NCBI RefSeq assembly: GCF_058153355.1
Contig: NZ_CM177019.1
DNA length: 64,000 bases
Reading direction: 5' to 3' (one strand)
In this document: positions 1 through 64,000 of the stretch, piece by piece
How positions within the stretch are numbered: the stretch's first letter is position 1
Layout: each line of letters begins with the position of its first letter
Program-made: the position numbers and the translations under genes
Notes under the pieces: model-generated
Seen by the model: the letters and a program-made list of their open reading frames with translations, nothing else
Database searches by the model: none
What the model was told of the DNA's origin: nothing

Positions 1-114
1 AATTCAAAATTATTGAAATAAAAATAAATATCATTCAATTTGTTATTTTTGTGTTGCAATTCATTCTCCGACACGCCATTTTCTTTCTCTCGCAAATTCG
101 TTTTGGATGCACTT

Positions 115-681
115 ATGTCATTCACAAATACCCCTGAACGCTATGGTGTTATATCTGCGGCCTTCCATTGGCTAAGCGCAATTATTGTCTATGGCATGTT
201 TGCTTTAGGTCTGTGGATGGTCACGCTCAGTTATTACGATGGCTGGTACCACAAAGCACCCGAATTGCATAAAAGCATCGGCATTTTGTTAATGATGGGG
301 CTGGTTATTCGCGTTCTTTGGCGCTTCATATCTCCACCGCCGGGTCCGCTGCAAAGTTATTCGCCCATGACTCGTGTTGGCGCAAAGGCTGGACATCTTG
401 CATTGTACCTATTGCTGTTCGCCATCGGCATCAGCGGCTATCTGATCTCAACTGCCGATGGTAAACCGATCAGCGTTTTTGGCTGGTTTGACGTCCCCGC
501 GACCCTCGCCGACGCTGGCGCACAGGCTGACTTTGCCGGTGCCCTGCATTTTTGGCTCGCGTGGAGCGTCGTAGTACTGTCCGTTATGCACGGATTTATG
601 GCCCTGAAGCATCATTTCATCGATAAAGACGACACTCTGAAGCGCATGCTGGGAAAGTCGTCATCTGACTATGGAGTATAA
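115..681 (+). CDS. yceJ: cytochrome b561-family membrane protein YceJ (188 aa from internal ATG; ORF track starts at 40)
   Basis: ORF 40..681; Met at codon 26 gives recalled 188-aa length; hydrophobic His-containing helices; followed by yceI as in K-12. Confidence 0.8.
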   Translation: MSFTNTPERYGVISAAFHWLSAIIVYGMFALGLWMVTLSYYDGWYHKAPELHKSIGILLMMGLVIRVLWRFISPPPGPLQSYSPMTRVGAKAGHLALYLLLFAIGISGYLISTADGKPISVFGWFDVPATLADAGAQADFAGALHFWLAWSVVVLSVMHGFMALKHHFIDKDDTLKRMLGKSSSDYGV

Positions 682-684
682 AAA

Positions 685-1260
685 ATGAAAAAAAGCCTGC
701 TTGGTTTAACCTTCGCTTCCATGATGTTCTCTGCCGGTTCAGCGGTTGCCGCCGATTACAAAATTGACAAAGAAGGTCAGCACGCCTTTGTTAATTTCCG
801 CATCCAGCACCTTGGCTACAGCTGGTTATATGGCACCTTTAAAGATTTCGACGGTACTTTTACCTTTGATGAAAAAAATCCCGCTGCCGATAAAGTGAAT
901 GTGACAATTAACACCACCAGCGTCGATACTAATCACGCCGAACGCGATAAACATCTTCGCAGTGCGGATTTCCTCAATACCGCAAAATATCCACAGGCAA
1001 CATTCACCTCCACTAGCGTAAAGAAAGACGGTGATGAGCTGGATATTACCGGCGATCTGACGCTGAACGGGGTCACCAAACCCGTCACGCTGGAAGCGAA
1101 ATTAATTGGTCAGGGCGACGACCCGTGGGGCGGTAAACGTGCAGGCTTTGAGGCCGAAGGCAAAATTAAGCTCAAAGACTTCAATATCAAGACAGATTTA
1201 GGTTCAGCTTCTCAGGAAGTGGATCTGATTATTTCAGTGGAAGGCGTACAGCAGAAGTAA
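685..1260 (+). CDS. yceI: periplasmic polyisoprenoid-binding YceI family protein (191 aa, signal peptide)
   Basis: ORF 685..1260; N-terminal signal peptide [22 protein letters not shown]; synteny. Confidence 0.85.
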
Positions 1261-1270
1261 GCGTGAAATG

Positions 1271-1300
1271 TTGCCGGATGACACGCATCCGGCAATGATA
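1271..1300. terminator. GC-rich hairpin between convergent yceI and trhO (putative bidirectional terminator)
   Basis: inverted repeat gccggatg ... catccggc followed by T-rich run. Confidence 0.5.
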
Positions 1301-1301
1301 T

Positions 1302-2354
1302 TTATTCTGTTGGATCAGGAATGCCCAGTGTTGTATTCAGACGTCCACGAGACTTATTAAAGATCTTATTGCCATTTTCACGTCCTGCCCGACGGCGTCG
1401 CTGTTCTTCTGGCGGTAACGCGCTTTCTTCGCAGCAAATCTCACTGCAACAACCTTTGTATTTTTCTGCACATACTGGACACTGAATAAACAGCAGGTGG
1501 CAGCCATCATTTTTACAGTTGGTATGGCTGTCGCACGGCGCACCGCACTGGTGGCAATGCGCGATAATCTCATCAGAGATACGTTCGCCCATCCGCTCGT
1601 CAAACACAAAATTTTTGCCAATAAAACGCACCGGTAAGCCCTGCTCGCGCGCCTTACGGGCGTATTCAATAATTCCGCCTTCGATATGCCAGACTTTATT
1701 GAATCCGTTATGTTTCATCCAGGCACTGGCCTTTTCACAACGAATGCCGCCGGTGCAGTACATAACGATTTTTTTATCTTTATGTTCCTGCATCATCTCG
1801 ACTGCTTTTGGTAGCTGCTCACGGAAGGTATCTGCCGGAATTTCCAGCGCGTTTTCAAAGTGCCCCACTTCATACTCATAATGATTACGCATGTCGATAA
1901 ACAGTGCATCGGGATCGTCAAGCATGGCGTTCACTTCTGCCGCTTGCAGATACTCACCAACATTACTGGCATCGAAGTGAGGATCGTCAATACCGTCGGC
2001 TACGATGCGATCGCGCACCTTCATGCGCAGTACCCAGAAGGATTTCCCGTCATCATCCAACGCGATATTCAGGCGTAAGCCATCTAAAGCCGGGTCGAAG
2101 CCGTATAGCTGTGCGCGAAATGTTTCAACATTGCTCGCAGGTACACTGATTTGCGCGTTAATCCCCTCATGCGCCAGATACACTCGCCCAAAAATATTCA
2201 GCGCAGTAAACAGCTGATATAAAGCGTCACGGGTCGCTTTCGGATCGGCGATGTGGAAATACTTATAAAACGAAATGGTGGTGCGCGGTTCGCGCTCAGC
2301 CAACATTTTGGCTTTCAGCGCGTCGTTGGAAATGCGGTTGTGTAACACTGGCAT
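1302..2354 (-). CDS. trhO: rhodanese-domain tRNA uridine(34) hydroxylase TrhO/YceA (350 aa from internal ATG)
   Basis: ORF 1302..2408; start MPVLHNRIS gives 350 aa; rhodanese active-site motif CTGGIRCEK; C-terminal Cys-rich tail. Confidence 0.85.
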
Positions 2355-2578
2355 GGTGTACGGTTCCTGCGAGATGGGAAAGTAAAAATCCGCGGCATGA
2401 TATAGCAATTATCGATAATTAACATCCACGCATTTTACGCTACATTTGTGCATTAAAAATTATTTATTATTTACAAGCGCGGTAATTTCGCCCAGTCTTC
2501 AGCCACAAATTTTGGTTGCGGGCGAAAAAATGCGACAATACATACAATTGCCCGAATAGGTTGAAAAACAGGATTGAT

Positions 2579-3499
2579 ATGACGAATCTACCCAAGTTCT
2601 CCACCGCACTGCTTCATCCGCGTTATTGGTTAACCTGGTTGGGTATTGGCGTACTTTGGTTGGTCGTGCAATTGCCCTACCCGGTTATCTACCGCCTCGG
2701 TTGTGGATTAGGAAAACTGGCGTTACGTTTTATGAAACGACGCGCAAAAATTGTGCATCGCAACCTGGAACTGTGCTTCCCGAAAATGAGCGAACAAGAA
2801 CGCCGTAAAATGGTGGTGAAGAATTTCGAATCCGTTGGCATGGGACTGATGGAAACTGGCATGGCGTGGTTCTGGCCGGACCGCCGAATCGCCCGCTGGA
2901 CGGAAGTGATCGGCATGGAACACATTCGTGACGTGCAGGCGCAAAAACGCGGCATCCTGTTAGTTGGCATCCATTTTCTGACCCTGGAGCTGGGTGCGCG
3001 GCAGTTTGGTATGCAGGAGCCGGGCATTGGCGTTTACCGCCCGAACGATAATCCACTGATTGACTGGCTACAAACCTGGGGCCGTTTGCGCTCAAATAAA
3101 TCGATGCTCGACCGCAAAGATTTAAAAGGCATGATTAAAGCCCTGAAAAAAGGCGAAGTGGTCTGGTACGCACCGGATCATGATTACGGCCCGCGCTCAA
3201 GCGTTTTCGTCCCGTTGTTTGCCGTTGAGCAGGCTGCGACCACAACCGGAACCTGGATGCTGGCACGGATGTCCGGCGCATGTCTGGTGCCCTTCGTTCC
3301 ACGCCGTAAGCCAGATGGCAAAGGGTATCAGTTGATTATGCTACCGCCAGAGTGTTCTCCGCCGCTGGATGATGCCGAAACCACCGCCGCGTGGATGAAC
3401 AAAGTGGTCGAAAAATGCATCATGATGGCACCAGAGCAGTATATGTGGTTACACCGTCGCTTTAAAACACGTCCGGAAGGCGTTCCTTCACGCTATTAA
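2579..3499 (+). CDS. lpxL: lipid A biosynthesis lauroyl acyltransferase LpxL/HtrB (306 aa)
   Basis: ORF 2516..3499; internal start [17 protein letters not shown] gives 306 aa; acyltransferase family sequence. Confidence 0.85.
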
Positions 3500-3506
3500 A
3501 TCTCCC

Positions 3507-3537
3507 ATGCCGGATGCTTCAAAATGGCATCCGGCAT
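3507..3537. terminator. stem-loop downstream of lpxL (putative terminator or REP-like hairpin)
   Basis: atgccggatgc ... gcatccggcat inverted repeat. Confidence 0.4.
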
Positions 3538-3670
3538 TCCCACAGCAAATCCTCCTGATTTAGCGATAAAAGCTCTCTGGATTGCGCCCCCTGGAAGTCG
3601 GGCGCATAATTAGTGTGCTTATCTTTTCTTCTTATGTTCACCGCGCCTGGCGCACCAACAGCGGATTGCT

Positions 3671-4897
3671 ATGTCACCCTGTGAAAATGACACCCCTATA
3701 AACTGGAAACGAAACCTGATCGTCGCCTGGCTAGGCTGTTTTCTTACCGGTGCCGCCTTCAGCCTGGTAATGCCCTTCTTACCCCTCTACGTTGAGCAGC
3801 TTGGCGTTACGGGCCACTCCGCCTTGAATATGTGGTCCGGTATTGTCTTCAGCATTACATTTTTATTTTCGGCCATCGCCTCACCGTTTTGGGGTGGGCT
3901 TGCCGACCGTAAAGGCCGAAAACTCATGCTATTACGCTCTGCCCTTGGGATGGGCATCGTGATGGTGTTAATGGGGATGGCACAAAATATCTGGCAGTTT
4001 TTGATCCTGCGGGCGCTGCTTGGTTTGCTTGGCGGATTTGTTCCCAACGCTAATGCTCTTATCGCCACACAAGTACCGCGTAATAAAAGCGGCTGGGCGC
4101 TGGGTACGCTCTCCACAGGCGGCGTTAGCGGCGCGTTGCTCGGCCCAATGGCTGGTGGTTTGCTTGCCGATAGCTACGGCTTACGTCCGGTATTCTTTAT
4201 TACCGCCAGTGTGCTGATACTTTGCTTTTTCGTCACCCTGTTTTGCATCCGAGAAAAATTCCAGCCTGTCAGCAAAAAAGAGATGCTGCACATGCGAGAA
4301 GTGGTGACATCACTTAAAAACCCGAAACTGGTACTCAGCCTGTTTGTCACCACGTTAATCATCCAGGTGGCGACGGGTTCAATTGCCCCTATTCTGACGC
4401 TGTATGTACGCGAACTGGCGGGTAACGTCAGTAATGTCGCCTTTATCAGCGGCATGATCGCCTCGGTGCCAGGCGTGGCTGCTCTGCTGAGTGCACCACG
4501 ACTCGGCAAACTTGGCGATCGAATCGGACCCGAAAAGATCCTGATTACAGCGTTGATCTTTTCTGTACTGCTGTTGATCCCAATGTCTTACGTTCAGACA
4601 CCGTTACAACTTGGGATCTTACGCTTTTTGCTCGGTGCTGCCGATGGTGCACTACTCCCCGCCGTACAGACACTATTGGTTTACAACTCAAGCAACCAAA
4701 TCGCCGGGCGTATTTTCAGCTATAACCAATCGTTTCGTGATATTGGCAACGTTACCGGACCATTGATGGGAGCAGCGATTTCAGCGAACTACGGTTTCAG
4801 AGCGGTATTCCTCGTCACCGCTGGCGTAGTGTTATTCAACGCAGTCTATTCATGGAACAGTCTGCGCCGTCGTCGGATACCCCAGGTATCAAACTGA
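3671..4897 (+). CDS. mdtG: MFS multidrug efflux transporter MdtG (408 aa)
   Basis: ORF 3671..4897; 12-TM MFS-like hydrophobic profile; length and synteny. Confidence 0.85.
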
Positions 4898-4979
4898 TTT
4901 TTCGCCTTTCATACTTGCAATAGCGGAGAATCAGCTATCCTTTTCCCTGAAACCTCATCAACTCAAAGGGAGAATCGTG

Positions 4980-5354
4980 ATGACCATGTACGCAACGCTT
5001 GAAGAAGCCATTGACGCTGCACGCGAAGAATTTCTTGCAGACAACCCCGGCATCGACGCCGAAAATGCGAATGTGCAACAGTTCAATGCCCAAAAATACG
5101 TTTTGCAGGACGGCGACATCATGTGGCAAGTTGAGTTTTTTGCCGACGAAGGGGAAGAAGGTGAATGTTTACCTATGCTTAGCGGTGAAGCCGCGCAAAG
5201 TGTTTTTGATGGCGACTATGATGAGATAGAAATCCGCCAGGAGTGGCAGGAAGAGAATACATTACATGAATGGGACGAGGGGGAATTTCAGCTTGAGCCA
5301 CCGCTGGATACGGAAGAAGGACGGGCAGCTGCTGATGAGTGGGATGAACGCTAA
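4980..5354 (+). CDS. msyB: acidic protein MsyB (about 124 aa)
   Basis: ORF 4977..5354; extremely Asp/Glu-rich; synteny between mdtG and yceK. Confidence 0.8.
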   Translation: MTMYATLEEAIDAAREEFLADNPGIDAENANVQQFNAQKYVLQDGDIMWQVEFFADEGEEGECLPMLSGEAAQSVFDGDYDEIEIRQEWQEENTLHEWDEGEFQLEPPLDTEEGRAAADEWDER

Positions 5355-5582
5355 TTACTCATACGAGCCATGATGAATGTCGATCGGCAGCAGTAAAGTA
5401 TCAAAAACCAGGGAGAATGGCAGATCAAGGATCGTGACGTAACGCCAGGCGGAGTCACGCACATCCCATTGCACACCGGGATAATATTGGTTGCCATGCC
5501 CCTGCCCCGGTATAGTGCGACTAATGATGCTGCCACAGCCACACAGCAAGGTCACCATGATGCTCACCATAATTAAACGCAT
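5355..5582 (-). CDS. yceK: small lipoprotein YceK (75 aa)
   Basis: ORF 5355..5582; lipobox LLCGCGS near N-terminus; synteny. Confidence 0.75.
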   Translation of the reverse strand: MRLIMVSIMVTLLCGCGSIISRTIPGQGHGNQYYPGVQWDVRDSAWRYVTILDLPFSLVFDTLLLPIDIHHGSYE

Positions 5583-5608
5583 TTGATACCCCTTCCGTAA
5601 AAAAATAC

Positions 5609-5621
5609 CGGCATAACGCCG
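5609..5621. repeat. 13-bp target-site duplication, left copy (cggcataacgccg)
   Basis: identical 13-mer flanks both IS4 ends (second copy 7048..7060). Confidence 0.85.
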
Positions 5622-7047
5622 TAATGCCAGTCAGTTAAGCAACTGACTGGCTCTTTTTCGGGGCTGTGGGGTATTTCCAGGGCCTCTCCTTTACCACTCT
5701 CGGGAAGGCCCTTTCCCTTCTTGTCGGTAATTTCACAAGTTGTCCCATACTTGCAAGATCGCGCATCAGCTCCGGTATACGTCCCGGTGAAGCGCCCTGC
5801 AATGTCATCAGCATTCTCATCACCATTCCGCATGATTCTGAGAAACTCAGTTGATTCGGCCAGTAACCTTTCAGATGTTCCGCCATTTTAATCATCTGAT
5901 ATCTCACCAGATTATAAGCCAGTAAGACACCCCACAGCTCTTGCTCCACAAGCTCCGGCTTTTTACTTCTCAGCGTCAGCCTGCTCAGTTGCATCGTCTG
6001 TTTTATCTCCCTGTATCCCAGTTCGATTTCCCAGCGATGACTGTACAGATCCGCCATTTCTCCTCCGGGGAAGCGCATGGCGTCCGTCATCGACGTCAGC
6101 AGATGGCAGACTTTTCCTTTGCGCGTCACGGTCAGCAGGCGGGCTGTCACTTCATTTCCCAGTCCCGGCCACTTTTTTCGTGCCTGCGGGCTGGTTTTCA
6201 GCTTCACCAGATGATCGCCTTTACCCAGTTTTCTGATCTCTTCATATTGCGCTCCCTTTCTGAGAGGTATCATCCAGTGGCGGTGTTCTCCCGCCAGGCT
6301 CCAGGCATTTAACAGTCCCAGTGAGTAATAACCTTTATCCATTAACGTCAGAGTGTTATCGCCGGTTTGTTCTATAAGTTGCTCAGCAAGCTCATTTTCG
6401 CTGTTCTTCATCGTGCCGAAGGCTGCAGCCGTCAGCAGATGGCTGGTCAGTTCCATCTGGCAGACCATTTTGACCTGCGGGTAGAGCGCCGGGTTCCCGG
6501 CATGTGTCTGGCGGGGGAAGGCTGCATCGTTCTCTGGTGTATCCGGTGTGCGCCAGAACACACCATCGATGGCCAGCAGGGTCAGGCCGCACCAGTGCGG
6601 ATGCGGCGTGGCGTTATGCCAGAGCTGCGCTGTTTTCGTGAACACGCGGCGGACAGCCTCACTTCCCAGGCGCTGGCGGGCCTGAATAACGGCACTGGGG
6701 GCAACGAAGGGGCGATTGCCCGGCAGCATGATGTCCAGGCGATTCACAATCTGGTGAAGAGGTTCTTTACGCTCAAGCGCCATGCCAACAATACACCAGA
6801 CCATCATTTCGAGGGGAAGACGGCGCTTGCGTAGCGTTACAGTACCTGATTCGGCAAGGCAACGAGAGATGAGTTCGGGGTCGAGGTAATCCCCCAGAGA
6901 AGTCAGTGGGTTACGCAGAGAATCGTAACGGGATACCAGATCAAGAGCCTGTCCAATGTGCATAAAAAAATCCGGAAACAAGTGAGCGTTTCCGGATTCT
7001 TACACAGCCACTGGATCGGTCAACTGATCCTTAACTGATCGGCATTA
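5622..7047 (-). mobile_element. insertion sequence IS4, complete 1426-bp copy
   Basis: 1426 bp matches recalled IS4 length; imperfect terminal inverted repeats (taatgccag... / ...ggcatta); single 442-aa transposase; flanked by 13-bp direct repeat. Confidence 0.9.
5635..6963 (-). CDS. insG: IS4 transposase InsG (442 aa from Met [10 protein letters not shown])
   Basis: ORF 5635..6981; sequence recognised as the IS4-family DDE transposase. Confidence 0.9.
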
Positions 7048-7060
7048 CGGCATAACGCCG
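7048..7060. repeat. 13-bp target-site duplication, right copy (cggcataacgccg)
   Basis: identical to 5609..5621. Confidence 0.85.
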
Positions 7061-7085
7061 GTATTTTTATTGGCTCGTTGTTTTT

Positions 7086-7185
7086 GCCTAATGCGGCGTG
7101 AACGCCTTATCCGACCTACAAAATCTTGCAAAATCAATACATCGTAGAACGTTGTAGGCCTGGTAAGCGTAGCGCATCAGGCAAC
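7086..7185. repeat. REP/BIME element (pair of inverted REP units)
   Basis: gcctaatgcggcgtgaacgccttatccgacctac and inverted partner gtaggcctggtaagcgtagcgcatcaggc. Confidence 0.7.
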
Positions 7186-7191
7186 TACGTT

Positions 7192-11374
<4,183 letters not shown>

Positions 11375-11656
11375 TCAGCACGCTGGCTCATGGATTAAGC
11401 ACCTGATTGCAACCGTTTTCACTTTCCGTGCTTCTCCTAAAGACAGAAGCATCGACTTCGTGTAGGGTTTGCCAGCAAATTTATTTATCAACCGTCTTAC
11501 AGACGCTTCCATTCTGGTTAGTGGTAGCGATGATGCTATGCATAAAAACCTTGAAGCCTGCGTCTGGCGCGGTCAGGTCGGTGTCGCTATGGCAACAAGC
11601 CTAAAGGCATAACCCGACAGGGATAAGACGAAAAATCCGAGATTAGTTAACCATAT

Positions 11657-12814
11657 ATGAATCCAGTACCCGCGCAACGTGAATATTTCCTCGACTCCAT
11701 CCGCGCCTGGCTGATGTTGTTAGGGATCCCTTTTCATATTTCTTTAATCTATTCGAGCCATACATGGCATGTGAATAGCGCCGAACCGTCATTGTGGCTG
11801 ACCCTTTTTAATGACTTCATCCACTCGTTCCGCATGCAGGTATTTTTCGTTATATCCGGGTACTTTTCTTACATGCTTTTTTTACGCTATCCCTTGAAAA
11901 AATGGTGGAAAGTACGTGTCGAACGTGTAGGGATCCCGATGTTAACAGCCATCCCCCTACTGACATTGCCGCAATTTATTATGCTGCAATACGTCAAAGG
12001 GAAAGCGGAAAGTTGGCCTGGGCTGTCATTGTATGACAAATATAATACGTTGGCCTGGGAATTAATATCACACCTGTGGTTTTTACTGGTGTTAGTGGTC
12101 ATGACGACGCTGTGCGTATGGATATTTAAACGCATCAGAAATAATTTAGAAAATTCTGATAAAACGAATAAAAAATTCTCGATGGTAAAATTATCGGTGA
12201 TTTTTTTGTGCCTCGGCATCGGTTATGCGGTAATAAGAAGAACGATTTTTATTGTGTATCCACCCATTCTGAGTAACGGCATGTTCAATTTTATTGTCAT
12301 GCAAACGTTATTTTATTTGCCGTTCTTTATCCTCGGCGCACTGGCTTTCATTTTCCCTCATCTTAAAGCCTTGTTTACCACGCCGTCTCGTGGCTGTACC
12401 CTCGCAGCAGCATTGGCATTTGTCGCTTACTTACTCAACCAGCGCTATGGCAGTGGCGATGCCTGGATGTACGAAACCGAGTCGGTGATCACCATGGTCC
12501 TCGGTCTGTGGATGGTGAATGTGGTCTTCTCCTTCGGCCACCGTTTGCTTAACTTCCAGTCAGCGCGGGTGACTTACTTTGTTAACGCATCGCTATTTAT
12601 CTATCTGGTTCACCACCCGTTAACGCTGTTTTTCGGCGCGTACATTACACCGCACATCACCTCCAACTGGCTTGGTTTTCTCTGTGGCCTGATATTCGTA
12701 GTAGGGATTGCGATAATTCTGTATGAAATTCATTTACGCATCCCGTTACTGAAGTTTTTGTTCTCTGGTAAACCGGTTGTTAAGCGTGAGAACGATAAAG
12801 CACCAGCCCGTTAA
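11657..12814 (+). CDS. opgC: glucan succinyltransferase OpgC/MdoC (385 aa, membrane acyltransferase)
   Basis: ORF 11657..12814; polytopic acyltransferase-3-like; divergent from opgGH as in K-12. Confidence 0.85.
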
Positions 12815-12821
12815 GCCGCGT

Positions 12822-14252
12822 TTACAATAACCATTCCACAGGCAATATCGACGCCAGTCTGACCATAACCCGCTTCCAGAAACTGGTAGCGGGTTCTTTT
12901 TTGAGAACAATTTCTTTCTTAGCATGACGATCAACCCAGTTGATCCGCCCCCACCTGTCCAGACGGAGCTGCCAGGCCGCATCATACTGGCTCTGAATAA
13001 AGCGTTTATCAATTAACTGTGCCAGCGTTTCGCTCTCTATCACGAACCCCATTTCAGTATTGAGCAATGTCGAACGTGGATCGAAATTGAAAGAGCCAAT
13101 AAACACCGTTTTACCATCGATGCTAAAGGTTTTAGCATGCAGGCTGGCACCGGAATTACCGGTTATGCCGCGATCGTGTAACGTACTACTTTGTTCACGC
13201 GTCGGCTTGAGTTCATATAATTCCACGCCGTAGCGGAGCAATTTTTTGCGCCAGCGCGCGTATCCGGCATGGACGACAGCAACATCGTTAGCGGCAAGAG
13301 AATTGGTTAGGATCGCAATCTTTACCCCTTTTCTCACCATCCGTAAGAGTTGCGCCACACCTGCGCGTGTCGGTACAAAATAGGAAGAGATAATATCGAT
13401 GCGTTCACTGGGTGAGCCCATGATATCGAACAGGCGCTGCGGTAACAGTGAATGCCGTTTTGCCTTGCCTTCCCCTTTCGCCGGATCATCACTTAATAAA
13501 CGTGTTTTCGCCCAGATAAGCGGCAACGTTCCCTCAACCAGATGATTTATAAACGGGCTGGATTCCATTTTGCGTAAATAACGATGCGTCATGGCATCGT
13601 CATGCCAGGAGGCGGGTAACTCGATGCGATCCGCCATTTCACCTTCCGGGACATCCAGCACCTGCTGTAAGGGTGAAACCGATTTACAATACCAGTAGCG
13701 GGCGAAATCATCGGCAACGTCCTCTACAACTGGTCCTATTGCCATGACATCTAAATCCGAAAAAAGTGGCTCTTCCCCTGCACCAAAATAGGCATCACCA
13801 ATATTTCGCCCTCCTACCAGCGTCACCACGCCATCGACAGTGAAACTTTTATTGTGCATACGGCGATTGAGACGGGAAAAGTCGGTGATATAACCAAGCG
13901 GACGTAGCAAGCGAAACGAGAAAGGATTAAAAAGCCGGACTTCAATGCGGGGATGACTGTCAAGCAAGCGTAAAATGTCGTCAAGTCCGGGTGTATTGTT
14001 GTCGTCCAGCAACAAACGGACGCGAACGCCACGCTTTGCTGCGGCTAACAGGGCGGAAAACAGTAACCGACCCGACATATCGTCCTGCCAGATGTAATAC
14101 TGAACATCCAGCGTATGCTCTGCCATTTCGGCCAGACGATACCGGGCGGCAAACGCATCCAGACTTTTCTCCAGAGGGAAAAGGCCACACTGACCGGGAT
14201 GTTGCGAACACAGTGGCAGCACCGCGCTCGCCAGCCGGGGCAAATCATTCAT
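12822..14252 (-). CDS. clsC: cardiolipin synthase C ClsC/YmdC, phospholipase D family (start uncertain: ATG 14252 or TTG 14243)
   Basis: ORF 12822..14312; two HxK(x)4D-type PLD motifs (MHNKSF..., [10 protein letters not shown]...); synteny with ymdB. Confidence 0.8.
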
Positions 14253-14778
14253 CTCCTTGTTGGGTAAGGAGTCTTTCGTAGAGGTGGGCGTTTTCTTCAT
14301 CATAACAGACAAAGTATACCTGTTCGGGTAAAGCGTGACGGGTAATAAATTCTGAAACGGTTTTTACTGCGATTTCAGCCGCTGCCGCACGAGGGTAACC
14401 ATAAACCCCAGTACTAATTGCAGGAAAAGCCACTGACGTATAGCTGTTTGCCGCCACCAGTCGTAGGCTATTGAGATAGGCATCCTGCAAAAGCTGGTCT
14501 TCGTTTTGTTCACCACCACGCCAGACTGGCCCGACGGTGTGCACTACGGCTTTCGCGGGAAGATCGCCTGCAAGCGTAATAACGGCATGCCCCGTAGGGC
14601 AATCGCCCTGCTGCTGCCTGACTTTTAAACAGGCATCCAGCAGGGCCGGACCCGCTGCGCGATGAATGGCCCCATCGACGCCGCCGCCTCCCATTAATGA
14701 CGGATTAGCAGCATTCACAATCACATCAACGGCCAGTTTGGTAATATCACCCTGCACAACATGAATACGCGTTTTCAT
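14245..14778 (-). CDS. ymdB: macro-domain O-acetyl-ADP-ribose deacetylase YmdB (177 aa)
   Basis: ORF 14245..14778; macro domain motifs ([23 protein letters not shown]). Confidence 0.85.
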
Positions 14779-14872
14779 AACGCCTCCTTACACCTTCTTG
14801 TTTCTTAAGTGTACAGCAGGCTTTTTGGTTAAATCGCATTTTTCTGCTCAGCAAGGTGAGTTGTTCAGAAAC

Positions 14873-15252
<380 letters not shown>

Positions 15253-15253
15253 C

Positions 15254-15637
<384 letters not shown>

Positions 15638-15695
15638 ATTCTTCTCCCGAAAAAAAACAGGGCTTGCGCCCTGTTTCTTTAATACAGAGGATGTA

Positions 15696-16151
15696 TTAGT
15701 ACTGATGAGCGGTCGCGTTGTTACCAAAGCCAACCTGAGTGACGTTAACGCTGGAGTTAGATGCAGTCTGGTCAACAGCAGCACCGTTACCGCCACCGAA
15801 CTGTTTAACAGTCATAGTAGAATCTTTACCATTCCACTGATCAAGAGTGGCGCTGTTACCGAAGCCACGCTGAGTCAGATCGATTGAGCTGTCATCTGAG
15901 CCCTGACCAACATCTGCACCGTTACCACCGCCATGCTGGGTAATAGTCAAGTCAGAGTTACGGGCATCAGTTTGCAGAGCAAGTGCAGAGTTACCGCCAC
16001 CGTACTGGTAAATGTTCAGCTCTGAATTTGGGCCGCTATTATTACCGCCACCACCGTGGTTACCGCCGCCGCCGTACTGAGGAACAACACCTGCCAGAGC
16101 GCTACCAGAGAATACGATTGCTGCAATTGCTGCTACTTTTAAAAGTTTCAT
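15696..16151 (-). CDS. csgA: major curlin subunit CsgA (151 aa)
   Basis: ORF 15696..16151; five imperfect Gln/Asn/Gly-rich curlin repeats. Confidence 0.95.
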   Translation of the reverse strand: MKLLKVAAIAAIVFSGSALAGVVPQYGGGGNHGGGGNNSGPNSELNIYQYGGGNSALALQTDARNSDLTITQHGGGNGADVGQGSDDSSIDLTQRGFGNSATLDQWNGKDSTMTVKQFGGGNGAAVDQTASNSSVNVTQVGFGNNATAHQY

Positions 16152-16191
16152 GTAAAACCCCCATCGGATTGATTTAAAAGTCGAATGGAAA

Positions 16192-16647
16192 TTAACGTTG
16201 TGTCACGCGAATAGCCATTTGCGACTGTCTCTGCACTACAATTGCCGTTTTTTGAGTACCATACTGTGTAATATTTGCTTTATTACCAGAACCTTTCTGG
16301 ATAATCATCGCAGTATTACCATAAGCACCTTGCGAAATACTGGCATCGTTGGCATTGCCCGCCTGATCAATATATGCAAGGTTATAATCTCCTGTCTGGT
16401 CAATCTTTGCCCGGTTGCTACTACCTTCTTGCGCAACAACCGCCAAAAGTTTTGAGCCTCCCTGCCGTAACTGAGCACTATTATTAGTCCCAGCTTGACC
16501 AATTATGGCTGCCTGATTAAATGAAGACTTACTCAATTCATTTACCGCGAAGTTATATTCTGAATTAGCTAAATCATAACCTGCTGCGGCTGCAATCCCA
16601 GGCGCACCCAGTATTGTTAACATCATAAATAACAATTTGTTTTTCAT
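16192..16647 (-). CDS. csgB: minor curlin nucleator CsgB (151 aa)
   Basis: ORF 16192..16674; start MKNKLLFMMLTILG; curlin repeats. Confidence 0.9.
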   Translation of the reverse strand: MKNKLLFMMLTILGAPGIAAAAGYDLANSEYNFAVNELSKSSFNQAAIIGQAGTNNSAQLRQGGSKLLAVVAQEGSSNRAKIDQTGDYNLAYIDQAGNANDASISQGAYGNTAMIIQKGSGNKANITQYGTQKTAIVVQRQSQMAIRVTQR

Positions 16648-17401
16648 GTTGTCACCCTGGACCTGGTCGTACATTTAAGAAATTAAATCATTTCAACTTG
16701 GTTGTTAACGCAACCTGTATTTTGTTAACGCCGCGTTACGATGGAAAGTATGTCTGCGGAAATATTTTTAATAACTCACCCGCGCGTTGTATTTTTCTTT
16801 TTTTGTTCATACCAAAGTATTAAAACCCACGTAAATACGCTGTTATCTACGCAAAAAAAATATTTTGTTTTCTTTCAAATTTCGGTTTTCCGCAATCAAA
16901 AATCACCAGACAGTCATTCTTCTTGCCCGTCGCTGATTGCTGCGATATGTATTGCGCACAAGCCGTGACAAACCTCGTCTTTTTGCAGTAAAAAATTGTC
17001 CACGGAGGTGTGGAGAAAAAACAAGAACGTTTTACATGACGAAAGGACTACACCGAAATATTTTTATATGCATTATTAGCAAGTTAGCACCATTTGTATG
17101 ATTTTTTAAAATTGTGCAAGAAAAACCAAATGTACAACTTTTCTATCATTTCTAAACTTAATAAAACCTTCAGATTAACATTTTAATATAACGAGTTACA
17201 TTTAGTTACATGTTTAACACTTGATTTAAGATTTGTAATGGCTAGATTGAAATCAGATGTAATCCATTAGTTTTATATTTTACCCATTTAGGGCTGATTT
17301 ATTACTACACACAGCAGTGCAACATCTGTCAGTACTTCTGGTGCTTCTATTTTAGAGGCAGCTGTCAGGTGTGCGATCAATAAAAAAAGCGGGGTTTCAT
17401 C
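16648..17401. promoter_or_regulatory. csgBAC / csgDEFG divergent intergenic control region (about 750 bp, AT-rich)
   Basis: long AT-rich spacer between divergent csgB and csgD; position corresponds to the well-studied curli regulatory region; individual binding sites not mapped here. Confidence 0.75.
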
Positions 17402-18052
<651 letters not shown>

Positions 18053-18056
18053 AGCC

Positions 18057-18446
18057 ATGAAACGTTATTTACGCTGGATTGTGGCGGCAGAATTCCTGTT
18101 CGCCGCAGGGAATCTTCACGCCGTTGAGGTAGAAGTCCCGGGCTTGTTAACTGACCATACTGTTTCATCTATTGGCCATGATTTTTACCGAGCCTTTAGT
18201 GATAAATGGGAAAGTGACTATACGGGTAACTTAACGATTAATGAAAGGCCCAGTGCACGATGGGGAAGTTGGATCACAATAACGGTCAATCAGGACGTTA
18301 TTTTCCAGACTTTTTTATTCCCGTTGAAAAGAGACTTCGAAAAAACTGTCGTCTTTGCACTGATTCAAACTGAAGAAGCACTAAATCGTCGCCAGATAAA
18401 TCAGGCGTTATTGAGTACGGGCGATTTGGCGCATGATGAATTCTAA
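18057..18446 (+). CDS. csgE: curli secretion specificity factor CsgE (129 aa)
   Basis: ORF 18057..18446; synteny. Confidence 0.9.
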
Positions 18447-18470
18447 ATAAAAAATTGTTCGGAGGCTGCA

Positions 18471-18887
18471 ATGCGTGTCAAACATGCAGTAGTTCTACTC
18501 ATGCTTATTTCGCCTTTAAGTTGGGCTGGAACCATGACTTTCCAGTTCCGTAATCCAAACTTTGGTGGTAACCCAAATAACGGTGCTTTTTTATTAAATA
18601 GCGCCCAGGCACAAAACTCTTATAAAGATCCGAGCTATAACGATGACTTTGGTATTGAAACGCCATCAGCGTTAGATAACTTTACCCAGGCCATCCAGTC
18701 ACAAATTTTAGGTGGGCTACTGTCGAATATTAATACCGGTAAACCGGGCCGCATGGTGACCAACGATTATATTGTCGATATCGCTAACCGCGATGGTCAA
18801 TTGCAGTTGAATGTGACGGATCGCAAAACCGGACAAACCTCGACCATCCAGGTTTCGGGTTTACAAAATAACTCAACCGATTTTTAA
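18471..18887 (+). CDS. csgF: curli assembly protein CsgF (138 aa)
   Basis: ORF 18471..18887; signal peptide; synteny. Confidence 0.9.
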
Positions 18888-18913
18888 GCCCCAGCTTCAT
18901 AAGGAAAATAATC

Positions 18914-19747
18914 ATGCAGCGCTTATTTCTTTTGGTTGCCGTCATGTTACTGAGCGGATGCTTAACCGCCCCGCCTAAAGAAGCCGCCAGACCGACATTA
19001 ATGCCTCGTGCTCAGAGCTACAAAGATTTGACCCATCTGCCAGCGCCGACGGGTAAGATCTTTGTTTCGGTATACAACATTCAGGACGAAACCGGGCAAT
19101 TTAAACCCTACCCGGCAAGTAACTTCTCCACTGCTGTTCCGCAAAGCGCCACGGCAATGCTGGTCACGGCATTGAAAGATTCTCGCTGGTTTATACCGCT
19201 GGAGCGCCAGGGCTTACAAAACCTGCTTAACGAGCGCAAGATTATTCGTGCGGCACAAGAAAACGGTACGGTTGCCATTAATAACCGAATCCCGCTGCAG
19301 TCTTTAACGGCGGCAAATATCATGGTTGAAGGTTCAATTATCGGTTATGAAAGCAACGTCAAATCGGGCGGGGTTGGGGCAAGATATTTTGGGATCGGTG
19401 CCGACACGCAATACCAGCTTGATCAGATTGCCGTGAACCTGCGCGTCGTCAATGTGAGTACCGGCGAGATCCTCTCCTCGGTGAACACCAGTAAGACGAT
19501 ACTTTCCTATGAAGTTCAGGCCGGGGTTTTCCGCTTTATTGACTACCAGCGCTTGCTGGAAGGGGAAGTGGGTTACACCTCGAACGAACCCGTTATGCTG
19601 TGCCTGATGTCGGCTATCGAAACAGGGGTCATTTTCCTGATTAATGATGGTATTGACCGTGGTCTGTGGGATTTGCAGAACAAAGCAGAACGGCAGAACG
19701 ACATTCTGGTGAAATACCGCCATATGTCGGTTCCACCGGAATCCTGA
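18914..19747 (+). CDS. csgG: curli secretion channel lipoprotein CsgG (277 aa)
   Basis: ORF 18914..19747; lipobox LLSGC; synteny. Confidence 0.9.
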   Translation: MQRLFLLVAVMLLSGCLTAPPKEAARPTLMPRAQSYKDLTHLPAPTGKIFVSVYNIQDETGQFKPYPASNFSTAVPQSATAMLVTALKDSRWFIPLERQGLQNLLNERKIIRAAQENGTVAINNRIPLQSLTAANIMVEGSIIGYESNVKSGGVGARYFGIGADTQYQLDQIAVNLRVVNVSTGEILSSVNTSKTILSYEVQAGVFRFIDYQRLLEGEVGYTSNEPVMLCLMSAIETGVIFLINDGIDRGLWDLQNKAERQNDILVKYRHMSVPPES

Positions 19748-19753
19748 TAGATA

Positions 19754-19826
19754 AAAATGCCGGAATTAATAATCCGGCATTTTACTGTTTAAGCGAAAGC
19801 GTGAGTGCCCCTCACGCTTTATTTTT
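19754..19826 (+). terminator. two consecutive hairpins downstream of csgG (putative terminators)
   Basis: aaaatgccgga...tccggcatttt and gcgtgag...ctcacgc followed by tttattttt. Confidence 0.55.
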
Positions 19827-20303
19827 GATTTGCTGCTCACGGTGAGCCGTCTTTGCACTACGCGCCGCCAGCCACAAGCCGCTGTTTTTCATTGCGTAAC
19901 CAAATACCAGTCCAAGCGCCAGCGAAGGTAACACCAGTTTCCAGTCACCCTGCCCGGCAAACGTCGCGCATGCGCCTATAAACGTCCCCGGAACAAATGA
20001 AAGCAGCAGCTGTTTCGCCTGAATACACATCAGAAACGCGACAATACCGGTTATGACATAACCGAGAATTTCCAGATGTGGTGCCAGTGCACTACCGTAA
20101 ATAATGACCATCGCCCACACCACGCCACTAAGCAGGGTTGCAGCGGAGATCGCCAGCCCTTTCAGCCCACCTTGCGGGCAGGCAAAGTAGGCCGTACAGC
20201 CCAGGAAGCCCGCCCAGCTTAGTAAGCCCAGGGAAACAGCCACCCATCCCCAGATACCTGAGAGAATGCCTGTTGTGATTGCAATAGAGAGAAGTATGTT
20301 CAT
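19812..20303 (-). CDS. ycdZ: inner membrane protein YcdZ (DUF1097; 163 aa from Met MNILLSIAITT)
   Basis: ORF 19812..20351; polytopic hydrophobic; synteny. Confidence 0.75.
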   Translation of the reverse strand: MNILLSIAITTGILSGIWGWVAVSLGLLSWAGFLGCTAYFACPQGGLKGLAISAATLLSGVVWAMVIIYGSALAPHLEILGYVITGIVAFLMCIQAKQLLLSFVPGTFIGACATFAGQGDWKLVLPSLALGLVFGYAMKNSGLWLAARSAKTAHREQQIKNKA

Positions 20304-20404
20304 GCCGCGCATGATAGCAGAAAACGCGGCCATGAATGAGATCGAGCACACATTTTATGCAACAACAAATTATCTGTTGCAGTTATGAGTGATGGAGATC
20401 ACAT

Positions 20405-20959
20405 TTACTCTTCAGAATCTTCTTCCAGCTCGTCCCACATTGCACTAATAGCATCGCGGGTTAGCGGTGCCATGGTGCGCCAGAAAGGCGTAGTTGCATG
20501 GGCCTCCACTTTGCCAAGGAACGCACCACACCAGGGTAACAGATACTCACTGAACAGTGTTTCCAGTGCTTCGCTCTCATCTTCCGTTGACTGATCTTCC
20601 AGCCAGGAAGCCGCGAGCAGCAATGTACCGATGTGATCGGCTGGCGTATCCGCTAATGGCATCCCTCGTTCGGAAAGAAAAGCGCGCACTTCCGCTTCCG
20701 TCGCGCCCTCAACCCATGCGCTACGATATGGCGGCACAGCACATTCATCGCCGATAAACAACGCATTGTATTCGGCAGAGACTTGCGCCATATCACAGCT
20801 TTTCTGTAAACGTGTCAGTAACTCATCCTGCTCCAGTGGCCAGTTCGCAGCCAGTTTCCCCTCACGAATCAGGGTAAACAGCGGCACCAGTAAAGGATCT
20901 TGCGGTTGGCGGTAATAGAGCGAACCCAGCACACGACAGAGGATAGAAAACTCGTTCAT
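20405..20959 (-). CDS. ycdY: TorD-family redox enzyme maturation chaperone YcdY (184 aa)
   Basis: ORF 20405..20959; synteny with ycdX. Confidence 0.8.
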   Translation of the reverse strand: MNEFSILCRVLGSLYYRQPQDPLLVPLFTLIREGKLAANWPLEQDELLTRLQKSCDMAQVSAEYNALFIGDECAVPPYRSAWVEGATEAEVRAFLSERGMPLADTPADHIGTLLLAASWLEDQSTEDESEALETLFSEYLLPWCGAFLGKVEAHATTPFWRTMAPLTRDAISAMWDELEEDSEE

Positions 20960-20982
20960 TAATATATTTCCATTACTAGTAA

Positions 20983-21720
20983 TTAAAGGTCTGCAAATTC
21001 CGCAATCGGTGCCATACCGCGAGATTCAAGGAAGTTCAGTAAGCGGCGCGGAGAAACATTCAAAATGCGCTCTGGCGGAAAATCTACCGCGTCGAGGATT
21101 TTAAGACACTCTTCAAATTCACCCATGGTAAACGCGGTGTGAGAATCCGAGCCTAATGCCACCCAACCTCCAGCGTCACGTACCGCTGCGGCTACCGCAC
21201 GACAGTTGTCTTCACTGCCCTTACGTGAGTGTAAAAATGAGGAATTATTGATTTCCAGCGCCACCTGATGTTTCGCAGCTGCTTCAGCAACGGCTTTAAC
21301 ATCTATTTCATATTTCGGATTTCCGGGATGGCTTATTATATGCACATTGCCGCTGGCGATAGTGGCGATCATCGCTTGCGTATTGGTCGCTTTGTCATGC
21401 GGCGCAAACACCGGCTCATGAAAACCGGCAATAATCAGATCCAGCGAATCAAACATTTTGCCACTGCAGTCAATTTCACCGTCAACATTTTTAATGTTAG
21501 CTTCGATGCCGCGCAGGATCCCTACCCCATCAACCACTCGCGGCCAGATACGCATGTTAATGAAGTGCCAGTGATGCGGCGCATCTTCCATATCCGGGCC
21601 ATGATCGGTGATCGCAAAAAGTTTAATGCCCTTTTGTTTGGCCTGGGCAATGTAATCACTCAATGTGCTATATGCATGCGTGCTGGCAACGGTATGCATA
21701 TGAAGGTCGACGGGATACAT
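20983..21720 (-). CDS. ycdX: PHP-domain zinc phosphatase YcdX (245 aa)
   Basis: ORF 20983..21720; N-terminal His-rich metal motif [14 protein letters not shown]. Confidence 0.85.
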
Positions 21721-21774
21721 AACTCTCTCCTGTATTCAATTCCCGCCAAGGATAGCAGGAAACCTGATGCTTTA

Positions 21775-22752
<978 letters not shown>

Positions 22753-22946
22753 TTATCGTTATGATCTACAAAGGCCACCAGCATAACAAATCCGTGGTCG
22801 GTGGCAAAAAAAGCAGATTTCGCTTATTAAAACTGCATATTGATTGAAGTTTGAATAAACGCGCGATTTTTTTAAAAAGTTTGTTGACCTCAGGTCATGA
22901 TTTCCCTAAATTAGCGCCCGTTCCAGCAAGACAGGAACGACAATTT

Positions 22947-23034
22947 GGTGAGGTGTCCGAGTGGCTGAAGGAGCACGCCTGGAAAGTGTGTATACGGCAA
23001 CGTATCGGGGGTTCGAATCCCCCCCTCACCGCCA
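22947..23034 (+). tRNA. serX: tRNA-Ser (anticodon GGA), 88 nt with long variable arm
   Basis: ggtgaggtgtccgagtggctgaaggagcacgcctGGAaa...gggggttcgaatcccccctcaccgcca; cloverleaf by eye, CCA-encoded 3' end. Confidence 0.9.
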
Positions 23035-23480
23035 TCTTTAAAGAAGAGCTCGTACGAAAGTACGGGCTTTTTTTTTCGTATATTGCACACACCGGGGGGA
23101 TGAGAAGCCCCGACAGGGGTTCGACAACTGGCGACAGCCAGTTGGACAGACCGTGAACGCAGTGAGCGGGCTGCCCGCAGGGCGAGCGAAGCGAGTCAAT
23201 CCCCCCCTCACCGCCATCTTTAAAGAAGAGCTCGTACGAAGGTACGGGCTTTTTTTTCGTATATTGCACACACCGGGGGATGAAAAGCCCCGACCGGGGT
23301 TCGACAACTGGCGACAGCCAGTTGGACAGACCGTGAACGCAGTGAGCGGGCTGCCCGCAGGGCGAGCGAAGCGAGTCAATCCCCCCCTCACCGCCATCTT
23401 TAAAGAAGAGCTCGTACGAAGGTACGGGCTTTTTTTTCGTATATTGCACACACCGGGGATGAAAAGCCCTGACCGGGGTA
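23016..23480 (+). repeat. tandem direct repeat array, about 2.6 copies of a ~180-bp unit, each unit beginning with a 19-nt copy of the serX 3' end and a hairpin+T-run
   Basis: aatccccccctcaccgcca recurs at 23016, 23198, 23378; following ~160 bp nearly identical between copies, with internal 8-bp stem caactggc/gccagttg. Confidence 0.85.
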
Positions 23481-23485
23481 CTTAG

Positions 23486-24172
23486 TTAATGCAACGGTTC
23501 ACCCTTTGTCGCCGCGGCTAATGGGCGAATTTTGTCACGGGTATCCCAGACCGGAGGGATTTCATCCAATTTAGTGACAGAAGCTCGTACAAAAGGCACC
23601 CGTGCAATAGTCATAATCGTATTCAACCAACGGTCACGAATAATGCGATCTGCCCTTTCATGACTCGGATCATCCAGCTCAATAACACAGACTATTTTAT
23701 TGTTCTTCTTTGAAACCAGAACATAATCCATTGCCATTCCATTATAAATTGCAAAGAAACGCTTTCTTTCTTCTTCGCTAAACTCGGGTTGTTCTGGAAA
23801 GTTGATCAAGCGCCCCAGAGAGACCTGGCAATGGATATGGCAATAATGTCCAAACCATTTCTCCAGATTATCGAAATAGATTTTCTCACAACGCGTAATT
23901 AACCACTCTTTTCCTTCCAATAAAATGCCTTCGGCAACCATTCCCTGAAATAACTCATCTCGTTCTTGCCAACGAGAATCACGATAGGTTTTCTGCGGTG
24001 TATAGCTCCTTGTCGACGCCTTAACAGCAGGGGAAGTTGCAGATGAAGGGACTGGTTGCAATTTAGTGATGATTACCGATGAGGCAACTTTTCGGAGTGT
24101 CAATTTTCTGGCAACAGCAAAACCGGCGACAAATGCAATTGTCAAACAAGTTACAAAAACCATAAAGCTCAT
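23486..24172 (-). CDS. orphan membrane-anchored protein with putative DUF2726 / PD-(D/E)xK nuclease-like C-terminal domain (228 aa)
   Basis: ORF 23486..24172 with AGGTGA Shine-Dalgarno; N-terminal TM helix; C-terminal motif AMDYVLV...KIVCVIELDDPSHE resembles the D..(D/E)LD..H signature I associate with DUF2726; not a gene I recall at this K-12 position. Confidence 0.55.
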   Translation of the reverse strand: MSFMVFVTCLTIAFVAGFAVARKLTLRKVASSVIITKLQPVPSSATSPAVKASTRSYTPQKTYRDSRWQERDELFQGMVAEGILLEGKEWLITRCEKIYFDNLEKWFGHYCHIHCQVSLGRLINFPEQPEFSEEERKRFFAIYNGMAMDYVLVSKKNNKIVCVIELDDPSHERADRIIRDRWLNTIMTIARVPFVRASVTKLDEIPPVWDTRDKIRPLAAATKGEPLH

Positions 24173-24721
24173 AATTAATCTTCACCTATCCATGTTGATT
24201 ATATTTCATTACTAACGCTACTCGCTGTAGCGAGTTACATGCCAACAATTCAACGATCCATATATAGTTAGTATCATGTTTTGATTATTACAACCATACC
24301 TATTTTGCCATTGCGGCTTGCCGTCCACAAAAAATAACAACACAAAATATTAGCCAAAGAATTAATTAAGATTAACCTGACATTTTTAATGTTATCCCTA
24401 AAAAATATAATCAGGGGAATGTATTCGGTGTTAATCAATCAGCCAAATTATGGTCCATTATTGATGGAACCTCATACGCAAAATTGGCACCAGACCTCCT
24501 GTACAGGTTGAATGGCTGAAAAAAGATAAGCAGATGCTCGCTTTTTGGGCTTCTGGAAGAAAAACTCTCCGCACTGGCGGTATTACACTGGTCTGGTGCT
24601 ATGACGACAAATGCCCGGTAAGAGTATCTAAACCTGAATTCATTTCAGCTTATCAACACGCTCAAAGTCGCCCCCTGAACGTTAACCTGAAGTGAAAATC
24701 TTTGCTGTTAATGAAATAAAA

Positions 24722-24745
24722 CAAAGCCCGGTTCGCCCGGGCTCT
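24722..24745 (-). terminator. hairpin downstream of phoH (putative terminator)
   Basis: agcccggttcgcccgggct inverted repeat just 3' of the phoH stop. Confidence 0.5.
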
Positions 24746-24760
24746 GCGCCGATAATACAC

Positions 24761-25684
24761 TTAACTGTATGCATGTAGCGTACGTTGGCAAAGTGCTGAA
24801 CGTACGCAATCCTCTTTACCGAATCGGACGATCCCGACCATTTCATCTTCTTCGAAACGTTCCAGCGCGTCACTTAATCCGGAGCGCACGCCGCGAGGTA
24901 AATCGCATTGCGTGATATCACCGTTGACAATAACCGTCACGTTCTCCCCGAGGCGGGTTAAAAACATTTTCATTTGCGCGGCAGTCACATTCTGCGCCTC
25001 GTCAAGAATGACGACTGCATTTTCAAAGGTACGTCCACGCATATAGGCGAACGGCGCAATTTCCACCTTCCCTATTTCCGGTCGCAGGCAGTACTGCATA
25101 AAGGAAGCCCCTAAGCGACGGACCAGCACGTCGTAGACCGGGCGAAAATAGGGAGCAAACTTTTCTGCGATATCACCAGGTAAGAAACCAAGATCTTCAT
25201 CGGCTTGCAGAACTGGACGGGTGACGATAATCCTGTCGACATCCTTATGTATCAGGGCCTCTGCCGCTTTTGCGGCACTGATCCAGGTTTTTCCGCACCC
25301 GGCTTCGCCGGTGGCGAATATCAGCTGCTTACTCTCAATAGCCTTCAGATAGTGCAATTGCGCTTCATTTCGCGCGAGGATGGGCGAGGTATCGCGACTG
25401 TCGCGGGCCATACCAATGGCTTCTACGCCGCTCATCTGCACAAGCGAGGTGACCGATTCTTCTTCACGCTGCTTATGGCTGCGCGAATCCCGTCTCAGCA
25501 CACGTTTTGCCTCGCGACGAGCTTTGATCACTGCTTTTTGTCTTCCCATGGAGAGCACCTTGAGTTGTTTGTATTCATCACACGCGCCGTTGGCAGCGCG
25601 ATTATGCGCACGAACATCAGAGGGTTGGCTTCCTTGTAAGCCATAGTTTGCTTTTGGATAAAATGCCGAAAAACGGCTACGCAC
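24761..25684 (-). CDS. phoH: PhoH, phosphate-starvation-inducible ATPase (307-aa ATG ORF; true N-terminus uncertain, see findings)
   Basis: ORF 24761..25684; Walker A GEAGCGKT and PhoH-family core; synteny next to efeB. Confidence 0.8.
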   Translation of the reverse strand: MRSRFSAFYPKANYGLQGSQPSDVRAHNRAANGACDEYKQLKVLSMGRQKAVIKARREAKRVLRRDSRSHKQREEESVTSLVQMSGVEAIGMARDSRDTSPILARNEAQLHYLKAIESKQLIFATGEAGCGKTWISAAKAAEALIHKDVDRIIVTRPVLQADEDLGFLPGDIAEKFAPYFRPVYDVLVRRLGASFMQYCLRPEIGKVEIAPFAYMRGRTFENAVVILDEAQNVTAAQMKMFLTRLGENVTVIVNGDITQCDLPRGVRSGLSDALERFEEDEMVGIVRFGKEDCVRSALCQRTLHAYS

Positions 25685-26014
25685 ACCGTTTGCGGCGTCG
25701 GTAACACGAGTAAAGAGAGGAAGTGAGAAAAATACAGAGTGACGAAGTTGCTACCGGAGGAGAAATCTCCGCGAGTGGTGGAGCCTTGCTTAACAAAACA
25801 TTGTCCAGAACAGGACGTTACCATCCGCGATCTCCATAGTGACTGACTATCACTGCCGGGAACTTCCGCTGCTACTTAATAAGTACAACAGATCTCGCAT
25901 TCATTGCAACAATATATTCACTTATATTTAACCATAAAACACCATTTCAGTGACATTAGTTTCTACTGGAAAGATGACAGAGTGATGACAGTGATGAAAA
26001 AAGCTGTGTGCTTT

Positions 26015-26180
26015 CAGCAGGATTCGCATCAGGCATCAACGCACGAACGCCGGATGCGGCGTGAACGCCTTATCCTGCCTACCGAACCCGCACCGATTGT
26101 AGGCATGATAAGACGCGCAAACGTCGCATCAGGCATCAGCGCACGAACGCCGGATGCGGCGTAAATGCCTTATCCGCCTC
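26015..26180. repeat. REP/BIME cluster (three or more REP units) between phoH and efeB
   Basis: repeated gccggatgcggcgtgaacgccttatcc and inverted copies. Confidence 0.7.
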
Positions 26181-26186
26181 TAAAAA

Positions 26187-27458
26187 TTAAACTCGCAATA
26201 ATGCGCTTCCAAGATAATCGTTCGCGTCCTTCACCCCCGGCAGCGCAAAAAAATAACCGCCGCCGATGGGTTTAACGTATTCCTCCAGCGCTTCACCATT
26301 GAGCCTTTTTTGTACTGTCAGGAAGCCCTTTTCCAGATCGTGTTGGTAGCAGACAAACAGCAACCCCATATCCAGTTGCCCGGAGTTGGTAACACCCAAC
26401 GAATAACTGTAGCCACGACGCAGCATCAGACTGGACTCGCTCTCCGTCGTGCGGGGATTCGCCAGCCGGATATGGCTGTCCAGCGCGATCACCTTCCCTT
26501 CCGGATCACTGGCGTAATCGGGAACATCATGCTCATGCTGCATTCCCAGCGGCGCACCGGTTTGCTTATCGCGACCAAAAATTGTCTGCTGTTCTTTCAG
26601 CGGCGTTCTGTCCCAAAATTCCACTCGAAACTGAATCAAACGCACCGCCTGGTAGCTGCCGCCGATAGCCCACGCAGGCTCCTGCTGATCTGCCGTCACC
26701 CACACTACTTTTTGCATCACTTTCGCATTTTGGCTGTCAGGATTAGCAGTGCCGTCTTTGAAACCCAGCAAATTAATCGGCGTCTCTTTGCCTTTACTAC
26801 GCGCTGCGTGATCGGAAATAAACCCTTCCCGCTTCCAGCGCACACTGAGCAAATCCGGCGTATGTTTGATGATATCGCGCAGCGCATGGATCACCGTGTC
26901 CTGGGTGTTGGCGCAAATTTGTAGCAACACATCACCATGACATAACGCCGCATCCAGCGAGTCGTTGGGGAAACGCGTCATCTTCTGCAACTTTTTCGGC
27001 ATCTGTGGCGCAAGACCAAACCGTTCATCAAACAACGAGTGACCAACTGACAACGTGATGGTGAGATTGTCGGGCGCAATGTAGCCGCCAAGAATGCCGG
27101 AATCGCGTGGTGGCAGGCGCGGATTTGGCGTTTCTGGTGCTGCTCCGCCCTGAGTCAGAAAAGCAAAACGCTGAGTCAACAAGCGAAACAATCGCTCAAG
27201 ATCAGCTTTATCGCTGGCAAGCACATCAAACGCCACCAGCATCATTGTCGCCTGCTGCGGCGTCAGAATACCCGCCTGATGTTCGCCATAAAACGGCTGC
27301 GCTTCACTGCGCGCATCCGGTGAAAGCGTCCCCGGCGCACTTAGTGGTTTTTGCGCATGCGCTACCGGGCAACTTCCCGCCAGTGCCAGCGCGCCAATCC
27401 CTTTCAGTAAACGTCGGCGTGACGGTTCATTCACGCCGTTTTCATCTTCATACTGCAT
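26187..27458 (-). CDS. efeB: Dyp-type haem peroxidase EfeB with Tat signal (423 aa)
   Basis: ORF 26187..27458; twin-arginine motif [13 protein letters not shown]; synteny. Confidence 0.9.
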
Positions 27459-27463
27459 AACGC

Positions 27464-28591
27464 TTAATCCAGTCCCAGCACACCACGAAGTTGCGCCAGA
27501 TCTTCCGCCAGCGCAGTAATCGGCCCTTTCAGCGCATTACGATCGGCATCGGTCAATTTGTCGTAGGTTTCAAAACCGTCTTTAGTACGGTATTTCGCCA
27601 GAATGGTATCGACCTTTTTGAAGTTAGCATCGACTTTTGCCAGCAGTTCCGGGTTGGCTTTTTGTAGTTGTGGACGCAGCAGATCGACAATTTTCTGCGA
27701 GCCTTCAACGTTAGCCTGGAAGTCCCACAGATCGGTGTGGCTGTAGCGATCTTCTTCACCGCTGATTTTGCTGGCTGCTACTTCCTCAATCAGTCCGGCT
27801 GCGCCGCCGACCACTTTTGAAGGTGGGAAAGCCAGTTCACTGATGCGTTTTTGCAAATCGACCACATCGGTATAAAGCTGGTCAGCGTACTGATCCATTC
27901 CTTTGGTAGTGTTGTCGCCAAACAAGGCTTTTTCCAGACGATGGAATCCGGTGAATTTCGGATCGGCGGCTTTTTGCTCGTAATCATCTTCACGGGCGTC
28001 AATGCTGCCATCCAGATCGGAGAAAAGTTCAGCAATCGGTTCGATGCGCTCATAGTGCTGGCGCGTCGGCGCATACAGTGCTTTCGCTTTTTCGATATCG
28101 CCTGCTTTAATAGCGTCGGTAAAGGCTTTGGTGTCGGTCACCAGTTGCGTGGTTTCCGCCATGACATACGCTTTATATGCAGTAATTGCACCACCAAGAC
28201 TTAACAGCGCATCACTTTGCGCCGCATCCACCGTTGCTTCACCTTTGACGATCAACTTCCCTTTCGGGTTAGTCAGCAGACCGCAGGTCATATCGTATTC
28301 GCCAGGCTGTAAATTCGCCGTCATTTTCTGGCTAAAACCAGGGGCGATATTTTCCCGCTCTTCCACCACCATTACGCCTTTGAGGATCTCCCACTCCAGC
28401 GCCTTCTGGCTGTGGTTCTGAATAATGAACTGTGTTTTCCCGGCGTTAACCGTAATGGTCATCGGTTCGCACTGTTTATCCGTCACGGTCACTTTGACCT
28501 GCGGAACATCAGCAGCGTTAGCCATAAAAGCAGAGGAGAACAGCGCAGCCACGCTTAATTGCAGTGCACTATGGCGGAAGTTAATGGTCAT
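27464..28591 (-). CDS. efeO: periplasmic iron uptake protein EfeO (375 aa)
   Basis: ORF 27464..28591; signal peptide; synteny. Confidence 0.9.
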
Positions 28592-28648
28592 GACGAGACT
28601 ATCCCTTTAAAGTATGTTGTAACTAAGCAAAAGTTTGCGTCATTTTCG

Positions 28649-29479
28649 TTACGCGGAGCGAGACGCTGTCGCCCCTGCGCGCGGCGGCAGAGCAAATGCC
28701 ACCAGCGCCGGGATGAGATAAATAAACCAGACGGCGACTTCGCTGACGCTCGGCGCTTCCTGATAACCAAAGATACCTTCCATCAGCGTACCGAACAGCG
28801 AGTGAGTTGAGAGCACCGCGCTCATATCGAAGACGATTTCCTGAAAGTGGTTCCACAGCCCGGCTTCATGAAACGCGCGAATAGCACCTGCCGCCAGCCC
28901 TGCGGCGACGAAGAGAATAAAGAGGCTGGTCCATTTAAAAAACGCGCCAAGATTGAGGCGAATACCGCCCCAGTAGAGCAGGAAGCCGAGCACCACGGCT
29001 GTAGCAAGACCGAGCATTGCACCCAGCGGAGGCCAGATCCCGACATCTTGTTGAAACGCCGCCAGCAGGAAAAAGACCGACTCCAGCCCTTCCCTTGCAA
29101 CGGCAAAAAAGACCATCATCACCAGCGCCCAGCCATGATGATTCCCACGCTGCAATGCGCTATCGACTGCCTGTTCCAGTTGCACTTTGACGTTGCGCGA
29201 CACTTTACGCATCCAGAAAACCATCCAGGTGAGGATCACCACGGCAATCACCGCCACGATACCTTCGAACAATTCCTGCTCTTTTTGCGGAAATTCGCCG
29301 GTGGTTTCATTAATGAAGATACCCAGCCCCAGGCACAACGCAGCGGCTAGCAACACGCCAATCCACATGACACCAATCCATCGACCTCGCTGGGTACGCT
29401 TAAGATAGCTGGCAATCAGGCTGACAATCAGCGCGGCTTCAAGTCCTTCGCGCAACATAATGAGAAACGGAACAAACAT
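28649..29479 (-). CDS. efeU: ferrous iron permease EfeU, apparently intact (276 aa from Met MFVPFLIMLREG)
   Basis: single uninterrupted ORF 28649..29488; two REGLE-type motifs (MLREGLEAAL, AREGLESVFF) typical of FTR1 permeases. Confidence 0.85.
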   Translation of the reverse strand: MFVPFLIMLREGLEAALIVSLIASYLKRTQRGRWIGVMWIGVLLAAALCLGLGIFINETTGEFPQKEQELFEGIVAVIAVVILTWMVFWMRKVSRNVKVQLEQAVDSALQRGNHHGWALVMMVFFAVAREGLESVFFLLAAFQQDVGIWPPLGAMLGLATAVVLGFLLYWGGIRLNLGAFFKWTSLFILFVAAGLAAGAIRAFHEAGLWNHFQEIVFDMSAVLSTHSLFGTLMEGIFGYQEAPSVSEVAVWFIYLIPALVAFALPPRAGATASRSA

Positions 29480-29698
29480 GCCACCCACCCTTAAACGTTT
29501 TTCTGAGTCAATCTATGCAAAGAAAAGTAAATCGCAGTGATAGCGATTATCATTACGGTGAAGAAAAACACAAGCGGAATGTAGTGATAATGATGAGGAA
29601 ATGTAAATTTTTTTTGAGAGAAAATGCAGAGGGCAATCACTGATTGCCCTCTGCCTGCTTCTGATTATGACGTGGGATTTTCGGTAAAACGCCTTCCC

Positions 29699-31207
<1,509 letters not shown>

Positions 31208-31395
31208 CTAAAGTCTCCAAAAAATTATTATCGGCAATGTCGAAACTTGCCGTTATATCTGCCACCGGAACGGGGTAACAGAGTTTATGTTTTCCCAGGG
31301 CGACCGTATCCTGCCGGAAGCGCTGGTTATTCACAATCGATTTAACACACCATTTACATTAAATTTTAGTGCTCAGCGATACTATTTTTCATCAG

Positions 31396-31603
31396 GTTGC
31401 ACTCCCTCACATTTTTTGCGGTTGCACCTTTCAAAAATGTTAACTGCCGCAGAGAAAAAGTCTGAGTTATTTTTTTAATCCCTGTCATATCGATTTCTTT
31501 TATTAACATTTCATTCATTTTTAAGCTTGCTACGCAGGTCACATTTAACATGGTTGCACAAAGTTGCAACATCATGGATATTTCACGATAACGTTAAGTT
31601 GCA
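31396..31603. promoter_or_regulatory. putP-putA divergent control region with five GTTGCA motifs (candidate PutA operators)
   Basis: GTTGCA at 31396, 31431, 31553, 31563, 31598; matches the PutA operator consensus as I recall it. Confidence 0.7.
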
Positions 31604-31629
31604 CCTTTCAGAACAACAGGAGTAATGGC

Positions 31630-34600
31630 ATGGGAACCACCACCATGGGGGTTAAGCTGGACGACGCGACGCGTGAACGCATTAAGTCTGCCGCGACACG
31701 TATCGATCGCACACCGCACTGGTTAATTAAGCAGGCGATTTTTTCTTATCTTGAACAACTGGAAAACAGCGATACTCTGCCGGAGCTACCTGCGCTGCTT
31801 TCTGGCGCGGCCAATGAGAGCGATGAAGTACCGACTCCGGCAGAGGAACCACACCAGCCATTCCTCGACTTTGCCGAGCAAATTTTGCCACAGTCGGTTT
31901 CCCGTGCGGCTATCACCGCTGCCTATCGCCGCCCGGAAACCGAAGCGGTTTCGATGCTGCTGGAACAAGCTCGCCTGCCGCAGCCAGTTGCTGAACAGGC
32001 GCACAAACTGGCGTATCAACTGGCCGATAAACTGCGTAATCAAAAAAACGCCAGTGGTCGCGCAGGTATGGTTCAGGGGTTATTGCAGGAGTTTTCGCTG
32101 TCATCGCAGGAAGGCGTGGCGCTGATGTGTCTGGCGGAAGCACTATTGCGTATTCCCGACAAAGCCACCCGTGATGCACTAATACGCGACAAAATCAGCA
32201 ACGGTAACTGGCAGTCACACATTGGTCGTAGCCCGTCGCTGTTTGTTAATGCTGCCACCTGGGGGCTTCTCTTTACCGGCAAACTGGTTTCCACCCATAA
32301 CGAAGCCAGCCTCTCCCGCTCGCTGAACCGCATTATCGGTAAGAGTGGCGAACCGCTGATCCGCAAAGGTGTGGATATGGCGATGCGTCTGATGGGCGAG
32401 CAGTTCGTCACTGGTGAAACCATCGCGGAAGCGTTAGCCAATGCCCGCAAGCTGGAAGAGAAAGGTTTCCGTTACTCCTACGATATGCTGGGCGAAGCCG
32501 CACTGACCGCAGCGGACGCGCAGGCATATATGGTTTCCTATCAGCAGGCGATTCACGCTATTGGTAAAGCCTCCAGTGGTCGTGGCATCTATGAAGGTCC
32601 AGGCATTTCAATCAAGCTGTCGGCGCTGCATCCGCGCTACAGCCGCGCCCAGTACGATCGGGTAATGGAAGAGCTTTACCCGCGTCTGAAATCATTAACC
32701 TTGCTGGCGCGTCAGTACGATATTGGTATTAACATTGATGCCGAAGAGGCCGATCGTCTGGAGATCTCCCTCGATCTGTTGGAAAAGCTTTGTTTCGAGC
32801 CTGAACTGGCAGGTTGGAACGGCATCGGTTTTGTTATTCAGGCTTATCAAAAACGCTGCCCGCTGGTGATCGATTACCTGATTGATCTCGCCACCCGCAG
32901 CCGTCGTCGTCTGATGATTCGCCTGGTGAAAGGCGCGTACTGGGATAGTGAAATCAAACGTGCGCAAATGGACGGCCTTGAAGGTTATCCGGTTTATACC
33001 CGCAAGGTGTATACCGATGTTTCTTATCTCGCTTGTGCGAAAAAGCTGCTGGCGGTGCCAAATCTCATTTACCCGCAGTTTGCAACGCACAACGCCCACA
33101 CGCTGGCGGCGATTTATCAACTGGCAGGTCAAAACTACTATCCGGGTCAGTACGAGTTCCAGTGCCTGCATGGTATGGGCGAGCCACTGTATGAGCAGGT
33201 CACCGGGAAAGTTGCCGACGGCAAACTTAACCGTCCGTGTCGTATTTATGCTCCGGTCGGTACCCATGAAACACTGCTGGCATATCTGGTGCGTCGCCTG
33301 CTGGAAAACGGTGCTAACACCTCGTTTGTTAACCGTATTGCTGATACCTCTTTGCCACTGGATGAACTGGTTGCCGATCCAGTCACTGCAGTAGAAAAAC
33401 TGGCGCAACAGGAAGGGCAAACTGGATTACCCCATCCGAAAATTCCCCTGCCGCGCGATCTTTACGGTCACGGGCGCGACAACTCGGCAGGGCTGGATCT
33501 CGCCAATGAACACCGACTGGCCTCGCTCTCCTCAGCCCTGCTCAACAGTGCACTGCAAAAATGGCAGGCCTTGCCAATGCTGGAACAACCGGTCGCGGCT
33601 GGTGAAATGTCACCCGTTATCAACCCGGCGGAACCGAAAGATATTGTGGGCTATGTGCGTGAAGCCACGCCACGTGAAGTAGAACAGGCGCTGGAAAGTG
33701 CAGTTAATAACGCGCCAATCTGGTTTGCCACGCCTCCGGCCGAACGCGCGGCGATTTTGCATCGCGCTGCCGTACTGATGGAAAGCCAGATGCAGCAACT
33801 GATTGGTATTCTGGTGCGTGAGGCCGGAAAAACCTTCAGTAACGCCATTGCCGAAGTGCGTGAAGCCGTCGATTTTCTCCACTACTACGCGGGACAGGTG
33901 CGGGATGATTTCGCTAACGAAACCCACCGTCCATTAGGGCCAGTGGTATGTATCAGCCCGTGGAACTTCCCGCTGGCGATTTTCACCGGGCAAATCGCTG
34001 CCGCACTGGCGGCAGGTAACAGCGTACTGGCAAAACCGGCAGAACAAACGCCGCTGATTGCCGCACAAGGGATTGCCATTTTGCTGGAAGCGGGTGTACC
34101 GCCAGGCGTGGTGCAGTTGTTGCCCGGTCAGGGTGAAACCGTAGGCGCGCAACTGACGGGTGATGATCGCGTGCGCGGGGTGATGTTTACCGGTTCAACC
34201 GAAGTCGCTACGTTACTGCAACGCAATATCGCCAGCCGCCTGGACGCTCAGGGCCGCCCAATTCCACTCATTGCGGAAACCGGCGGCATGAACGCGATGA
34301 TTGTCGATTCCTCCGCCCTAACCGAACAGGTCGTCGTGGATGTACTGGCCTCGGCCTTCGACAGTGCAGGTCAGCGTTGTTCGGCGCTGCGCGTGCTGTG
34401 CCTGCAAGATGAGATTGCCGACCACACGTTGAAAATGCTGCGCGGCGCAATGGCCGAATGCCGGATGGGTAATCCGGGTCGCCTGACCACCGATATCGGT
34501 CCGGTGATTGATAGCGAAGCGAAAGCCAATATCGAGCGTCATATTCAGACCATGCGTAGCAAAGGCCGTCCGGTGTTCCAGGCGGTGCGGGAAAACAGCG

Positions 34601-35592
34601 AAGATGCCCGTGAATGGCAAAGCGGCACCTTTGTCGCCCCGACGCTGATCGAACTGGATGACTTTGCCGAATTGCAAAAAGAGGTCTTTGGTCCGGTGCT
34701 GCATGTGGTGCGTTACAACCGTAACCAGCTCCCAGAGCTGATCGAGCATATTAACGCTTCCGGTTATGGTCTGACGCTTGGCGTTCATACACGTATTGAT
34801 GAAACCATTGCCCAGGTCACTGGCTCGGCCCATGTTGGTAACCTGTATGTTAACCGTAATATGGTGGGCGCAGTGGTGGGTGTGCAGCCGTTCGGCGGCG
34901 AAGGGTTGTCCGGTACCGGGCCGAAAGCAGGCGGTCCGCTCTATCTCTACCGTCTGCTGGCGAATCGCCCGGAAAGTGCGCTGGCAGTGACGCTCGCGCG
35001 TCAGGATGCAGAGTATCCGGTCGATGCGCAGTTGAAAGCCGCATTGACTCAGCCGCTAAATGCACTGCGGGAATGGGCAGCAAATCGTCCAGAATTGCAG
35101 GCGTTATGTACGCAATATGGCGAGCTGGCGCAGGCAGGAACACAACGATTGCTGCCAGGGCCGACGGGTGAACGCAACACCTGGACGCTGCTGCCGCGTG
35201 AGCGCGTATTGTGTATCGCGGATGATGAACAGGATGCGCTGACTCAGCTCGCCGCCGTGCTGGCGGTGGGCAGCCAGGTACTGTGGCCGGATGACACGCT
35301 GCATCGTCAGTTAGTGAAGGCATTGCCATCGGCAGTCAGCGAACGTATTCAACTGGCGAAAGCGGAAAATATAACCGCTCAACCATTTGATGCGGTGATC
35401 TTCCACGGTGATTCGGATCAGCTTCGCGCATTGTGTGAAGCCGTTGCCGCGCGGGATGGCGCAATTGTTTCGGTGCAGGGTTTTGCCCGTGGCGAAAGCA
35501 ATATCCTTCTGGAACGGCTGTATATCGAGCGTTCGCTGAGTGTGAATACCGCTGCCGCTGGCGGTAACGCCAGTTTAATGACGATCGGTTAA
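31630..35592 (+). CDS. putA: bifunctional proline dehydrogenase / P5C dehydrogenase and repressor PutA (about 1320 aa)
   Basis: ORF 31564..35592; start MGTTTMGVKLDD with N-terminal ribbon-helix-helix region; ALDH motifs later. Confidence 0.9.
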   Translation: MGTTTMGVKLDDATRERIKSAATRIDRTPHWLIKQAIFSYLEQLENSDTLPELPALLSGAANESDEVPTPAEEPHQPFLDFAEQILPQSVSRAAITAAYRRPETEAVSMLLEQARLPQPVAEQAHKLAYQLADKLRNQKNASGRAGMVQGLLQEFSLSSQEGVALMCLAEALLRIPDKATRDALIRDKISNGNWQSHIGRSPSLFVNAATWGLLFTGKLVSTHNEASLSRSLNRIIGKSGEPLIRKGVDMAMRLMGEQFVTGETIAEALANARKLEEKGFRYSYDMLGEAALTAADAQAYMVSYQQAIHAIGKASSGRGIYEGPGISIKLSALHPRYSRAQYDRVMEELYPRLKSLTLLARQYDIGINIDAEEADRLEISLDLLEKLCFEPELAGWNGIGFVIQAYQKRCPLVIDYLIDLATRSRRRLMIRLVKGAYWDSEIKRAQMDGLEGYPVYTRKVYTDVSYLACAKKLLAVPNLIYPQFATHNAHTLAAIYQLAGQNYYPGQYEFQCLHGMGEPLYEQVTGKVADGKLNRPCRIYAPVGTHETLLAYLVRRLLENGANTSFVNRIADTSLPLDELVADPVTAVEKLAQQEGQTGLPHPKIPLPRDLYGHGRDNSAGLDLANEHRLASLSSALLNSALQKWQALPMLEQPVAAGEMSPVINPAEPKDIVGYVREATPREVEQALESAVNNAPIWFATPPAERAAILHRAAVLMESQMQQLIGILVREAGKTFSNAIAEVREAVDFLHYYAGQVRDDFANETHRPLGPVVCISPWNFPLAIFTGQIAAALAAGNSVLAKPAEQTPLIAAQGIAILLEAGVPPGVVQLLPGQGETVGAQLTGDDRVRGVMFTGSTEVATLLQRNIASRLDAQGRPIPLIAETGGMNAMIVDSSALTEQVVVDVLASAFDSAGQRCSALRVLCLQDEIADHTLKMLRGAMAECRMGNPGRLTTDIGPVIDSEAKANIERHIQTMRSKGRPVFQAVRENSEDAREWQSGTFVAPTLIELDDFAELQKEVFGPVLHVVRYNRNQLPELIEHINASGYGLTLGVHTRIDETIAQVTGSAHVGNLYVNRNMVGAVVGVQPFGGEGLSGTGPKAGGPLYLYRLLANRPESALAVTLARQDAEYPVDAQLKAALTQPLNALREWAANRPELQALCTQYGELAQAGTQRLLPGPTGERNTWTLLPRERVLCIADDEQDALTQLAAVLAVGSQVLWPDDTLHRQLVKALPSAVSERIQLAKAENITAQPFDAVIFHGDSDQLRALCEAVAARDGAIVSVQGFARGESNILLERLYIERSLSVNTAAAGGNASLMTIG

Positions 35593-35598
35593 GCAGGT

Positions 35599-35627
35599 TG
35601 CCGGAGGATGCTATAACCTCCTCCGGC
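35599..35627. terminator. hairpin between convergent putA and rutR (putative bidirectional terminator)
   Basis: ccggagg...cctccgg inverted repeat. Confidence 0.5.
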
Positions 35628-35631
35628 ATCA

Positions 35632-36270
35632 TTAACGTGGTCGAATCCCCTCAAGAATAATCCGCTGCACGTTTTCAACCGTTTGATTGAAAAACACTTC
35701 ATCGCGCAACGTGGCACCTGTCACCGCCTCCACCTGAGGGGCGAAATCGGCGTAATGTTGAGTGGAAGCCCAAATCATAAAAATCAAATGCTGCGGATCA
35801 ATCGGCGCGAGTTTGCCGCTTTTAACCCAACCAGCAATCAGCGCCGATTTCTCATCAATTAATGCCTTCAAATCGCCCGTCAGTTCATCCATTAACAGCG
35901 GCGCGCCTGCCAGCATCTCCATACAGAACAGGCGCGAAGCCTGCGGATAATCGCGGGAAACTTCCAGCTTCAGACGGATGTACTCTTTGATCGCTGCCAG
36001 TGGGGCGAAATCTTCACGAAACGCCTTCAATGGTGCCAACCAGATATCCAGAATTTGCCGCAGCACGGCAATATACAGCGCCTCTTTAGACGGGAAGTAA
36101 TACAGCAGATTAGTTTTTGAAACGCCCGCCAACTCTGCGATCTGCTCCAGCCTTGTGCCGTGAAAACCGAATTGTGAAAAAGTGTCCAGTGCCGCGCTAA
36201 GAATCGCTTTTTTCTTCGCGCTTACTGCGCGCGAACGTTTACCCGTTGTTTTCACTGCGCCTTGCGTCAT
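35632..36270 (-). CDS. rutR: TetR-family repressor RutR (212 aa)
   Basis: ORF 35632..36297; start MTQGAVKTTGKRSR; TetR-type HTH. Confidence 0.85.
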   Translation of the reverse strand: MTQGAVKTTGKRSRAVSAKKKAILSAALDTFSQFGFHGTRLEQIAELAGVSKTNLLYYFPSKEALYIAVLRQILDIWLAPLKAFREDFAPLAAIKEYIRLKLEVSRDYPQASRLFCMEMLAGAPLLMDELTGDLKALIDEKSALIAGWVKSGKLAPIDPQHLIFMIWASTQHYADFAPQVEAVTGATLRDEVFFNQTVENVQRIILEGIRPR

Positions 36271-36500
36271 GCGCTCTCCCCTCTTGTTGATTGGCAACAG
36301 GATAGCAAAACCCCCGCCCGGCCTCGACCTTCTGCACTCTCATCGCGCACGAATGCATGTTTTATGTGCAACTGTTTTGACCGTTTAGTCCACTTTTTTC
36401 CAGGCATTTTAGACAACTTAATATTAACACATTAATAACATTCACTTTTTAAAAACTGGCATCCGCTTTGCTAACTAGACATTACGCGGCTGAAAAGGAT

Positions 36501-38341
<1,841 letters not shown>

Positions 38342-38352
38342 GGAGTTTAATG

Positions 38353-38739
38353 ATGCCGAAATCCGTAATTATTCCTGCTGGCAGCAGCGCACCGCTGGCC
38401 CCCTTCGTTCCCGGCACGCTGGCTGATGGCGTGGTGTATGTCTCCGGCACGCTGGCTTTTGATCAACATAATAACGTGCTGTTTGCCGATGACCCAAAGG
38501 CGCAAACCCGCCACGTTCTGGAGACCATCCGCAAGGTTATCGAGACGGCGGGTGGCACGATGGCGGACGTGACCTTCAACAGCATCTTTATTACCGACTG
38601 GAAAAATTACGCCGCGATTAACGAAATCTACGCCGAGTTTTTCCCTGATGATAAACCGGCGCGATTCTGCATTCAGTGCGGACTGGTAAAGCCTGACGCG
38701 CTGGTGGAAATCGCCACGATTGCGCATATCGCTAAGTGA
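38353..38739 (+). CDS. rutC: RidA/YjgF-family aminoacrylate deaminase RutC (128 aa)
   Basis: ORF 38350..38739; RidA-like. Confidence 0.85.
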
Positions 38740-38746
38740 GGTGGCG

Positions 38747-39559
38747 ATGAAACTTTCACTCTCACCTCCCCCTTATGCTGATGCGCCCGTAGTGGTATTG
38801 ATTTCGGGTCTTGGCGGCAGCGGCAATTACTGGTTGCCGCAACTGGCGGTGCTGGAGCAGGAGTATCAGGTAGTCTGTTACGACCAGCGCGGTACCGGAA
38901 ATAATCCAGATACGCTGGCGGAAGACTACAGTTTGGCGCAGATGGCAGAGGAACTGCATCAGGCGCTGATGAGTGTGGGGATTGAGCGTTATGCGGTGAT
39001 CGGCCATGCGCTCGGGGCGCTGGTGGGAATGCAGCTGGCGCTGGATTATCCCGCATCGGTCACTGCACTGGTCAGCGTTAACGGCTGGCTACGAATAAAC
39101 GCCCATACCCGCCGCTGTTTTCAGGTTCGCGAACGATTACTGCATAGCGGCGGCGCGCAGGCATGGGTGGAAGCGCAGCCGTTGTTCCTCTACCCCGCCG
39201 ACTGGATGGCGGCCCGCGCCCCTCGCCTTGAAGCGGAGGACGCGCTGGCACTGGCGCATTTTCAGGGCAAAAACAATTTACTGCGTCGACTTAACGCCCT
39301 CAAACGTGCTGACTTTAGTCGCCATACGGATCGCATCCGCTGCCCGGTGCAAATCATCTGCGCCAGTGATGATCTGCTGGTGCCCTCAGCCTGTTCCAGT
39401 GAACTTCATGCCGCCCTGCCCGATAGCCAGAAAATGGTGATGCGCTATGGCGGACACGCCTGCAACGTGACCGATCCCGAAACGTTTAATGCTCTGTTGC
39501 TCAACGGGCTTGCCAGCCTGTTACATCATCGTGAAGCCGCCTGTAAGGAATTGCTATGA
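38747..39559 (+). CDS. rutD: alpha/beta hydrolase RutD (start approximate)
   Basis: ORF 38720..39559; alpha/beta hydrolase motif GHALGA. Confidence 0.8.
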
Positions 39560-40146
39560 ACGAAGCCGTTAGCCCTGGTGCGCTTAGCACCCTGTTCACC
39601 GATGCCCGCACTCACAACGGCTGGCGAGAGACACCCGTCAGCGATGAGACATTACGGGAGATTTATGCCCTGATGAAATGGGGGCCGACATCAGCTAACT
39701 GTTCTCCGGCACGGATCGTGTTTATCCGCACTGCAGAAGGAAAAGAACGTCTGCGCCCGGCGCTTTCCAGCGGCAATCTGCAAAAAACCCTGACCGCGCC
39801 CGTCACCGCGATCGTCGCCTGGGACAGTGAATTTTATGAACGGTTACCACAGCTGTTTCCTCACGGCGATGCCCGCAGTTGGTTTACCTCCAGCCCACAA
39901 CTTGCCGAAGAAACAGCGTTTCGCAACAGTTCCATGCAGGCGGCCTATCTGATCGTCGCCTGCCGGGCGCTGGGGCTGGATACCGGCCCGATGTCCGGCT
40001 TTGACCGTCAACACGTGGACGACGCCTTTTTTGCGGGTAGCTCGCTGAAAAGCAACCTGCTGATTAATATCGGCTATGGCGATAGCAGCAAACTATATGC
40101 GCGTCTTCCGCGTCTGTCCTTTGAAGAGGCCTGCGGGCTGTTGTAA
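39556..40146 (+). CDS. rutE: nitroreductase-family malonic semialdehyde reductase RutE (196 aa)
   Basis: ORF 39556..40146; 4-bp overlap with rutD. Confidence 0.85.
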
Positions 40147-40156
40147 GGAGCAAACC

Positions 40157-40651
40157 ATGAACATTGTCGATCAACAAACCTTTCGCGATGCGATGTCCTG
40201 TATGGGTGCAGCAGTCAATATCATCACCACGGACGGTCCAGCCGGGCGCGCCGGGTTCACCGCCAGCGCCGTCTGCAGCGTGACCGATACGCCGCCCACA
40301 TTACTGGTGTGCCTGAATCGTGGGGCGTCCGTCTGGCCGGTATTCAATGAAAATCGGACGCTGTGTGTAAATACACTTAGCGCCGGGCAGGAGCCGCTTT
40401 CAAACCTTTTTGGCGGTAAAACGCCCATGGAACACCGCTTTGCCGCCGCCCGCTGGCAGACTGGTGTGACCGGATGCCCGCAACTGGAAGAAGCGCTGGT
40501 TTCGTTTGACTGCCGTATCAGCCAGGTGGTGAGCGTCGGCACCCACGACATTCTGTTTTGCGCCATCGAAGCGATTCATCGTCACGCCACCCCCTACGGG
40601 CTGGTGTGGTTTGATCGCAGTTATCACGCGCTGATGCGCCCTGCTTGTTAA
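40157..40651 (+). CDS. rutF: flavin reductase RutF (164 aa from Met MNIVDQQTF)
   Basis: ORF 40076..40651; flavin reductase-like. Confidence 0.85.
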
Positions 40652-40671
40652 CCTCCTTAAGGAGACAGCTG

Positions 40672-42000
40672 ATGGCAATGTTCGGTTTTCCTCACTGGCA
40701 GTTAAAATCGACCTCTACAGAGAGCGGCGTGGTCGCGCCGGATGAACGATTGCCGTTTGCTCAGACGGCAATAATGGGCGTTCAACACGCGGTGGCGATG
40801 TTTGGCGCGACGGTGTTAATGCCGATTCTGATGGGGCTGGATCCCAACCTTTCCATTTTAATGTCGGGGATCGGCACGTTACTGTTTTTCTTTATTACCG
40901 GCGGGCGCGTCCCCAGTTATCTCGGTTCCAGCGCGGCTTTTGTCGGCGTGGTGATCGCCGCGACGGGCTTTAATGGTCAGGGAATTAATCCGAATATCAG
41001 CATCGCGCTGGGCGGGATTATCGCCTGTGGGCTGGTTTATACCGTCATTGGCCTGGTGGTGATGAAAATCGGTACGCGCTGGATTGAACGACTAATGCCG
41101 CCGGTTGTGACGGGTGCGGTGGTGATGGCGATTGGCCTGAACTTAGCGCCTATCGCAGTGAAAAGTGTATCGGCTTCGGCCTTTGATAGTTGGATGGCGG
41201 TAATGACGGTGCTGTGTATTGGGCTGGTGGCGGTGTTTACCCGTGGCATGATCCAGCGATTATTGATTCTCGTAGGATTAATTGTCGCCTGTCTGCTGTA
41301 TGGCGTGATGACCAACGTTTTAGGGCTGGGAAAAGCCGTCGATTTTACTCTCGTCAGCCATGCTACCTGGTTCGGTCTGCCACATTTTTCCACTCCTGCT
41401 TTTAATGGTCAGGCAATGATGCTGATTGCGCCCGTGGCGGTGATTCTGGTGGCGGAAAACTTAGGTCATCTCAAGGCGGTCGCCGGGATGACCGGACGCA
41501 ATATGGATCCATATATGGGGCGGGCATTCGTGGGCGATGGGCTGGCAACGATGCTTTCCGGCTCTGTCGGCGGTAGCGGCGTAACCACCTATGCTGAAAA
41601 TATCGGTGTGATGGCTGTGACAAAAGTCTACTCGACGCTGGTGTTTGTTGCTGCTGCCGTCATCGCCTTGCTGTTGGGCTTTTCGCCGAAATTTGGCGCG
41701 CTGATCCATACCATTCCTGCACCGGTGATTGGTGGTGCTTCAATTGTTGTGTTCGGGCTGATTGCCGTCGCAGGCGCACGGATCTGGGTACAAAACCGTG
41801 TCGATTTAAGCCAGAACGGTAATTTGATTATGGTCGCAGTAACCTTAGTGCTGGGCGCGGGTGATTTTGCTCTCACGCTGGGCGGTTTTACGTTGGGAGG
41901 GATCGGTACAGCAACCTTTGGCGCGATTTTACTCAATGCGTTGTTGAGCAGAAGGTTGGTTGACGTTCCTCCGCCAGAAGTTGTTCATCAGGAACCATAA
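40672..42000 (+). CDS. rutG: pyrimidine permease RutG (NCS2 family, 442 aa)
   Basis: ORF 40645..42000; polytopic NCS2-like transporter. Confidence 0.85.
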   Translation: MAMFGFPHWQLKSTSTESGVVAPDERLPFAQTAIMGVQHAVAMFGATVLMPILMGLDPNLSILMSGIGTLLFFFITGGRVPSYLGSSAAFVGVVIAATGFNGQGINPNISIALGGIIACGLVYTVIGLVVMKIGTRWIERLMPPVVTGAVVMAIGLNLAPIAVKSVSASAFDSWMAVMTVLCIGLVAVFTRGMIQRLLILVGLIVACLLYGVMTNVLGLGKAVDFTLVSHATWFGLPHFSTPAFNGQAMMLIAPVAVILVAENLGHLKAVAGMTGRNMDPYMGRAFVGDGLATMLSGSVGGSGVTTYAENIGVMAVTKVYSTLVFVAAAVIALLLGFSPKFGALIHTIPAPVIGGASIVVFGLIAVAGARIWVQNRVDLSQNGNLIMVAVTLVLGAGDFALTLGGFTLGGIGTATFGAILLNALLSRRLVDVPPPEVVHQEP

Positions 42001-42054
42001 ACAGAAAACCGCCGGGATTACCGGCGGTGCAGATTGTTGACAACGTGCGCATTG

Positions 42055-42165
42055 TTCATGCCGGATGCGGCGTGAACGCCTTATCCGGCCTATAAAACAG
42101 TGCAAATTCAATATATTGCAATCTTCTGGTAGGCCTGATAAGCATCGCGCATCAGGCAAGCTTAC
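42055..42165. repeat. REP/BIME element between rutG and ymdF
   Basis: gccggatgcggcgtgaacgccttatccggcctac plus inverted gtaggcctgataagc... Confidence 0.7.
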
Positions 42166-42257
42166 ATTTGTCATCAGTATCAACCGCCGGGGTAACCGGC
42201 GGTGATGGTTTTTTGACGAGCTACAGACAAAAATGCATGCGTCATTGATTAGCCCGG

Positions 42258-42431
42258 CTAGTTGTCGCTTTTACCGTGACTGCTCTTGCCACCTTTTTTA
42301 CCTGCTTCAGATGCGCGCTGCGGGTCATTTTTGAAATTACCCCCGCTGTGCTGTCCACCTTTTTTACCTGCTTCTGATGCTCTTTCGCGGTCTTCTGCAA
42401 AATTGCCGGAACCGCCTCGATGGTTTGCCAT
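42258..42431 (-). CDS. ymdF: KGG-repeat stress-induced small protein YmdF (57 aa)
   Basis: ORF 42258..42461; start MANHRGGSGNF; repeated SEAGKKGG motifs. Confidence 0.75.
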   Translation of the reverse strand: MANHRGGSGNFAEDRERASEAGKKGGQHSGGNFKNDPQRASEAGKKGGKSSHGKSDN

Positions 42432-42785
42432 TACTGACCTCCGTCTGGGTATAGACATCATATTGCATAGAATTAACGCGGCGTATGGCGGCTGCCATAT
42501 TTTCGCTACGTGGGACTAAGCTTAGTGAACTGACGCGGGCAGACCCGCGTTTGGTAATATCCTGCAACAGCTTCTTAGCGAGAATAGATATCATCTCCAA
42601 TAATTATCTATAAGCCGCTCTTATGATTAAAAAAACGCGATGAGATAAAAATGTGTCATTTTGCGACAAAATTGCGTGCTTGTGAAAGTTGTTATAAATC
42701 AAATAAGTGGTTGTGAAATTTGCACTCTGAAAAGGACGTCTTATCTTTAAATAAGTGGTAGCGAATCGCTACGGAATAGAGATAA

Positions 42786-43400
<615 letters not shown>

Positions 43401-43420
43401 TCTTCAACAGGAGGATACGC

Positions 43421-43648
43421 ATGCCAACTCAAGAAGCGAAAGCTCATCACGTCGGTGAATGGGCATCTCTGCGCAATACGTCGCCGGAAATAGCCGAGGC
43501 CATTTTCGAAGTCGCCGGGTACGACGAAAAAATGGCGGAAAAGATTTGGGAAGAAGGTAGCGATGAAGTGTTAGTCAAAGCCTTTGCGAAGACCGATAAA
43601 GATTCGCTTTTTTGGGGCGAACAGACCATCGAACGTAAAAACGTTTAA
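43421..43648 (+). CDS. yccJ: small protein YccJ (75 aa)
   Basis: ORF 43421..43648 immediately after wrbA. Confidence 0.8.
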
Positions 43649-43649
43649 C

Positions 43650-43690
43650 CAGCGACTCCCCCGCTTCACGCGGGGGAGTTTTCTGTTATT
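43650..43690. terminator. hairpin between convergent yccJ and agp (putative bidirectional terminator)
   Basis: ctcccccgc ttca cgcgggggag followed by ttttctgtt. Confidence 0.6.
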
Positions 43691-44927
43691 TCACCGCTTC
43701 ATTCAACACGCTATCAAACTTATCCATTGGGCAGAAACCATCAGCGTCTATCGGGCAGCCGGTTAATTCCAGCGTCACGCGCTGAGCCGGAGCCTGCAAC
43801 GTTAACGCGTCGGCATTACGCAACTGTTCCGAACTCTGATACACATATTCAATTTTCATCAAATCGCGATTAGCTTTGCTGTCATGCCAACGCTGGAAAA
43901 CGATTTTGCCGCCAATCGGCGTGCGTTCGTTCTGGTCATGCAACTGATACGGTTTGAAATCAAGTGCCGTTAACAGAGAGGCAATGTTTGAGTCGTGCCC
44001 AACCAGTACCGTGATTTTCGGTGCACTGGCGCGATCTGTCACCAGCGCTCTGTCGATATAACTGACCAGTGGTTTCGCAACATTGCGCGCCACTTCCGGT
44101 GAGGTAAACAGGCTATCCTGGTAACCGTTTTTCAGCTTCGACAACACTTTCCACTGTTGGTCAGATTTGATTTCTCCCCACGCCACCTGATCCATCGGGA
44201 AACCTTCGTAGTATTGCAAAGTAAACGCATCTACCAGCGAGTTGCCGACTTTCAGCGGCCCGGAAACGCCCGGTTCTTGTTGATACTTCGCGCTAAAGGT
44301 GTTTTTGCCATCTACAAGCGAACACTGTTGCTTCTCTTTACAGGCAGGAGAATCTTTATAGTTAACGATTTTTTCCAGTAGCTTGTAGCTGTCGGTAAGC
44401 TGGAGTTTGCCGAGCTCTTTCTCCATTGCCGCCACCGCCTGTTCACTGAATGCGGCGGAATCATCGGTGATCACCGGGTTAAAGGTTGGGTCCATGGTGC
44501 CCATTTTTTCCTGGTGGTGGACTGGAATGTCACACCCAGGGAATGCGCCAGTAATAAAGAACTGCGCGGTTGCGACGGTACGTTGCAGGCTGTTGGCATA
44601 GGCATAAACGGTGTCCGGCGGCGGGCATTCCCCCGAATTCACCATCCCCTGCTCTGCCAGCCACTCACGCATATAGTGGCCCATATACACTTCCAGCACA
44701 CCGCCTTTGGTGGTGAGCTGCCCACCGGGGACGTCCCATTCTGGCCATTTATTCGGTGTGGATTGTTCCAGCACACTGCCATTGTTCGCCAGCGGCGCAC
44801 GTAAGTTATGGCGGCTCATCATGAGCACTTGCTGCAACTGATAGCCTTCCGGTACGGTTTGTGCCTGAGCATTTGAAGCGAGTAAAACTATCCCTGCCAC
44901 AGCTGCGGCGATTAGCGTTTTGTTCAT
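43686..44927 (-). CDS. agp: periplasmic glucose-1-phosphatase Agp (413 aa from Met [10 protein letters not shown])
   Basis: ORF 43686..44951; histidine acid phosphatase motif RHNLRAP. Confidence 0.9.
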
Positions 44928-45221
44928 TCCTGGCACCTCTTTTGTTATCAATCACCAAAGAGTGTGACAGAAATATGACATTTTTCCGGGAACAGGTTCG
45001 CAAAATGGCTTGTTGAGTGCCTGTTTTTCTATATTTGTCATTAAAAAAAGGCAAGATTTGACGCAACCTATGCATGATTAGCCCCTGCCTCGTGTACGCC
45101 GTTGATGATTTCACCATGGGCTAGACAGAATATCACCGACGTTATCGATACAGGGGCAATATTTACTAGTAAAAAGAGAATGTGAGACTAATAAAAACTA
45201 TTTTAGCACATGTCTTTATCA

Positions 45222-46475
45222 TTAGATGGCATAACGATTTAAATAGTCCAGTTGCGCTTTCATTTCCTTATGGTTTAACTGGTATGACTGAGCAAAAAGT
45301 TCAGTAGGGAGGTAAACGTCATAATGATTGCCAGTATTCATTAAATAACCATACTCAAGATCTTCATCCGTTGAAAAGGATTCACTTCCCAAGGAGATTG
45401 ATCCCACATTACAGGCAACAATAAACAATGAACAAATGCTATCTGAAAGCACAGCAAGGAAATTCTTCACTGCTTTAACCTTTTCCGGAGAGTCGGTATT
45501 TAAAACAAGCGAACCCTTGTTATCATTAAATATAAACTCGGGTAAATGCAATATGCATCTTTCGTCATTCAAGCAACTACCAATGAATTCTTTTTTAAAC
45601 TTAATAAAATTCGACGCTAAAGAATTACCCATATCCTGAATTTGGTTGTCAGAATGCAGATCAACGCCAAATAATGTCTTAATATCTTCCCTGAGATTAA
45701 AGAATGCTGCATCAACAAAAGACTCAATCACTTGTTTATCAACAATTTTAATAAATTCGTCGTATACTTCTTTTTGCGTCTTTTGACTACCAAGCGCCCA
45801 TGAATAATCAACGTGTTTTATAACCAGTATGGCTCTTAACAGACAATATCCATCGCCATCTACAGGCGCGTATTTTAATTTATGTGCTTGATTAATTTCA
45901 CTCTGAATAAAAGATATACCAGACAAATCAATACCAGTAACTGAATCATATATTCCCGGCGTATTTATCCATTTTGGCTGGACACTCGTAATTTCATCAT
46001 CATCAAAGCAATACTCAGAAAAAACATCATTACACTCATTTAAGATATCAACATATGCTATAAATTTATACCAACAGCTACTTTTAAAGCCTGCAATAGC
46101 CTGTGAAAACATACCCGGCAAGGATATATTAACAAGCTCTCTTTCTTGAAAATATTGTATAGTATAGGTAATGCCTCCTGAATCCCCTGAATAAGTGTTT
46201 GTATCATGAGTACGTAATGTTTTCATAAATGAAGATAAATCATTATCATTTTGCATTTCCTCTAATTCTGTTTCTAGTGATTCACACACCAGGCATGAAA
46301 TATTTTCTTCTTTCCGCATGATTTCATTGTACAACCGCATAAAACACTCTAGTTTTTGTTCAAAAAGCGTGATTGAACATTTTTGATTTTCTTCGCGCCT
46401 GGTTTTTATATCGGCCCAGGCTGTTTTCAAATAATTATTAGCACTGCAACTTACTCCATGTATATTACTACCCAT
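45222..46475 (-). CDS. yccE: uncharacterised protein YccE (417 aa)
   Basis: ORF 45222..46475; position between agp and cbpA as in K-12; function unknown. Confidence 0.7.
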   Translation of the reverse strand: MGSNIHGVSCSANNYLKTAWADIKTRREENQKCSITLFEQKLECFMRLYNEIMRKEENISCLVCESLETELEEMQNDNDLSSFMKTLRTHDTNTYSGDSGGITYTIQYFQERELVNISLPGMFSQAIAGFKSSCWYKFIAYVDILNECNDVFSEYCFDDDEITSVQPKWINTPGIYDSVTGIDLSGISFIQSEINQAHKLKYAPVDGDGYCLLRAILVIKHVDYSWALGSQKTQKEVYDEFIKIVDKQVIESFVDAAFFNLREDIKTLFGVDLHSDNQIQDMGNSLASNFIKFKKEFIGSCLNDERCILHLPEFIFNDNKGSLVLNTDSPEKVKAVKNFLAVLSDSICSLFIVACNVGSISLGSESFSTDEDLEYGYLMNTGNHYDVYLPTELFAQSYQLNHKEMKAQLDYLNRYAI

Positions 46476-46732
46476 ATATAGCGCCTATAAAATTTAATAA
46501 ATAATGACGTCCTAGTTAAGCTTAAAGTGCCTGATTTAACTATCAAAAATCGCTCACCCTTTTACCTGTTTAAACTATGCTCAGCAATCCATCTTGACGC
46601 CACCTCCTCTCCACGATGATTTCAATAACATATTCTGTGTTGGCATATGAAATTTTGAGGATTACCCTACACTTATAGGAGTTACCTTACAGGGGTTCCT
46701 TCAATTTGTGTTGATTTACGCGAGATAACGCT

Positions 46733-47653
46733 ATGGAACTAAAGGATTATTACGCCATCATGGGCGTGAAACCGACGGACGATCTCAAGACAATCAAGAC
46801 CGCCTATCGTCGACTGGCCCGCAAATACCATCCTGATGTCAGCAAAGAACCGGATGCCGAAGCCCGCTTCAAAGAGGTCGCTGAAGCCTGGGAAGTGTTA
46901 AGTGATGAACAACGTCGCGCTGAGTATGATCAGATGTGGCAACATCGCAACGATCCGCAATTTAACCGTCAATTCCATCATGACGACGGTCAGAGTTTTA
47001 ACGCCGAAGATTTTGACGATATCTTCTCGTCAATTTTCGGTCAGCATGCCCGCCAGAGCCGTCAACGCCCCGCCACCCGCGGCCACGATATTGAAATCGA
47101 AGTGGCGGTATTCCTGGAAGAAACGCTTACTGAGCACAAGCGTACCATCAGCTATAACCTGCCGGTTTATAACGCCTTTGGCATGATCGAACAGGAAATC
47201 CCGAAAACGCTGAATGTGAAGATCCCGGCGGGCGTCGGCAATGGTCAACGCATCCGCCTGAAAGGCCAGGGAACGCCGGGCGAAAATGGCGGCCCAAATG
47301 GCGATTTGTGGCTGGTGATTCATATTGCGCCGCATCCATTGTTTGATATTGTCGGCCAGGATCTGGAAATTGTGGTGCCGGTTAGCCCGTGGGAAGCGGC
47401 GCTGGGTGCTAAAGTCACCGTTCCAACACTGAAAGAAAGCATTTTGCTAACTATCCCGCCGGGCAGTCAGGCCGGGCAACGATTACGCGTTAAAGGCAAA
47501 GGCCTGGTGAGCAAAAAACAGACCGGCGATCTGTATGCGGTACTGAAAATCGTGATGCCGCCGAAACCGGATGAAAATACGGCCGCGCTGTGGCAGCAAC
47601 TGGCAGACGCCCAGTCGTCTTTTGATCCACGTAAAGATTGGGGGAAAGCATGA
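46733..47653 (+). CDS. cbpA: curved-DNA-binding DnaJ homologue CbpA (306 aa)
   Basis: ORF 46733..47653; J-domain with HPD motif (KYHPDVSKE). Confidence 0.9.
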
Positions 47654-47958
47654 TGGCTAATGTTACGGTGACTTTTACTATTACCGAATTTTGCCTACAT
47701 ACCGGCATCTCTGAAGAGGAATTGAATGAAATTGTCGGTTTGGGGGTGGTTGAACCGCGAGAGCGCCTGGAAACAACCTGGGTATTTGACGACCATGCCG
47801 CCATTGTGGTGCAACGTGCGGTACGCCTGCGTCATGAACTGGCTCTGGACTGGCCGGGGATCGCGGTGGCGCTGACGTTAATGGATGATATTGCGCACCT
47901 GAAGCAGGAAAACCGCTTGCTGCGCCAGCGGCTTTCCCGGTTTGTGGCTCATCCGTGA
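47653..47958 (+). CDS. cbpM: CbpA modulator CbpM (101 aa)
   Basis: ORF 47638..47958; ATG overlaps cbpA stop. Confidence 0.85.
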
Positions 47959-47962
47959 GTTT

Positions 47963-48105
47963 GTTGCCTGATGCGACGCTTAACGCGTCTTATCAGGCCT
48001 ACAAAGCGCACTGTCCCCGTAGGCCGGATAAGGTTCATGCCGCATCCGGCGGATCTGCCTTAATGTCTAATGCGACGCTCAACGCGTCTTATCTGGCCTA
48101 CAAAC
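47963..48105. repeat. REP/BIME cluster between cbpM and torD
   Basis: three REP-like units in alternating orientation. Confidence 0.7.
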
Positions 48106-48109
48106 GGCA

Positions 48110-48709
48110 TTATCTGTTTTGGTTGTCGCACTCCACTAACGCCAGCAATAACTGGCTTAGTGCCGCGTAAAAACCAAAGCTATCATACTGATGGCAACAC
48201 GCCGCAAACTCCGGTAACCATTGTCGCAGCGCCGTCAGTGTTTTTTGCCGCAGATTGTCGATTCTTCGCGCAGGAACGGTCCCCTCTCCCAGCGAAAAAT
48301 GCAGATGACTCAACAACTCGAGATAGATCGCCAGATGATCTGCCGGTTCGTTGAAATTGCCGCTGGTTTCCATCCCTGCCTCAACTAACAAGCGTTTAAT
48401 CTCTTGCTCGTCCTGTTTGTAGGCCGATGCATAAGGCAGCGCCGCTTGTTTGTCGGTCATCAGAAACAGGCCGCAAAAGTCAGCGGCCAGTTCCAGACGG
48501 GCGTCGTCACGCACTGTCAGAGCGGCAATTTTAGTTTCCAGCTCGTTTACCGCCGCAGTGAGCGGCGGTTCGCTTTTTAGCAACGAAAACCATTCAGCCA
48601 TCTGCGCACTGGCGATTTGCGTTAGTTGTTCATCGTCCAGCTCACGGGAGAACAACTGCGCCAGCCAGGCGTAGACACAGGCAATCTGTTGTGCTGTCAG
48701 CGTGGTCAT
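48110..48709 (-). CDS. torD: TMAO reductase chaperone TorD (199 aa)
   Basis: ORF 48110..48742; start [10 protein letters not shown] overlaps torA stop. Confidence 0.9.
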
Positions 48710-51252
48710 GATTTCACCTGCGACGCGGGAACATATTCGCACTGCGCCACCATCTCAACGGGGCCGTTAAACGCCGTCACTTGTTCCACTGTTCCGTTGT
48801 ACTTCTCAATTTCCACCAGCGTGGTATGTGCACTGGTCGCCTGCGCCAGCTGCGAAGTACCGATGTCGATGGTCAACACGTTGGGGTTACCGTATTTACA
48901 CAGTGCACCAGGCTCGCCGCCTTTATCTGGATCGTACCATGCCCCTTCGTGAATTCGTGCCACGCCGGGTGCATAGCAGTCAGAAACCACTGCTCCAGCC
49001 AACACCTGACCACGAGCGTTAAAGACGCGCACCACATCACCGTTACGAATACCGCGCGCACTGGCATCCTGCGGGCTAATAAATACTGGCTCTTTACCCG
49101 CAACCGTATATTGCTGACGCAAAGTTTCCGACTCACATAACTGCGAGTGAAGTCGGAAATCCGGATGCACAGATTGCAGATGCAACGGATACTTCTGCGA
49201 GCCGGGCCCACCGTGGGAGCGTTCGATTTTCTCAAACCACATCGGATGCCCCTGACAATCGTCGTAGTTCATATCAGCGATGGTTTTCGAGTAGATCTCA
49301 ATCAGGCCACTCGGCGTGCCCAGCGGTTCGAGATCCGGATCTTCGCGGAATGCCTGGTGGCGAACAAACATCTGCGGATGGTCAAACTCGACGTACTCTT
49401 TCTTATTCCAGAAGTCATCAAACGCTGGCAGATGAACACCGCGTCCTTTGCCCTGTTGTACACCTTCCTGCCAGATGCGTTTCAGCCAGCCCATTTCGTC
49501 CAGCCCTTCGGTAAAGGCTTCTTCACGATTAAAGCGACGGCACAGCTCGCGGAAAATATCAAAGTCGTTGCGCGCCTCAAACTGCGGCGGCACCACCTGT
49601 TTCATGGCGATGATCCCACGGTTGGAGTGGTTACCGTACTGGTCGAGATCGTTACGCTCAAACTGCGTGGTCGCAGGCAGTACGATATCGGCAAAGCGGC
49701 AGGTTGAGGTCCACTGATTATCTATGGCGATAACCGTTTCCAGCTTGCGCCAGCCTTCGATAATGCGGTTGATCTGCTGATGGCGATGGAACGGGTTAGT
49801 TCCGGCAAAAATACACATTTTCAGCGGCGGCAGTTTTACCGATTTACCATTCCAGTTGATCACTTTTCCCGGTTCGAGGATCGCATCGACAAAACGGGCA
49901 ATCGGAATAGTGCTGCTATAGCCTTGGTAGTCGCTGTTGTCGTGAACAGGTGGAATCGACGTAGAGCCGGAGAAACCACTCAAAATAACGCCTTTACGCC
50001 CCGGCGTGCCTGCGCCGTTATAGTGCCAGCCAAAACCAAAGCCACCACCTGGCAGGCCAATTTGCCCCAGCATCGCCGCCAGTACCACAATCATCCACGC
50101 CCACTGTTCACCGTGCTGCATACGCTGTACGCACCAACCAGCAATAATCTGCGTTCTGTTCGCCGCCATCTGCCGCGCCAGTCCACGAATGGTTTCGGCA
50201 TCAATGCCGGTCAGTTTTTCAGCCCATGCGGCATCTTTCGGCTGACCGTCTTTCTCGCCCAGCAGATAGGGCAGGAACTGCTCAAAACCCACACAGTAGT
50301 TAGCGAGGAAGTTTTTGTCGTACAGGTTTTCGCTGTACAACGTATGCGCCAGCGCCAGTTGCAGCGGCACGTCAGTTTGCGGGTTAACCGCAATGTGCTT
50401 CACATGCTCGCGTCCCAGATACTCATGAGTGGATGTAACAACCGGATCGATGCTGATGACCTGAATTTCACCGGCGGCGACTTTCGCTTTCAACTGCGCG
50501 TAATATTCATAAACATCGTGATCCGGGCACCACCAGTTCGCTTGCTGGTTTTTCAGCAAATCGGAGCCCCACAGCACAATGGTTTTGCTGTTCTGCAATA
50601 CCAGCGGCCAGGAGGTTTGCTGTTCATACACTTCCATTGAGCCAACTACACGCGGCAGGATCACCTGCGCAGCACCGGTGGAGTAATCCCCACCCGTACC
50701 AACGCTATTACCATGTAAGGCAATCGCTTTCGCCAACATCCCCGACGCGTTATGGAACATCCCCGTCGACTGCCAACCACTGGCGGTCAACAAGGCACTC
50801 GGCCCGTGAGTTTTCTGTACGCGTTCCAGTTCTTCATAGAACATGTCGAGGGCTTCATCCCAGCTCACGCGCACAAAACGGTTATCACCTCGCTGGGAGG
50901 TGTCGCTCAGATGGCGCTTACGTAGCCAGTCCACGCGTACCATCGGATAACGAATACGCGCCGCGTTGTGTACGTGGTCCGGCAATCCGGCGATCATTTT
51001 CGACGGATATTTATCCAGTTCGAACGGTTTTGCCGCCACAAAGCGACCATCCTTCACCGTCGCGCGGATAGCCCCCCAGTGCGACCCGGTAAGAATGCCC
51101 TCTTTCGAGGTGACAGCCTCAGTCGCCGCTTGCGCCGCAGTCGCACGGCGCGGCGTTAACAATGACGACCCCAGCATCCCGGCGACAGTTAAGCCGCCGA
51201 GTTGTGCCAGAAAACGTCGACGTGATGCCTGAAAGAGATCGTTATTGTTCAT
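48706..51252 (-). CDS. torA: trimethylamine-N-oxide reductase TorA (molybdoenzyme, Tat signal, 848 aa)
   Basis: ORF 48706..51252; twin-arginine signal [12 protein letters not shown]. Confidence 0.95.
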
Positions 51253-52424
51253 TATTTTTCTTCCTTCTTATCGCCGTGAGCCTTACCTGCGGTATCAGAC
51301 GCATTCATTTGCAGATATTTCAGCAAGGTGCGTTCTTCACGTTTATCGAGGCTGGTAAAGCCAATCATGCCGTTGAGCGTGCCAATCCAACCATTAGCGT
51401 CGAAGTGGGCGATTTCCGGTGCGCCGTGGCATTGATTACAAGTGCCGTTGTACAGCGAATCCGCATAAGCCCAGATCGGTTTGATATCGTTCACCATGTC
51501 GCCTTTCTTCATCCACGCGGTGGCCTGCAATTTGCTCCACTCGGTATTGGTATCGGCAACGGTGGTTTTCTCCAGCGTTTTCACCTGCTGCTGAACATCG
51601 CCACGAATCGAGGCAACAAAGATGCGTTTGCCAGGGAACTGGGTGAGTACACGCTGACGTCCTGCGCTTTCCGTCCAGCCAGTGATTTCAATTTGCAGCC
51701 AGTCGCCGTCACGTTTAAGGACTTTCACTTCCGAAGCAGGCAGCAGAGAACCAGACGCTTCTTTATCGCCTTTCGCCGCATAAATTGGCTTAATATCAAT
51801 GGAGTACAGCGTATCACCACTATCATTTGCACTGGCGCGCAGCTCATCGAATTGCTTACGGAAGCCACTACTCATATCAGGTAACTGGTGGGCAATACCT
51901 TTATGACAGTCGATGCAGGATTGATTATCTTTCGCTGCCACCTTCATCTGACGTGCCGCTTCAGGATGTTGCTTCGCATGATCCATCGCGTCGTAGTTAT
52001 GGCAGGAGCGGCAGGTTGCCGAGTTGTTTTCTTTCATTCGCGCCCATTCACGCTCGGCAAGTTCCGCGCGTTTGGCTTCGAATTTCTCAGGTGTATCAAT
52101 GGAGTGGGCAATAAAGGTCTGGTAGATGTCGTTGCTCGCTTCCAGTTTACGCTTCACCATGCCTGGAATATCCGGCGGGATATGGCAGTCATGGCATTCA
52201 GCTCGCACGCCGGAGGCGTTCTGGAAATGCACCGACTGTTTATATTCTTCATACACCGGTTGCATACTGTGGCAACTGACACAAAATTCGGTTGTGCTGG
52301 TGACTTTGATCCCCACGTGAGGTAACACAATCAGCGCAATGCCAATCACAATCCCAATAGCGACCAGCGCCAGTACCGACCAACGAGCACTGGGTCGGCG
52401 TAACGCGTTCCAGAGTTTCCGCAT
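51252..52424 (-). CDS. torC: pentahaem c-type cytochrome TorC (390 aa from Met MRKLWNAL)
   Basis: ORF 51252..52472; multiple CxxCH haem motifs. Confidence 0.9.
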   Translation of the reverse strand: MRKLWNALRRPSARWSVLALVAIGIVIGIALIVLPHVGIKVTSTTEFCVSCHSMQPVYEEYKQSVHFQNASGVRAECHDCHIPPDIPGMVKRKLEASNDIYQTFIAHSIDTPEKFEAKRAELAEREWARMKENNSATCRSCHNYDAMDHAKQHPEAARQMKVAAKDNQSCIDCHKGIAHQLPDMSSGFRKQFDELRASANDSGDTLYSIDIKPIYAAKGDKEASGSLLPASEVKVLKRDGDWLQIEITGWTESAGRQRVLTQFPGKRIFVASIRGDVQQQVKTLEKTTVADTNTEWSKLQATAWMKKGDMVNDIKPIWAYADSLYNGTCNQCHGAPEIAHFDANGWIGTLNGMIGFTSLDKREERTLLKYLQMNASDTAGKAHGDKKEEK

Positions 52425-52459
52425 AATAGCCCCTGTAAAATTATGGTTTAGTGAAGCGA

Positions 52460-52530
52460 TCTTAATGAGCAAATATGAACAGCGGCACTGGTCAGGATGA
52501 ACGGCTTACGGCAGAATATGAACAGAATGA
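52460..52530. promoter_or_regulatory. torR-torCAD intergenic region with repeated decamers (candidate TorR boxes)
   Basis: atatgaacag at 52473 and 52516, ggatgaacgg at 52495 (reverse complement of CTGTTCATAT-type box). Confidence 0.7.
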
Positions 52531-52543
52531 GTAAAACTCTCTG

Positions 52544-53236
52544 ATGCCACATCACATTGTTATTGTTGAAGATGAGCCGGTTACCCAGGCGCGATTACAA
52601 ACCTACTTCACTCAGGAGGGGTATACGGTTTCCGTTACGGCGAGCGGTGCCGGGCTGCGTGAAATTATGCAAAACCAGCCAGTGGATTTAATTCTGCTGG
52701 ATATCAATTTGCCCGATGAAAATGGCCTGATGTTAACCCGCGCCCTGCGGGAACGTTCGACGGTGGGTATTATTCTGGTTACCGGACGCAGCGATCGGAT
52801 TGACCGTATTGTTGGGCTGGAAATGGGCGCAGACGATTACGTCACCAAACCGCTGGAACTGCGCGAACTGGTGGTACGGGTGAAAAATCTGCTCTGGCGA
52901 ATCGACCTCGCGCGACAAGCTCAACCGCTCACTCAGGACAACTGCTATCGCTTTGCCGGTTATTGCCTGAATGTGTCGCGCCATACGCTGGAGCTTGATG
53001 GCGAACCGATTAAACTAACCCGCGCAGAGTATGAAATGTTGGTGGCATTTGTGACCAATCCGGGCGAAATTCTCAGCCGTGAACGTCTGCTGCGTATGCT
53101 TTCTGCGCGCCGGGTGGAAAATCCCGACCTGCGCACCGTCGATGTGTTAATTCGTCGTTTACGTCATAAACTCAGCGCGGATTTACTGGTGACACAACAT
53201 GGCGAAGGTTATTTCTTAGCCGCTGATGTGTGCTGA
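52544..53236 (+). CDS. torR: response regulator TorR (OmpR family, 230 aa)
   Basis: ORF 52544..53236; receiver domain plus winged-helix. Confidence 0.9.
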   Translation: MPHHIVIVEDEPVTQARLQTYFTQEGYTVSVTASGAGLREIMQNQPVDLILLDINLPDENGLMLTRALRERSTVGIILVTGRSDRIDRIVGLEMGADDYVTKPLELRELVVRVKNLLWRIDLARQAQPLTQDNCYRFAGYCLNVSRHTLELDGEPIKLTRAEYEMLVAFVTNPGEILSRERLLRMLSARRVENPDLRTVDVLIRRLRHKLSADLLVTQHGEGYFLAADVC

Positions 53237-54237
53237 TAAAAATAGACCGGACGAAATCCCCCTGGTGACAGCGAGCGGCGGATATGTTCGCGATCGGCAT
53301 TTTTCGGCGTCAGGACTAAAATCGGTGGGCTGACATTATCAGACACCGATTGTCCCTGTAATTGCCTGATCGCTTGCTCAACCGCCAGTTCCCCCTGCCA
53401 GACCATTTGATCGCTGGCAGCCATGATCACTCTTCCCCGCTTTAGTCCGCGATACACCTGATGTGAAAGATAAAATGACACCACGGTCAGCGGCGTTTTC
53501 AGGTTGCGCCCTTCACCCATTGCCGCCTCTGCCGCAATCGCCGTTCCGGCCACAACGTCGATTTCTGGATGGCGCTCCAACATCTCCTGCAACAGGTTAC
53601 GCTGGATTTCAATATCGTTGTCGCCGAGCGCAATATCGACAATACGCACCGGGCTTCCGGCAATGGCGGCGCGGAAACCCTCTACCATCTCCTTACTGCC
53701 CCCGGCGTTATCGGGGCCGGGCATCAACAGCACGTTCAGTGGTTTTCCGTGACTCCATTGCACCAGATATCGCCCTGGTTGATAGCCCATCTGAAACCAC
53801 GGCACACCAACGCGGCTTTTCACCTGGGGAGCATCAATAGCATTTACCAGTTCGATCACCGGCAGACTTGCTACCTGCTTTTGCAGGTCGGGAAATGACG
53901 TCGTGCTACTACCGAGCAAAATGGCCTCTGCACCCCACTGTTTGCACTGGTCGATTTGTGCTTGCTGGGTAGCCAACTGGCTGTAGCCGCCTGCCTCCAG
54001 CACTTTTAAATCCACACCGTAGCGGCGAGCAGCCTCCTGCATACCATAGTTCAACGATAACCAGTATGAATCTTTCAGGCTGGGATAAAGCGCGCACAGT
54101 TTCCATGCGCGTTTGGCTTTAAGCGGCATAGAGGCTTGCACCGTGAAATGCTGCGCATCATGCCAGCGCAACAAGTTATCAGCCGAAAAACCAGGCCACA
54201 TGAAAAGGGAAAGAAGTAACAATAGCAGTACGCGCAT
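53209..54237 (-). CDS. torT: periplasmic TMAO-binding protein TorT (342 aa)
   Basis: ORF 53209..54237; signal peptide; 3' end overlaps torR 3' end by 28 bp. Confidence 0.85.
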
Positions 54238-54319
54238 GATAGCCTCATCAATGATAAGGCTTTATGCTAGATGCATTCCGCTTTGCGACTCAACCTTTTT
54301 CACCTTAAGTACACTGACC

Positions 54320-57064
54320 GTGAATTTAACCCTGACCCGAAGACTCTGGATGGGCTTTGCCCTGATGGCGCTGTTAACCCTGACCAGTACCCTGGTGGGA
54401 TGGTACAACCTGCGCTTTATCAGCCAGGTGGAAAAAGACAATACTCAGGCATTGATTCCTACCATGAATATGGCGCGCCAGTTGAGCGAAGCCAGCGCCT
54501 GGGAACTTTTCGCCGCCCAGAACCTGACCAGTGCCGATAACGAAAAGATGTGGCAGGCGCAGGGGCGAATGCTCACCGCACAAAGCCTGAAGATTAACGC
54601 GTTGCTGCAAGCGTTACGGGAACAAGGTTTTGATACCACCGCTATTGAACAACAGGAGCAGGAGATCTCCCGTTCGTTACGTCAACAAGGGGAACTGGTG
54701 GGGCAGCGTTTGCAACTGCGCCAGCAACAACAGCAACTCAGCCAGCAGATAGTCGCTGCTGCCGATGAGATCGCACGCCTGGCGCAAGGTCAGGCGAATA
54801 ATGCGGCGACCTCTGCCGGAGCGACCCAGGCCGGGATTTACGATTTGATCGAACAACATCAGCGTCAGGCCGCAGAAAACGCACTTGATCGGCTGATTGA
54901 TATCGATCTTGAGTACGTTAACCAGATGAATGAACTGCGCCTTAGCGCCCTGCGGGTGCAGCAAATGGTGATGAATCTGGGGCTGGAACAGATCCAGAAA
55001 AATGCGCCAACGCTGGAAAAGCAACTCAATAATGCGGTTAAAATTCTGCAACGTCGGCAAATACGCATTGAAGATCCCGGTGTTCGTGCACAGGTCGCGA
55101 CAACGTTAACTACCGTTAGCCAATATAGCGATTTGCTGGCGCTGTATCAGCAGGACAGTGAAATCAGCAATCACCTGCAAACTCTCGCCCAAAATAACAT
55201 CGCCCAGTTCGCACAGTTTAGTAGCGAAGTCAGTCAACTGGTCGACACCATTGAGCTGCGCAATCAGCACGGGCTGGCACATCTGGAAAAAGCCAGTGCA
55301 CGCGGGCAATACAGCCTGTTATTGCTGGGAATAGTTTCTCTTTGCGCATTGATTCTGATCCTCTGGCGCGTGGTTTATCGTTCAGTCACGCGTCCACTTG
55401 CCGAACAAACGCAGGCGCTGCAACGACTGCTGGACGGTGATATCGACTCCCCTTTTCCGGAAACCGCTGGCGTGCGGGAGCTGGACACCATCGGGCGGCT
55501 GATGGATGCGTTTCGCAGCAGTGTTCATGCGCTTAATCGCCACCGCGAACAGCTGGCGGCGCAGGTAAAAGCGCGCACAGCCGAATTGCAGGAATTGGTG
55601 GTCGAACATCGACAGGCACGGGCGGAAGCAGAAAAAGCCAGCCAGGCAAAATCGGCGTTTCTGGCGGCAATGAGCCATGAGATCCGCACACCGCTGTACG
55701 GTATTCTCGGCACCGCGCAACTGCTGGCAGATAACCCCGCACTTAATGCCCAGCGTGATGATTTGCGGGCAATTACTGACTCTGGTGAATCGTTGCTGAC
55801 CATCCTCAACGATATTCTCGATTATTCGGCTATCGAAGCAGGCGGCAAGAATGTTTCGGTCAGCGATGAACCCTTTGAACCGCGCCCGTTGCTGGAAAGT
55901 ACCCTGCAATTAATGAGCGGACGGGTGAAAGGTCGCCCGATTCGCCTGGCAACTGAAATTGCCGACGATGTACCGACTGCGTTAATGGGCGATCCGCGGC
56001 GTATTCGTCAGGTCATTACCAACCTGTTGAGCAACGCCCTGCGTTTCACCGACGAAGGGCACATTATCCTGCGTAGTCGCACTGATGGCGAGCTGTGGCT
56101 GGTCGAAGTGGAAGACAGCGGCTGCGGTATTGATCCCGAGAAACTGGCTGAAATCTTCCAGCCATTTGTTCAGGTTAGCGGCAAACGCGGCGGCACCGGG
56201 CTGGGGCTGACTATCAGTAGCCGTCTGGCCCAGGCGATGAGCGGCGAACTGAGCGCCACCAGCACGCCGGAGGTTGGAAGCTGTTTTTGTTTACGCTTGC
56301 CGTTACGTGTTGCCACTGCACCCGTGCCAAAAACAGTCAATCAGGCGGTGCATCTGGACGGTTTACGTTTGCTGTTAATTGAAGATAACCCGCTAACCCA
56401 GCGAATTACCGTTGAGATGCTGAACAACAGTGGTGCGCAGGTCGTTGCTGTTGGCAATGCCGCGCACGCGATAGAGACGTTGCAAAATAGCGAACCGTTT
56501 GCTGCCGCACTGGTGGATTTTGATCTGCCGGATATCGACGGTATTACCCTTGCCCGACAACTGGTACAGCAATATCCGTCGCTGGTTTTGATTGGCTTTA
56601 GCGCTCATGTCATCGACGAAACGTTGCGCCAGCGTACCAGTTCATTATTTCGCGGGATTATCCCTAAACCGGTGCCGCGTGAAGTGCTCGGTCAGTTACT
56701 GGCGCACTATCTCCAACTGCAAGTCAATAACGATCAACCGTTGGATGTATCGCAACTCAATGAAGATGCGCAGTTGATGGGGACGGAGAAGATCCACGAA
56801 TGGCTGACATTATTTAAACAACATGCCCTGCCGCTTCTCGATGACATCGACATTGCCCGCGCCAGTCAGGAAAGCGAGAAAATAAAGCGTGCCGCACATC
56901 AGCTAAAAAGCAGTTGCTCGAGTCTGGGAATGCGTAGCGCCAGCCAGCTATGCGCACAACTGGAGCAGCAGCCATTATCTGCCCCCCTTCCACACGAAGA
57001 AATTACACGCAGTGTTGCCGCTCTGGAAGCATGGTTGAATAAGAAAGACCTGAACGCGATTTGA
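54320..57064 (+). CDS. torS: hybrid sensor kinase TorS (about 914 aa, probable GTG start)
   Basis: ORF 54113..57064; sequence from [13 protein letters not shown]; HisKA/HATPase, receiver and HPt segments. Confidence 0.85.
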
Positions 57065-57135
57065 ATCAATATCAGCCAGTTAAGAACAACTAGAATAGTG
57101 GCGTTTGGTATGCAACTTAACGGACTGGCAAAATC

Positions 57136-58209
57136 ATGGCAGAGAAAAGAAGAACCCGCTGGCAGCGGCGGCCAGGCACGACGGGCGGCAAATTACCGTG
57201 GAATGACTGGCGCAATGCCACGACCTGGCGTAAAGCGACGCAATTATTACTGTTGGCAATTAATATTTATATTGCCATCACGTTCTGGTATTGGGTGCGC
57301 TATTACGAAACGGCAGGTAGTACGACATTTGTCGCCAGGCCAGGAGGCATCGAAGGCTGGCTACCGATTGCCGGTCTGATGAATCTGAAATATAGCCTTG
57401 CAACAGGCCAGTTACCGTCCGTCCACGCCGCCGCGATGCTGTTATTGGTCGCTTTTATCGTCATCAGTCTATTACTAAAAAAGGCCTTTTGTTCATGGTT
57501 ATGCCCGGTTGGTACGCTTTCTGAATTAATCGGCGATCTCGGTAACAAACTGTTTGGTCGGCAATTTGTCCTTCCCCGCTGTCTGGATATTCCTCTGCGC
57601 GGCGTGAAGTATTTGCTGTTGAGTTTTTTTCTCTATATCGCGTTATTGATGCCCGCTCAGGCTATTCACTATTTTATGTTGTCGCCCTACAGCGTGGTGA
57701 TGGACGTTAAAATGCTCGATTTCTTTCGTCATATGGGGACCGCGACATTAATCAGCGTGACCGTTTTGCTGATTGTCAGTCTGTTTATTCGCCATGCCTG
57801 GTGTCGTTATCTTTGCCCATATGGCGCGCTGATGGGCGTGGTTTCGCTATTGTCGCCGTTTAAGATTCGTCGCAATGCCGAAAGTTGTATCGACTGTGGC
57901 AAATGCGCAAAAAATTGCCCATCGCGGATCCCGGTCGATAAATTAATTCAGGTACGAACCGTGGAATGTACCGGTTGTATGACTTGCGTAGAGTCATGTC
58001 CGGTAGCCTCAACATTGACCTTTTCACTGCAAAAACCTGCGGCAAATAAAAAAGCCTTTGCGTTGTCTGGCTGGTTAATGACGGTACTGGTTCTGGGGAT
58101 TATGTTTGCGGTGATTGGTTACGCAATGTATGCGGGAGTATGGCAAAGCCCGGTGCCGGAGGAATTGTACCGACGCTTAATTCCGCAAGCGCCAATGATT
58201 GGTCACTAA
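57136..58209 (+). CDS. yccM: membrane 4Fe-4S ferredoxin-type protein YccM (357 aa)
   Basis: ORF 57136..58209; CxxCxxC motifs (CIDCGKCAKNCP, CTGCMTCVESCP). Confidence 0.85.
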   Translation: MAEKRRTRWQRRPGTTGGKLPWNDWRNATTWRKATQLLLLAINIYIAITFWYWVRYYETAGSTTFVARPGGIEGWLPIAGLMNLKYSLATGQLPSVHAAAMLLLVAFIVISLLLKKAFCSWLCPVGTLSELIGDLGNKLFGRQFVLPRCLDIPLRGVKYLLLSFFLYIALLMPAQAIHYFMLSPYSVVMDVKMLDFFRHMGTATLISVTVLLIVSLFIRHAWCRYLCPYGALMGVVSLLSPFKIRRNAESCIDCGKCAKNCPSRIPVDKLIQVRTVECTGCMTCVESCPVASTLTFSLQKPAANKKAFALSGWLMTVLVLGIMFAVIGYAMYAGVWQSPVPEELYRRLIPQAPMIGH

Positions 58210-58257
58210 ATTAGCAACAAGCGGAACATCACCTCGCACGGGGTGATGTTCACAAAA

Positions 58258-58431
58258 TCACATTATTTTGATTTTGACATCATAGCTTTCAAGCCCGGTC
58301 ATTTTTTCTCGTGCGGTGAAGCGAATTTCAGAGACTTCTTTCCCTGTATTCTTGTTCAGCTCGGCGATTTTTTGCGCGATAAAGTCAGCGATTTCCGTTT
58401 CGGCTTGTTTTTTTAACTCTTCAATATTCAC
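58258..58431 (-). CDS. gnsA: GnsA-family small protein (57 aa, GTG start), not in ORF track
   Basis: manual translation of the minus strand: (M)NIEELKKQAETEIADFIAQKIAELNKNTGKEVSEIRFTAREKMTGLESYDVKIKIM. Confidence 0.7.
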   Translation of the reverse strand: MNIEELKKQAETEIADFIAQKIAELNKNTGKEVSEIRFTAREKMTGLESYDVKIKIM

Positions 58432-58651
58432 TGTTAACCTCTTCTGGTCTTAAAAGACAGCAACACGCCAGTAAGGTGTTGGTTCCCGGTACCCTGGTCA
58501 GGTAAGAAATGTTATAAGCCATCTCCCCTAAAGATTCAATAATCAACAGGTTATCGCTTACTATACATACAGCGTTGAAGAAAAATAAGGCAGATATAAA
58601 AAAGGCTCCACGAGGGAGCCTGATCTTATTTTGTGAAATCCAGCGGCGCAT
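58421..58651 (-). CDS. ymcE: small membrane protein YmcE (76 aa from Met MRRWISQNK)
   Basis: ORF 58421..58684; position between cspG and gnsA. Confidence 0.5.
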   Translation of the reverse strand: MRRWISQNKIRLPRGAFFISALFFFNAVCIVSDNLLIIESLGEMAYNISYLTRVPGTNTLLACCCLLRPEEVNSEY

Positions 58652-58824
58652 GGTCAGTGCGTATTTGCAGCGCGACGTTATCAAAGGTGATCATCGTCGA
58701 TTTACAAAAAATACACTTTGCCCCTAAAGGATTTCGCTCCGTCACATCGAATGCCGATGTGCGGTACTGTGAACCATGACAACATGGACAGCGGAAATGG
58801 AGATGTTGAGTAATAACGGCAACC

Positions 58825-59037
58825 TTAGAGCGTAACAACGTTCGCTGCCGCGGGACCACGTTGCCCCTGCTCAATAGAAAATTCAACTTTCTGATTTTCG
58901 TTCAGCGTGCGGAATTCATTGCTCTGGATGGCGGTGAAATGGACGAAAACGTCTTTGCTGCCATCATCAGGAGTGATAAAGCCAAAACCTTTATCTGCGT
59001 TAAACCATTTTACTAAACCAGTCATTTTATTAGACAT
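58825..59037 (-). CDS. cspG: cold-shock protein CspG (70 aa)
   Basis: ORF 58825..59037; CSD with [15 protein letters not shown] motif. Confidence 0.9.
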
Positions 59038-59322
59038 ATTTTACTTCCTTCATTTTGGGCCTTTCGGCAAACAGGGCTTTAATACAGAAACTACTTAGTG
59101 TTCAGGAGAGAGACTCAAAAGAAGGGGATAATGCCTGATAATGAGAACTGCTTTAGTAAACTACTTTGTATGCTGTCTGTCTTTCAAACCGACGCAGCTA
59201 TTAACGCATGATAATTGAGATTAAGCAATTTTTATTTTAGCCGTCCGGCGGTCTTAAATATCGCTGGCTTTATTTTATTAACCCCGTATAGTGCAGCGCA
59301 GTATTTTCAGTAAGGAATTTGT

Positions 59323-59535
59323 TTGTCCCGTAAAATGACAGGAATTGTCAAAACCTTTGATCGCAAAAGCGGCAAAGGATTCATTATCCCCTCCGACGGT
59401 CGTAAAGAAGTCCAGGTCCATATTTCCGCATTCACTCCCCGCGACGCAGAAGTGCTTATACCAGGATTACGCGTGGAATTTTGCCGCGTAAATGGCCTGC
59501 GAGGACCAACAGCGGCAAATGTTTATCTCTCTTAA
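59323..59535 (+). CDS. cspH: cold-shock-like protein CspH (70 aa)
   Basis: ORF 59323..59535; divergent CSD. Confidence 0.85.
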
Positions 59536-59544
59536 GATGACGCA

Positions 59545-59575
59545 GCTTGTTTAAAGCTGGCTGTTTTTATTAAAA
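59545..59575 (+). terminator. hairpin + T-run downstream of cspH
   Basis: cagcttgtttaaagctg followed by tttttatt. Confidence 0.55.
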
Positions 59576-59976
59576 AAGCTCAATAGTCAACATCGCACAT
59601 TATAACAAAAGTTACTTTCACCCCAGAAAACAAATCCATTTGGCCGAATATCTCTGCACCTAATAGTTATAAATGCTACTTAACAGTCAATCATAGTACC
59701 GTTTGAAACTATATCACCAACAATAGTTAATAGCTTTCTTAACAATTTTCTTATCTTTAATTTGTATTTTGCTAAGATTTATCTTATGCTCACAAGTCGT
59801 ATTTCCAGAGGGAAATCGTTAACAATCTTATATTTCTCTCTGCGCACCTTTCCCACTCGCGGTATATAGTACCGACAGTATGCGGAAAGGGAGATTTCAC
59901 AAGGATGTTATACTCAAAGTAGACAATCCTGATCTCAAGCGTACGTATTGTCCATGCGATGAATAAAGGAAAAGTT

Positions 59977-60303
59977 ATGAAACACAAGCTTTCTGCAATC
60001 CTTATGGCCTTCATGTTGACGACGCCAGCTGCGTTTGCTGCACCAGAATCAGCAAACGGGACCGAGGCAACGACGGGTACTACTGGCACCACAACGACCA
60101 CTACTGGCACCACAACGACCACTACTGGTGCCACTACGACTGCTGCTACCACCGGTGGCGTAGCTGCTGGCGCTGTCGGCACAGCGACGGTTGTCGGTGT
60201 GGCAACGGCTGTTGGTGTGGCGACTTTGGCAGTAGTTGCAGCAAATGACAGTGGCGATGGCGGTTCTCATAACACCTCAACCACCACGTCCACTACGCGC
60301 TAA
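59977..60303 (+). CDS. gfcA: threonine-rich small membrane protein GfcA/YmcD (start approximate)
   Basis: ORF 59959..60303; signal/TM segment then Thr/Gly-rich low-complexity tract. Confidence 0.8.
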   Translation: MKHKLSAILMAFMLTTPAAFAAPESANGTEATTGTTGTTTTTTGTTTTTTGATTTAATTGGVAAGAVGTATVVGVATAVGVATLAVVAANDSGDGGSHNTSTTTSTTR

Positions 60304-60409
60304 TACTGCTTTAACGCGTCAAAATTAAAGTTAAATGATACCCGGTTGCGATATTCGTACCGGGCTTTAGAGATTTGCATTTTTTTAATTAACCTTTCAA
60401 GGATTAAAG

Positions 60410-61054
60410 GTGCGCCCTCTTATTTTATCGATTTTCGCACTATTTCTTGCGGGATGTACGCACAGCCAGCAAAGTATGGTCGATACATTTCGCTCCAGCC
60501 TTTTCGATAATCAGGATATCACCGTAGCGGATCAGCAGATCCAGGCGTTGCCTTATTCCACGATGTATTTACGCCTTAATGAAGGGCAACGAATCTTTGT
60601 GGTACTGGGATATATAGAACAAGAACAAAGCAAATGGTTATCCCAGGATAACGCCATGCTGGTTACCCACAATGGACGTCTTTTAAAAACCGTCAAACTT
60701 AATAATAATCTGCTGGAAGTGACAAATTCCGGGCAGGACCCTCTGCGTAACGCGCTGGCAATAAAAGACGGCAGCCGCTGGACGCGCGATATTCTCTGGA
60801 GTGAAGACAATCATTTTCGCTCTGCGACCCTGAGTTCCACTTTTTCCTTTGCTGGATTAGAGACGCTGAATATTGCGGGTCGCGATGTGCTGTGTAATGT
60901 CTGGCAGGAAGAGGTGACTTCCACGCTGCCAGAAAAACAGTGGCAAAACACATTCTGGGTCGATTCGGCTACTGGCCAGGTTCGTCAAAGTCGGCAAATG
61001 TTAGGCGCAGGGGTTATTCCCGTAGAAATGACGTTTCTTAAACCCGCACCATGA
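60410..61054 (+). CDS. gfcB: group 4 capsule lipoprotein GfcB/YmcC (214 aa)
   Basis: ORF 60410..61054; lipobox LAGC. Confidence 0.85.
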   Translation: MRPLILSIFALFLAGCTHSQQSMVDTFRSSLFDNQDITVADQQIQALPYSTMYLRLNEGQRIFVVLGYIEQEQSKWLSQDNAMLVTHNGRLLKTVKLNNNLLEVTNSGQDPLRNALAIKDGSRWTRDILWSEDNHFRSATLSSTFSFAGLETLNIAGRDVLCNVWQEEVTSTLPEKQWQNTFWVDSATGQVRQSRQMLGAGVIPVEMTFLKPAP

Positions 61055-61797
61055 ATAAATTACAGTCGTATTTCATTGCCAGCGTACTTTACGTAATGAC
61101 ACCCCATGCCTTTGCGCAAGGAACGGTGACTATTTATCTGCCTGGCGAACAACAGCCCCTTTCCGTTGGCCCCGTGGAGAATGTTGTCCAGTTGGTGACA
61201 CAACCGCAACTGCGCGATCGCCTCTGGTGGCCTGGAGTCTTGCTGACCGACTCCGCGGCGAAAGCTAAAGCGCTTAAAGACTACCAACATGTCATGGCAC
61301 AGCTTGCTTCCTGGGAAGCAGAAGCTGACGACGATGTGGCGGCAACGATTAAATCCGTGCGCCAGCAGTTACTCAATCTCAATATCACTGGTCGCTTACC
61401 GGTCAAACTGGACCCTGATTTTGTACGAATGGATGAGAACAGCAATCCCCCGCTGGTCGGGGACTATACGCTCTATACCGTACAGCGCCCAGTGACTATT
61501 ACTCTGCTGGGTGCGGTTTCTGGGGCTGGGCAATTGCCCTGGCAGGCAGGCCGTAGCGTTACCGATTATCTGCAAGATACCCCCCGTCTTGCAGGCGCGG
61601 ACAAGAATAACGTTATGGTGATTACGCCTGAGGGTGAGACTGTCGTCGCCCCTGTTGCCCTGTGGAATAAAAGACATGTGGAACCACCGCCTGGCAGCCA
61701 GCTTTGGTTGGGCTTTTCTGCGCATGTACTGCCCGAAAAATATGCTGATTTAAATGACCAGATTGTGTCTGTTTTAACGCAACGTGTTCCTGACTGA
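61051..61797 (+). CDS. gfcC: group 4 capsule protein GfcC/YmcB (248 aa)
   Basis: ORF 61051..61797; 4-bp overlap with gfcB. Confidence 0.85.
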
Positions 61798-63893
61798 TGA
61801 AGAAGAACTCTTATCTTTTAAGCTGCCTGGCCATTGCCGTCTCCAGTGCCTGTCATGCTGAAGTATTAACCTACCCGGATCCGCTGGGTTCGTCGCAATC
61901 AGACTTTGGCGGCACAGGATTGTTGCAGATGCCAAATGCGCGCATCGCACCGGAAGGTGAATTCAGCGTCAACTACCGGGATAACGATCAATACCGTTTC
62001 TACTCCACGTCCGTGGCGCTGTTCCCATGGCTGGAAGGCACCATTCGTTATACGGATGTGCGCACACGCAAATATAGCCAGTGGGAAGATTTCAGCGGCG
62101 ATCAGTCATACAAAGACAAATCTTTCGATTTTAAACTTCGCCTGTGGGAAGAAGGTTACTGGCTACCGCAAGTGGCGTTTGGTAAACGTGATATTGCTGG
62201 TACGGGTCTGTTTGACGGTGAATATCTGGTGGCCAGCAAGCAAGCGGGGCCATTTGATTTCACCCTCGGGATGGCGTGGGGCTACGCCGGTAATGCGGGC
62301 AATATTACCAACCCGTTTTGCCGGGTGAGCGATAAATATTGTCATCGTGCAGAGTCTCACGATGCGGGAGATATCAGCTTTAGCGATATCTTTCGTGGTC
62401 CGGCGTCCATCTTTGGCGGCATTGAGTATCAAACGCCGTGGAATCCTCTGCGTCTGAAACTCGAATACGACGGCAACAATTACCAGAATGATTTTGCGGG
62501 CAAATTGCCGCAGGCAAGTCATTTCAATTTCGGTGCTGTGTATCGTGCTGCCAGCTGGGCAGATCTTAACCTTAGCTACGAGCGCGGTAACACATTGATG
62601 TTTGGCTTCACATTACGGACCAATTTCAACGATCTGCGCCCTGCCCTGCGCGATACGCCAAAACCGGCATATCAACCTGCGCCGGAATCTGAAGGATTGC
62701 AGTACACCACAGTAGCGAACCAACTTACCGCGCTGAAGTACAACGCAGGTTTTGAAGCACCGGAAATTCAGCTGCGCGATAAGACGCTGTATATGTCTGG
62801 TCAACAATACAAATACCGTGATTCTCGCGAAGCGGTCGATCGTGCCAACCGGATTCTGGTGAATAACCTGCCGCAAGGCGTTGAGAAGATTAGCGTGACG
62901 CAAAAGCGCGAGCATATGACGATGGTGACTACCGAAACCGACGTAGCCAGCCTGCGCAAACAGCTGGCCGGTACAGCGCCAGGTCAATCAGAGCCACTGC
63001 AACAACAACGTGTTGAAGCTGAAGATCTTTCTGCCTTTGGTCGGGGCTACCGTATTCGTGAAGATCGCTTTAGCTACTCTTTCAACCCAACACTTTCACA
63101 GTCGCTGGGCGGCCCGGAAGATTTCTATATGTTCCAGTTGGGGCTGATGTCCAGCGCCCGCTACTGGTTTACCGATCACCTGCTGCTTGATGGCGGTATT
63201 TTCACCAATATTTACAACAACTACGACAAGTTTAAGTCTTCGCTGTTACCCGCGGACTCTACCCTCCCCCGCGTGCGCACGCATATCCGTGACTACGTTC
63301 GCAATGACGTTTATCTCAACAACTTGCAGGCGAACTATTTTGCCGACTTAGGCAATGGTTTCTATGGCCAGGTGTATGGCGGTTATCTGGAAACGATGTA
63401 TGCCGGTGTCGGTTCCGAGCTGCTTTATCGCCCGCTAGATGCCAGCTGGGCGCTAGGTGTGGACGTTAACTACGTGAAGCAGCGTGACTGGGACAACATG
63501 ATGCGTTTCACCGATTATTCCACGCCAACAGGTTTCGTGACGGCTTACTGGAATCCGCCGACGCTCAATGGCGTACTGATGAAACTTAGCGTTGGGCAAT
63601 ATCTGGCAAAAGATAAAGGCGCAACGATCGACGTCGCCAAACGCTTTGACAGCGGCGTGGCGGTAGGGGTATGGGCGGCAATCAGTAACGTATCTAAAGA
63701 TGACTACGGCGAAGGCGGCTTTAGTAAAGGTTTTTATATCTCGATTCCGTTCGACTTGATGACCATTGGACCTAACCGCAACCGCGCGGTGGTTTCGTGG
63801 ACACCATTGACGCGTGATGGTGGACAAATGCTGTCACGCAAATACCAGCTCTATCCAATGACGGCAGAGCGAGAAGTACCGGTTGGACAATAA
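61797..63893 (+). CDS. gfcD: outer-membrane protein GfcD/YmcA (698 aa)
   Basis: ORF 61797..63893; signal peptide and lipobox; synteny. Confidence 0.85.
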
Positions 63894-63938
63894 CCTGAAG
63901 TAATTCATAACATTACAATGACTGATAAATATAAACCA

Positions 63939-64000
63939 ATGAAAAAGAACATTTTTAAGTTTTCGGTACTGACATTGGCTGTTCTGTCTTTGACAGCATG
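63939..64000 (+). CDS. gfcE: start of Wza-like polysaccharide export lipoprotein GfcE (partial, runs off window)
   Basis: ATG at 63939; MKKNIFKFSVLTLAVLSLTA signal peptide. Confidence 0.6.
   Translation, partial: MKKNIFKFSVLTLAVLSLTA

Follow-up and report, generated by a model that had tools for sequence, protein, structure and literature searches.

Organization of the opgH/yceK locus

The DNA analyzed here is a stretch of 64,000 nucleotides from contig NZ_CM177019.1 of RefSeq assembly GCF_058153355.1, referred to below as the window. Between the opgH and yceK genes, which are encoded on the same strand, the window harbors a complete and intact IS4 element of 1426 bp (Table 1). The gene on the far side of yceK is msyB, and the yceK-msyB pair is listed as a convergent excludon with overlapping transcripts in K-12 (PMC12288877). 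The ATG of yceK at position 5582 is 39 nt away from the IS end at 5622, where a preliminary description of this DNA had given a distance of about 40 bp, and 19 nt from the end of the U-tract of the terminator-like structure discussed below. The inverted repeats between the opgH stop codon and the insertion site are, judged by the E. coli REP consensus, presumably a pair of REP-like units (BIME), which would explain the lower between-strain identity of this part of the spacer. Rfam and tRNA scans revealed no known RNA within or beside IS4.

Table 1. Positions of genes, IS4 components and predicted signals at the opgH/yceK locus, numbered according to the window.
Feature	Position	Strand	Remarks
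msyB	4980..5354	+	convergent with yceK; stop codons abut, no spacer
yceK	5355..5582	-	75-aa DUF1375 lipoprotein (Pfam DUF1375; RefSeq annotation of orthologous loci)
Palindrome half, yceK side	5601..5621		minus strand keeps hairpin CGGC-GUUAU-GCCG, then GUAUUUUUUU
Weak candidate hybrid promoter toward yceK	5602..5630	-	CTGGCA-17-TATTTT, 8/12; below 9/12, hypothetical
Target-site duplication, yceK-side copy	5609..5621		CGGCATAACGCCG
Complete IS4 element	5622..7047	- (transposase strand)	ends set by terminal repeats and target duplication
Terminal inverted repeat, transposase-distal	5622-5639	+	TAATGCCAGTCAGTTAAG
Inward-facing terminator-like hairpin	5626..5651	+	11 bp; distal terminal repeat and adjacent inverted copy, then TCTTTTTC
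IS4 transposase gene (insG type)	5635..6963	-	442 aa + stop; ATG 6963, stop 5635-5637
Inward-facing terminator-like hairpin	6966..7001	-	AAGAAUCCGGAAAC ... GUUUCCGGAUUUUU, then U residues; ends just before transposase ATG
Promoter-like site for transposase	6996..7023	-	TTGACC, 16 nt, AAGAAT, TG upstream; consensus match only
Terminal inverted repeat, transposase-proximal	7047-7030	-	TAATGCCGATCAGTTAAG
Target-site duplication, opgH-side copy	7048..7060		CGGCATAACGCCG
Palindrome half, opgH side	7048..7068		remnant hairpin without U-tract after it for minus-strand opgH transcripts
Inverted-repeat pair	7086..7183		inverted-repeat scan; between opgH stop and palindrome
opgH (mdoH)	7192..9735	-	847 aa; upstream gene on yceK strand

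The IS4 element and its transposase

The earlier assignment of a complete 1426-bp IS4, a member of the IS4 subgroup of the IS4 family, is borne out by the ends, by the transposase and by comparison with the annotated IS4 of E. coli K-12 MG1655, to which the copy in the window is identical at 1423 of 1426 positions. The terminal inverted repeats of 18 bp are imperfect, start with TAATGCC and match each other at 16 of 18 positions; besides these two ends, the IS4-end pattern has no exact match in the 64-kb window, where the chance expectation is 0.05. The transposase, of the DDE type, is encoded by a single uninterrupted open reading frame and gives Pfam matches above the cut-offs to Nterm_IS4 (3e-33) and DDE_Tnp_1 (9e-32), with the Y(2)R(3)E(6)K motif present at residue 307. 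The protein is identical to that of three other strains and differs by two amino acids from K-12 InsG. As previously described, it reads toward yceK, both genes being located on the minus strand. The -10 hexamer of the predicted transposase promoter overlaps the 5' arm of the hairpin at 6966-7001. From the intact reading frame and ends, the element is apparently able to transpose; in K-12 mutation-accumulation lines, eight new IS4 insertions have been reported (PMC5009759).

RefSeq often annotates the transposase as a version of 448 amino acids with a TTG start (5635-6981). An open reading frame for 86 amino acids that crosses the IS end (5573-5833) was considered and rejected as a chance frame; it is not in the frame of yceK and stops before a fusion would be possible.

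Target duplication and the empty site

Re-inspection of the junctions showed that the IS ends and the 13-bp target duplication claimed earlier are both present: the direct repeat is perfect, and its two copies exactly abut the ends of IS4. At fixed positions, a repeat of this kind has a chance probability of about 4^-13. Removal of IS4 and one repeat copy from the window gives the palindrome aaaaataccggcataacgccggtattttt, with the layout aaaaa-taccggc-ataac-gccggta-ttttt, in which both strands read as a hairpin followed by a U-run. Folding of either strand of the reconstructed sequence gives a hairpin of -15.9 kcal/mol, with a stem of 12 bp and a loop of 5 nt. The claim that IS4 has split a terminator-like hairpin on the downstream side of opgH is correct. 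Comparison with the uninterrupted locus elsewhere confirmed the reconstruction, since exactly this sequence is present at the empty site of close relatives, which were traced through an exact match to the OpgH protein, in K-12, and in 5390 of 5426 complete E. coli genomes. The empty-site relatives are 99.1-99.5% identical to the window on the opgH side. An exact match to the MdtG protein was unspecific, with 531 blocks, and returned empty-site genomes only. With 25 kb of flank as the query, the best of the complete E. coli genomes reached about 97% identity and none was near-identical, and the yceK-side junction had no exact match in 100,044 species-representative genomes.

The 13 bp that are duplicated correspond to the loop and the inner stem, the staggered cut having been centred on the hairpin loop. 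Because of this position of the cut and the length of the duplication, each flank retains a mini-hairpin with a U-tract that faces outward.

Recurrence of IS4 at the opgH/yceK site

An IS4 element is found at the opgH/yceK terminator in 17 of the 5426 complete E. coli genomes, three times in the orientation of the window and 14 times inverted, and in three further assemblies; in 19 complete genomes, neither the empty site nor a full-length match in either orientation was detected. RefSeq sequences with a copy at opgH (mdoH)/yceK include strains P27_L1_05.20, VL46 and TW10690, with the orientation of the window, and strains MS 21-1, ETEC1738, 32-4 and 789, with the opposite orientation; position and 13-bp duplication are identical to those in the window. 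These repeated hits in both orientations were overlooked in the preliminary description.

The occupied sites vary in IS4 allele and represent several flank haplotypes, and a K-12-like flank haplotype occurs in three states: with either orientation of IS4 and empty. The flanks of the window differ from those of the three strains with the same orientation by 39 mismatches in 1.2 kb, and their nearest counterparts are empty-site genomes, which suggests an independent insertion event in the lineage of the window. The opgH/yceK and adhE/tdk terminators, which have been hit repeatedly and independently, could serve as lineage markers, yet such markers are prone to homoplasy. The insertion is thus real but ordinary, since both the element and the site are already known from RefSeq annotation of E. 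coli. It adds one more natural case to a site annotated in other strains and by itself has little import beyond annotation.

Target preference of IS4

The position of IS4 within a terminator is not a coincidence but represents the standard type of target for this element, a point missed in the preliminary description. Nineteen insertion events of IS4 in E. coli, at 17 loci, were sampled. In 16 of them the motif AAA-N20-TTT is present, with its centre no more than 1 bp away from that of the target duplication, compared with 10 of 3800 control registers (0.26%), and the site in the window fits this motif. Two of the three insertions that do not have the exact motif miss it by a single base or by one base of spacing. 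Target duplications of the sampled E. coli copies are 11-14 bp long, or about one helical turn. Most of the fitting targets are perfect hairpins of 10-13 bp with A and T runs at the 3' ends of genes, for example at adhE/tdk, eno, rpoD/mug, degS/mdh, raiA/bamD, pgi/yjbE, pdeA/nupC, typA and aroA. In other genera, elements that share these terminal repeats have a T-run in the flank at +11..+30 in 46 of 67 cases (2 of 67 for the controls), and a further 77 such elements are located inside REP-like palindromes. Specificity in the target arms has been noted (PMC2266710), and De Palmenaer et al. are cited in support of the target preference.

Because IS4 targets terminators composed of an A-tract, a hairpin and a T-tract, its presence inside a palindrome is to be expected and unremarkable. 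The quantitative confirmation of this targeting (AAA-N20-TTT) is a by-product of the analysis, and none of the results speaks against the target preference or the identity of the element.

Predicted terminator function of the palindrome and hairpins of IS4

The intact palindrome is predicted to be a bidirectional intrinsic terminator for the opgGH operon and, most likely, for msyB on the opposite strand. On the minus strand, the opgH stop precedes it by about 115 nt. On the plus strand, a scan from position 5300 gave no terminator-like site ahead of the palindrome, which lies beyond the convergent yceK and is the first such structure after msyB. The likely role of msyB as partner in this predicted bidirectional function was overlooked before. 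A simple terminator scan misses the palindrome, because extension of the stem uses up the T-run; in the interrupted locus, the scan gives a minus-strand site at 5621..5609. The remnant hairpins fold at -6.5 kcal/mol (yceK side) and -7.5 kcal/mol, as compared to -15.9 kcal/mol for the intact structure.

Two terminator-like hairpins lie inside IS4, near its ends, and both face inward. The one at 5626-5651 stands in the path of plus-strand transcripts from msyB, and its structure is kept in seven element types from six genera, including one compensatory variant. The hairpin at 6966-7001, which the scan missed because maximal stem extension again consumes the T-run, stands in the path of minus-strand transcripts from opgH. 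These structures would halt transcripts of opgH and msyB, for which the split site no longer offers a hairpin with U-tract, within a few tens of bases of their entry into IS4, and transcripts leaving IS4 would meet a weakened remnant of the original terminator. The 3'-end mapping supplements of eLife 62438 contain no entry for yceK or opgH, and no transcript evidence for the 3' ends of opgH and msyB or the 5' end of yceK was found in the literature.

A broader proposal is that IS4 and its relatives with the same ends in gamma- and betaproteobacteria are dedicated seekers of terminator and REP hairpins that bring replacement terminators along, with outward mini-terminators on the flanks and inward ones at both ends, one of them formed by a terminal repeat, so that the host units are closed and the element is insulated. 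At this locus, yceK would then be uncoupled from upstream transcription and the balance between yceK and msyB would be shifted. As a whole we consider this proposal unlikely. If it were true, the recurrent insertions in both orientations could amount to natural variation in the expression of a gene for an outer-membrane lipoprotein.

Possible effect of the insertion on yceK

The interpretation that we prefer, with a probability of roughly 0.85, is that an intact IS4 transposed into a preferred AAA-N20-TTT target, here a bidirectional terminator, and that the result is a tolerated, near-neutral and insulated intergenic insertion which brings no regulatory innovation. Located in a safe intergenic site, the insertion would be essentially without penalty. 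The yceK gene would be cut off from transcription that normally passes the terminator, and what remains would be low-level read-through of the transposase transcript or the activity of a weak hybrid promoter. Lowered or unchanged expression of yceK is therefore more likely than an increase. Some effect of IS4 on yceK is possible, and a reduction is equally conceivable.

A polar effect, in which the insertion mainly silences or lowers yceK by placing 1.4 kb of DNA, including an IS-internal terminator, between the gene and upstream transcription that normally crosses the palindrome or begins ahead of it, is less likely than not. In the empty locus, the yceK ATG follows the U-tract by 19 nt, which gives no room for a promoter in between, and no sigma-70-like promoter was found in the 172-bp spacer upstream; transcription of yceK would therefore have to cross the insertion point, and the terminator-like hairpin at 7001-6966 lies in its path. 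However, yceK is expressed and inducible in K-12, by about 4-fold with a LolCDE inhibitor (PMC5105897), and the origin of this transcript was not found, the literature that mentions yceK being without promoter or operon data. Moreover, if the native -10 element is the TATTTT that is retained in the flank, the insertion would swap the -35 region only.

The opposite outcome, a regulatory mutation in which IS4 turns yceK on or up through read-through or a promoter at the IS end, with an antisense effect on msyB as a consequence, is unlikely. The arrangement of the locus is suggestive of it, since the transposase gene and yceK are co-oriented, with 13 nt between the transposase stop and the IS end and 39 nt from there to the yceK ATG, and since only 4-5 bp (-6.5 kcal/mol) of the 12-bp terminator stem (-15.9 kcal/mol) are left between them. 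The overlap of the yceK and msyB transcripts in K-12 (PMC12288877) would provide the route to msyB. The junction is also spanned by the candidate hybrid promoter with 8 of 12 matches, of which the -35 hexamer CTGGCA lies inside the IS terminal repeat and the -10 hexamer in the flank; the opposite orientation of IS4 gives an equivalent hybrid, TCGGCA-17-TATTTT. Against this outcome, IS transposase promoters are typically weak, and a scan for sigma-70-like promoters that face outward from IS4 gave none at the threshold of at least 9 of 12 hexamer matches. Furthermore, a residual hairpin of 4-5 bp with a U7 tract persists between the IS end and yceK, directly upstream of the ribosome-binding site. 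In 14 of the 17 genomes the transposase points away from yceK, and persistence of IS4 at this site thus is independent of driving yceK. The claim that IS4 drives or alters yceK expression by read-through or an outward promoter hence finds no support in the sequence.

That the element arose from a sequencing or assembly error, for instance a wrongly joined repeat, is practically excluded even though IS elements commonly cause misassembly and the source is represented by a single assembly, because the perfect 13-bp duplication exactly at both ends is the signature of real transposition, the same insertion with its duplication occurs in the 17 independent complete genomes and three further assemblies, and an independent contig in GCA_043012465.1 is 100% identical to window positions 13735-7054 and stops at the IS junction. 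The break of this contig suggests that IS4 is present in more than one copy.

The insertion can be regarded as a natural experiment on the transcription of yceK, a poorly characterized envelope lipoprotein gene with no evident promoter and a start codon just past a terminator.

Comparison with known IS4 insertions and other palindrome-targeting elements

The IS4 of K-12 (insG; 4,502,090-4,503,515 of NC_000913.3) has the same length of 1426 bp, the same terminal repeats and a single 442-residue transposase, with 99.8% nucleotide identity to the element in the window; the difference amounts to three nucleotides and two amino acids. The locations are different, yjgZ/nanX in K-12 and opgH/yceK in the window. 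Both target duplications fall within 11-14 bp and both sites have AAA-N20-TTT centred on the duplication. Whereas the target in the window is a perfect 12-bp palindrome, the K-12 target has the proper spacing but forms a poor hairpin.

In the classical work of Klaer et al. in 1981 and Mayaux et al. in 1984, IS4 reportedly was found in both orientations at a single site in galT and in the attenuator terminator of pheST, with AAA-N20-TTT as the consensus. This rule is reproduced by the present sequence data, and at opgH/yceK, in agreement with those early cases, IS4 enters a terminator hairpin in both orientations. The galT and pheST cases are different in that they were selected mutations with a phenotype, whereas the insertion in the window is natural, unselected and located in an intergenic terminator.

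Similar to the IS4 in the window, IS1397 and ISKpn1, which target BIME loops, and ISRm22, an IS4-family element that targets REPs of Sinorhizobium, are inserted centrally in a short extragenic palindrome; insertion sequences that target palindromes and REPs were described by Tobes and Pareja in 2006 (PMC1525189). Relatives with IS4-type ends in Pseudomonas also sit in REP-like palindromes. Unlike these REP-targeting elements, the IS4 in the window skipped the adjacent REP pair at 7086-7183 in favor of a terminator hairpin flanked by A and T runs.

Identity of the element and its empty site

The preliminary description reported a complete 1426-bp IS4 with a 13-bp target duplication, about 40 bp from the start of yceK. 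Reading of window positions 5401-7400 and a repeat search confirmed the element base for base; the duplication is perfect and abuts both ends, and 39 nt separate IS4 from the yceK ATG. The 18-bp terminal inverted repeats, TAATGCCAGTCAGTTAAG and TAATGCCGATCAGTTAAG, match at 16 of 18 positions. Scanning the 64-kb window with the exact end pattern returned these two ends only (0.05 matches expected by chance) and no second IS4 end. Compared with the IS4 annotated in K-12 MG1655, the element matches at 1423 of 1426 positions. Its transposase has the Y(2)R(3)E(6)K motif, and IS4 copies in three other strains encode an identical protein. All characters of IS4 that can be examined in silico are present: the length and sequence identity of the element, its ends, the domains and motif of the transposase, the length of the duplication and the motif at the target. 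The initial observation is correct and the event is of an ordinary, already known kind: the same opgH/yceK insertion is annotated in RefSeq genomes.

Coordinates of IS4, its internal signals and the neighbouring genes in the window
Feature	Position	Strand	Remarks
msyB	4980-5354	+	
yceK	5582-5355	-	
Target duplication	5609-5621 and 7048-7060		perfect 13-bp direct repeat CGGCATAACGCCG, immediately flanking the IS4 ends
IS4, complete	5622-7047		1426 bp; ends set by inverted repeats
Terminator-like hairpin	5626-5651	+	terminal repeat and adjacent inverted copy, then TCTTTTTC
Transposase ORF	ATG 6963, stop 5635-5637	-	442 aa; Pfam Nterm_IS4 and DDE_Tnp_1
Terminator-like hairpin	7001-6966	-	U-run ends directly before transposase ATG
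Promoter-like site of transposase	7023-6996	-	TTGACC-16-AAGAAT; overlaps 5' arm of hairpin 7001-6966
opgH	9735-7192	-	

Removal of IS4 and one repeat copy yields aaaaataccggcataacgccggtattttt, a palindrome with a 12-bp stem, a 5-nt loop and A and T runs outside (-15.9 kcal/mol on either strand). The palindrome proposed earlier as the original site is indeed the sequence of the K-12 locus, and a match covering 80% or more of the reconstructed 661-bp empty locus is present in 5390 of the 5426 complete E. coli genomes. The window lineage is absent from this set, the closest member having ca. 97% identity over 25 kb. The exact OpgH protein is found on 17 contigs; four loci among the matches listed have 99.1-99.5% identity on the opgH side and an uninterrupted palindrome. 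Another contig, from GCA_043012465.1, is 100% identical to window positions 13735-7054 and terminates at the IS4 junction, the manner in which short-read assemblies typically break at repeated elements. An assembly artefact is ruled out by the target duplication and this independent contig.

Relatives with the exact OpgH protein have 99.1-99.5% identity to the window on its opgH side (7048-13735) versus 97.8-98.6% on the yceK/mdtG side (1755-5621), and strain R32_14_1F has the opposite pattern across the site (99.2% and 97.0%). This side-dependent identity indicates a recombination breakpoint in or close to the insertion site or REP region. A REP pair lies between opgH and IS4.

The genes flanking IS4 are ordinary E. 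coli genes, and elsewhere, too, the window has the appearance of normal E. coli core DNA. NCBIfam comparison of ORFs at 43-58 kb identified agp, yccE, cbpA, torDAC, torR, torT and torS; the remaining ORFs look like csg, efe, putAP and rut genes by position and length. Rfam and ARAGORN matches (22947-23034, 17255-17346, 24766-24959, 26102-26179, 42094-42136 and 58771-59193) comprise tRNA-Ser(GGA), the sRNAs ES056, naRNA4 and ES036, a Ysr251-like antisense RNA and the cspA thermoregulator.

Target preference and recurrent insertion

Insertion into a palindrome is normal behaviour for IS4. The first other copies retrieved (pgi/yjbE, obgE/dacB, pdeA/nupC) all lie centrally in an A-tract/hairpin/T-tract, and two exact-protein look-ups with the transposase supplied 20 more copies with flanks. 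An AAA-N20-TTT target rule for IS4 has been known since the 1980s. The sampled insertions reproduce it: in 16 of 19 distinct E. coli events (17 loci), the centre of the motif is no more than 1 bp from that of the duplication, as compared to 10 of 3800 control registers. Perfect hairpins of 10-13 bp located at the 3' ends of genes make up most of the targets (adhE/tdk, eno, rpoD/mug, degS/mdh, raiA/bamD, typA and aroA).

This preference for hairpins and T-runs reaches beyond E. coli. The IS4 terminal repeat was found at more than 120 loci in species-representative genomes of Vibrio, Shewanella, Pseudoalteromonas, Methylophaga, Comamonas, Vogesella and Pseudomonas. Outside REP-like palindromes, 67 non-redundant flanks were compared: 46 have a T-run at +11 to +30, versus 2 of 67 controls; 77 further loci sit within such palindromes.

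The same 18-bp repeats also bound non-autonomous elements of 123-211 bp, which are multicopy in Pseudomonas and Comamonas genomes and have duplications of ca. 10 bp. Examples are found in three loci of Pseudomonas sp. ok272 (L065 5182-5326, L066 2307-2451, L069 6974-7118) and in the comparison loci L018 (2148-2270), L059 (776-898) and L021 (5328-5538). Some are central in REP-like palindromes (GGGCAAGCC.../AGGCTTGCCCGCGAA), others in A-tract/hairpin/T-tract terminators.

At opgH/yceK, IS4 occurs in complete E. coli genomes three times in the orientation of the window and 14 times inverted; the look-ups added three assemblies with the same 13-bp duplication. Insertion follows the identical base in all nine occupied complete-genome loci retrieved, eight of which have the same duplication, while in the ninth (strain VL46) a 1425-bp IS copy shifted the automated read-out. 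A K-12-like flank haplotype exists with IS4 in either orientation and empty. Compared with the three strains that have IS4 in the same orientation, the window flank shows 39 differences in 1200 positions; it is closest to empty-site genomes (7-9 differences). IS4 alleles vary between occupied sites. Together, haplotype states, flank distances and alleles argue for at least two independent insertions, and probably several. The adhE/tdk terminator was likewise hit repeatedly in three E. coli assemblies (L151, L153, L157). The duplications CCCCTTCTGGGG, CCCTTCTGGGG and TCCCTTCTGGGG differ in length or register, which indicates independent insertions at one hairpin.

The split terminator and transcription of neighbouring genes

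The opgH/yceK palindrome is predicted to be a textbook bidirectional intrinsic terminator. The earlier proposal that IS4 splits such a structure stands as regards the A-tract/hairpin/T-tract 3' of opgH on the minus strand; the terminator role is inferred from sequence. On the plus strand, msyB adjoins the convergent yceK without a spacer, so the palindrome is the first terminator-like structure 3' of msyB within the stretch scanned. The yceK-msyB pair is among the convergent overlapping transcripts of K-12 (PMC12288877).

Where IS4 is absent, only 19 nt separate the terminator U-tract from the yceK ATG (empty-site loci L129 6544-6720 and L007 407-580; window 5355-5621 for comparison), and no sigma-70-like promoter was detected in the 172-bp opgH-yceK spacer. 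The gene is expressed and inducible (PMC5105897). With IS4 present, the sequence offers two possible routes to yceK: read-through from the transposase gene over the residual hairpin with its U7 tract, or a hybrid promoter candidate matching 8 of 12 consensus positions, in which CTGGCA of the terminal repeat is spaced 17 nt from TATTTT of the flanking DNA. The suggestion that IS4 drives yceK by readthrough or an outward promoter is speculative and without positive support. The promoter scan found no outward promoter of at least 9/12, and in most natural insertions at this site the transposase is directed away from yceK; activation is therefore rated unlikely. Reduced yceK expression is somewhat easier to envisage, though still doubtful.

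Both flanks retain the loop, an inner stem of 4-5 bp (-6.5 and -7.5 kcal/mol) and an outward-facing U-tract. Transcripts from opgH or msyB would reach a remnant without a U-tract, followed by the terminator-like hairpins inside IS4. The plus-strand hairpin, formed by the transposase-distal terminal repeat (window 5622-5660), is conserved across six genera in seven types of element, including a compensatory GG/CC variant in a Methylophaga MAG. The comparison loci with this hairpin are L025, L036, L049, L053, L057 and L117; it is mostly succeeded by a T-run facing into the element.

On the minus strand, the promoter-like site overlaps the 5' arm of the other hairpin, so that the transcript of IS4 itself would lack this arm and transcripts reading in would include it. 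Such an arrangement would allow the element's own transcript to escape and block read-in transcripts. IS4 thus appears to be insulated from its surroundings, with the host transcription units staying closed. Protection against read-in transcription is known from other insertion sequences, and the promoter/hairpin overlap of IS4 resembles it.

Follow-up and report, generated by a model that had tools for sequence, protein, structure and literature searches.

An intact, standard curli control region between csgB and csgD in a 64-kb Escherichia coli sequence

The divergent curli operons in the sequence analysed here, a stretch of 64,000 nucleotides from contig NZ_CM177019.1 (assembly GCF_058153355.1) referred to below as the window, are separated by a long AT-rich gap, and the question arises what this DNA contains and if its length is exceptional. 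Reading the window and its listing of open reading frames puts the minus-strand start codon of csgB at 16645-16647 and the ATG of csgD at 17402, which sets the bounds of the spacer at 16648-17401. These 754 bp agree with the roughly 750 bp of non-coding DNA between divergent curli operons described in the first-pass annotation. The genes are arranged in the order clsC-ymdB-ymdA-csgC-csgA-csgB on one side and csgD-csgE-csgF-csgG-ycdZ-ycdY-ycdX on the other, matching the annotation of the K-12 strain C600 and of the nearest complete genome. With a probability of roughly 97%, the region 16648-17401 is taken to be the canonical E. coli curli control region, the upstream DNA common to the divergent operons csgBAC and csgDEFG, and no evidence contradicting this identification was found.

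Whether the spacer is unusually long, as had been claimed, depends on the standard applied. None of the other gaps separating the roughly 50 annotated features in the 47 kb collinear with the nearest genome is as long, the next two measuring 589 and 556 bp. Intergenic regions of K-12 have a mean length of 112 bp and a median of 67 bp, and the K-12 csg spacer, also 754 bp long, ranks fifth in size among the divergent and thirteenth among all intergenic regions of that genome (PMC5745457). Measured against the genome the description therefore holds, but for this locus 754 bp is the normal length.

All seven csg genes had been called intact, and full-length reading frames were indeed found for seven out of seven, each of K-12 length, with clean start and stop codons and with zero to two amino-acid changes relative to K-12. 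On the minus strand, csgC (15305-15637, 110 aa) carries T3A and V24M, csgA for the major curli subunit (15696-16151, 151 aa) N110D and E112T, and csgB for the curli nucleator (16192-16647, 151 aa) S98N. On the plus strand, csgD (17402-18052, 216 aa) specifies P19 and A110, where K-12 has S19 and S110, and retains D59; this CsgD sequence is the allele WP_000481500.1, which is annotated in strains R32_14_1F and SK1144. The proteins encoded by csgE (18057-18446), csgF (18471-18887) and csgG (18914-19747), also on the plus strand, are identical to those of K-12. The further suggestion of a curli-proficient strain would go beyond these data, since curli production presupposes that structural genes, regulatory genes and promoter are intact but is not proved by it. 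Curli expression also requires rpoS, mlrA, ompR, ihfA, hfq and the c-di-GMP module (PMC12713406).

Alignment with the K-12 csg region, the check proposed in the first-pass annotation, ran from end to end and allowed the known elements to be mapped. Both spacers are 754 bp long and 98.0% identical, with 15 differences consisting of 13 substitutions and two 1-bp indels. The indels compensate each other, an extra A in an A-run at 16853 and a missing T in a T-run at 17060. Large indels relative to K-12 had been named as the observation that would speak against the reading; since the alignment contains only these two homopolymer indels, that objection does not arise. Not one of the 15 differences falls within the last 227 bp before the csgD ATG, against an expectation of about 4.5 at the rate found over the spacer as a whole (Poisson p~0.011). 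Consequently, the OmpR site, the -35 and -10 hexamers, the start site and the entire leader are identical to those of K-12.

The spacer is widespread in the species. Of the 5,426 complete E. coli genomes searched by megablast, 5,371 gave a match, usually with 97-98% identity and at best with 99.3%; about 40 genomes showed a partial match only and 55 none. Natural disruption does occur: in NZ_AP023286.1, from the pig isolate E. coli 2018-18.25PC, an IS1 element is located within the csgB-csgD spacer. For positions 1-25000 of the window, the best complete E. coli genome was that of R32_14_1F, isolated from a goat, with 99.0% identity, and the others listed reached 97.4-97.8%. With 99.0% as the best identity, none of the 5,426 complete RefSeq genomes is thus closely related to the source strain.

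For the csgD promoter, the start site was placed at about 17254 on the basis of the published leader of 148 nt (PMC4152358), and positions below are given relative to it. The MlrA palindrome, AAAATTGTGCA(12N)TGTACAACTTT, lies upstream of the OmpR site at 17108-17141 (-146 to -113). It has two mismatches to the consensus AAAATTGTACA(12N)TGTACAATTTT (PMC9662190), and both arms are as in K-12; the sole difference there is a G instead of T at 17120, within the 12-nt spacer of the palindrome. The right arm is conserved to at least 90% in 59 aligned sequences. The activating site for OmpR contains a perfect direct repeat, GTTACATTTAGTTACA, at 17195-17210 on the plus strand and is identical to K-12; the middle of the 20-bp site falls at about -49.5, and the equivalent Salmonella site D1 is found at -51 (PMC13304067). 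Across genera, the most conserved block of the spacer is the csgD P1 core promoter at 17220-17248 on the plus strand. CTTGAT at 17220-17225 and TAGATT at 17243-17248 are taken to be its -35 and -10 hexamers. When footprints known from K-12 are transferred to the window, H-NS (-201 to +28) would cover 17053-17282, RcsB (-31 to +53) 17223-17307, and RcdA (-308 to -192) 16946-17062.

Between the MlrA and OmpR sites, a direct repeat at 17156-17172 on the plus strand resembles a PmrA/BasR box and is a putative BasR site. In K-12 it reads CTTAAT-N5-CTTAAG, and by an A to C exchange at 17171 the second half-site in the window becomes CTTCAG. BasR binding to the csgD promoter has been reported (PMC12388358, PMC12419081), and deletion of basR left csgBA expression unaffected in a recent study (PMC12713406). 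The exchange at 17171 is one of seven of the 15 differences from K-12 that fall inside the footprinted csgD fragment from -335 to +67, at -80, -83, -134, -167, -174, -194 and -303. At -83, it was absent from all 5,136 complete E. coli genomes that matched the surrounding 64-mer (5,426 searched). The best 64-mer matches were all one base off (98.4% identity), and in SK1144, the one checked, the mismatch is position 17171. With seven differences in the promoter fragment, one of them private, quantitative regulation of csgD could differ from that in K-12. A functional role for 17171C itself was considered and given little weight, because this column is variable across genera and the basR deletion was without effect on csgBA (PMC12713406). 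The private base may also be a sequencing error.

Consensus scans for IHF, CpxR, RstA, BasR, CRP and Cra yielded only matches of low specificity, and a scan for terminators gave two weak terminator-like matches, compared with 0.7 expected from shuffled sequences. In a generic promoter scan, promoter-like sites were no commoner in the spacer than in shuffles; the scan is uninformative, since it missed the real csgD promoter. The description of the region as a dense regulatory hub is in line with the literature, according to which at least 12 proteins and five sRNAs bind to the csg spacer and the density of mapped sites near one start site is the highest, with 26 of 32 sites within 200 bp (PMC5745457).

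On the csgB side, a block conserved across genera extends from 16708 to 16825 on the minus strand in the conservation profile of the 59 sequences; it covers the csgBA promoter region and sequence upstream of it. It contains CATACT in GACATACTT at 16747-16752 on the minus strand, a candidate -10 element of csgBA predicted from the consensus, with two mismatches to KCTATACTT; the csgB start would then be expected near 16740. In the alignment, an invariant AGTATG block is found at this place. Adjoining this conserved element on the minus strand, a predicted CsgD box, CGGGTGAGTTA, occupies 16772-16782, and the csgB ATG follows 125-135 nt downstream of it. The box is an exact match to the consensus CGGGKGAKNKA. 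Allowing at most one mismatch, the box was detected in 50 of 59 sequences.

The csgD leader, 17254-17401 on the plus strand, had been noted for its length. It comprises the published 148 nt, is identical to K-12, and in K-12 is folded into two stem-loops, SL1 and SL2 (PMC4152358). It is the target of the sRNAs OmrA/B, McaS, RprA, GcvB and RydC. SL1 is situated at about 17319-17374; folding of the leader returned this hairpin at 17322-17372, and its apical stem shows compensatory changes across 59 aligned leaders.

A different explanation for the length of the spacer would be an unannotated gene, either for a small protein or for an independent small RNA such as ES056. Some observations point in this direction. 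Mechanical ORFs of 30-75 codons are present in the spacer, the Rfam family ES056 (RF02752) is matched over its full model (1-92) at 17255-17346 on the plus strand with 119.7 bits, the gathering score being 43, and a 92-nt ES056 transcript, whose start is 1 nt away from that of csgD, has been detected by RNA-seq (PMC4676190, Table 3). However, ES056 represents the leading 92 nt of the csgD 5' UTR and adds no length, and no further Rfam family was significant in the spacer. The ORFs fare no better. Those of 75 and 54 codons change with the 1-bp indels that distinguish the window from K-12, no ORF is conserved between the two spacers, and the sequence in the middle of the spacer cannot be aligned across most genera. 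On these grounds, the hidden-gene explanation was rejected as very improbable.

The base composition of the control region was confirmed to be AT-rich, with 34.7% G+C compared to 50.4% in the whole window, where just 1.8% of 754-bp segments are as low. The lowest G+C content of any 754-bp segment, 32.5% and thus below that of the csg spacer, is found at about 45520-46270, inside an annotated hypothetical gene located between agp and cbpA. For the K-12 csg spacer, 65.5% AT and "strong inherent curvature" have been described (PMC5745457). Of the phased A/T tracts that had been proposed here, the tracts themselves are present, 42 of the A(n)T(m) type measuring 4 nt or more, but their helical phasing is weak. 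Compared with shuffles preserving dinucleotides, AA/TT periodicity at 10.6 bp gave p~0.08 for the whole spacer and an uncorrected p~0.03 for the csgB-proximal half, and no significant periodicity of tract centres was found in the spacer (p 0.24-0.92). In a wedge-model calculation, the mean curvature of the spacer ranked in the top 7% of 754-bp segments, with one strong local peak near 16983, the fifth-ranked in the 64 kb. The curvature result is compatible with local bending, and global phasing of A/T tracts is weakly supported. The idea that a peak of curvature is conserved halfway between the two promoters was also considered and discarded: the peak at about 16983 is present in only about 15 of 56 species, a second group having its peak near 16821, and is confined to Escherichia and a few other lineages.

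For a comparison across genera, species-representative genomes were scanned with a degenerate peptide pattern for the CsgD helix-turn-helix. Among the 120 loci obtained, 76 contained both csgD and csgB, and 58 species from at least 17 genera of Enterobacteriaceae with clean ATG-to-ATG bounds formed the set for length analysis. Spacer length varied from 586 to 802 bp with a median of 759.5 bp, and in 84% of the species it was about 740-800 bp; the G+C content ranged from 32 to 39%. That the extra length is a non-functional inserted or repetitive remnant, such as a fragment of an IS, REP or MITE, is even less credible than a hidden gene, for although an IS can land in this spacer, as IS1 did in NZ_AP023286.1, and an IS4 is found elsewhere in the same window, no notable inverted or tandem repeats were detected in 16600-17450 and no IS, REP or mobile-element remnants in the spacer, its length is that of K-12, and a lineage-specific insertion would not give such conservation of length across genera. 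A two-copy match of 12 nt, GAAATATTTTTA, at 16759 and 17055 is probably due to chance, since the second copy in K-12 has an extra T.

Repeats and insertions were encountered in other parts of the window. A 1,426-bp insertion at 5622-7047, between yceK and mdoH and absent from the nearest complete genome, has terminal inverted repeats, and on either side of it stands a copy of the 13-bp direct repeat CGGCATAACGCCG, at 5609-5621 and 7048-7060. Its ORF of 448 aa gave a hit to NF033592, a model for IS4-family transposases (E = 9e-91), and the insertion looks like an intact IS4. Downstream of a tRNA-Ser gene, at 23016-23480, self-similar copies occur about 180 bp apart, with offset BLAST matches to R32_14_1F. 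At about 41645-42180, a fragment of about 385 bp from the 3' end of rutG is duplicated; the nearest genome annotates an incomplete "solute carrier family 23" pseudogene.

Within the curli control region, the stretches best conserved among the 59 sequences are the csgB promoter block, the MlrA arm, the block from the OmpR site to the start site, and the leader. Between these lies a fast-evolving centre of about 260 bp (16830-17090), which is poorly conserved; the distance between its flanking anchors is constant. Comparing Escherichia with most genera, the centre was not alignable above shuffled controls (z -1.7 to 2.6), and with Salmonella, Citrobacter and Enterobacter it was weakly alignable (z 3.8-7). 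A small conserved island at 16963-16997, CGTGACA followed by a T-run, coincides with the strongest predicted curvature peak. Across genera its motif consists of CGTGACA (or GTCAC) and a T-run about 9 nt later, often TTTTCTTAAG in Enterobacter-like genera. In this centre, selection seems to act on length and not on sequence.

The distances between elements are rigid. The MlrA arm and the OmpR box are 64 bp apart in 54 of 56 sequences, the OmpR box and the -10 element 47 bp in 57 of 59, and the CsgD box and the MlrA arm 357-369 bp in 47 species. In this side analysis, for which the two leader segments served as the sole, internal control, the inner segment enclosed by the CsgD box and MlrA arm anchors averaged about 353 bp with an SD of 2.9 bp, compared with 8.1 bp on 122 bp on the csgB leader side and 6.1 bp on 155 bp on the csgD leader side. 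The transcribed leaders are better conserved in sequence yet more variable in length than the inner segment. Gap counts from pairwise alignments were discounted as evidence for compensating indels, because alignments of equal-length, near-random AT-rich sequences create paired gaps by construction, and the length distribution alone was used. A tentative, and on balance rather doubtful, interpretation is that selection acts on how far apart the two curli promoters lie, with which the compensating 1-bp indels between the window and K-12 would also fit. This would suggest a nucleoprotein structure of fixed geometry coupling csgD and csgBA expression. Candidates for such a structure are a loop organised by H-NS and IHF, or supercoiling coupling of the divergent promoters. 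No report on conserved spacing of the csg spacer was found in the literature searched, but it may be known elsewhere. A short class of spacers, 586-589 bp, was observed in Enterobacter sp. Bisph1, Kosakonia pseudosacchari and K. quasisacchari. In these three, no MlrA right arm was detectable and the CsgD box is only about 70 bp from the csgB ATG; this class may have a different regulatory layout.

The way in which the control region would operate has been established for K-12 (PMC5745457, PMC12713406, PMC4152358, PMC12388358, PMC3535384, PMC9662190) and is transferred here by sequence identity. RNA polymerase with sigma-S or sigma-70 would start csgD transcription at about 17254. The promoter would be activated by OmpR at about -50, by MlrA at -146 to -113 and by IHF, and repressed by H-NS (-201 to +28), CpxR and RcsB (-31 to +53); RcdA would also bind, at -308 to -192. 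The 148-nt leader would then fold into SL1 and SL2, to which the Hfq-dependent sRNAs OmrA/B, McaS, RprA, GcvB and RydC would bind, lowering CsgD synthesis. CsgD in turn would activate the csgBA promoter opposite via a CsgD box beside its -35 region. In our proposal, the centre of about 260 bp may act as an AT-rich architectural spacer binding nucleoid proteins.

Among known systems, the csgBAC-csgDEFG locus of K-12 is the closest, being alike in flanking genes, length, OmpR box, -35 and -10 hexamers, start site, leader, MlrA palindrome and predicted CsgD box, and differing in the 15 positions described above and in S19 and S110 of CsgD. In Salmonella enterica, csgD (agfD) likewise lies in a divergent arrangement, with a spacer of 760 bp in subsp. 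diarizonae and the same distances of 64 bp from MlrA to OmpR and 47 bp from OmpR to the -10 element, and H-NS, IHF and OmpR bind to this likewise AT-rich DNA (PMC13304067). It differs in the spacer centre, which is weakly alignable with that of the window (z = 3.8 compared to shuffles), and H-NS has been reported as an activator in Salmonella but as a repressor in E. coli (PMC12713406). The nanC-fimB region of 1,455 bp is likewise a long non-coding divergent spacer with multiple mapped transcription factor sites (PMC5745457, Table S6), but its genes and regulators are different.

The region is an intact, standard curli control region. Its size and dense regulation have already been published; the finding is correct and already known. 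The csgD control region decides whether curli and cellulose biofilms are built in E. coli and Salmonella, which matters for persistence outside the host and on food and devices. An intact canonical copy provides a correct annotation and a baseline rather than new biology. If it is upheld against genome-wide controls, the conserved length of a spacer with divergent sequence would offer a route to promoter communication and to bimodal curli expression.

Follow-up and report, generated by a model that had tools for sequence, protein, structure and literature searches.

What is a DNA array that repeats the 3' end of a tRNA gene: the residue of past integrations, or a repeat family with a character of its own? 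The question arises at serX, the tRNA-Ser(GGA) gene at 22947-23034 (+) of the window, by which we mean the whole 64,000-nucleotide stretch of DNA analysed here. It is the sole tRNA gene that ARAGORN finds in the window (Rfam tRNA score, 53.8 bits), and a consensus scan places a predicted σ70-like promoter, TTGACC-17-TAAATT, ahead of it at 22884-22912 (+). A sequence-only reading had noticed that the serX 3' end is reiterated in near-identical units of about 180 bp, and had proposed that these are the scar of serial integration and excision or, failing that, a satellite-like structured array. The reiteration was borne out by ARAGORN, Tandem Repeats Finder and a repeat finder. Tandem Repeats Finder reports a single array at 23016-23479, with a period of 180, 2.6 copies, 97% matches and a score of 875. 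The array begins inside the tRNA gene: the last 19 nt of serX (23016-23034) are copy 1 of the reiterated tRNA 3' end.

A 60-nt block made up of AATCCCCCCCTCACCGCCA, the trailer, a hairpin and a T-run occurs at 23016, 23198 and 23378 with 98-100% identity, and the repeat finder pairs two 180-nt units, 23095-23274 and 23275-23454, that are 99% identical. A 60-nt block present three times, exactly or nearly so, together with a 180-nt unit present twice, is far beyond chance. On the plus strand, the tRNA is followed directly by a trailer hairpin with U9 that folding identifies as an intrinsic terminator (23040-23076); its core stem, GCTCGTAC-GAAA-GTACGGGC, lies at 23048-23067 and its T-run at 23068-23076. 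The body of unit 1 (23080-23216) comes next and is closed by copy 2 of the tRNA 3' end (23198-23216). The same order is repeated in unit 2, with a terminator hairpin at 23222-23257 (core 23230-23249, T8 23250-23257) and a body at 23259-23396 that is closed by copy 3 (23378-23396). A partial unit 3 (23397-23479) on the same strand holds the trailer, the terminator (core 23410-23429, T8 23430-23437), the 5' module and half of hairpin P1, and ends ...GACCGGGGT.

The array is neighboured by ghrA, ycdX, ycdY and ycdZ on one side and by a DUF2726 gene, phoH and efeB on the other. The DUF2726 gene is convergent, encodes 228 aa and lies outside the array at 23486-24172 (-). It had been called an orphan, a description that does not hold: its product carries a Pfam DUF2726 domain (E 2.8e-18), and other E. 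coli genomes have the gene annotated in the corresponding position. It had also been said that the third repeat copy is truncated exactly where this gene ends. That is approximately right, but the array stops at 23479, 6 nt short of the stop codon at 23486-23488. The DUF2726 protein had no match in PADLOC or NCBIfam. With this gene begins the strain-variable serX-phoH interval.

Kinship with the RtT RNAs

The array is very probably a serX-linked member of the RtT repeat family (Rfam RF00391), kin to the ~178-bp rtT RNA (rttR) repeats behind tyrT/tyrV. The traits of that family are present: same-strand units of ~175-183 bp stand in tandem directly 3' of a tRNA, and each is closed by the CCA-inclusive last ~19 nt of that tRNA. 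In a permissive Rfam scan, unit 1 (23080-23216) matched RF00391 with 41.7 bits (E 4.3e-6; model positions 1-130 of 130) and unit 2 (23259-23396) with 39.9 bits (E 1.2e-5; full length), both just below the gathering score of 45 bits. Elsewhere, serX units score 46.3 bits in K-12 MG1655 and 51.4 in E2855, and the four tyrT-tyrV units score 133-137 bits; the units of the window and of K-12 diverge by 2-3%. The serX units thus form a divergent subfamily, scoring at the margin of a model that was built from tyrT-type sequences.

As an object, the serX array is already known: it belongs to a catalogued family and is annotated in many E. coli, including K-12. PGAP labels serX units "RtT sRNA" in MC4100, C122, LR-50 and E2855, with one to three labels per locus. 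The genome closest to the window, R32_14_1F (98.8% identity), has the window's layout without RtT annotation, which is consistent with sub-threshold scores. Because serX-type units straddle the Rfam threshold, identical loci receive from 0 to 3 "RtT sRNA" features by a few substitutions. An RtT subfamily model would mend this uneven annotation.

Aligned with the K-12 tyrT units (alignment A1), the serX units are homologous all the way between the 5' G-run and the terminal CCA; the post-tRNA trailers are unrelated. The bodies have in common GGATGAGAA, CGAC, GGTTCGA, a CCC-GNA-GGG hairpin and GAGT-AAT (alignments A1 and A2). The RtT repeats at tyrT-tyrV (rttR, tpr) likewise stand in tandem behind a same-strand tRNA and end in its last 19 nt including the CCA, and the closing helix and P1 hairpin described below are found in both kinds of unit. 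The two kinds differ in their partner tRNA, which at serX is Ser(GGA) and not Tyr, every tRNA-matching segment being swapped to fit; in their scores against the Rfam model (40-51 bits at serX versus 133-137 at tyrT); in P2 and P3, which are longer in serX units; and in their trailers, which carry a strong intrinsic terminator in the serX type and are unstructured in the tyrT type (median ΔG -22 versus -1.9 kcal/mol). An RNA product has been reported for a tyrT unit, whereas the serX units are known here from sequence alone.

Egan & Landy (1978) and Rossi et al. (1981) reportedly described a 178-bp repeat beginning with the final 19 bp of tRNA-Tyr. According to PMC3318445, rttR is one repeated unit of the tyrT operon; the same paper cites Bosl & Kersten (1991) for a stable tyrT rtT RNA that is processed out of the tRNA operon transcript. 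That 1991 study, as PMC7542023 and PMC3318445 relate, proposed that the tyrT copy modulates the response to amino-acid starvation, and this link is the sole function suggested for rttR in PMC7542023 and bioRxiv 10.1101/2024.07.17.603846. In Klebsiella RNA-seq, several RtT RNAs were detected and differentially expressed (PMC4147364). The full-text literature searched for RtT, serX, the tyrT repeats and ycdU mentions rttR/RtT in passing only; it contains neither the serX array nor expression data for serX units. One paper on NaF names serX merely as a tRNA precursor.

The serX trailer forms a 16-bp hairpin with a GAAA loop followed by U9, in RNA letters GCUCGUAC-GAAA-GUACGGGC-U9 (ΔG -20.4 kcal/mol, z -5.4, 0/200 shuffles as good). 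The stem contains a U-G pair and is thus expected to function on plus-strand RNA only. A like hairpin and U-run is present in 35 of 40 distinct tRNA-Ser trailers of other genera, where changes in the stem are compensatory, and is missing from tRNA-Tyr trailers. The output of the promoter scan lacked plus-strand terminators, so folding was used to identify them, and the scan predicted no promoter inside the units. Only serX-promoter transcripts that run on past the terminators would cover the bodies. With a strong conserved terminator before every body, such transcription may be rare. Since the units end exactly like the tRNA and are followed by the same trailer, each could be freed by the tRNA 3'-end maturation machinery.

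The unit bodies fold in a strand-specific manner. For unit 1, the plus strand gives ΔG -60.2 (z -3.7) and the minus strand z -0.7; for unit 2, ΔG is -56.3 (z -2.6). The predicted fold has a closing helix, GGGGGGAU (23094-23101) with AUCCCCCC (23199-23206), which reads GGGGGGAT and ATCCCCCC in the DNA, three hairpins and a single-stranded CUCACCGCCA tail. In unit 1 the hairpins are P1 at 23104-23122, P2 at 23125-23144 and P3, which includes 23166-23178. Two inverted repeats that the sequence-only reading had picked out are located here, CAACTGGC/GCCAGTTG at 23125-23144 and GCGGG-CTG-CCCGC at 23166-23178.

RNAalifold was run on 48 non-redundant units, drawn from the Tyr, Ser, Arg and Marinobacterium Tyr contexts. 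Its consensus contains the closing helix, P1 (GAA-b with c-UUC), P2 and the CCC-GNA-GGG hairpin. Over the 18 pairs of these units, 97.4% of cells are paired, versus 88.6% when shuffled (0/500 as high), and slid controls are 36-65% paired. Compensatory changes are found in 8 of the 18 pairs; most of the covariation comes from the Tyr/Ser split and a few non-enterobacterial cases and thus reflects few independent events. Examples of Asp and Phe units pair weakly. The fallback of the sequence-only reading, a satellite-like structured array, proved the apt one of its two proposals: the array is of the RtT repeat family, with a strand-specific fold and covariation.

Variation among strains and species

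In 3,225 of 5,426 complete E. coli genomes, a megablast search with 22940-23500 of the window matched 80% or more of this query at a single place. The number of full units after serX varies. There are none in EDL933 and RS571, one in LR-50, two in the window, R32_14_1F, E2855 and E. albertii, three in MG1655 (followed by a partial unit) and in C122, and four in the MC4100 record. With partial units counted, copy number ranges from 0.4 to 4.4 among strains. E. albertii has the 2.6-unit layout of the window together with its truncation point and DUF2726 flank; the point at which unit 3 is truncated and the flank that follows are identical in the window, R32_14_1F, E2855 and E. albertii.

Arrays also stand behind tRNA-Ser(GGA) in Citrobacter, Enterobacter, Pluralibacter, Kosakonia, Salmonella arizonae and others. 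A species scan with one genome per species found at least 120 loci; it used a fixed pattern, GATGARAA plus GGTTCRA, and is biased for that reason. Among the matches listed, the motif lies 59-69 nt past tRNA-Tyr(GTA) or tRNA-Ser(GGA) in 1-5 tandem copies in many Enterobacteriaceae, follows tRNA-Tyr and tRNA-Ser in non-enterobacterial Gammaproteobacteria too, and is also found behind tRNA-Arg(CCG), tRNA-Asp and tRNA-Phe. About 25 of the matches listed are chance occurrences, in unrelated phyla and with no tRNA.

Units within one array are 96.7-100% identical, versus 92-94.5% between E. coli and E. albertii. Between these two species there is no positional orthology, unit 1 being no nearer to unit 1 than to unit 2. 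The excess of identity within arrays over that between species points to concerted evolution, through unequal exchange or conversion. Strain SCPM-O-B-8794 carries a mini-unit of 106 bp in which an unbroken T arm and 3' end come after the 5' module (GGGGGGATGAGAAGCCCCGACCGGGGTTCGAATCCCCCCCTCACCGCCA), the product expected of an exchange between the unit's internal GGGGTTCGA and the T arm of the tRNA. We propose that unequal homologous recombination or slippage expands, contracts and homogenises the array, and that the units, the tRNA T arm and the tRNA 3' end would serve as partners. A repeat that varies from 0 to 4 full units, differs between two K-12 records and sits beside an integration hotspot could be misread as att scars or misassembled.

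Units and the tRNAs they follow

Each unit of ~180 bp consists of a trailer with a strong terminator, a structured body and the exact last 19 nt of the tRNA including the CCA. The body opens with ~21 nt that copy the cognate tRNA's T arm in antisense, with two fixed loop changes. These 21 nt share a median of 17 identities with the antisense of the T arm and three acceptor nt of the cognate tRNA; the sense strand gives 11 of 21 and non-cognate tRNAs give 12.8. The 5' half of this antisense module is predicted to pair with the unit's tRNA-like 3' end (the T-stem 3' strand and 2-3 acceptor nt) and the 3' half with the T-stem 5' strand and TTC, of which the unit holds an internal sense copy. Two more hairpins and an unpaired ...CUCACCGCCA tail complete the predicted four-way junction. 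The unit can be read as (i) an antisense T arm, (ii) a sense T-stem 5' strand with half the T loop, (iii) an insert of ~80 nt that holds P2 and P3 and (iv) what remains of the T arm, together with the acceptor 3' strand and CCA.

The segments that vary between units are precisely those that match the adjacent tRNA. In the complete units of the scan, the 3' end repeats 19 nt of the cognate tRNA, and the match is exact behind Thiohalobacter tRNA-Arg(CCG), Kangiella tRNA-Asp and Marinobacterium tRNA-Tyr. In three enterobacterial lineages the unit's 3' end tracks an acceptor-stem variant of tRNA-Tyr. At a minimum, tRNAs for Tyr, Ser and Arg are followed by cognate-specific units; the cases for Asp and Phe are weaker. 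In tRNA numbering, the antisense strand covers positions 5-7 and then 49-53, stretches that are non-contiguous in the gene, so that gene conversion from the tRNA cannot maintain it. Because this strand tracks the tRNA and yet is not convertible, we infer selection for the RNA helix. We found no description of this cognate-tRNA architecture in the searchable literature.

Alternative explanations and possible roles

On the integration reading, the tRNA 3'-end copies are att cores and the DNA between them is what remains of the elements. As an intuition about the locus this was reasonable, because other strains do use the serX 3' end as an attB. In E2855, an island of ~83 kb with the tyrosine integrase WP_000279869.1, flanked by CCCCCTCACCGCCA, lies between serX and the array: the intact tRNA passes at once into island DNA (attL), the island ends ~83 kb on, beside the integrase, at ...CAGGCGGT/CCCCCTCACCGCCA, and the chromosome resumes with the trailer and an intact 2.6-unit array. 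The EDL933 record shows the same island end, the 14-mer CCCCCTCACCGCCA is present in every unit, and the strain-variable serX-phoH interval adjoins the array. In these two records the island is seen only at the tRNA's own 3'-end copy. Like the array, such attL/attR pairs left by tRNA-targeting tyrosine integrases place a tRNA 3'-end copy downstream of an intact tRNA at the same locus, but the EHEC serX island has a duplication of 14 nt that occurs once and brackets 83 kb and an integrase, whereas the array repeats 19 nt with ~160 nt head to tail and is gene-less. The genuine att duplication is thus 14 nt and not 19 nt plus trailer. Nor does the DNA between the copies look like assorted remnants: it is a single homologous unit of ~160 bp without genes, 97-100% identical from copy to copy and with homologues in the tyrT units, and in the window's layout there is no integrase near the array. 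Where the array meets heterologous flanks, the junctions fall at four positions, all inside unit bodies and none at a tRNA-end copy: ...CACCGGGT/GCCCCC in the ycdU or dgcT layouts, ...GACCGGGGT/ACTTAG in the DUF2726 layout, ...CTGGCGACAG/ACTCATT in RS571 and a fourth distal junction in strain E69. BLAST of one unit against 50,697 phage records gave no match, in a search for which the bare 14-19-nt core is too short to be detected. Against plasmids the unit matched 40 records, mostly of 0.16-4.9 Mb and of the PLSDB class non-mobilizable, which we take, from their size and class, to be chromosomal DNA filed as plasmid. The presence of the array at serX in K-12, which the sequence-only reading had itself named as evidence against a scar, is what we find in MG1655 and MC4100, and the array is likewise present in E. 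albertii and many other genera. Finally, the 5' strand of the unit covaries with the tRNA, which integration scars would not yield. We consider serial integration and excision a highly improbable origin of the array.

Two further readings take the units for remnants or parts of genes. That the units are pseudogenes of a duplicated serX that keep only the 3' end would fit the tRNA segments that each contains (a sense T-stem 5' strand with half the T loop, the full T-stem 3' strand, the acceptor 3' strand and CCA), and tyrT and tyrV are indeed a true tandem tRNA pair with an RtT unit in between. Yet there is no remnant of a D arm, anticodon arm or variable arm, ARAGORN finds one tRNA only, and the 5' module is antisense to the T arm, not sense. 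Moreover, the bodies at the Tyr and Ser loci are homologous outside the tRNA-derived segments (the CCC-GNA-GGG hairpin, GAGT before the 3' end), an outcome that independent decay of two different tRNA genes would not produce; decayed tandem tRNA-Ser genes are a very unlikely source. Even less credence is due to a protein-coding repeat, whether as the 110-aa ORF at 23153-23485 (+), as long minus-strand ORFs or as a tpr-like peptide from the conserved ATGAGAA. ORFs do traverse the array on both strands, the annotated tpr ("protamine-like protein") of the tyrT unit begins at the same conserved ATG, and one genome has a "hypothetical protein" call at the array. Against this, unit lengths of 178, 180, 181, 182 and 183 bp across strains and units mean that no frame is conserved through the array, and the ORF from ATGAGAA has 18 aa at serX versus 29 aa in tyrT and reads much longer in Citrobacter by manual translation. 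PGAP calls no protein gene at the array in the closest genome or in K-12, and the pattern of conservation is that of paired RNA helices. A neutral satellite, in which functionless RtT units are kept by unequal recombination and by gene conversion with the adjacent tRNA gene, has more in its favour and is still unlikely in our judgement. Healthy strains carry from 0 to 4 full units, the array is wholly lost in the RS571 and EDL933 lineages, in E2855 it lies 83 kb away from serX, a terminator stands ahead of each unit body, and no RtT has an established function according to PMC7542023. What this reading does not account for is the antisense strand of the closing helix (tRNA 5-7 plus 49-53), which is not convertible and tracks the cognate tRNA in the Tyr, Ser, Arg and Marinobacterium Tyr contexts. 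Compensatory changes in P1, P2 and the terminator stem, the strand-specific folding of the units and the differential expression of RtT RNAs in Klebsiella noted above also speak against it.

We return to the array as a member of the RtT family. 3'ETS RNAs such as 3'ETS-leuZ are encoded in the trailer of a tRNA transcript and freed by tRNA processing, and RtT units resemble them in their trailer location and in the release proposed for them. 3'ETS-leuZ is a single unstructured sRNA sponge, whereas RtT units are tandem and structured and reiterate the tRNA end. The tRNA-like domain of tmRNA and viral tRNA-like structures offer a second likeness, since on the modelled fold RtT units would also present a T-stem 3' strand and acceptor helix followed by NCCA. 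Enterobacterial RtT units differ from these minihelix mimics in forming 2-3 acceptor base pairs only, with a tail of 9-10 nt unpaired, and in having a four-way junction where the mimics have a T loop.

Tentatively, and going by comparison of sequences, RtT units may be a general gammaproteobacterial class of tRNA-trailer RNA module, assembled from the preceding tRNA, evolving along with it and selected to read or mimic that specific tRNA; this is one possibility, which we hold with less than even confidence. A unit of this kind could act in cis or in trans as a regulator or decoy of cognate tRNA maturation, or alternatively as a decoy for factors that target the acceptor/T domain of the cognate tRNA. 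The copy in the window is not special in this respect: it is for the RtT family as a whole that covariation with the cognate tRNA and the antisense T-arm layout give a testable hypothesis of function.

The serX locus and its neighborhood in other strains

In E. coli E2855, the 3' end of serX is the site of an ~83-kb island that carries a tyrosine integrase (loci L006, 4638-6000, and L130, 6800-7060; L numbers denote the sequences from other genomes that we compared with the window) and is accompanied by a 14-nt duplication, CCCCCTCACCGCCA. The island splits serX from its RtT array, which is intact and adjoins the integrase end.

Gene content between the serX array and phoH also differs among strains (window 23486-27458; loci L001, L002, L003, L128 and L129). 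A DUF2726 gene is the sole content of this interval in the window, R32_14_1F, E2855 and E. albertii. The K-12 and C122 interval holds ycdU and a truncated ACP S-malonyltransferase gene, and IS3 and dgcT were also seen there in K-12. In LR-50 and RS571, dgcT directly follows the array, with pgaA next in RS571.

Several other Rfam matches lie in the window. The annotated antisense sRNA Ysr251 gave a strong match (24766-24959, plus strand; 182.9 bits) that overlaps the stretch occupied by phoH, a minus-strand gene, and is also present in E2855 (L006, 7735-7928). Also above the gathering score were the cspA thermoregulator (58771-59193, minus strand), the sRNA ES056 (17255-17346, plus strand), naRNA4 (CssrE) in the efeB/phoH intergenic region (26102-26179, minus strand) and ES036 (CssrF; 42094-42136, plus strand).

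Unit number and a mini-unit

Full serX RtT units number four in the MC4100 record versus three in MG1655, both K-12 (L001, 4076-4900, versus L005, 1417-2153, minus strand). There are two possibilities for this gap: either an identical unit was recently duplicated, or the assemblies differ. In E. coli SCPM-O-B-8794, we observed a 106-bp mini-unit lacking the P2/P3 insert (L038, 7730-7850, minus strand), in which an unbroken T arm and tRNA 3' end come after the antisense module. This mini-unit appears to have arisen when a unit underwent exchange with the T arm of the tRNA.

Features kept across RtT and RtT-like units

Ser-type and Tyr-type units alike keep a short motif that sits after the trailer and before the 5' G-run (window 23082-23093, with equivalents in other units and genera); it reads TATATTGCAC in the former and ATATTCTGCCC in the latter. 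The motif is similar to a -10 hexamer; a scan found no -35 element to go with it.

Outside the Enterobacteriaceae, RtT-like units lie behind tRNA-Arg(CCG) in a Thiohalobacter MAG (L089), tRNA-Asp in a Kangiella MAG (L112), tRNA-Phe in a Halieaceae MAG (L023) and a divergent tRNA-Tyr in Marinobacterium (L080 and L099). In every case, the 5' strand and the 3' end of the unit match its own tRNA.

Follow-up and report, generated by a model that had tools for sequence, protein, structure and literature searches.

The stretch between the tRNA gene serX and phoH has been described as a variable part of the Escherichia coli chromosome in two comparative studies. Cimdins et al. (2017; PMC5635171) reported that ycdT, pga and an IS are missing between phoH and csgG in strains Tob1, Fec101 and B-8638, while serX-ghrA-ycdXYZ is kept. 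The pan-genome work of Leimbach et al. (2017; PMC5422975) assigned the seven genes pgaABCD-ycdT-ymdE-ycdU to a variable, accessory region. The presence or absence of pga between serX and phoH is an already reported and common polymorphism of the ordinary accessory-genome kind, and the locus and the polymorphism described there are identical to those of the DNA analysed here. The sections of the two reports that deal with the region describe an absence and do not mention a DUF2726 gene with its spacer, the breakpoints, the ancestral polarity or the allele frequencies. What the present analysis contributes is the make-up of the alternative allele with its exact breakpoints, the frequencies of the alleles, additional allelic forms and the direction of the change.

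The window, i.e., the whole stretch of 64,000 nucleotides that was analysed (RefSeq assembly GCF_058153355.1, contig NZ_CM177019.1), derives from E. coli. Over the csg/mdo flank, its identity to complete E. coli genomes is 97.8-99.1%, the closest genome being that of the goat strain R32_14_1F. The genes are arranged in the order ycdZ-ycdY-ycdX-ghrA (minus strand), serX, repeat array, DUF2726 gene, spacer, phoH, efeB, efeO, efeU and putP (Table 1). Only 1,726 bp separate serX from phoH, compared to 11.5 kb in K-12 MG1655, whose annotated record gives the order phoH-pgaDCBA-dgcT-IS3D-ymdE-ycdU-serX. A sequence-only reading of the window had given this order and a distance of around 10 kb for K-12, and the K-12 record agrees with it; the gap of about 1.7 kb, the array, orphan gene and hairpin that it named and the coordinates that it gave for the spacer and the 53-codon ORF all hold. 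It had also proposed a whole-region alignment with K-12. Using blastn, two collinear flanks were obtained, which extend from 16598 to 23478 on the serX side (97.85% identity) and from 24718 to 29607 on the phoH side (94.8% identity). Between them lie 1.24 kb that are found only in the window (23480-24717) and 10.86 kb that are found only in K-12 (8101-18961 of the K-12 locus, L001). The junction alignment further places the K-12 pgaD stop codon 7 bp past the right breakpoint at 24718. Since each allele holds DNA that is absent from the other, the difference between the window and K-12 is a replacement polymorphism and not a simple indel.

Table 1. Features of the serX-phoH region, with positions in the 64,000-nucleotide window.
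Feature	Position	Strand	Evidence
ghrA (glyoxylate/hydroxypyruvate reductase A), conserved serX-side flank	21775..22713	-	ORF list; 97.1% identity to K-12 ghrA; ghrA annotation in matching genomes
serX, tRNA-Ser(GGA)	22947..23034	+	ARAGORN; Rfam tRNA 53.8 bits
Tandem array, 180-bp units, 2.6 copies, 97% matching	23016..23479	+	TRF
Left breakpoint zone, last partial repeat unit	23441..23458	.	K-12 homology stops at 23457/23458 (junction alignment); IS mapping
DUF2726 gene, 228 aa; absent from K-12, in ~19% of complete E. coli genomes	23486..24172	-	ORF; Pfam
AT-rich non-coding spacer, 588 bp	24173..24760	.	39.1% GC vs 50.4% whole window; no Rfam family
53-codon open frame, chance ORF	24534..24695	+	ORF list; strain alignment
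C homopolymer, 4, 5 or 6 C by strain	24671..24675	+	Window aligned with L002, L003, L004, L005
Right breakpoint and shared phoH terminator	24718..24760	-	K-12 homology restarts at 24718; hairpin 24721-24747, then T-run
phoH, conserved flank; 262-aa form per RefSeq	24761..25549, stop at 24761	-	Pfam PhoH E 6.8e-77; annotation in matching genomes

The absence of the K-12 pga block, which the sequence-only reading had pointed out, was borne out by this alignment and by tblastn. K-12 PgaA, PgaB, PgaC, PgaD, DgcT, YmdE, YcdU and InsE/F had no significant match in the whole 64-kb window or when the spacer was searched alone, and the combination of tblastn and sensitive blastn revealed no remnant of Pga, DgcT, YcdU, YmdE or IS3 in the spacer or in the rest of the window. 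The idea that the spacer might hold a pga-derived remnant, for instance of PgaD or YcdU, was thus not upheld. With regard to a PNAG locus, neither the PgaA porin nor the PgaB deacetylase nor a PgaD convergent with phoH is encoded in the window (tblastn, blastn), and no gene for the PgaC GT2 synthase is located between serX and phoH (tblastn). The sole PgaC match in the window (tblastn) lies within the mdoH/opgH region, at 8476-8730, and is a GT2 with an identity of 25%.

The compact arrangement is also found outside of E. coli. Three outgroup loci were typed: those of the E. albertii type strain, of Escherichia sp. MOD1-EC7003 from a cryptic clade and of Salmonella enterica, with E. fergusonii, E. 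marmotae and E. ruysiae lying beyond the reach of a contig scan that relied on exact peptide words. For the E. albertii type strain, positions 34164-15009 of the window form one collinear 19.2-kb alignment of 89.1% identity, which spans efe, phoH, the spacer, the DUF2726 gene, the repeats, serX and ghrA, and Pga, DgcT and YcdU are absent from the locus of this strain. Escherichia sp. MOD1-EC7003 has the phoH-spacer-DUF2726 layout, and S. enterica carries putA-putP-phoH-DUF2726-(IS)-repeat units-serX-ghrA-ycdXYZ-csgG. The DUF2726 gene diverges in the same manner as its neighbours: compared to the window, the nucleotide identity in E. albertii is 88.6% for DUF2726, 87.3% for ycdX, 85.7% for ghrA and 88.8% for efeB, and the values for Salmonella are 79.1% for DUF2726, 79.0% for ycdX and 82.4% for phoH. 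Because the layout is common to E. albertii, the cryptic-clade genome and Salmonella, with DUF2726 diverging like the genes around it, the compact layout is, judged by these comparisons, the ancestral one for Escherichia and Salmonella, and the pga layout of K-12 is derived. This reverses the polarity implied by the sequence-only reading, in which the pga block was expected and its absence pointed to a replacement or deletion. K-12 would hence not be the ancestral reference at serX-phoH.

The frequencies of the two blocks were determined in 5,426 complete E. coli genomes. pgaC is present in 4,382 of them (81%), and the segment comprising the DUF2726 gene and the spacer in 1,051 (approximately 19%), 1,043 of which match it at a coverage of at least 80%. 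The two counts add up to 5,433 and are thus almost perfectly complementary, which is the pattern expected of two blocks that compete for one site. Seven or more genomes give a match to pgaC as well as to the DUF2726 segment, and one of these, E8, contains only remnants. According to the identity to the window, the compact alleles fall into two classes of 378 genomes (95-99%) and 673 genomes (90-95%), the latter including O111:H8 and O103 strains; the two classes differ by 4.5% in the DUF2726 gene and by 9% in the spacer. A linkage between the unusually divergent efe-putP flank of the window and the pga allele was considered and rejected, as efeB of the compact strains O111:H8 and SC434 is as far from the window as that of K-12. 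Around one fifth of the complete E. coli genomes lacks pgaABCD and dgcT altogether; O111:H8 and O103 STEC belong to this group, as do many poultry isolates. PgaC is the only known PNAG synthase of E. coli, and it can reasonably be inferred from the window and from the near-complementary genome counts that the strain would be unable to make PNAG. Strains with the compact allele should likewise be PNAG-negative, a point of relevance to biofilm studies and to vaccine or antibody strategies directed against PNAG.

Several properties of the pga block can be compared with those of tRNA-linked genomic islands. Like these, it adjoins a tRNA gene, has a low GC content, varies in content between strains and lies close to copies of the tRNA 3'-end. 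Its GC content without IS3 is 43.6%, as opposed to 50.4% for the window, and its distribution is patchy: 81% of E. coli have it, and the loci examined in E. albertii and Salmonella lack it. PgaD, moreover, lacks a graded series of orthologs, since the next named relative after the E. coli clusters (at least 88% identity) is a Citrobacter protein with 56% identity, the operon of which is situated in an unrelated context. By its low GC content and the lack of graded PgaD orthologs, the block looks foreign. It differs from tRNA-linked islands, such as the integrase-bearing element at serX of the O111:H8 strain 02-3334, in that no integrase is annotated in the K-12 block, whose only mobility genes are the transposase genes of IS3D. 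Direct repeats of the tRNA 3'-end do not bracket it either; the copies are restricted to the array on the serX side, and the phoH-side end is formed by the terminator hairpin. No integrase, att duplication or target-site duplication was found to flank the block, and it replaces resident DNA rather than being simply inserted. The K-12 phoH/pgaD junction is present in 4,328 genomes, nearly all of the 4,382 pgaC-positive ones, and also in a divergent variant with 89% PgaD identity. This fixed junction, which includes the 89% variant, argues for one founding event of the pga replacement.

Taken together, the compact allele of the window is very probably the ancestral one at a locus downstream of serX that exists in several allelic forms, and the pga block of approximately 10 kb would be a derived replacement, with both alleles having segregated ever since. 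The older layout would have consisted of ghrA, serX, the RtT-like array, the DUF2726 gene, the non-coding spacer, the phoH terminator and phoH. The lineage from which most E. coli descend would then have exchanged around 1.26 kb, running from the end of the last repeat unit through the DUF2726 gene and the spacer, for the low-GC block pgaDCBA-dgcT-ymdE-ycdU of about 10 kb, one end of which would have come to abut the phoH terminator and the other to lie inside the terminal repeat unit. This replacement may have come about by illegitimate or IS-assisted recombination at that unit. The later segregation of both alleles within E. coli would most likely have occurred by homologous recombination in the conserved flanks, and the serX side would have been remodelled further by IS insertions, an integrase island and a deletion joining dgcT to a repeat.

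The reverse course of events, in which the ancestor was K-12-like and the pga-dgcT-ycdU block was lost or replaced in the lineage of the window, the spacer and the short ORF being the scar, is highly improbable. K-12-like pga alleles form the majority in E. coli (81%), and decay of the block does happen, as illustrated by E8, in which an IS1-mediated deletion left remnants of pgaC, pgaD and ycdU. However, genuine deletions such as those of E8 and the U14A type look different from the compact allele, which possesses 1.24 kb without a counterpart in K-12, including an intact gene under purifying selection, and the window retains no trace of Pga, DgcT or YcdU at the DNA or the protein level. The same layout in E. 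albertii and Salmonella, at a divergence expected of orthologs, likewise speaks against a loss. A second alternative is that the pga allele had been fixed in the ancestor of E. coli and that the compact allele was re-imported once or more from other Escherichia via recombination in the flanks. The two well separated DUF2726 classes of E. coli would fit this scenario, as would the cryptic-clade allele (L012), which is 96.1% identical to the window gene and thus as close to it as E. coli alleles are. Phylogroup B1 furthermore holds both states, with O111:H8 and O103 in the present sample as opposed to the pga-positive B1 strains of Leimbach et al. (PMC5422975). The divergence between the window and O111:H8 in phoH (97.6% identity) and efeB (93.4%), however, is comparable or greater, so that the classes need not be foreign, and the compact layout stays the older state of the genus either way. 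As a general account, this re-import is unlikely; on the basis of the two classes and the close cryptic-clade allele, some compact E. coli alleles may nevertheless have returned by recombination between lineages rather than by unbroken descent.

A third explanation regards PNAG and the membrane-anchored DUF2726 protein as functional alternatives that are maintained by balancing or niche selection. Both alleles occur at an appreciable frequency (19% and 81%) in several backgrounds, and the DUF2726 gene is under purifying selection. In one small panel (Leimbach et al., PMC5422975), pga was enriched in mastitis B1 strains relative to commensals, a difference that was not statistically significant. 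The occupancy of the same site, however, fully accounts for the mutual exclusivity of the two blocks, and the DUF2726 protein matches nothing in PADLOC or NCBIfam. A two-state locus held by selection, as opposed to a neutral leftover of one replacement, is quite unlikely. The derived replacement of an ancestral compact allele also agrees with the diversity of arrangements at the serX end.

Arrangements vary much more on the serX side than towards phoH. The K-12 junction on the side of ycdU is found in only 2,659 genomes. A third, U14A-type form, in which dgcT with its last 34 bp altered is fused to the serX-proximal repeat unit and which lacks ymdE, ycdU and most of the array, occurs in 1,398 genomes, and other arrangements are present in around 325 pga-positive genomes. 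APEC O2-211 and its relatives, which have the compact allele, harbour an IS3-family element with a 4-bp duplication at the position equivalent to 23441-23444 of the window, approximately 14 bp from the K-12 breakpoint. An element that is 90% identical to it resides at the equivalent position in Salmonella, compared to around 79% identity for the surrounding core genes. The shared position in Salmonella and E. coli and the excess of identity of the element over the core genes suggest that it uses a site-specific target in the terminal repeat. Strain AF40 contains an IS200/IS605 element in the array, and the O111:H8 island mentioned above is inserted at serX. The hybrid locus of E8 is a pga block that has decayed through IS1, with a truncated pgaD that runs into the distal 235 bp of a window-type spacer. 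It was considered as an insertion intermediate and rejected, being a singleton among the 5,426 genomes with a truncated pgaD. The IS3, IS200/IS605 and integrase elements and the E8 and U14A forms justify the label of a replacement or deletion hotspot that the sequence-only reading had given to the site. Since the IS3-family and IS200/IS605 elements, the pga replacement and the U14A deletion all use the array or end in it, it is conceivable, though improbable, that the terminal RtT-like unit is a dedicated insertion slot for cassettes and that the DUF2726 protein serves a genuine function in the cell or in defence, given up by 81% of E. coli in exchange for PNAG; in that case selection would maintain the locus as a switch between two states, and it would not be a neutral relic.

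Each unit of the array is composed of a copy of the serX 3'-end with a terminator hairpin, which is followed by an RtT-like element, and sequence matches show that the serX-side array also exists in K-12, E. albertii and Salmonella. The 180-bp units thereby resemble the RtT repeats of the tyrT operon (Rfam RF00391), which share the combination of a tRNA 3'-end copy and an RtT element, and homologous units elsewhere are labelled 'RtT sRNA' by RefSeq. They differ from these repeats in that they follow serX and not tyrT, and in that their scores of 41.7 bits (23080-23216, E 4e-6) and 39.9 bits (23259-23396, E 1e-5) are both below the gathering score of 45, the E-values indicating real similarity.

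The gene that is specific to the compact allele encodes a protein with an N-terminal transmembrane helix, a disordered linker and a C-terminal domain with the nuclease fold of the PD-(D/E)XK superfamily (Vsr-like). Residues 90-205 match the DUF2726 profile (PF10881) with 66.9 bits (cut-off 24.7; E 1.8e-18), and the domain shows the alpha/beta core of restriction endonuclease-like folds. Its nearest fold relatives belong to the Vsr/DUF559/I-Bth0305I branch of the superfamily (Steczkiewicz et al. 2012, PMC3424549), and the function of DUF2726 is listed as unknown in Pfam and in the literature (PMC3424549). Residues E165, D168 and H171 do not vary among 18 homologs, and D149 hardly does. The protein is nuclease-like by fold, with a putative activity, and the basic residues after the helix suggest a cytoplasmic location of the domain. 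None of the genomes examined has a disrupted copy of the ORF, its dN/dS values range from 0.05 to 0.34 and the C-terminal domain is nearly invariant; the gene is under purifying selection. No match to a PADLOC or NCBIfam model was obtained for the protein, and it was ruled out as a known defence gene, as no PADLOC model recognises it. RefSeq labels the gene of other compact-allele genomes as 'DUF2726 domain-containing protein', adjoining phoH and a tRNA-Ser gene. More distant homologs, from Erwinia, Dickeya and a 37%-identical paralog of E. coli, are located in ICE-like or T6SS islands without phoH. Because of these locations, the copy of Escherichia and Salmonella may be an old, domesticated island gene at a tRNA site. 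PhoH2 (PIN-PhoH) and YbeZ-YbeY are models for a pairing of PhoH with a nuclease. A functional ATPase-nuclease pair of PhoH and the DUF2726 protein was rejected, since the distant homologs occur without phoH and a strong terminator and 590 bp separate the two genes in the window. Both Salmonella and E. coli have retained the gene, which is invisible in K-12-centred work.

For the 53-codon ORF in the spacer, the sequence-only reading had considered a gene remnant or a small protein. The open frame itself exists, but neither interpretation stood. Its codon 21 (24594-24596) changes from TGG to TGA in L004 and L003, which represent the commonest allele class, a variable C-run (Table 1) shifts the frame of the 3' end in L002 and L005, and the changes in L004 comprise 11 nonsynonymous and one synonymous substitution. 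Compared to E. albertii, the region is 72-80% identical, which is below the values of the coding flanks. A search of 5.8 billion proteins retrieved nine short 'hypothetical' or 'partial' calls from E. coli, all of them from the same locus, and the ORF and the spacer match no Pfam, NCBIfam, PADLOC or Rfam family. The stop codon, the frameshifts, the nonsynonymous excess and the lack of homologs elsewhere rule out a gene, a remnant or a small protein.

A structured RNA is not apparent in the spacer either, as no Rfam family matches it at E<=1. Its conservation is uneven: in the profile against E. albertii, the part next to the DUF2726 gene reaches 84-90% identity, compared to 56-80% for the distal part, which evolves faster than the neighbouring genes. 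The better conserved DUF2726-proximal third extends to around 24300, and sites resembling sigma-70 promoters are present on the minus strand at 24311-24284 and 24434-24407. This third is probably the promoter and 5' leader of the DUF2726 gene.

Besides the compact allele, which lacks the pga block, and the K-12 allele, a third common allele, represented by E. coli U14A, lies between serX and phoH in 1,398 genomes. It has the order phoH-pgaDCBA-dgcT followed by the serX-proximal repeat unit, to which dgcT is fused with its final 34 bp altered, and is devoid of ymdE, ycdU, IS3 and the full repeat array. A hybrid allele was found in one of 5,426 genomes, E. coli E8, and consists of a ycdU remnant, IS1, a pgaC remnant, a pgaD truncated to its first 252 bp, a spacer of the window type and phoH; the pgaD fragment directly abuts the spacer.

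In both E. coli APEC O2-211 and Salmonella enterica, an IS3-family element occupies the same site in the terminal unit of the repeat array, around 14 bp away from the K-12 breakpoint. Identity between the two copies is 90%, whereas the flanking core genes share about 79% identity; together with the shared position, this suggests that the terminal repeat unit is a site-specific insertion target. In the STEC strain O111:H8 02-3334, which carries the compact allele, a tyrosine-recombinase gene and island sequence directly adjoin the RtT-like repeats and the DUF2726 gene, indicating that an integrative element has been inserted at serX.

Coordinates of the features described here
Feature	Sequence	Position	Strand
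Ysr251 match	window	24766-24900	+
Tyrosine-recombinase gene and island sequence	O111:H8 02-3334 (L004)	1180-2382	
Hybrid allele	E8 (L003, NZ_CP104526.1)	5320-7235	
Spacer part present in E8	window equivalent	24479-24717	
Third common allele	U14A (L014, NZ_CP035516.1)	21680-21830	
IS3-family element	window equivalent	23441-23444	
IS3-family element	APEC O2-211 (L019)	~1045-2355	
IS3-family element	Salmonella enterica (L010)	7501-8956	
phoH-upstream/efeB/efeO/efeU/putP stretch	window	25518-31117	
IS4 element	window	~5635-6981	
Stretch without cryptic-clade counterpart (~5.5 kb)	window	36396-41859	

DUF2726 proteins are for the most part encoded on mobile elements. Homologs of the protein with 37-48% identity (L015, L016 and L017) are encoded either in ICE-like regions, which contain TraG_N/TraU, integrase, VapBC-like toxin-antitoxin, RadC and CbtA genes, or beside a VgrG/PAAR T6SS cluster. 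A copy 99% identical to the E. coli DUF2726 protein is also encoded on a 1.45-kb contig (L011, JAIJJM010000775.1) of a MAG labeled Collinsella; this copy is almost certainly due to E. coli contamination or mis-binning.

On the other side of the spacer, the 3' end of phoH is overlapped in antisense by an Rfam match to Ysr251, a Yersinia antisense sRNA. The match scores 120 bits, above the gathering score of 100, and runs into the end of the searched stretch. The region from upstream of phoH to putP is 90-96% identical to K-12, compared to about 98% on the csg side. Since efeB is equally divergent in other compact-allele strains, this deep haplotype structure of the efe/putP stretch shows no linkage to the pga allele. 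The efeUOB genes are entirely missing from the Salmonella loci and the Escherichia cryptic-clade locus L012.

Elsewhere in the window, the IS4 element between yceK and mdoH is missing in the closest relative, R32_14_1F, and is carried by a few E. coli genomes (e.g., VL46). The alignment with the cryptic-clade locus skips from window position 36396 to about 41859-42029.

Follow-up and report, generated by a model that had tools for sequence, protein, structure and literature searches.

The 5' region of phoH is probably a translated, structured leader that toggles between a state fused in frame to PhoH and an unfused one, and the window (the whole 64,000-nucleotide stretch of DNA analysed here) carries one natural allele of it. 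The frame break in the window is a common natural allele in which the conserved PhoH is intact, and it is no defect. As its reading frames stand, this allele cannot yield the 39-kDa long isoform and would give only the 29-kDa PhoH, and an unconstrained by-product of 98 aa is probably made in the window strain as well. The first-pass annotation of this locus had implied that the 354-aa protein is the true one and that the window holds a damaged form of it, a premise with which the comparative data disagree.

The upstream part of the locus comprises the following features.
25822..25824, minus strand: conserved upstream ATG (uATG), the annotated start of the 354-aa K-12 PhoH; an ATG stands here in 81 of 81 aligned sequences.
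25832..25835, minus strand: Shine-Dalgarno sequence (SD) GGAG of the uATG, with a 7-nt spacer (GATCGCG); GGAGAT is invariant in the 34-species alignment.
25528..25824, minus strand: leader ORF (uORF) of 98 codons, out of the phoH frame, with its stop TGA at 25530-25528.
25707..25809, minus strand: dimorphic variable patch, C-rich and G-poor, which holds the 1-nt length difference by the T-run 25728-25732.

Both the list of open reading frames and the sequence itself contain the minus-strand ORF 25528..25824, which begins with ATG and encodes 98 aa in a frame different from that of phoH, just as the earlier annotation had described it. In the phoH frame the list gives an ORF of 307 aa at 24761..25684 (minus strand), and this ORF, too, had been reported; its first codon, however, is GTG and not the ATG that had been claimed for it. 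From the ATG at 25824 to the phoH stop there are 1064 nt (25824-24761+1), one short of the 1065 nt and 354 aa that the curated K-12 record holds for phoH (NC_000913, b1020, 1084992..1086056), in agreement with the figure that had been given earlier. The suspected 1-nt indel in the N-terminal region is likewise borne out by the alignment with K-12, which is not gap-free: the b1020 ATG pairs exactly with window position 25824, and with neither 25684 nor 25549, and a single 1-nt gap is required, which MAFFT locates after the T-run 25732-25728. The gap lies inside a patch of about 100 nt (~25809-25707) that is 75% identical to K-12 between flanks that are both 99-100% identical, and because this patch is so divergent the position of the gap is exact only to a few nucleotides. 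The distance from the uATG to the phoH ATG at 25549 (Met93 of K-12) is 275 nt, the two are not in frame, and stops are present in the phoH frame between 25824 and 25684; the window thus lacks the in-frame connection of uATG and core on which a K-12-type 354-aa long isoform depends. The TGA of the uORF falls 19 nt past the A of the phoH ATG, that is, inside phoH.

The start of phoH itself involves three features.
24761..25549, minus strand: phoH coding sequence of 262 aa, with its ATG at 25549-25547 and its stop TAA at 24763-24761; PGAP gives the same coordinates in relatives.
25556..25561, minus strand: SD AAGGTG of the 262-aa start, invariant in the 34-species alignment.
25682..25684, minus strand: GTG opening the 307-aa ORF, lacking an SD and lying within hairpin H6; rejected as a start.

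PGAP calls a phoH of 789 nt and 262 aa in every RefSeq genome examined, a K-12 derivative included, and annotates nothing over the patch, so that for identical DNA the curated K-12 record has 354 aa and PGAP 262 aa. Of the two explanations originally offered together for the length difference, the annotation difference is therefore real, whereas an assembly error does not hold, the allele being a common one. The sequence AAGGTGC stands 6 nt before the equivalent of ATG 25549 in 81 of 81 sequences. Both domain models place the protein downstream of this Met: the Pfam domain PF02562 matches at E = 6.8e-77 over profile positions 2-204 of 205, and the match to the NCBIfam equivalog NF007827 (511.5 bits against a cut-off of 380; profile 1-253 of 253) begins 8 residues after Met 25549. 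A Walker A motif GEAGCGKT (GxxGxGKT) and a Walker B motif VVILDEAQ (hhhhDE) can be read directly in the translation, and across 80 loci of Enterobacteriaceae, one genome per species, PhoH residues 1-262 are 93-100% identical. On this evidence the conserved PhoH unit is the 262-aa product of ATG 25549 with its own SD. The core is thus expressible from a downstream start, as had been suggested, the conserved start being ATG 25549 and not the codon at 25684. The position of the latter is itself unconserved (-45 codons here, -49 or absent elsewhere), and because it has no SD and sits in a hairpin, GTG 25684 is merely the mechanical start of the longest ORF.

The patch is dimorphic in E. coli as a whole. 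A 141-nt patch query was searched against 5,426 complete E. coli genomes, of which 5,417 were classified. Window-type patches, at least 95% identical and of the same length, account for 1,954 of them (~36%), and 3,453 are of the K-12 type, 80-90% identical to the query and one base longer; with only 10 intermediates, the distribution is bimodal. At least 99% identity across the 141 nt is found in 521 complete E. coli genomes. The exact translation of the 98-codon uORF is on record for at least 1000 contigs. In its 90% cluster, nearly all of the 382 members are 98 aa long, and through this cluster the same frameshift is seen in E. fergusonii; the 98-codon ORF is kept in four of four window-type variants sampled. 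The window and K-12 patches diverge by 25% over about 100 nt, more than either does from E. albertii (17-19%), and some window-type strains have a PhoH protein identical to that of K-12, which points to the two patch alleles being either an old polymorphism or the result of short-patch recombination between lineages. The gene does not qualify as a pseudogene or a disrupted gene, the 262-aa unit being whole and the allele being present in 36% of complete E. coli genomes.

Much the same toggling is seen between species. Our alignment comprises 81 sequences, 80 species-level genomes plus the window, with Klebsiella pneumoniae L033 absent for want of upstream flank; the species are related, so that 81 sequences amount to far fewer independent trials, and the independent unfusing events number only about five to six. 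Throughout, the uATG is conserved (81/81) and its ORF is open for at least 84 codons (81/81), never being cut short early. In 53 of the 81 it is fused in frame to PhoH, giving proteins of 353-356 aa; in these the open frame reaches back some 100 codons from Met93 and has an ATG at -90 to -94. This fused set includes K-12, Enterobacter, Klebsiella, Kosakonia, Buttiauxella, Pluralibacter, Phytobacter and other genera, and shows only in-frame indels. The remaining 28 are unfused, and there the ORF ends no more than 26 nt from the phoH ATG: in 23 (the window, E. albertii, E. whittamii, Citrobacter, Salmonella and one Enterobacter) the uORF is 97-98 codons long and stops at a shared TGA, +19 nt from the A of that start codon, and five have one of 84 codons with a TAA 26 nt upstream of that ATG (Pseudescherichia and Kluyvera). 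The signals for initiation at the uATG do not vary, GGAGAT plus the ATG being invariant in 34 of 34 species and the 7-nt spacer conserved. The frameshifts that unfuse the ORF, by contrast, occupy at least five different positions: about 101 nt from the uATG in the window type, 120 and 121 nt in two single lineages, 162 nt, in a T-run, in Salmonella, Citrobacter, E. albertii and E. whittamii, 176 nt in Pseudescherichia, and, as a +2 shift, 190 nt in Kluyvera. The genus Escherichia alone shows three states of the leader ORF.

In spite of these shifts, the frame that follows the uATG stays free of stops. For the unfused sequences the count was made on 27, the near-identical strain L002 being left out, and gave 0.19 stops in the uATG frame before the phoH ATG, while the two remaining frames have 4.37 and 3.78; the sole stops behind the 0.19 are the natural ones at -26. 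Shuffled leaders carry 3.7 stops, with a probability of 0.017 of having none, and leader identity among the unfused sequences has a median of 73% and a minimum of 54%. In the fused sequences (n=53) there are 0 stops in the uATG frame against 2.81 and 7.3 in the others. Two points qualify this picture. The frame not in use is open from the shift point on in only 19-34% of fused species, and because it is already open in that share some of the unfused ORFs could be open by luck; and in the conserved blocks constraint at the nucleotide (RNA) level by itself holds down the number of new stops. A natural control is offered by E. coli EEC_W5, in which a K-12-type allele with an isolated 1-nt deletion has an ORF that ends after 44 codons at a TAA, the window type having CAA at that position. 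Together with a flat codon-position profile, the stop counts argue that the uORF frame is maintained by selection independently of the peptide, in lineages that are phylogenetically non-independent.

That the peptide is not what is selected follows from the codon analysis, carried out on 54 fused sequences (the 53 of the aligned set plus Klebsiella pneumoniae L033). Entropy at the three codon positions is 0.80/0.79/0.80 in the extension versus 0.11/0.05/0.89 in the core, dN/dS is 0.3-0.9 over the 92 codons of the extension versus 0.01-0.07 in the core, and the extension has a dS 3-5 times lower than the core; the unfused lineages have the same flat codon-position profile. Equal variability of the codon positions, the dN/dS values and the low dS imply constraint on nucleotides and not on amino acids, and, on these measures, the first 92 codons of K-12 PhoH are free of amino-acid-level constraint. 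A block of about 50 nt around an invariant hairpin is conserved at all codon positions, and what look like peptide motifs in the extension fall on hairpin arms that covary as RNA.

Four hairpins of the leader can be placed in the window.
25753..25774, minus strand: hairpin H3 (CGCGGA...TCCGG), alignment columns 122-143; compensatory changes in 3 of 6 pairs, 96% of cells paired.
25662..25699, minus strand: hairpin H5/H6 (GACGCCG...CGGCAT, inner CGGT...GCCG); compensatory changes in 7 of 7 outer and 2 of 4 inner pairs.
25627..25642, minus strand: hairpin GGCUU-ACAAGG-AAGCC; 5 of 5 pairs identical in 34 of 34 species.
25576..25606, minus strand: hairpin H8/H9 (CAU...CGCGCUG-loop-CGGCGCG...AUG); in H9, compensatory changes in 3 of 6 pairs (CG to UA), 98% of cells paired.

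These come from RNAalifold, applied to a structure-blind MAFFT alignment of 34 species, which predicted 49 pairs. Compensatory double changes occur in 17 of them, compared with 9.7±1.4 in shuffles (0/500) and 6-10 in slid controls; counted as sequence-by-pair cells, 93 are compensatory versus 33. H5/H6 includes GTG 25684 and also the T-run 25669-25673; in Salmonella, Citrobacter and E. albertii this run is 1 nt shorter. The hairpin at 25627..25642 is not open to assessment by covariation, since all of its pairs are invariant. Across the same 34 species, neither a 4-bp CACU/GGUG helix that would mask the phoH SD nor a long-range GAUCGC/GUGAUC pairing has covariation support, and the fold stability of the window leader does not differ from that of shuffles (z = -1.1), so that covariation is what the structure is judged by. 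A search of Rfam 15 gave no hit at E <= 1 between 25550 and 25880; its only hits nearby are a REP-type naRNA4 upstream and Ysr251 antisense over the phoH 3' end. On the plus strand, a terminator-like match at 25626-25643 is the reverse complement of the invariant hairpin, such matches being no more frequent than in shuffles, and two ORFs of 144 and 88 aa lie antisense to the 5' part of phoH, presumably by chance. The variable segment has about 32-36% C and about 17% G, a C/G ratio of about 2 over some 90 nt, and this composition is conserved across species. A consensus scan of the conserved block found no internal sigma-70 promoter. The invariant hairpin resembles the CsrA core ACARGGA, with another GGA at the SD of the uATG; this is a resemblance of motifs, and no link between CsrA and phoH was found in the literature searched.

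Upstream and downstream of the leader and gene, two further features can be marked.
25973..25990, minus strand: Pho box (PhoB site) of the Pi-regulated promoter P1, an exact match to TGTCATCACTCTGTCATC, with 0 expected by chance.
24721..24747, minus strand: candidate terminator after phoH, found by pattern match, a stem-loop with an 11-bp stem (7 GC pairs) followed by a T-run, TTTATTTCAT.

In K-12, PhoB ChIP-seq maps a site upstream of phoH to an 18-mer identical to this Pho box (PMC10294691), and a second phoH promoter, P2, overlaps ArcA sites (PMC3798270). Ribo-RET places phoH in a group of genes whose in-frame internal start is conserved and whose synonymous conservation is locally enhanced; its authors caution that internal starts close to the 5' end may in some cases be primary starts that were annotated wrongly (bioRxiv 10.1101/520783). 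No entry for phoH was found in N-terminomics, TetRP or TRAINSPOTTER data.

How might an ORF be kept open when its product is free to change? We infer that selection would keep the act of translating the leader, from the uATG to the region of phoH initiation, and not the peptide, and that fusion to PhoH would be incidental and evolutionarily reversible. Translation could open the structured leader or bring ribosomes to the phoH start, by coupling or by termination-reinitiation; such coupling is a candidate because the uORF always ends within 26 nt of the phoH start. Additionally or alternatively, translating ribosomes might shield the C-rich, G-poor leader from Rho-dependent premature termination. 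We infer both the Rho and the coupling mechanism from composition and geometry only, and the literature searched yielded no link of either Rho or a uORF to phoH. Among the points that speak against a translated leader as the main reading is the length of the uORF, which at 84-98 codons is far greater than that of classical leader peptides.

The most serious competitor holds that the 354-aa PhoH is both functional and ancestral, that the window frameshift destroys this long form, and that the uORF is a functionless, decaying remnant. K-12 reportedly makes a 39-kDa PhoH with the N-terminal sequence of the 354-aa ORF, a result attributed to Kim et al. 1993 that would imply use of the uATG; the fusion is, moreover, retained in 53 of 81 sequences with in-frame indels only, and the conserved islands MVxSCTGQ, RGG..SGSDFFT and GLQGSQTSDVRAHNRA can be read as peptide motifs. 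The same islands, however, are the covarying hairpin arms, and the flat codon positions, the dN/dS of 0.3-0.9 and a dS below that of the core all indicate nucleotide constraint. Nor did the uORF decay after unfusing, its frame having 0.19 stops where the others have about 4 (n=27), and the long form is dispensable, since Salmonella, Citrobacter, E. albertii, E. fergusonii and 36% of E. coli do without it; we thus consider this account unlikely. Rather less probable still is that ATG 25549 is preceded only by an untranslated 5' UTR, with an unused uATG and an over-extended 354-aa model. This would sit well with the 262 aa that PGAP gives everywhere, K-12 derivatives included, with an NCBIfam model that starts after Met93, with the likeness of the region to a structured non-coding RNA and with the warning on mis-annotated primary starts issued by the Ribo-RET authors (bioRxiv 10.1101/520783), but an invariant SD and ATG are hard to explain without translation, and in 81 of 81 sequences the absence of stops tracks the uATG frame through at least five frameshifts.

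Two further accounts concern the window frameshift as such. Programmed -1 ribosomal frameshifting could in principle restore a long PhoH from the window allele, the leader having T-runs at 25728-25732 and 25669-25673 that are followed by hairpins. Direct reading shows no X XXY YYZ slippery heptamer in the register of the uORF at either T-run, however, both runs are too short for transcriptional slippage, and the shift sites differ among the unfused lineages, which makes this explanation very improbable. A sequencing or assembly error at a homopolymer was suggested by the placement of the gap beside a T5 run, and the isolated 1-nt leader deletion of EEC_W5 could be such an error. For the window this account is refuted: the allele is common in E. 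coli, where over the 141-nt patch 521 genomes reach an identity of 99% or more and 1,954 one of 95% or more with the same length, it occurs in E. fergusonii, its exact 98-aa product stands on at least 1000 contigs, and across the patch about 25% of the positions, and not one base, are different in K-12.

A leader kept for its translation would settle the long-standing annotation conflict between 354 aa (K-12, UniProt) and 262 aa (RefSeq/PGAP), in that the first 92 codons behave as a translated leader. There appears to be no earlier description of a structured leader ORF that is kept open although its sequence is unconstrained and that toggles between the fused and the unfused state. With rather more reserve, and as something slightly less probable than its opposite, we suggest that phoH represents an undescribed class of leader, in which an ORF of about 92 codons is selected for its translation, alternates in evolution, and as a standing 36%/64% polymorphism of E. 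coli, between an N-terminal fusion and an overlapping uORF, and gates PhoH by coupling, by an anti-Rho effect or through binding of a protein to the invariant hairpin; were this so, the N-terminus of the textbook 354-aa PhoH would be a regulatory leader and not a protein domain. The matter is relevant to structural and functional work on PhoH, the role of which is still poorly understood: because a third of E. coli and all sampled Salmonella and Citrobacter have no long isoform, results obtained with K-12 PhoH constructs may not transfer to them. It also makes phoH, a gene of the Pho regulon under the further control of ArcA and, in Salmonella, of HilD, a candidate for a long uORF with conserved RNA structure.

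Among known systems, the closest in outward form are the in-frame alternative-start pairs of infB (IF2), clpA and arcB, to which the in-frame class of internal initiation sites (iTIS) defined by Ribo-RET adds phoH itself: two starts, each with an SD, on one mRNA. Like the members of that class, the downstream start of the K-12-type allele is internal and in frame, and synonymous conservation at it is enhanced. Unlike them, the window has its two starts in different frames, and hence no long isoform, and unlike the N-terminal domain of IF2 the segment between the phoH starts is without amino-acid constraint. The locus also recalls the over-extension of starts to the longest ORF, given 354 aa in the curated record and 262 aa in PGAP; the uATG, however, is no chance in-frame codon, since it is invariant, has an SD and opens a frame that is kept open family-wide.

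A second group of relatives comprises mgtL-mgtA, corL-corA and tnaC-tnaA, in which translated leader ORFs control the downstream gene via RNA structure and/or Rho. The phoH leader appears analogous to these in having a conserved SD and ATG within a long, structured 5' leader and a C-rich, G-poor stretch in the ORF, in that translation and not the product would be conserved, and in an ORF that ends beside the main start. It differs from them in its length of 84-98 codons, where theirs is less than 35, in being without conserved sensor codons or an arrest motif, in being fused to the main ORF in most genera, and in being known from sequence only. The position of its stop, 19 nt downstream of the phoH ATG or, in five species, 26 nt upstream of it, may finally be compared to the translational coupling of overlapping genes. 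Such distances between stop and start are within the range of reinitiation by terminating ribosomes. For phoH, the masking of the SD is a predicted 4-bp helix without covariation; what the phoH leader would share with coupled genes is the close apposition of uORF stop and main start.

A third E. coli leader allele, besides the window-type and K-12-type ones, appears to exist judging from the position of the frameshift in strain E69 (locus L004), which lies at the T-run (25669-25673 in the window), as it does in E. albertii, Salmonella and Citrobacter; in the window type the frameshift lies elsewhere. This E69-like third type may also include the 10 E. coli genomes that are intermediate over the patch, at 90-95% identity. 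An isolated 1-nt deletion in a K-12-type leader (CTCCTCCGG to CTCCTCGG) is carried by E. coli EEC_W5 (locus L087, NZ_CM130020.1), where it cuts the upstream ORF to 44 codons; the deletion either arose naturally, as a rare mutation, or is a sequencing error of the NZ_CM130020.1 assembly, and we used this leader as a negative control.

Three further elements of the leader and the start of phoH are conserved in sequence:

25828-25831, GATC (Dam) site 1, in the spacer that separates the upstream SD from the ATG, the same in all 34 aligned species
25526-25529, GATC (Dam) site 2, in phoH codons 7-8, nearly invariant in the 34-species alignment
25627-25642, hairpin GGCUU-ACAAGG-AAGCC, invariant

In the RNAalifold prediction, GAUCGC pairs with GUGAUC in a long-range helix that would close the entire leader; neither side ever varies, so covariation lends this pairing no support. 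The loop of the invariant hairpin resembles ACARGGA, the core of the CsrA-binding consensus, and our literature search found no connection between CsrA and phoH.

Rfam matches were obtained on either side of the leader:

24766-24959, plus strand, Ysr251 match, on the opposite strand to the phoH 3' end
26032-26079, REP-type element (Rfam naRNA4), in the efeB-phoH intergenic region
26102-26179, REP-type element (Rfam naRNA4), in the efeB-phoH intergenic region, 63 bits and above the gathering score

Ysr251 is listed in Rfam as a Yersinia antisense sRNA family. Its match is strong, at 182.9 bits where the gathering score is 100, and may merely mirror conservation of the phoH coding sequence.

Going downstream from phoH, two genes are met:

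23486-24172, minus strand, DUF2726 gene (Pfam, 1.8e-18), directly downstream of phoH
22947-23034, tRNA-Ser(GGA), beyond the DUF2726 gene

Direct repeats in tandem with a period of 180 nt occupy 23016-23459, the 180-nt repeat being present in two full copies of 99% identity. The same interval holds a 60-nt unit three times; these units start inside the 3' end of the tRNA-Ser and contain its terminator-like hairpin and T-run. The repeats may be a repeated tRNA 3' end or an attachment-site scar.

In the window the DUF2726 gene and tRNA-Ser(GGA) follow phoH, and the pga (PGA exopolysaccharide) operon is missing from the phoH-adjacent locus (22947-24760), as it likewise is in Z1323HEC0477, the closest complete genome, whereas in K-12 pgaDCBA lies immediately 3' of phoH.

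Follow-up and report, generated by a model that had tools for sequence, protein, structure and literature searches.

An unbroken efeU and a probably working efeUOB iron-uptake operon in a non-K-12 Escherichia coli chromosome

Does an E. coli chromosome that keeps efeU in one piece also keep a working iron importer? The Efe system of K-12 is non-functional through a frameshift in efeU (PMC2808357), and in O157:H7 and Nissle 1917 EfeUOB is described as a functional low-pH ferrous-iron transporter (Grosse et al. 2006; Cao et al. 2007; both as cited in later papers). We analyzed a stretch of 64,000 nucleotides, here called the window, for which the original prediction held that EfeUOB is likely functional. 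The sequence features we examined support that view: the frame is intact, the motifs, the EfeB residues and the proximal promoter are in place, and the genes are under purifying selection. From them we consider it very probable that the intact efeUOB operon, which lies on the minus strand of an E. coli chromosome other than that of K-12, is a working one. Such a strain should have a working EfeUOB iron route in acidic, iron-poor conditions, unlike K-12 but like about 93% of the complete E. coli genomes, for which a working route is equally to be expected; the result has little importance beyond annotation. Mildly useful by-products are a substitution, A216V, at an otherwise invariant residue of EfeU and a rare, deeply divergent class of efeUOB alleles.

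The efeU frame and its protein family

The six-frame list of open reading frames contains a single unbroken efeU frame on the minus strand at 28649..29488, which encodes 279 aa from a GTG. An ATG nine bases 3' of this GTG, at 29479, gives 276 aa, and it is this ATG that RefSeq uses as the start in both the closest complete genome and O157:H7 Sakai. Read from the ATG, the coding sequence (28649..29479, minus strand; 276 aa plus a TAA stop at 28649-28651) is colinear with Sakai EfeU, and its product matches the FTR1 family over residues 1-275 (Pfam PF03239, E=2.8e-89, 299.7 bits against a cutoff of 25.3), the EfeU equivalog model NF041756 of NCBIfam (330.3 bits, cutoff 255) and the EfeU/Ftr1 subfamily model TIGR00145 (350.8 bits, cutoff 303.8). 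These profile scores exclude a chance ORF, and efeU in the window is a genuine gene.

EfeU is described as a 276-aa, seven-transmembrane member of the OFeT family, acting with a Tat substrate, EfeB, and a Sec substrate, EfeO (PMC9174327). In the window, its two REGLE motifs occupy residues 10-14 in TM1 (29438..29452, minus strand) and residues 129-133 in TM4 (29081..29095, minus strand). Both are unchanged in all 105 Enterobacterales sequences listed; for the first motif the search pattern itself fixed those columns, whereas the columns of the second are independent of it. An unbroken frame of 276-279 aa with both REGLE motifs, as originally described, is thus confirmed by the ORF list, the profile scores and the motif positions. 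A hydropathy scan finds six clear segments, with the stretch expected to form TM4, around the charged REGLE (129-133), falling below threshold. An AlphaFold2 model built on a 51-sequence alignment has seven long helices, with two further short helices in loop 6; its reliability is low, and with a mean pLDDT of 51 and a pTM of 0.32 it lends weak support to the helix count only and is too poor for a fold search or a burial analysis. A sequence search of solved structures returned zero matches to EfeU at E<=0.01.

The K-12 lesion and its frequency

What separates this gene from its K-12 counterpart? The DNA alignment of efeU to that of a K-12 derivative (ycdN) contains a single gap, at column 106, where K-12 is without one G: at nt 105/106, in codon 36, GGATT-GTGT in K-12 stands opposite GGATTGGTGT in the window and in its relative EC42405, the ungapped K-12 sequence at the site being GGATTGTGT. 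Both Gs of this pair (efeU nt 105-106) are present in the window at 29374..29375 on the minus strand. Translated as it stands, K-12 efeU ends after residue 36; with the G put back it encodes 276 aa and differs from the window's EfeU at residue 216 alone, and the locus and its neighbors are the same in the two. The K-12 derivative in question, NEB5-alpha, has its efeU annotated as "frameshifted", and PMC3577903 leaves the K-12 frameshift unmentioned. The statement that K-12 efeU is frameshifted and cryptic is therefore borne out by alignment and translation, and the 1-bp deletion and the stop after codon 36 that define the K-12 cryptic allele are absent from the window. An internal frameshift or premature stop relative to a functional EfeU had been named as what would refute the original reading, and alignment to efeU of O157:H7 Sakai, the functional reference, revealed neither in the window's gene.

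How widespread is the deletion? We searched 5426 complete E. coli genomes with a 53-mer placed across the K-12 deletion junction, a probe whose longest word in common with intact alleles is 27 bases (none of 28). It was found in 367 of them, always at 100% identity, and the genomes carrying it among the matches listed are all K-12-type strains as judged by name or genome size (among them MG1655, W3110, BW25113, DH1, HB101 and MC4100); efeU itself is present in 5417 of the 5426. Because the deletion allele is confined to this fraction, and to K-12-type strains among the matches listed, an intact efeU is the rule in E. coli. Judged by these counts, the lesion is a peculiarity of the K-12 lineage, in agreement with the literature. 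An intact efeU is to be expected in almost any non-K-12 E. coli, which makes it less remarkable than had first been implied; an intact efeUOB outside K-12 is a textbook-known situation, and the finding is ordinary.

The operon, its promoter and what might impair it

The two genes that follow efeU lie on the same strand, efeO (27464..28591, minus strand, 375 aa) after a gap of 57 bp and efeB (26187..27458, minus strand, 423 aa) after a further gap of 5 bp. EfeO combines a cupredoxin-like and a peptidase-M75 domain (Pfam Cupredoxin_1 and Peptidase_M75) behind a Sec-type signal peptide, scores 770 bits against the NCBIfam EfeO subfamily model, above its curated cutoff, and is nearly identical to the solved E. 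coli EfeO structure (PDB 7WGU, E=2.4e-229). EfeO of the window shows no deviation at any of the 156 columns on which 90 relatives all agree. EfeB is a DyP-type heme peroxidase/deferrochelatase with Dyp_perox_N and Dyp_perox_C domains; it reaches 614 bits against TIGR01412 "tat_substr_1" (deferrochelatase/peroxidase; cutoff 428) and is nearly identical to YcdB (PDB 2Y4F, E=6.7e-260). A twin-arginine motif, SRRRLLK, lies at its residues 13-19 (27402..27422, minus strand), as expected of a Tat substrate. The arrangement foreseen for the operon, efeO and then efeB with a Tat signal, is found in full, both genes being full length and above curated cutoffs. EfeB also retains D235, H329 and R347, all three invariant in 68 relatives. 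From the crystal-structure literature on EfeB, we take D235 and R347 to be the catalytic Asp and Arg and H329 the heme-ligand His.

The gene order putP-efeU-efeO-efeB-phoH, the protein lengths of 276, 375 and 423 aa, both REGLE motifs, the Tat motif and the three EfeB residues are shared with the functional systems of O157:H7 and Nissle 1917. Compared with Sakai, the proteins are close, differing at 1 residue in EfeU, 3 in EfeO and 13 in EfeB, whereas the efeUOB nucleotides are about 5% divergent (94.7% identity, against 98.6% between K-12 and Sakai). The two efeU genes are equal in length and align with zero gaps, and their 40 differences in 831 nt produce one amino acid change, A216V. Strong purifying selection is visible on all three genes, with dN/dS values against Sakai (Nei-Gojobori) of 0.007 for efeU, 0.020 for efeO and 0.051 for efeB. 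Differences from the O157:H7 and Nissle 1917 systems are EfeU A216V, EfeB L118R and L247V, and a short putP-efeU spacer (219 bp) with a simple terminator hairpin at its end.

How would the parts act together? EfeU is the inner-membrane permease, a member of the oxidase-dependent iron transporter (Ftr1p-like) family, with the REGLE pair expected along the ion path; EfeO is exported through Sec to the periplasm as a cupredoxin-like and M75 protein, and EfeB through Tat as a DyP-type heme peroxidase. By analogy with O157:H7 and Nissle 1917, the three proteins together would import iron supplied as Fe2+, which is probably oxidized and handed over in the periplasm and then moved across the membrane by EfeU. 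The yeast Ftr1p/Fet3p pair (OFeT) offers a more distant comparison: EfeU aligns over its whole length with the FTR1 Pfam family, and REXLE-type motifs stand at its TM1 and TM4 positions; the Glu residues of such motifs are essential in yeast Ftr1p. The partners differ: where yeast has a multicopper oxidase, EfeU is accompanied by EfeO (cupredoxin/M75) and a DyP peroxidase. The extracellular loop 6 of Ftr1p, which has its N-terminus outside, carries a DASE motif on which iron transfer from Fet3p depends; DASE does not occur literally in EfeU, which has QEI(A/V)FD there instead, and QEIAFD may be the EfeU equivalent.

Upstream of efeU, the window agrees with K-12 and Sakai at every one of the 78 bp next to the ATG, a stretch that takes in the Shine-Dalgarno region. 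This stretch contains a Fur-box-like 19-mer, CGTAATGATAATCGCTATC (29539..29557, minus strand; -78 to -60 from the ATG), that agrees with the consensus at 15 of 19 positions and is the sole match with at most 4 mismatches across the 64-kb window; it is the same in K-12 and Sakai. A CpxR-like site (GCAAAGAAAAGTAAA, on the opposite strand) at 29517..29531 (-52 to -38) has one mismatch to GTAAA-N5-GTAAA and is likewise identical in both references. The sole sigma-70-like promoter match, at 29578..29607 on the minus strand (TTTACA, an 18-nt spacer, TACATT), is a match to the consensus only and weak alone, since 3.3 such matches are expected by chance and 1 was found. The literature describes efe expression as controlled by Fur and CpxR and the system as active at low pH. 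From the conserved proximal promoter with its candidate sites, we infer the same control in this strain, with efeUOB expected to be repressed by Fe-Fur and controlled by CpxAR, and its expression highest at low pH and low iron.

The spacer between putP and efeU measures 219 bp in the window and 542 bp in K-12, about 320 bp of the K-12 spacer being absent from the window (29608-29698 region); the K-12 spacer is reported to carry a TRIP1b repeat, 41 bp downstream of putP. At the position of that TRIP1b-bearing spacer, the window has a hairpin followed by a T-rich tail (29626..29654, minus strand; 13-bp stem), which resembles an intrinsic terminator and looks like the terminator of putP.

Could intact genes nonetheless be poorly expressed? 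The remodeled spacer might change acid and iron regulation or lower expression, and this reading can point to the shortened spacer without the part reported to carry TRIP1b and with the terminator hairpin directly upstream, to a sequence that is unrelated to K-12 and Sakai beyond about -130, and to 12-14 differences from K-12 and Sakai between -79 and -130, some of them in the -10-like hexamer of the sigma-70-like match. We nevertheless think it very unlikely, as nothing differs from the references in the 78 bp by the ATG, where the Fur-box-like site, the CpxR-like site and the Shine-Dalgarno region lie, and the -35-like TTTACA is retained; moreover, the distal spacer of Sakai also differs and holds an extra 1.3-kb gene, and since Sakai is a functional reference the distal spacer is evidently dispensable. 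A further suspicion is that the unbroken frame is itself an artefact of sequencing or assembly, a miscalled G in the GG run of a strain truly frameshifted like K-12. A 1-bp length change in a dinucleotide run is indeed a class of error that sequencing can yield, but the chance of it here is negligible: the DNA around efeU is 5% divergent from K-12, so the strain is not K-12, the K-12 deletion is restricted to the 367 genomes above, at least five independent assemblies examined carry identical efeU nucleotides, and an 8.8-kb stretch agrees with two other assemblies at 2-3 mismatches. We regard the sequencing-error idea as effectively refuted by the identical efeU DNA of several independent assemblies and have dropped it.

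An operon that is intact on paper might also be impaired by its substitutions, EfeU A216V, EfeB L118R or both reducing or abolishing iron uptake, in which case the system would be cryptic for a cause other than the K-12 frameshift. Codon 216 of efeU is GTC (Val) in the window (28832..28834, minus strand) and GCC (Ala) in K-12, Sakai and EC42405. We compared EfeU with 104 other Enterobacterales sequences (74-99% identity, among the matches listed to a degenerate 5' pattern): 128 of the 276 positions are invariant in this set, the window departs at one of them, and that one is Ala216, present in 104 of 104. The residue comes after the sixth hydrophobic segment and before the seventh and is therefore predicted to fall in periplasmic loop 6, given an N-terminus outside as reported for Ftr1p, whose own loop 6 is functionally important. 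In EfeB, position 118 (27105-27107) is Arg in the window and Met or Leu in all 68 relatives, and position 247 is Val where the relatives otherwise have Leu or Met. Against these points, Ala to Val is a conservative change, R118 is also found in other E. coli assemblies, and the exact V216 protein can be found on no fewer than 24 contigs of public collections. In some of these assemblies its gene is the window-type efeU allele (0 nt differences in 5 of 8 assemblies examined), in others an ordinary allele that departs from Sakai by only 6-11 nt, and because these are at least two very different nucleotide backgrounds, V216 has arisen or spread repeatedly and persists. This recurrence or spread suggests that the change is tolerated. 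The strong purifying selection on all three genes and the zero stop codons and frameshifts, which are not what a dead operon would be expected to show, also argue against impairment, and we judge this reading unlikely, the preferred one remaining a working operon. We think it improbable that V216 (GCC to GTC) is a functional variant that recurs and not just a neutral polymorphism; if it were, it could alter iron hand-over from EfeO/EfeB or metal selectivity.

One contig carrying V216, an ENA metagenome scaffold (SUZU22-1), has no full-length efeB called after efeO, with short ORFs there instead, which suggests that efeB is disrupted in that sample; the frame still reads as EfeB at its beginning.

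A divergent haplotype and the wider window

Where does this allele sit within E. coli? The efeUOB genes of the window are 94.7-94.9% identical to those of K-12 and Sakai, against 98.6% between K-12 and Sakai, and identity to E. albertii is 92.9% for the window and 94.0% for K-12. By this measure, the window's efeUOB is nearly as far from K-12 and Sakai as E. albertii is from K-12, and the allele is a rare, deep-branching one, about 5% divergent from the common allele. Over efeB-putP (26187-31207), 0 of the 5426 complete genomes reach at least 99% identity, the best being at 98.0%; 19 fall in the 95-99% band and 5400 in the 90-95% band. The two assemblies that agree with the window at 2-3 mismatches in 8.8 kb are drafts (GCA_043012465.1 and GCA_015332025.1). 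In a scan of GTDB species representatives with the degenerate efeU 5' pattern, the Escherichia among the matches listed are E. albertii and two labelled "E. coli", and K-12 is at least as close to the window as any of these three. The efeUOB-putP haplotype may be old and balanced, or it may have been imported from another Escherichia lineage, possibly an unsampled one.

The claim that the window is not from K-12 is upheld by the intact G, by identities of 94.3-97.7%, by the missing part of the K-12 spacer in which TRIP1b is reported and by the missing pgaABCD-dgcT-ycdU genes. Identity to K-12 is 97.7% over 1-22.8 kb, 95.4% over 24.7-64 kb and 94.3% over efeB-putP. The figure of 97.7% lies within the range found between E. 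coli phylogroups, and for this reason the left 22.8 kb weakens the idea of a cryptic Escherichia clade as the source of the whole window. The fall in identity, from 97.7% on the left to 95.4% on the right, occurs across a junction at 22800-24760, with ghrA/tRNA-Ser at 22947-23034. Between phoH and ghrA/tRNA-Ser, K-12 carries about 12 kb (pgaABCD-dgcT-IS3-ycdU) that is absent from the window, which has there only a 228-aa DUF2726 ORF (23486-24172, minus strand).

Elsewhere in the window, a 1.4-kb insertion relative to K-12 (5621-7048), with mdtG/msyB on one side and yceK/mdoH on the other, codes for an IS4-family transposase of 448 aa (Nterm_IS4 and DDE_Tnp_1); K-12 has no IS4-family element at this place. 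Divergence from K-12 is greatest in the yccE region (44000-47000), where identity is only 84-89%.

Follow-up and report, generated by a model that had tools for sequence, protein, structure and literature searches.

The divergent spacer between putP and putA, the put control region, is among the best-characterised autoregulatory regions in Escherichia coli. Five operators, each with a GTTGCA hexamer, were reportedly mapped there in the 2008 work of Zhou et al., three of them said to be critical for the repression of putA and two for that of putP; the same work is said to have described a co-crystal of PutA52 with operator 2 in which 9 bp are contacted. The PutA consensus has been tabulated from the 2rbf co-crystal as cGGTTGCACc (PMC4655474), and genomic SELEX in K-12 found PutA bound at the putA/putP spacer only, in a single peak (PMC8249747). 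PutA binds put control DNA with a Kd of 45 nM, and a proline/FAD switch moves the protein from DNA to the membrane; the switch changes DNA affinity only 2-fold, and the effect of proline is exerted mainly through membrane binding (PMC5293562). The same model of switching between DNA and membrane has been summarised elsewhere (PMC5879082).

Other ribbon-helix-helix (RHH) systems provide points of comparison. Arc, MetJ, CopG and Mnt resemble PutA in that the antiparallel beta-sheet of a dimer reads the major groove, and the operators called O3 and O4 below are one helical turn apart, which is also the arrangement of tandem RHH dimers; chains of the CopG family were found as weak sequence matches to the PutA RHH. 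PutA differs from the classical repressors in being an enzyme, of 1320 aa, whose dimer has a single RHH, in recognising single asymmetric hexamers scattered along some 200 bp instead of one compact, symmetric site for a tetramer, and in being released by relocation to the membrane rather than by loss of a corepressor. A further point of comparison is the trifunctional PutA of Pseudomonas, whose RHH domain (PDB 2jxg, 2jxh, 2jxi) is homologous to the one encoded here (E = 2e-20). Pseudomonas also has divergent putP-putA genes, several GTTGCA copies and, some 80 bp ahead of putA, a tandem pair, which reads GGTTGCACCCGGTTGCACC there and GGTTGCACAAAGTTGCAAC here, but it carries additional reverse-strand sites around -265 to -285 and has no counterpart of O5 at -32.

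The window, by which we mean the whole 64,000-nucleotide stretch that was analysed, is E. coli DNA. Its putP gene, for a sodium/proline symporter of 502 aa (29699-31207, minus strand), matches the NCBIfam equivalog NF011948 over its full length with 1133 bits, and putA, for the 1320-aa trifunctional repressor / proline dehydrogenase / P5C dehydrogenase (31630-35592, plus strand, with an ATG start codon at 31630), matches NF008772 over residues 1-1320 with 2656 bits. The pair is flanked by efeUOB-phoH and, at the opposite end, by rutR-rutA. The RHH domain of PutA (residues 1-52, encoded at 31630-31785 on the plus strand) matches PDB 2gpe, 2rbf and 2ay0 with E about 5e-31, and residues 1-66, the RHH included, are identical to K-12, such that a cognate trifunctional PutA with an intact DNA-binding domain is encoded alongside the operators described below. 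The spacer between the two genes is divergent, as a preliminary description made from the sequence alone had stated, and measures 422 bp (31208-31629) rather than the 420 bp given there.

The closest described relative of this spacer is the put control region of K-12, which is from the same species and has the same 422-bp length, flanking genes, hexamer offsets and RHH. The spacer in the window is 100% identical to that of E. coli EC42405, and was found at 95-100% identity in 5412 of 5426 complete E. coli genomes. It differs from K-12 by five SNPs, at 31294, 31380, 31405, 31537 and 31610, all of them outside the hexamers; those closest to a hexamer follow O1 by 4 nt and O5 by 7 nt, and no functional change would be expected from any of the five. 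A further observation concerns efeU, which is intact in the window (28649-29488, minus strand, a 279-aa ORF with a match to the EfeU equivalog). In K-12 this gene is a frameshifted pseudogene, and the lineage of the window is therefore a non-K-12 one.

A hexamer scan of the window found GTTGCA on the plus strand of the spacer at 31396, 31421, 31553, 31563 and 31598, which bears out the five exact copies of the preliminary description. All five share one orientation, toward putA, and their start-to-start spacings are 25, 132, 10 and 35 bp. A sixth copy is present on the minus strand at 31565-31570 because the fourth site is a palindrome, GTTGCAAC. Two of the copies had been described as adjacent or overlapping near 31553-31570; the adjacency holds for a plus-strand pair 10 bp apart, and the overlap is that of the minus-strand copy with the second member of the pair. 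The offsets of the five plus-strand copies, 189, 214, 346, 356 and 391 of 422 bp, are the same in E. coli K-12 XL1-Blue, and we take the sites to be the mapped K-12 operators O1-O5 of the 2008 work.

These operators can be set out one by one. O1 (31396-31401, plus strand) reads aGGTTGCACt, and O2 (31421-31426, plus strand) reads cGGTTGCACCTTTCA; O2 is presumably the operator in the 2rbf co-crystal. O3 (31553-31558, plus strand), which reads tGGTTGCACa, is followed by the palindromic O4 (31563-31570), which has a plus-strand copy at 31563-31568 and the minus-strand copy mentioned above, and O5 (31598-31603, plus strand) reads aAGTTGCACCTTTCA. The extended contexts are GGTTGCAC for O1-O3, AGTTGCAA for O4 and AGTTGCAC for O5, and as a set O1-O5 agree with the contact sequence cGGTTGCACc as well as with the core hexamer. 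O2 and O5 have in common a 16-nt repeat.

The five same-orientation hexamers in the spacer of divergent putP and putA are almost certainly the operators O1-O5 of the E. coli put control region, through which putA and putP are repressed. The match to a PutA operator consensus, which the preliminary description had pointed out, is upheld by the putP and putA equivalogs, the K-12 offsets, the 2rbf consensus and the top-ranked hexamer of the 74-species comparison reported below. Its further statement, that this is expected biology with the autoregulatory architecture intact, agrees with the identity to K-12 of RHH residues 1-66 and of all five hexamers. The PutA operator array was already known, and the E. 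coli put control region carried by the window is intact and unremarkable. As a discovery this has small weight; its use is as a positive control, in which a motif noticed by eye coincides with mapped operators and is independently recovered by comparison of species.

The operators nearest to putA coincide with other regulatory elements. The supplement of Park et al. (2013; PMC3798270) gives a predicted ArcA site at K-12 1078163-1078193, placed at -45 to -15 of putA. The sequence of that site is the reverse complement of window 31542-31572, and the putA start used by Park et al. is therefore 31587. On the minus strand this predicted three-repeat ArcA-P site, ATGTTGCAACTTTGTGCAACCATGTTAAATG, lies directly over O3 and O4. 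Upstream of the start, GATATT at 31577-31582 is a candidate -10 element, in which GATA.T is invariant in 17 Enterobacteriaceae genera, and the TTGCAC of O3 (31554-31559), 17 bp upstream of GATATT, is likely the putA -35 hexamer, both assignments being made from position and conservation. A consensus promoter scan returned no putA promoter candidates, and one weak minus-strand candidate, ATGAAA/TAAAAT at 31392-31363, which did not rise above shuffles.

These coincidences raise the question whether O3 and O4 are primarily ArcA-P direct repeats, the putA -35 element and promoter spacer, or both, with a conservation that reflects anaerobic repression or promoter function and not PutA. ArcA-P direct-repeat sites are recognised by two to four 10-bp repeats similar to TGTTAA, spaced by 11 bp, together with ChIP occupancy. 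Consistent with such a reading are the location of the predicted three-repeat site, the ChIP-chip and ChIP-seq peaks at putA together with a 30.8-fold derepression of this gene when arcA is deleted (Park et al., 2013; PMC3798270), and the 17-bp interval between TTGCAC and the conserved GATATT. ArcA sites would also explain the conserved TTAACA/TGTTAA blocks at 31342, 31438, 31503 and 31545. However, the middle ArcA repeat over O3/O4 scores -0.1 bits, O1, O2 and O5 are not covered by the ArcA prediction, and the footprinting of Park et al. (2013) was on putP, not putA. Moreover, Pseudomonas retains the tandem GTTGCA with CCCG as the spacer between the copies and without the adjacent TTAACA of Enterobacterales. 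ArcA function at these sites would overlap PutA binding and not be an alternative to it, and as the primary explanation of O3/O4 it is very unlikely, although ArcA and promoter functions may be part of the cause of the extreme conservation of this block. We keep to the reading of O3 and O4 as PutA operators that also lie within a promoter.

Two observations on RNA at the start of putA can be added here. A strong RNA 3' end reported at K-12 1078854 (Adams et al., 2021; PMC7815308) corresponds to window position about 31657 on the plus strand, 28 nt inside putA, and adjoins a CCATGG...CCATGG inverted repeat around the putA start codon. An Rfam scan of 31100-31750 gave noise only, with E above 6, and the match to RF02780, the "PutA 5' UTR thermometer", reached 14.9 bits at 31596-31659, far under its 51-bit threshold.

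Comparison across species recovered the same motif independently. A genome scan with PutA residues 1-500 yielded 80 loci in Enterobacterales and Pseudomonas, or 81 with the E. coli locus, and in 75 of the 81 putP and putA are divergent, with spacers of 195-603 bp. The sample for motif comparison was made up of 74 species other than E. coli, all with divergent putP-putA. When the hexamers of these spacers were ranked without regard to any motif, GTTGCA came first, with 354 copies against 20.2 expected, a 17-fold excess; its density is 10.9 per kb in spacers and 0.62 per kb in flanking coding DNA, and all 74 species have at least two copies per spacer. The hexamers ranked next overlap GTTGCA, widening the consensus over the 74 species to (G/A)GTTGCACC, and in the site profile position -1 is G while +1 and +2 are both C. 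Two copies stand in tandem, as GTTGCA-N4-GTTGCA, in 70 of the 74 species, mostly about 55-130 bp upstream of putA. Among 17 aligned Enterobacteriaceae genera the O3/O4 block GGTTGCACAAAGTTGCAAC is invariant, O1 is kept in 16 and O2 in 14. On the protein side, the RHH core residues G7, V8, K9, L10, D11 and R15 and the T28-F38 helix are conserved in the same 74 species.

The site profile also bears on CytR, whose site model in RegulonDB consists of repeats of the octamer GTTGCATT and has the GTTGCA core in common with the hexamers here (PMC3013702). If the hexamers were CytR half-sites, the spacer would be a CytR/CRP promoter, with octamers in pairs and flanking CRP sites. Across the 74 species, however, the hexamer is followed by C at 262 of 354 sites and by T at no more than 7, and the spacings of 25, 132 and 35 bp misfit the preferred 2-bp gap between octamers, only O3 and O4 being close together. 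Neither GTTGCATT nor its complement AATGCAAC occurs in the spacer of the window; with zero copies of GTTGCATT there, identity with the CytR octamer was rejected, and CytR as an explanation of the hexamers is highly improbable. It is scarcely credible that the hexamers came together by chance in an AT-rich spacer and share no function. Counted over the whole window GTTGCA is not enriched (60 copies, with 55 expected), but the spacer has six copies where the rate in the remainder of the window predicts 0.36 (Poisson P = 2e-6). In 20,000 dinucleotide shuffles of the spacer six copies never arose and five arose twice, and no other 422-bp stretch of the window exceeds four. In addition, four of the five positions are conserved among Enterobacteriaceae genera, the tandem pair extends to Pseudomonas, and the 74 species show the enrichment given above.

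The distribution of O5 is narrower than that of the other operators. Among the sampled species an exact GTTGCA at this position was found in E. coli only; E. albertii has GCTATA there, and 15 other Enterobacteriaceae genera have unrelated sequence. Within the species, 4258 E. coli genomes share the 54 bp surrounding O5 without a difference, and 1162 others match this segment at 95-99% identity. O5 thus appears to be peculiar to E. coli and to have arisen once the lineage had parted from E. albertii; the pattern points to a gain in one lineage, or else to a loss in E. albertii. Since none of the sampled species other than E. coli has O5, the system can in general do without it. The restriction of O5 to E. 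coli had escaped the preliminary description, as had the sixth, minus-strand copy of the hexamer and the overlaps of the operators with ymdG, the putA promoter and the predicted ArcA site.

Read together with the literature on put control DNA, from which PutA binding and the redox/membrane switch would carry over to this region, the sites and the intact cognate domain observed here are consistent with the following scheme. Each operator would be read by the RHH domain formed from the two N-termini of a PutA dimer, with the beta-sheet of the domain inserted into the major groove at (G/A)GTTGCAC. At low proline, PutA in its oxidised form would be in the cytoplasm and would occupy the operators. 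O3 (-34 to -29 of putA) would then cover the -35 element, O4 (-24 to -19) the promoter spacer and O5 (+12 to +17) the early transcribed region, and on geometric grounds occupancy of O3-O5 would block RNA polymerase at putA. O1 and O2, which are 130-160 bp away on the putP side, would repress putP. Proline would reduce the FAD of PutA, and the protein would gain affinity for the membrane and leave the DNA, with the result that both putA and putP would be expressed.

For the putP side, a footprint of ArcA-P at promoter P1 covers -15 to +9, within a site at K-12 1078376-1078408, or window 31327-31359 (Park et al., 2013; PMC3798270). If the footprint is assumed to begin at the left edge of this site, the P1 start would therefore lie near 31344. 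Relative to that putative start O1 would be at about -57 to -52 and O2 at -82 to -77; the pair would span about -52 to -82 and lie beyond the core promoter on its upstream side. We can only speculate on how they would act on putP: they might compete with a weak CRP-like site that overlaps O1 (centre 31403.5), act on a more distal promoter in the putP direction, or cooperate with O3-O5. The CRP candidates, centred at 31403.5 (3 mismatches) and 31535.5 (2 mismatches), were not clearly above a background of 1.4 per 422 bp and are left as speculation.

Both O1 and O2 lie within ymdG (31366-31488, minus strand), a small ORF located from the published sequence and coordinates, whose 40-aa protein has been validated by epitope tagging (VanOrsdel et al., 2018; PMC6001520). 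The 69-aa "hypothetical protein" annotated by RefSeq at 31366-31575 is an over-extended version of ymdG, and spans O1-O4. The ymdG frame is broken in E. albertii and Citrobacter and is not kept outside Escherichia, and the apparent similarity of the peptide is therefore merely that of the conserved operators. Translation of ymdG implies, in turn, a promoter in the putP direction upstream of 31488.

Rearranged forms of the region were also observed among E. coli genomes. Strain 2013C-3492 carries a 177-bp deletion with ends in a 13-nt repeat shared by O2 and O5, GTTGCACCTTTCA (compared with window 31421-31610), which is a natural O2/O5 recombination deletion; one hybrid operator is left in a spacer of 245 bp, and O3, O4 and the inferred putA promoter are gone. 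In strain EC22, putP and the half of the spacer that holds O1 and O2 have given way to IS1 and a truncated pgaB, and only the putA-proximal 152 bp of the spacer, with O3-O5, are kept. For studies of proline catabolism and of regulation by leader RNA, modest leads are offered by O5, the operators inside ymdG, the ArcA overlap, the O2/O5 deletion and a hairpin in the putP leader.

This hairpin lies in the 5' leader of putP at 31259-31281 on the minus strand, has an 8-bp stem and reads CUGUUACC-CCGUUCC-GGUGGCAG in the mRNA sense. It was found in 27 of the 75 loci sampled, in Escherichia, Citrobacter, Enterobacter, Serratia, Yersinia, Pantoea and Pectobacterium, and its core CGUUCCG (loop CGUUCC) is invariant. 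In an alignment of 23 sequences 86% of cells are paired, against 33-42% with a slid partner, and compensatory changes were found in 7 of the 8 pairs; the covariation score is 0.70 against about 0.15-0.18, a value reached by none of 500 shuffles. RNAalifold yields the same helix, which is also part of the minimum-free-energy fold of the E. coli leader, and pairing is somewhat better in the mRNA sense (159 against 148 of 184 cells). No Rfam family matched the hairpin in the scan of 31100-31750.

Published transcript data bear on the same leader. Term-seq placed a Rho-independent 3' end at K-12 1079260, and ymdG-putP was flagged as a candidate for a uORF-linked regulator (Adams et al., 2021; PMC7815308). 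That 3' end corresponds to window position 31252, 7 nt after the hairpin stem. We suggest, tentatively, that the hairpin might be an undescribed cis-regulatory RNA, for example an attenuator or a site at which an sRNA or a protein docks, which would control putP without the involvement of PutA. UUCCGG, in the mRNA sense, is likewise present in a second conserved block (31304-31320).

Follow-up and report, generated by a model that had tools for sequence, protein, structure and literature searches.

The torCAD operon and the torR gene face away from each other across a short control region (Table 1), which lies within the window, meaning the whole stretch of 64,000 nucleotides analysed here. 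Gene order around torC and torR is syntenic with Escherichia coli K-12 and with other E. coli strains. The start codon of torC is at 52424 on the minus strand and that of torR at 52544 on the plus strand, and the divergently transcribed genes are separated by 119 bp, compared with 129 bp in K-12. Each of the six tor ORFs (torS, torT, torR, torC, torA and torD) is full length and free of stop codons, with the cognate regulator and its TorS/TorT sensor encoded alongside the control region; decay of the tor locus, as in Shigella, was considered and dropped, since all six genes are full length. Pfam assigns Response_reg and Trans_reg_C domains to an identical torR gene (loci L088/L089), and the exact TorS protein of the window is also encoded in GCA_043012465.1.

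The TorR protein of the window differs from that of K-12 by S20T, S46P, H129L and R151L. It is 100% identical, over the best segment, to the TorR proteins of E. coli SCPM-O-B-8794 and of E. albertii NBRC 107761, and therefore the unusual TorR allele may be K-12's own. The 3' ends of torR (plus strand) and torT (minus strand) converge in a 28-bp overlap at 53209-53236, as they do in K-12. The torT-torS spacer (54238-54319, 82 bp) is without an inserted prophage in this strain; phage HK022 has its attB site between these two genes, where the torS/torT promoters under IscR control also lie (PMC6814406).

Elsewhere in the window, 2.6 tandem copies of a 180-bp unit, at 97% identity, form an array at 23016-23479. 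The array begins within the 3' end of a tRNA gene (22947-23031) and may consist of duplicated tRNA 3'-ends or of attachment-site remnants. Rfam matches above the gathering score were a cspA-type thermoregulator 5' UTR in the cspG/cspH region (58771-59193, minus strand), Ysr251 (24766-24959, plus), ES056 (17255-17346, plus), naRNA4 (26102-26179, minus) and ES036 (42094-42136, plus).

Table 1. Features of the tor locus in the window.
Feature	Position	Strand	Basis and remarks
torD, TorA chaperone, intact	48110..48709	-	199 aa, no stops
torA, TMAO reductase, intact	48706..51252	-	848 aa, 10 substitutions vs K-12, no stops
torC, pentahaem cytochrome c, first gene of torCAD, intact	51252..52424	-	390 aa, identical to K-12 TorC
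torC-torR divergent control region	52425..52543	.	ORF and start-codon positions, K-12 annotation, alignment with one 10-bp gap
tor box4, CTGTTCATAT, torC-promoter-proximal, 58-49 nt upstream of torC ATG	52473..52482	-	exact match; K-12 alignment
tor box3, CCGTTCATCC	52495..52504	-	7/10; same as K-12 box3 in alignment; core kept in Citrobacter and Edwardsiella
tor box, sole remaining unit of tandem box1-box2 pair, CTGTTCATAT	52516..52525	-	exact match; K-12 has CTGTTCATATCTGTTCATAT here
Place of missing decamer	52515..52526	.	10-column gap in two alignments; independent assembly (L091) agrees
torR, OmpR/PhoB-family response regulator, intact	52544..53236	+	230 aa, full length, 4 substitutions vs K-12
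torT, periplasmic TMAO-binding protein, intact	53209..54237	-	342 aa, 5 substitutions vs K-12
torS, sensor kinase, intact	54320..57064	+	914 aa, 29 substitutions vs K-12, no stops

The control region contains, on the plus strand, two copies of ATATGAACAG (52473-52482 and 52516-52525) and one of GGATGAACGG (52495-52504), which on the minus strand read CTGTTCATAT at 52525-52516 and 52482-52473 and CCGTTCATCC at 52504-52495. The three decamers share one orientation, toward torC on the torC-sense strand, and successive copies start 21 and 22 bp apart. A preliminary description of this DNA had reported such repeats between torC and torR at 52460-52530; all three do lie inside that range, exactly where it had put them and facing the same way, and ORF positions and the K-12 annotation agree on torC and torR as the flanking genes. 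Exact CTGTTCATAT occurs twice in the 64-kb window, both times in the torC/torR spacer, against a chance expectation of 0.09, and none of 100 dinucleotide-preserving shuffles reached two copies. The middle copy, CCGTTCATCC, matches at 7 of 10 positions, a score that is not rare by itself, with 477 matches of up to three mismatches observed in the window against 427 expected; what gives it weight is its orientation, a phasing of two helical turns and the fact that Citrobacter and Edwardsiella have kept it.

Alignment of the spacer with those of K-12 MG1655 and E. coli 2013C-4282 gave one to three substitutions and one 10-column gap. Positions 52482-52473 align with K-12 box4, at the same distance from the torC ATG in both genomes, 52504-52495 with box3, and 52525-52516 with the box1-box2 tract. 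The published sequence is CTGTTCATAT for box1, box2 and box4 and CCGTTCATCC for box3, with TorR binding to them demonstrated (PMC9239176); box3 is called low affinity in the literature. In genomic SELEX the torR/torC spacer yielded one TorR peak (PMC5934670), torCAD is activated by phospho-TorR (PMC6814406), and the action of TorR at the boxes, namely repression of torR and TMAO-responsive activation of torCAD, is known only for the four-box regions of K-12 and Salmonella (PMC9239176, PMC5934670, PMC9436347). On the alignment, the window decamers are the known tor boxes of the torR/torCAD control region, orthologous to those of K-12 and already a known feature. The TorR-box reading of the preliminary description is borne out, as the characterised boxes map to the same positions and the published sequences match. 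Matches with three mismatches are common in the window, and one might suppose that the decamers are chance repeats or the site of another regulator; this is so improbable that it hardly counts, given the excess of exact copies, the conservation of the box layout across genera and the SELEX peak within this very spacer, and a chance or non-TorR origin was rejected on the base-for-base orthology of the region to the experimentally characterised K-12 operator.

The operator is flanked by a 9/10 direct repeat, TTTACTCATT at 52526-52535 and TTTGCTCATT at 52464-52473 (minus-strand reading), which directly adjoin, respectively, the distal box on its upstream side and box4 on its downstream side. Read as TTGCTCATTA, the downstream copy is a 6/10 tor-box match placed exactly 10 bp after box4 and could be a degenerate partner half-site; this site lacks conservation in Citrobacter and is partially conserved in Edwardsiella.

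The window and the K-12 tor region (Simon et al. 1995, Mol Microbiol 17:971; Ansaldi et al. 2000, J Bacteriol 182:961) have in common the locus, the orientation, the decamers, box3 and box4, the spacers and the distance from box4 to the torC ATG. They differ at box1-box2, where K-12 has CTGTTCATATCTGTTCATAT, two adjacent units, and the window a single CTGTTCATAT, giving three boxes instead of four and bringing the torR ATG 10 bp nearer to box3/box4. The tandem box1-box2 pair has lost one of its two 10-bp units, and box3, box4 and the spacers are unchanged. Because the lost and the retained units are identical, the breakpoint cannot be placed. Tandem Repeats Finder detected no tandem array in the spacer of the window, consistent with a single unit. 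The setting is otherwise that of the operator, with decamer repeats directed toward torC in the torR/torC spacer, box3 and box4 in phase and an intact cognate regulator; what departs from it is the four-box arrangement with its tandem pair, which is represented by a three-box allele at the orthologous locus. The 'two plus one' count of repeats in the preliminary description was correct for the window and overlooked the 'three plus one' architecture of the reference. A consensus scan of 52350-52650 recognised no sigma-70 promoter or terminator; the -10 and -35 elements of torC and torR were consequently left uncalled, and the scan gives no basis for predicting how losing 10 bp would act on the promoter and leader of torR.

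Close relatives of the window strain were found by exact-protein look-up with its TorS and TorA. Over 6,287 bp, the Logan assembly of SRR31441161 matches the window at 100% identity, the 119-bp spacer included. In GCA_043012465.1, with two or three substitutions in 8.5-8.7 kb, the spacer is the 129-bp two-unit form, and SRR28786219, with one substitution in 6.3 kb, is also two-unit. The window sequence lies outside the 5,426 complete E. coli genomes, where the closest hit reaches 98.8% over 20 kb. The missing decamer might be ascribed to a sequencing or assembly artefact, a collapsed tandem repeat with a true count of four boxes, considering that the nearest relatives are all two-unit and that the confirming Logan contig may come from the same reads as the window assembly. 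Such an artefact is very improbable: the repeat tract of about 20 bp is far below read length, where collapse is not expected, a different assembler produced the identical sequence, and 13 finished genomes have the one-unit allele, with three- and four-unit alleles existing too. Judged by these genome comparisons, the deletion is real, recent and strain-specific, its recency following from the two units kept by relatives that are 1-3 SNPs away over 6-8.7 kb.

The number of tandem units varies within E. coli. Searches for the one-, three- and four-unit alleles covered 5,416 complete E. coli genomes with the locus. The one-unit allele was found in 13 genomes (0.24%), among them O157:H7 PV15-279 and F3113, O45:H2 FWSEC0003, O166:H15 JNE21-009, EC5931 and JNEC-KY204. 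Two units are present in about 5,320 genomes (approximately 98%), which include K-12 and nearly all others; three units occur in 73 genomes, many of them O121:H19 strains, and four units in 4 genomes, including O26:H11 FWSEC0001. Representative sequences were read and confirmed. With the tandem unit collapsed, O157:H7 PV15-279 (one unit) and O157:H7 F6321 (two units) show 0 mismatches in the 700 bp around the site, as do O45:H2 FWSEC0003 (one unit) and O26:H11 FWSEC0001 (four units) over 700 bp. The six one-unit alleles that were examined represent six different haplotypes. The occurrence of different copy numbers on identical flanking haplotypes indicates that copy number changes recurrently and independently, in the way expected of short tandem repeats subject to slipped-strand mispairing. 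The one-unit allele cannot re-expand by slippage, and the preponderance of two-unit genomes argues against high switching rates. Several one-unit genomes appear to share the local haplotype of O45:H2 FWSEC0003, which suggests clonal inheritance; being common to this group, the allele cannot be strongly deleterious. A literature search of limited coverage found no description of tandem-repeat polymorphism in the tor boxes, and PMC10845959 and PMC10662104 contain no operator details.

Beyond E. coli, the operator was compared through a scan of GTDB species representatives. The tandem pair together with box3 and box4 is found in E. albertii, in Citrobacter werkmanii and in two Edwardsiella species, with the inter-box spacers also kept. 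Budvicia and Aeromonas have TTCAYA cores at offsets 0, +10, (+31) and +53, and in three Shewanella genomes a TTCAYA-N4-TTCAYA pair adjoins torR. This distribution marks four boxes as the ancestral, strongly conserved arrangement and the state of the window as a derived loss of half the pair. In Escherichia, Citrobacter and Edwardsiella, the spacers at 52483-52494 and 52505-52515 are conserved to the same degree as the boxes, with CTGACCAGTG invariant; this conservation suggests a possible constraint beyond the TorR half-sites.

The TorR operator of the torECAD promoter of S. oneidensis is said to be a single TTCATA-N4-TTCATA direct repeat. The Shewanella site thus has the same half-site core and 10-bp period as the enterobacterial box1-box2, and the two arrangements are incomplete in different ways, since Shewanella has the tandem pair without box3/box4 and the window has box3/box4 with half the pair. 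TorR is similar to PhoB in combining Response_reg and Trans_reg_C domains and in using direct repeats of about 10 bp, as in the pho boxes and other OmpR-PhoB operators, which are occupied by head-to-tail dimers on tandem half-sites. The likeness to PhoB extends to the binding mode only, as the tor operator adds a distal high-affinity pair and proximal low-affinity boxes two helical turns apart.

What the loss of one unit might do can be considered in the light of the two K-12 studies named above. Box1-box2 reportedly overlies the torR start site and binds TorR with high affinity, phosphorylated or not; this binding is said to repress torR. The pair, in phase, is also said to be needed if phospho-TorR is to bind box3-box4 cooperatively and so activate torCAD with TMAO; in K-12, induction was reportedly abolished by deletion of box1 and lost when either box1 or box2 was mutated. 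OmpR/PhoB regulators bind as dimers on tandem half-sites. With one half-site left, the distal site would be expected to bind TorR at single-box affinity only (approximately 1-3 µM), the Kd of TorR for single boxes being 0.97-3.11 µM in vitro (PMC9239176). Such a Kd is far above the concentration that results from fewer than 50 (tens of) TorR molecules per cell, and for this reason a weaker distal site would relax the autorepression of torR, and the TMAO induction of torCAD would be reduced or would depend on a higher TorR level. The loss amounts to exactly 10 bp, about one helical turn, so the surviving box keeps the spacing and helical face of box2 relative to box3/box4, and relative to the torR start codon it occupies the position of box1; the retained phase with box3/box4 may soften the defect. 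Functional impairment of the three-box allele is, on this analysis, a little better than an even bet. The preliminary description had the decamers positioned to activate torCAD and to autoregulate torR; this holds insofar as they form the known operator, and autoregulation is its least certain part, the high-affinity tandem pair being halved here.

The allele may alternatively be neutral or compensated, with torCAD normally inducible, if a TorR monomer were stabilised by cooperativity with box3-box4, if TTACTCATTC were used in place of the lost unit, or if derepression of torR raised the amount of TorR. That the one-unit allele occurs in 13 complete genomes, several of them with a common local haplotype, that all tor genes of the window are intact and that TorR binds single boxes in vitro (PMC9239176) speak for this, as does the helical phase with box3 and box4 that a 10-bp loss preserves; additional TorR from relaxed autorepression could also offset a weaker site. 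This alternative is nevertheless rather unlikely. The tandem pair has been kept from Escherichia to Aeromonas and Shewanella, the one-unit allele is rare, and in the lineage of the window it marks a very recent branch. TTACTCATTC, a 5/10 box-like sequence 9 bp upstream of the surviving box, was rejected as an unlikely replacement half-site, for it is off-register (9 and not 10 bp) and lacks conservation in Citrobacter and Edwardsiella. Also against neutrality is the loss of induction that reportedly followed deletion of box1, or mutation of box1 or box2, in K-12. The preferred reading remains that of a TorR operator present as a three-box allele, which arose by recent slippage loss of one tandem unit and in which a weaker distal site would relax torR autorepression and lower torCAD induction; as a whole, this explanation is considered highly probable.

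Tandem repeats of variable number are known from the promoters of contingency loci, for example upstream of Neisseria nadA and between the promoter elements of Haemophilus hif. The tor operator is similar to these in having a regulatory tandem repeat with recurrent copy-number change among strains; unlike them, it has only one to four copies of a 10-bp unit, with 98% of genomes in one state, and the likeness is a loose one. Going further, the tandem tor box might be imagined as a regulatory dial, in which contraction to one half-site or expansion to three or four would retune the set point of TorR autorepression and hence the inducibility of TMAO respiration, or its cell-to-cell variability, by lineage. 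The window strain and O45:H2 would then be low-affinity variants and O121:H19/O26:H11 multi-site variants, kept by selection and not by drift. This proposal is speculative and is regarded as doubtful.

The tor boxes themselves are textbook knowledge; what the analysis adds is the missing box and the one- to four-copy polymorphism of the high-affinity TorR half-site. Strains with one, two, three and four copies on otherwise identical sequence constitute a natural series that tests the K-12 model of box1-box2, in which the pair serves both in the repression of torR and in the nucleation of torCAD activation. Regulated stochastic expression has been studied in the Tor pathway, with its tens of TorR molecules per cell, and because the regulator is so scarce and Tor expression stochastic, a change in operator strength could, as a conjecture, alter TMAO respiration and consequently trimethylamine production in some pathogenic lineages (O45:H2, O121:H19 and O26:H11).
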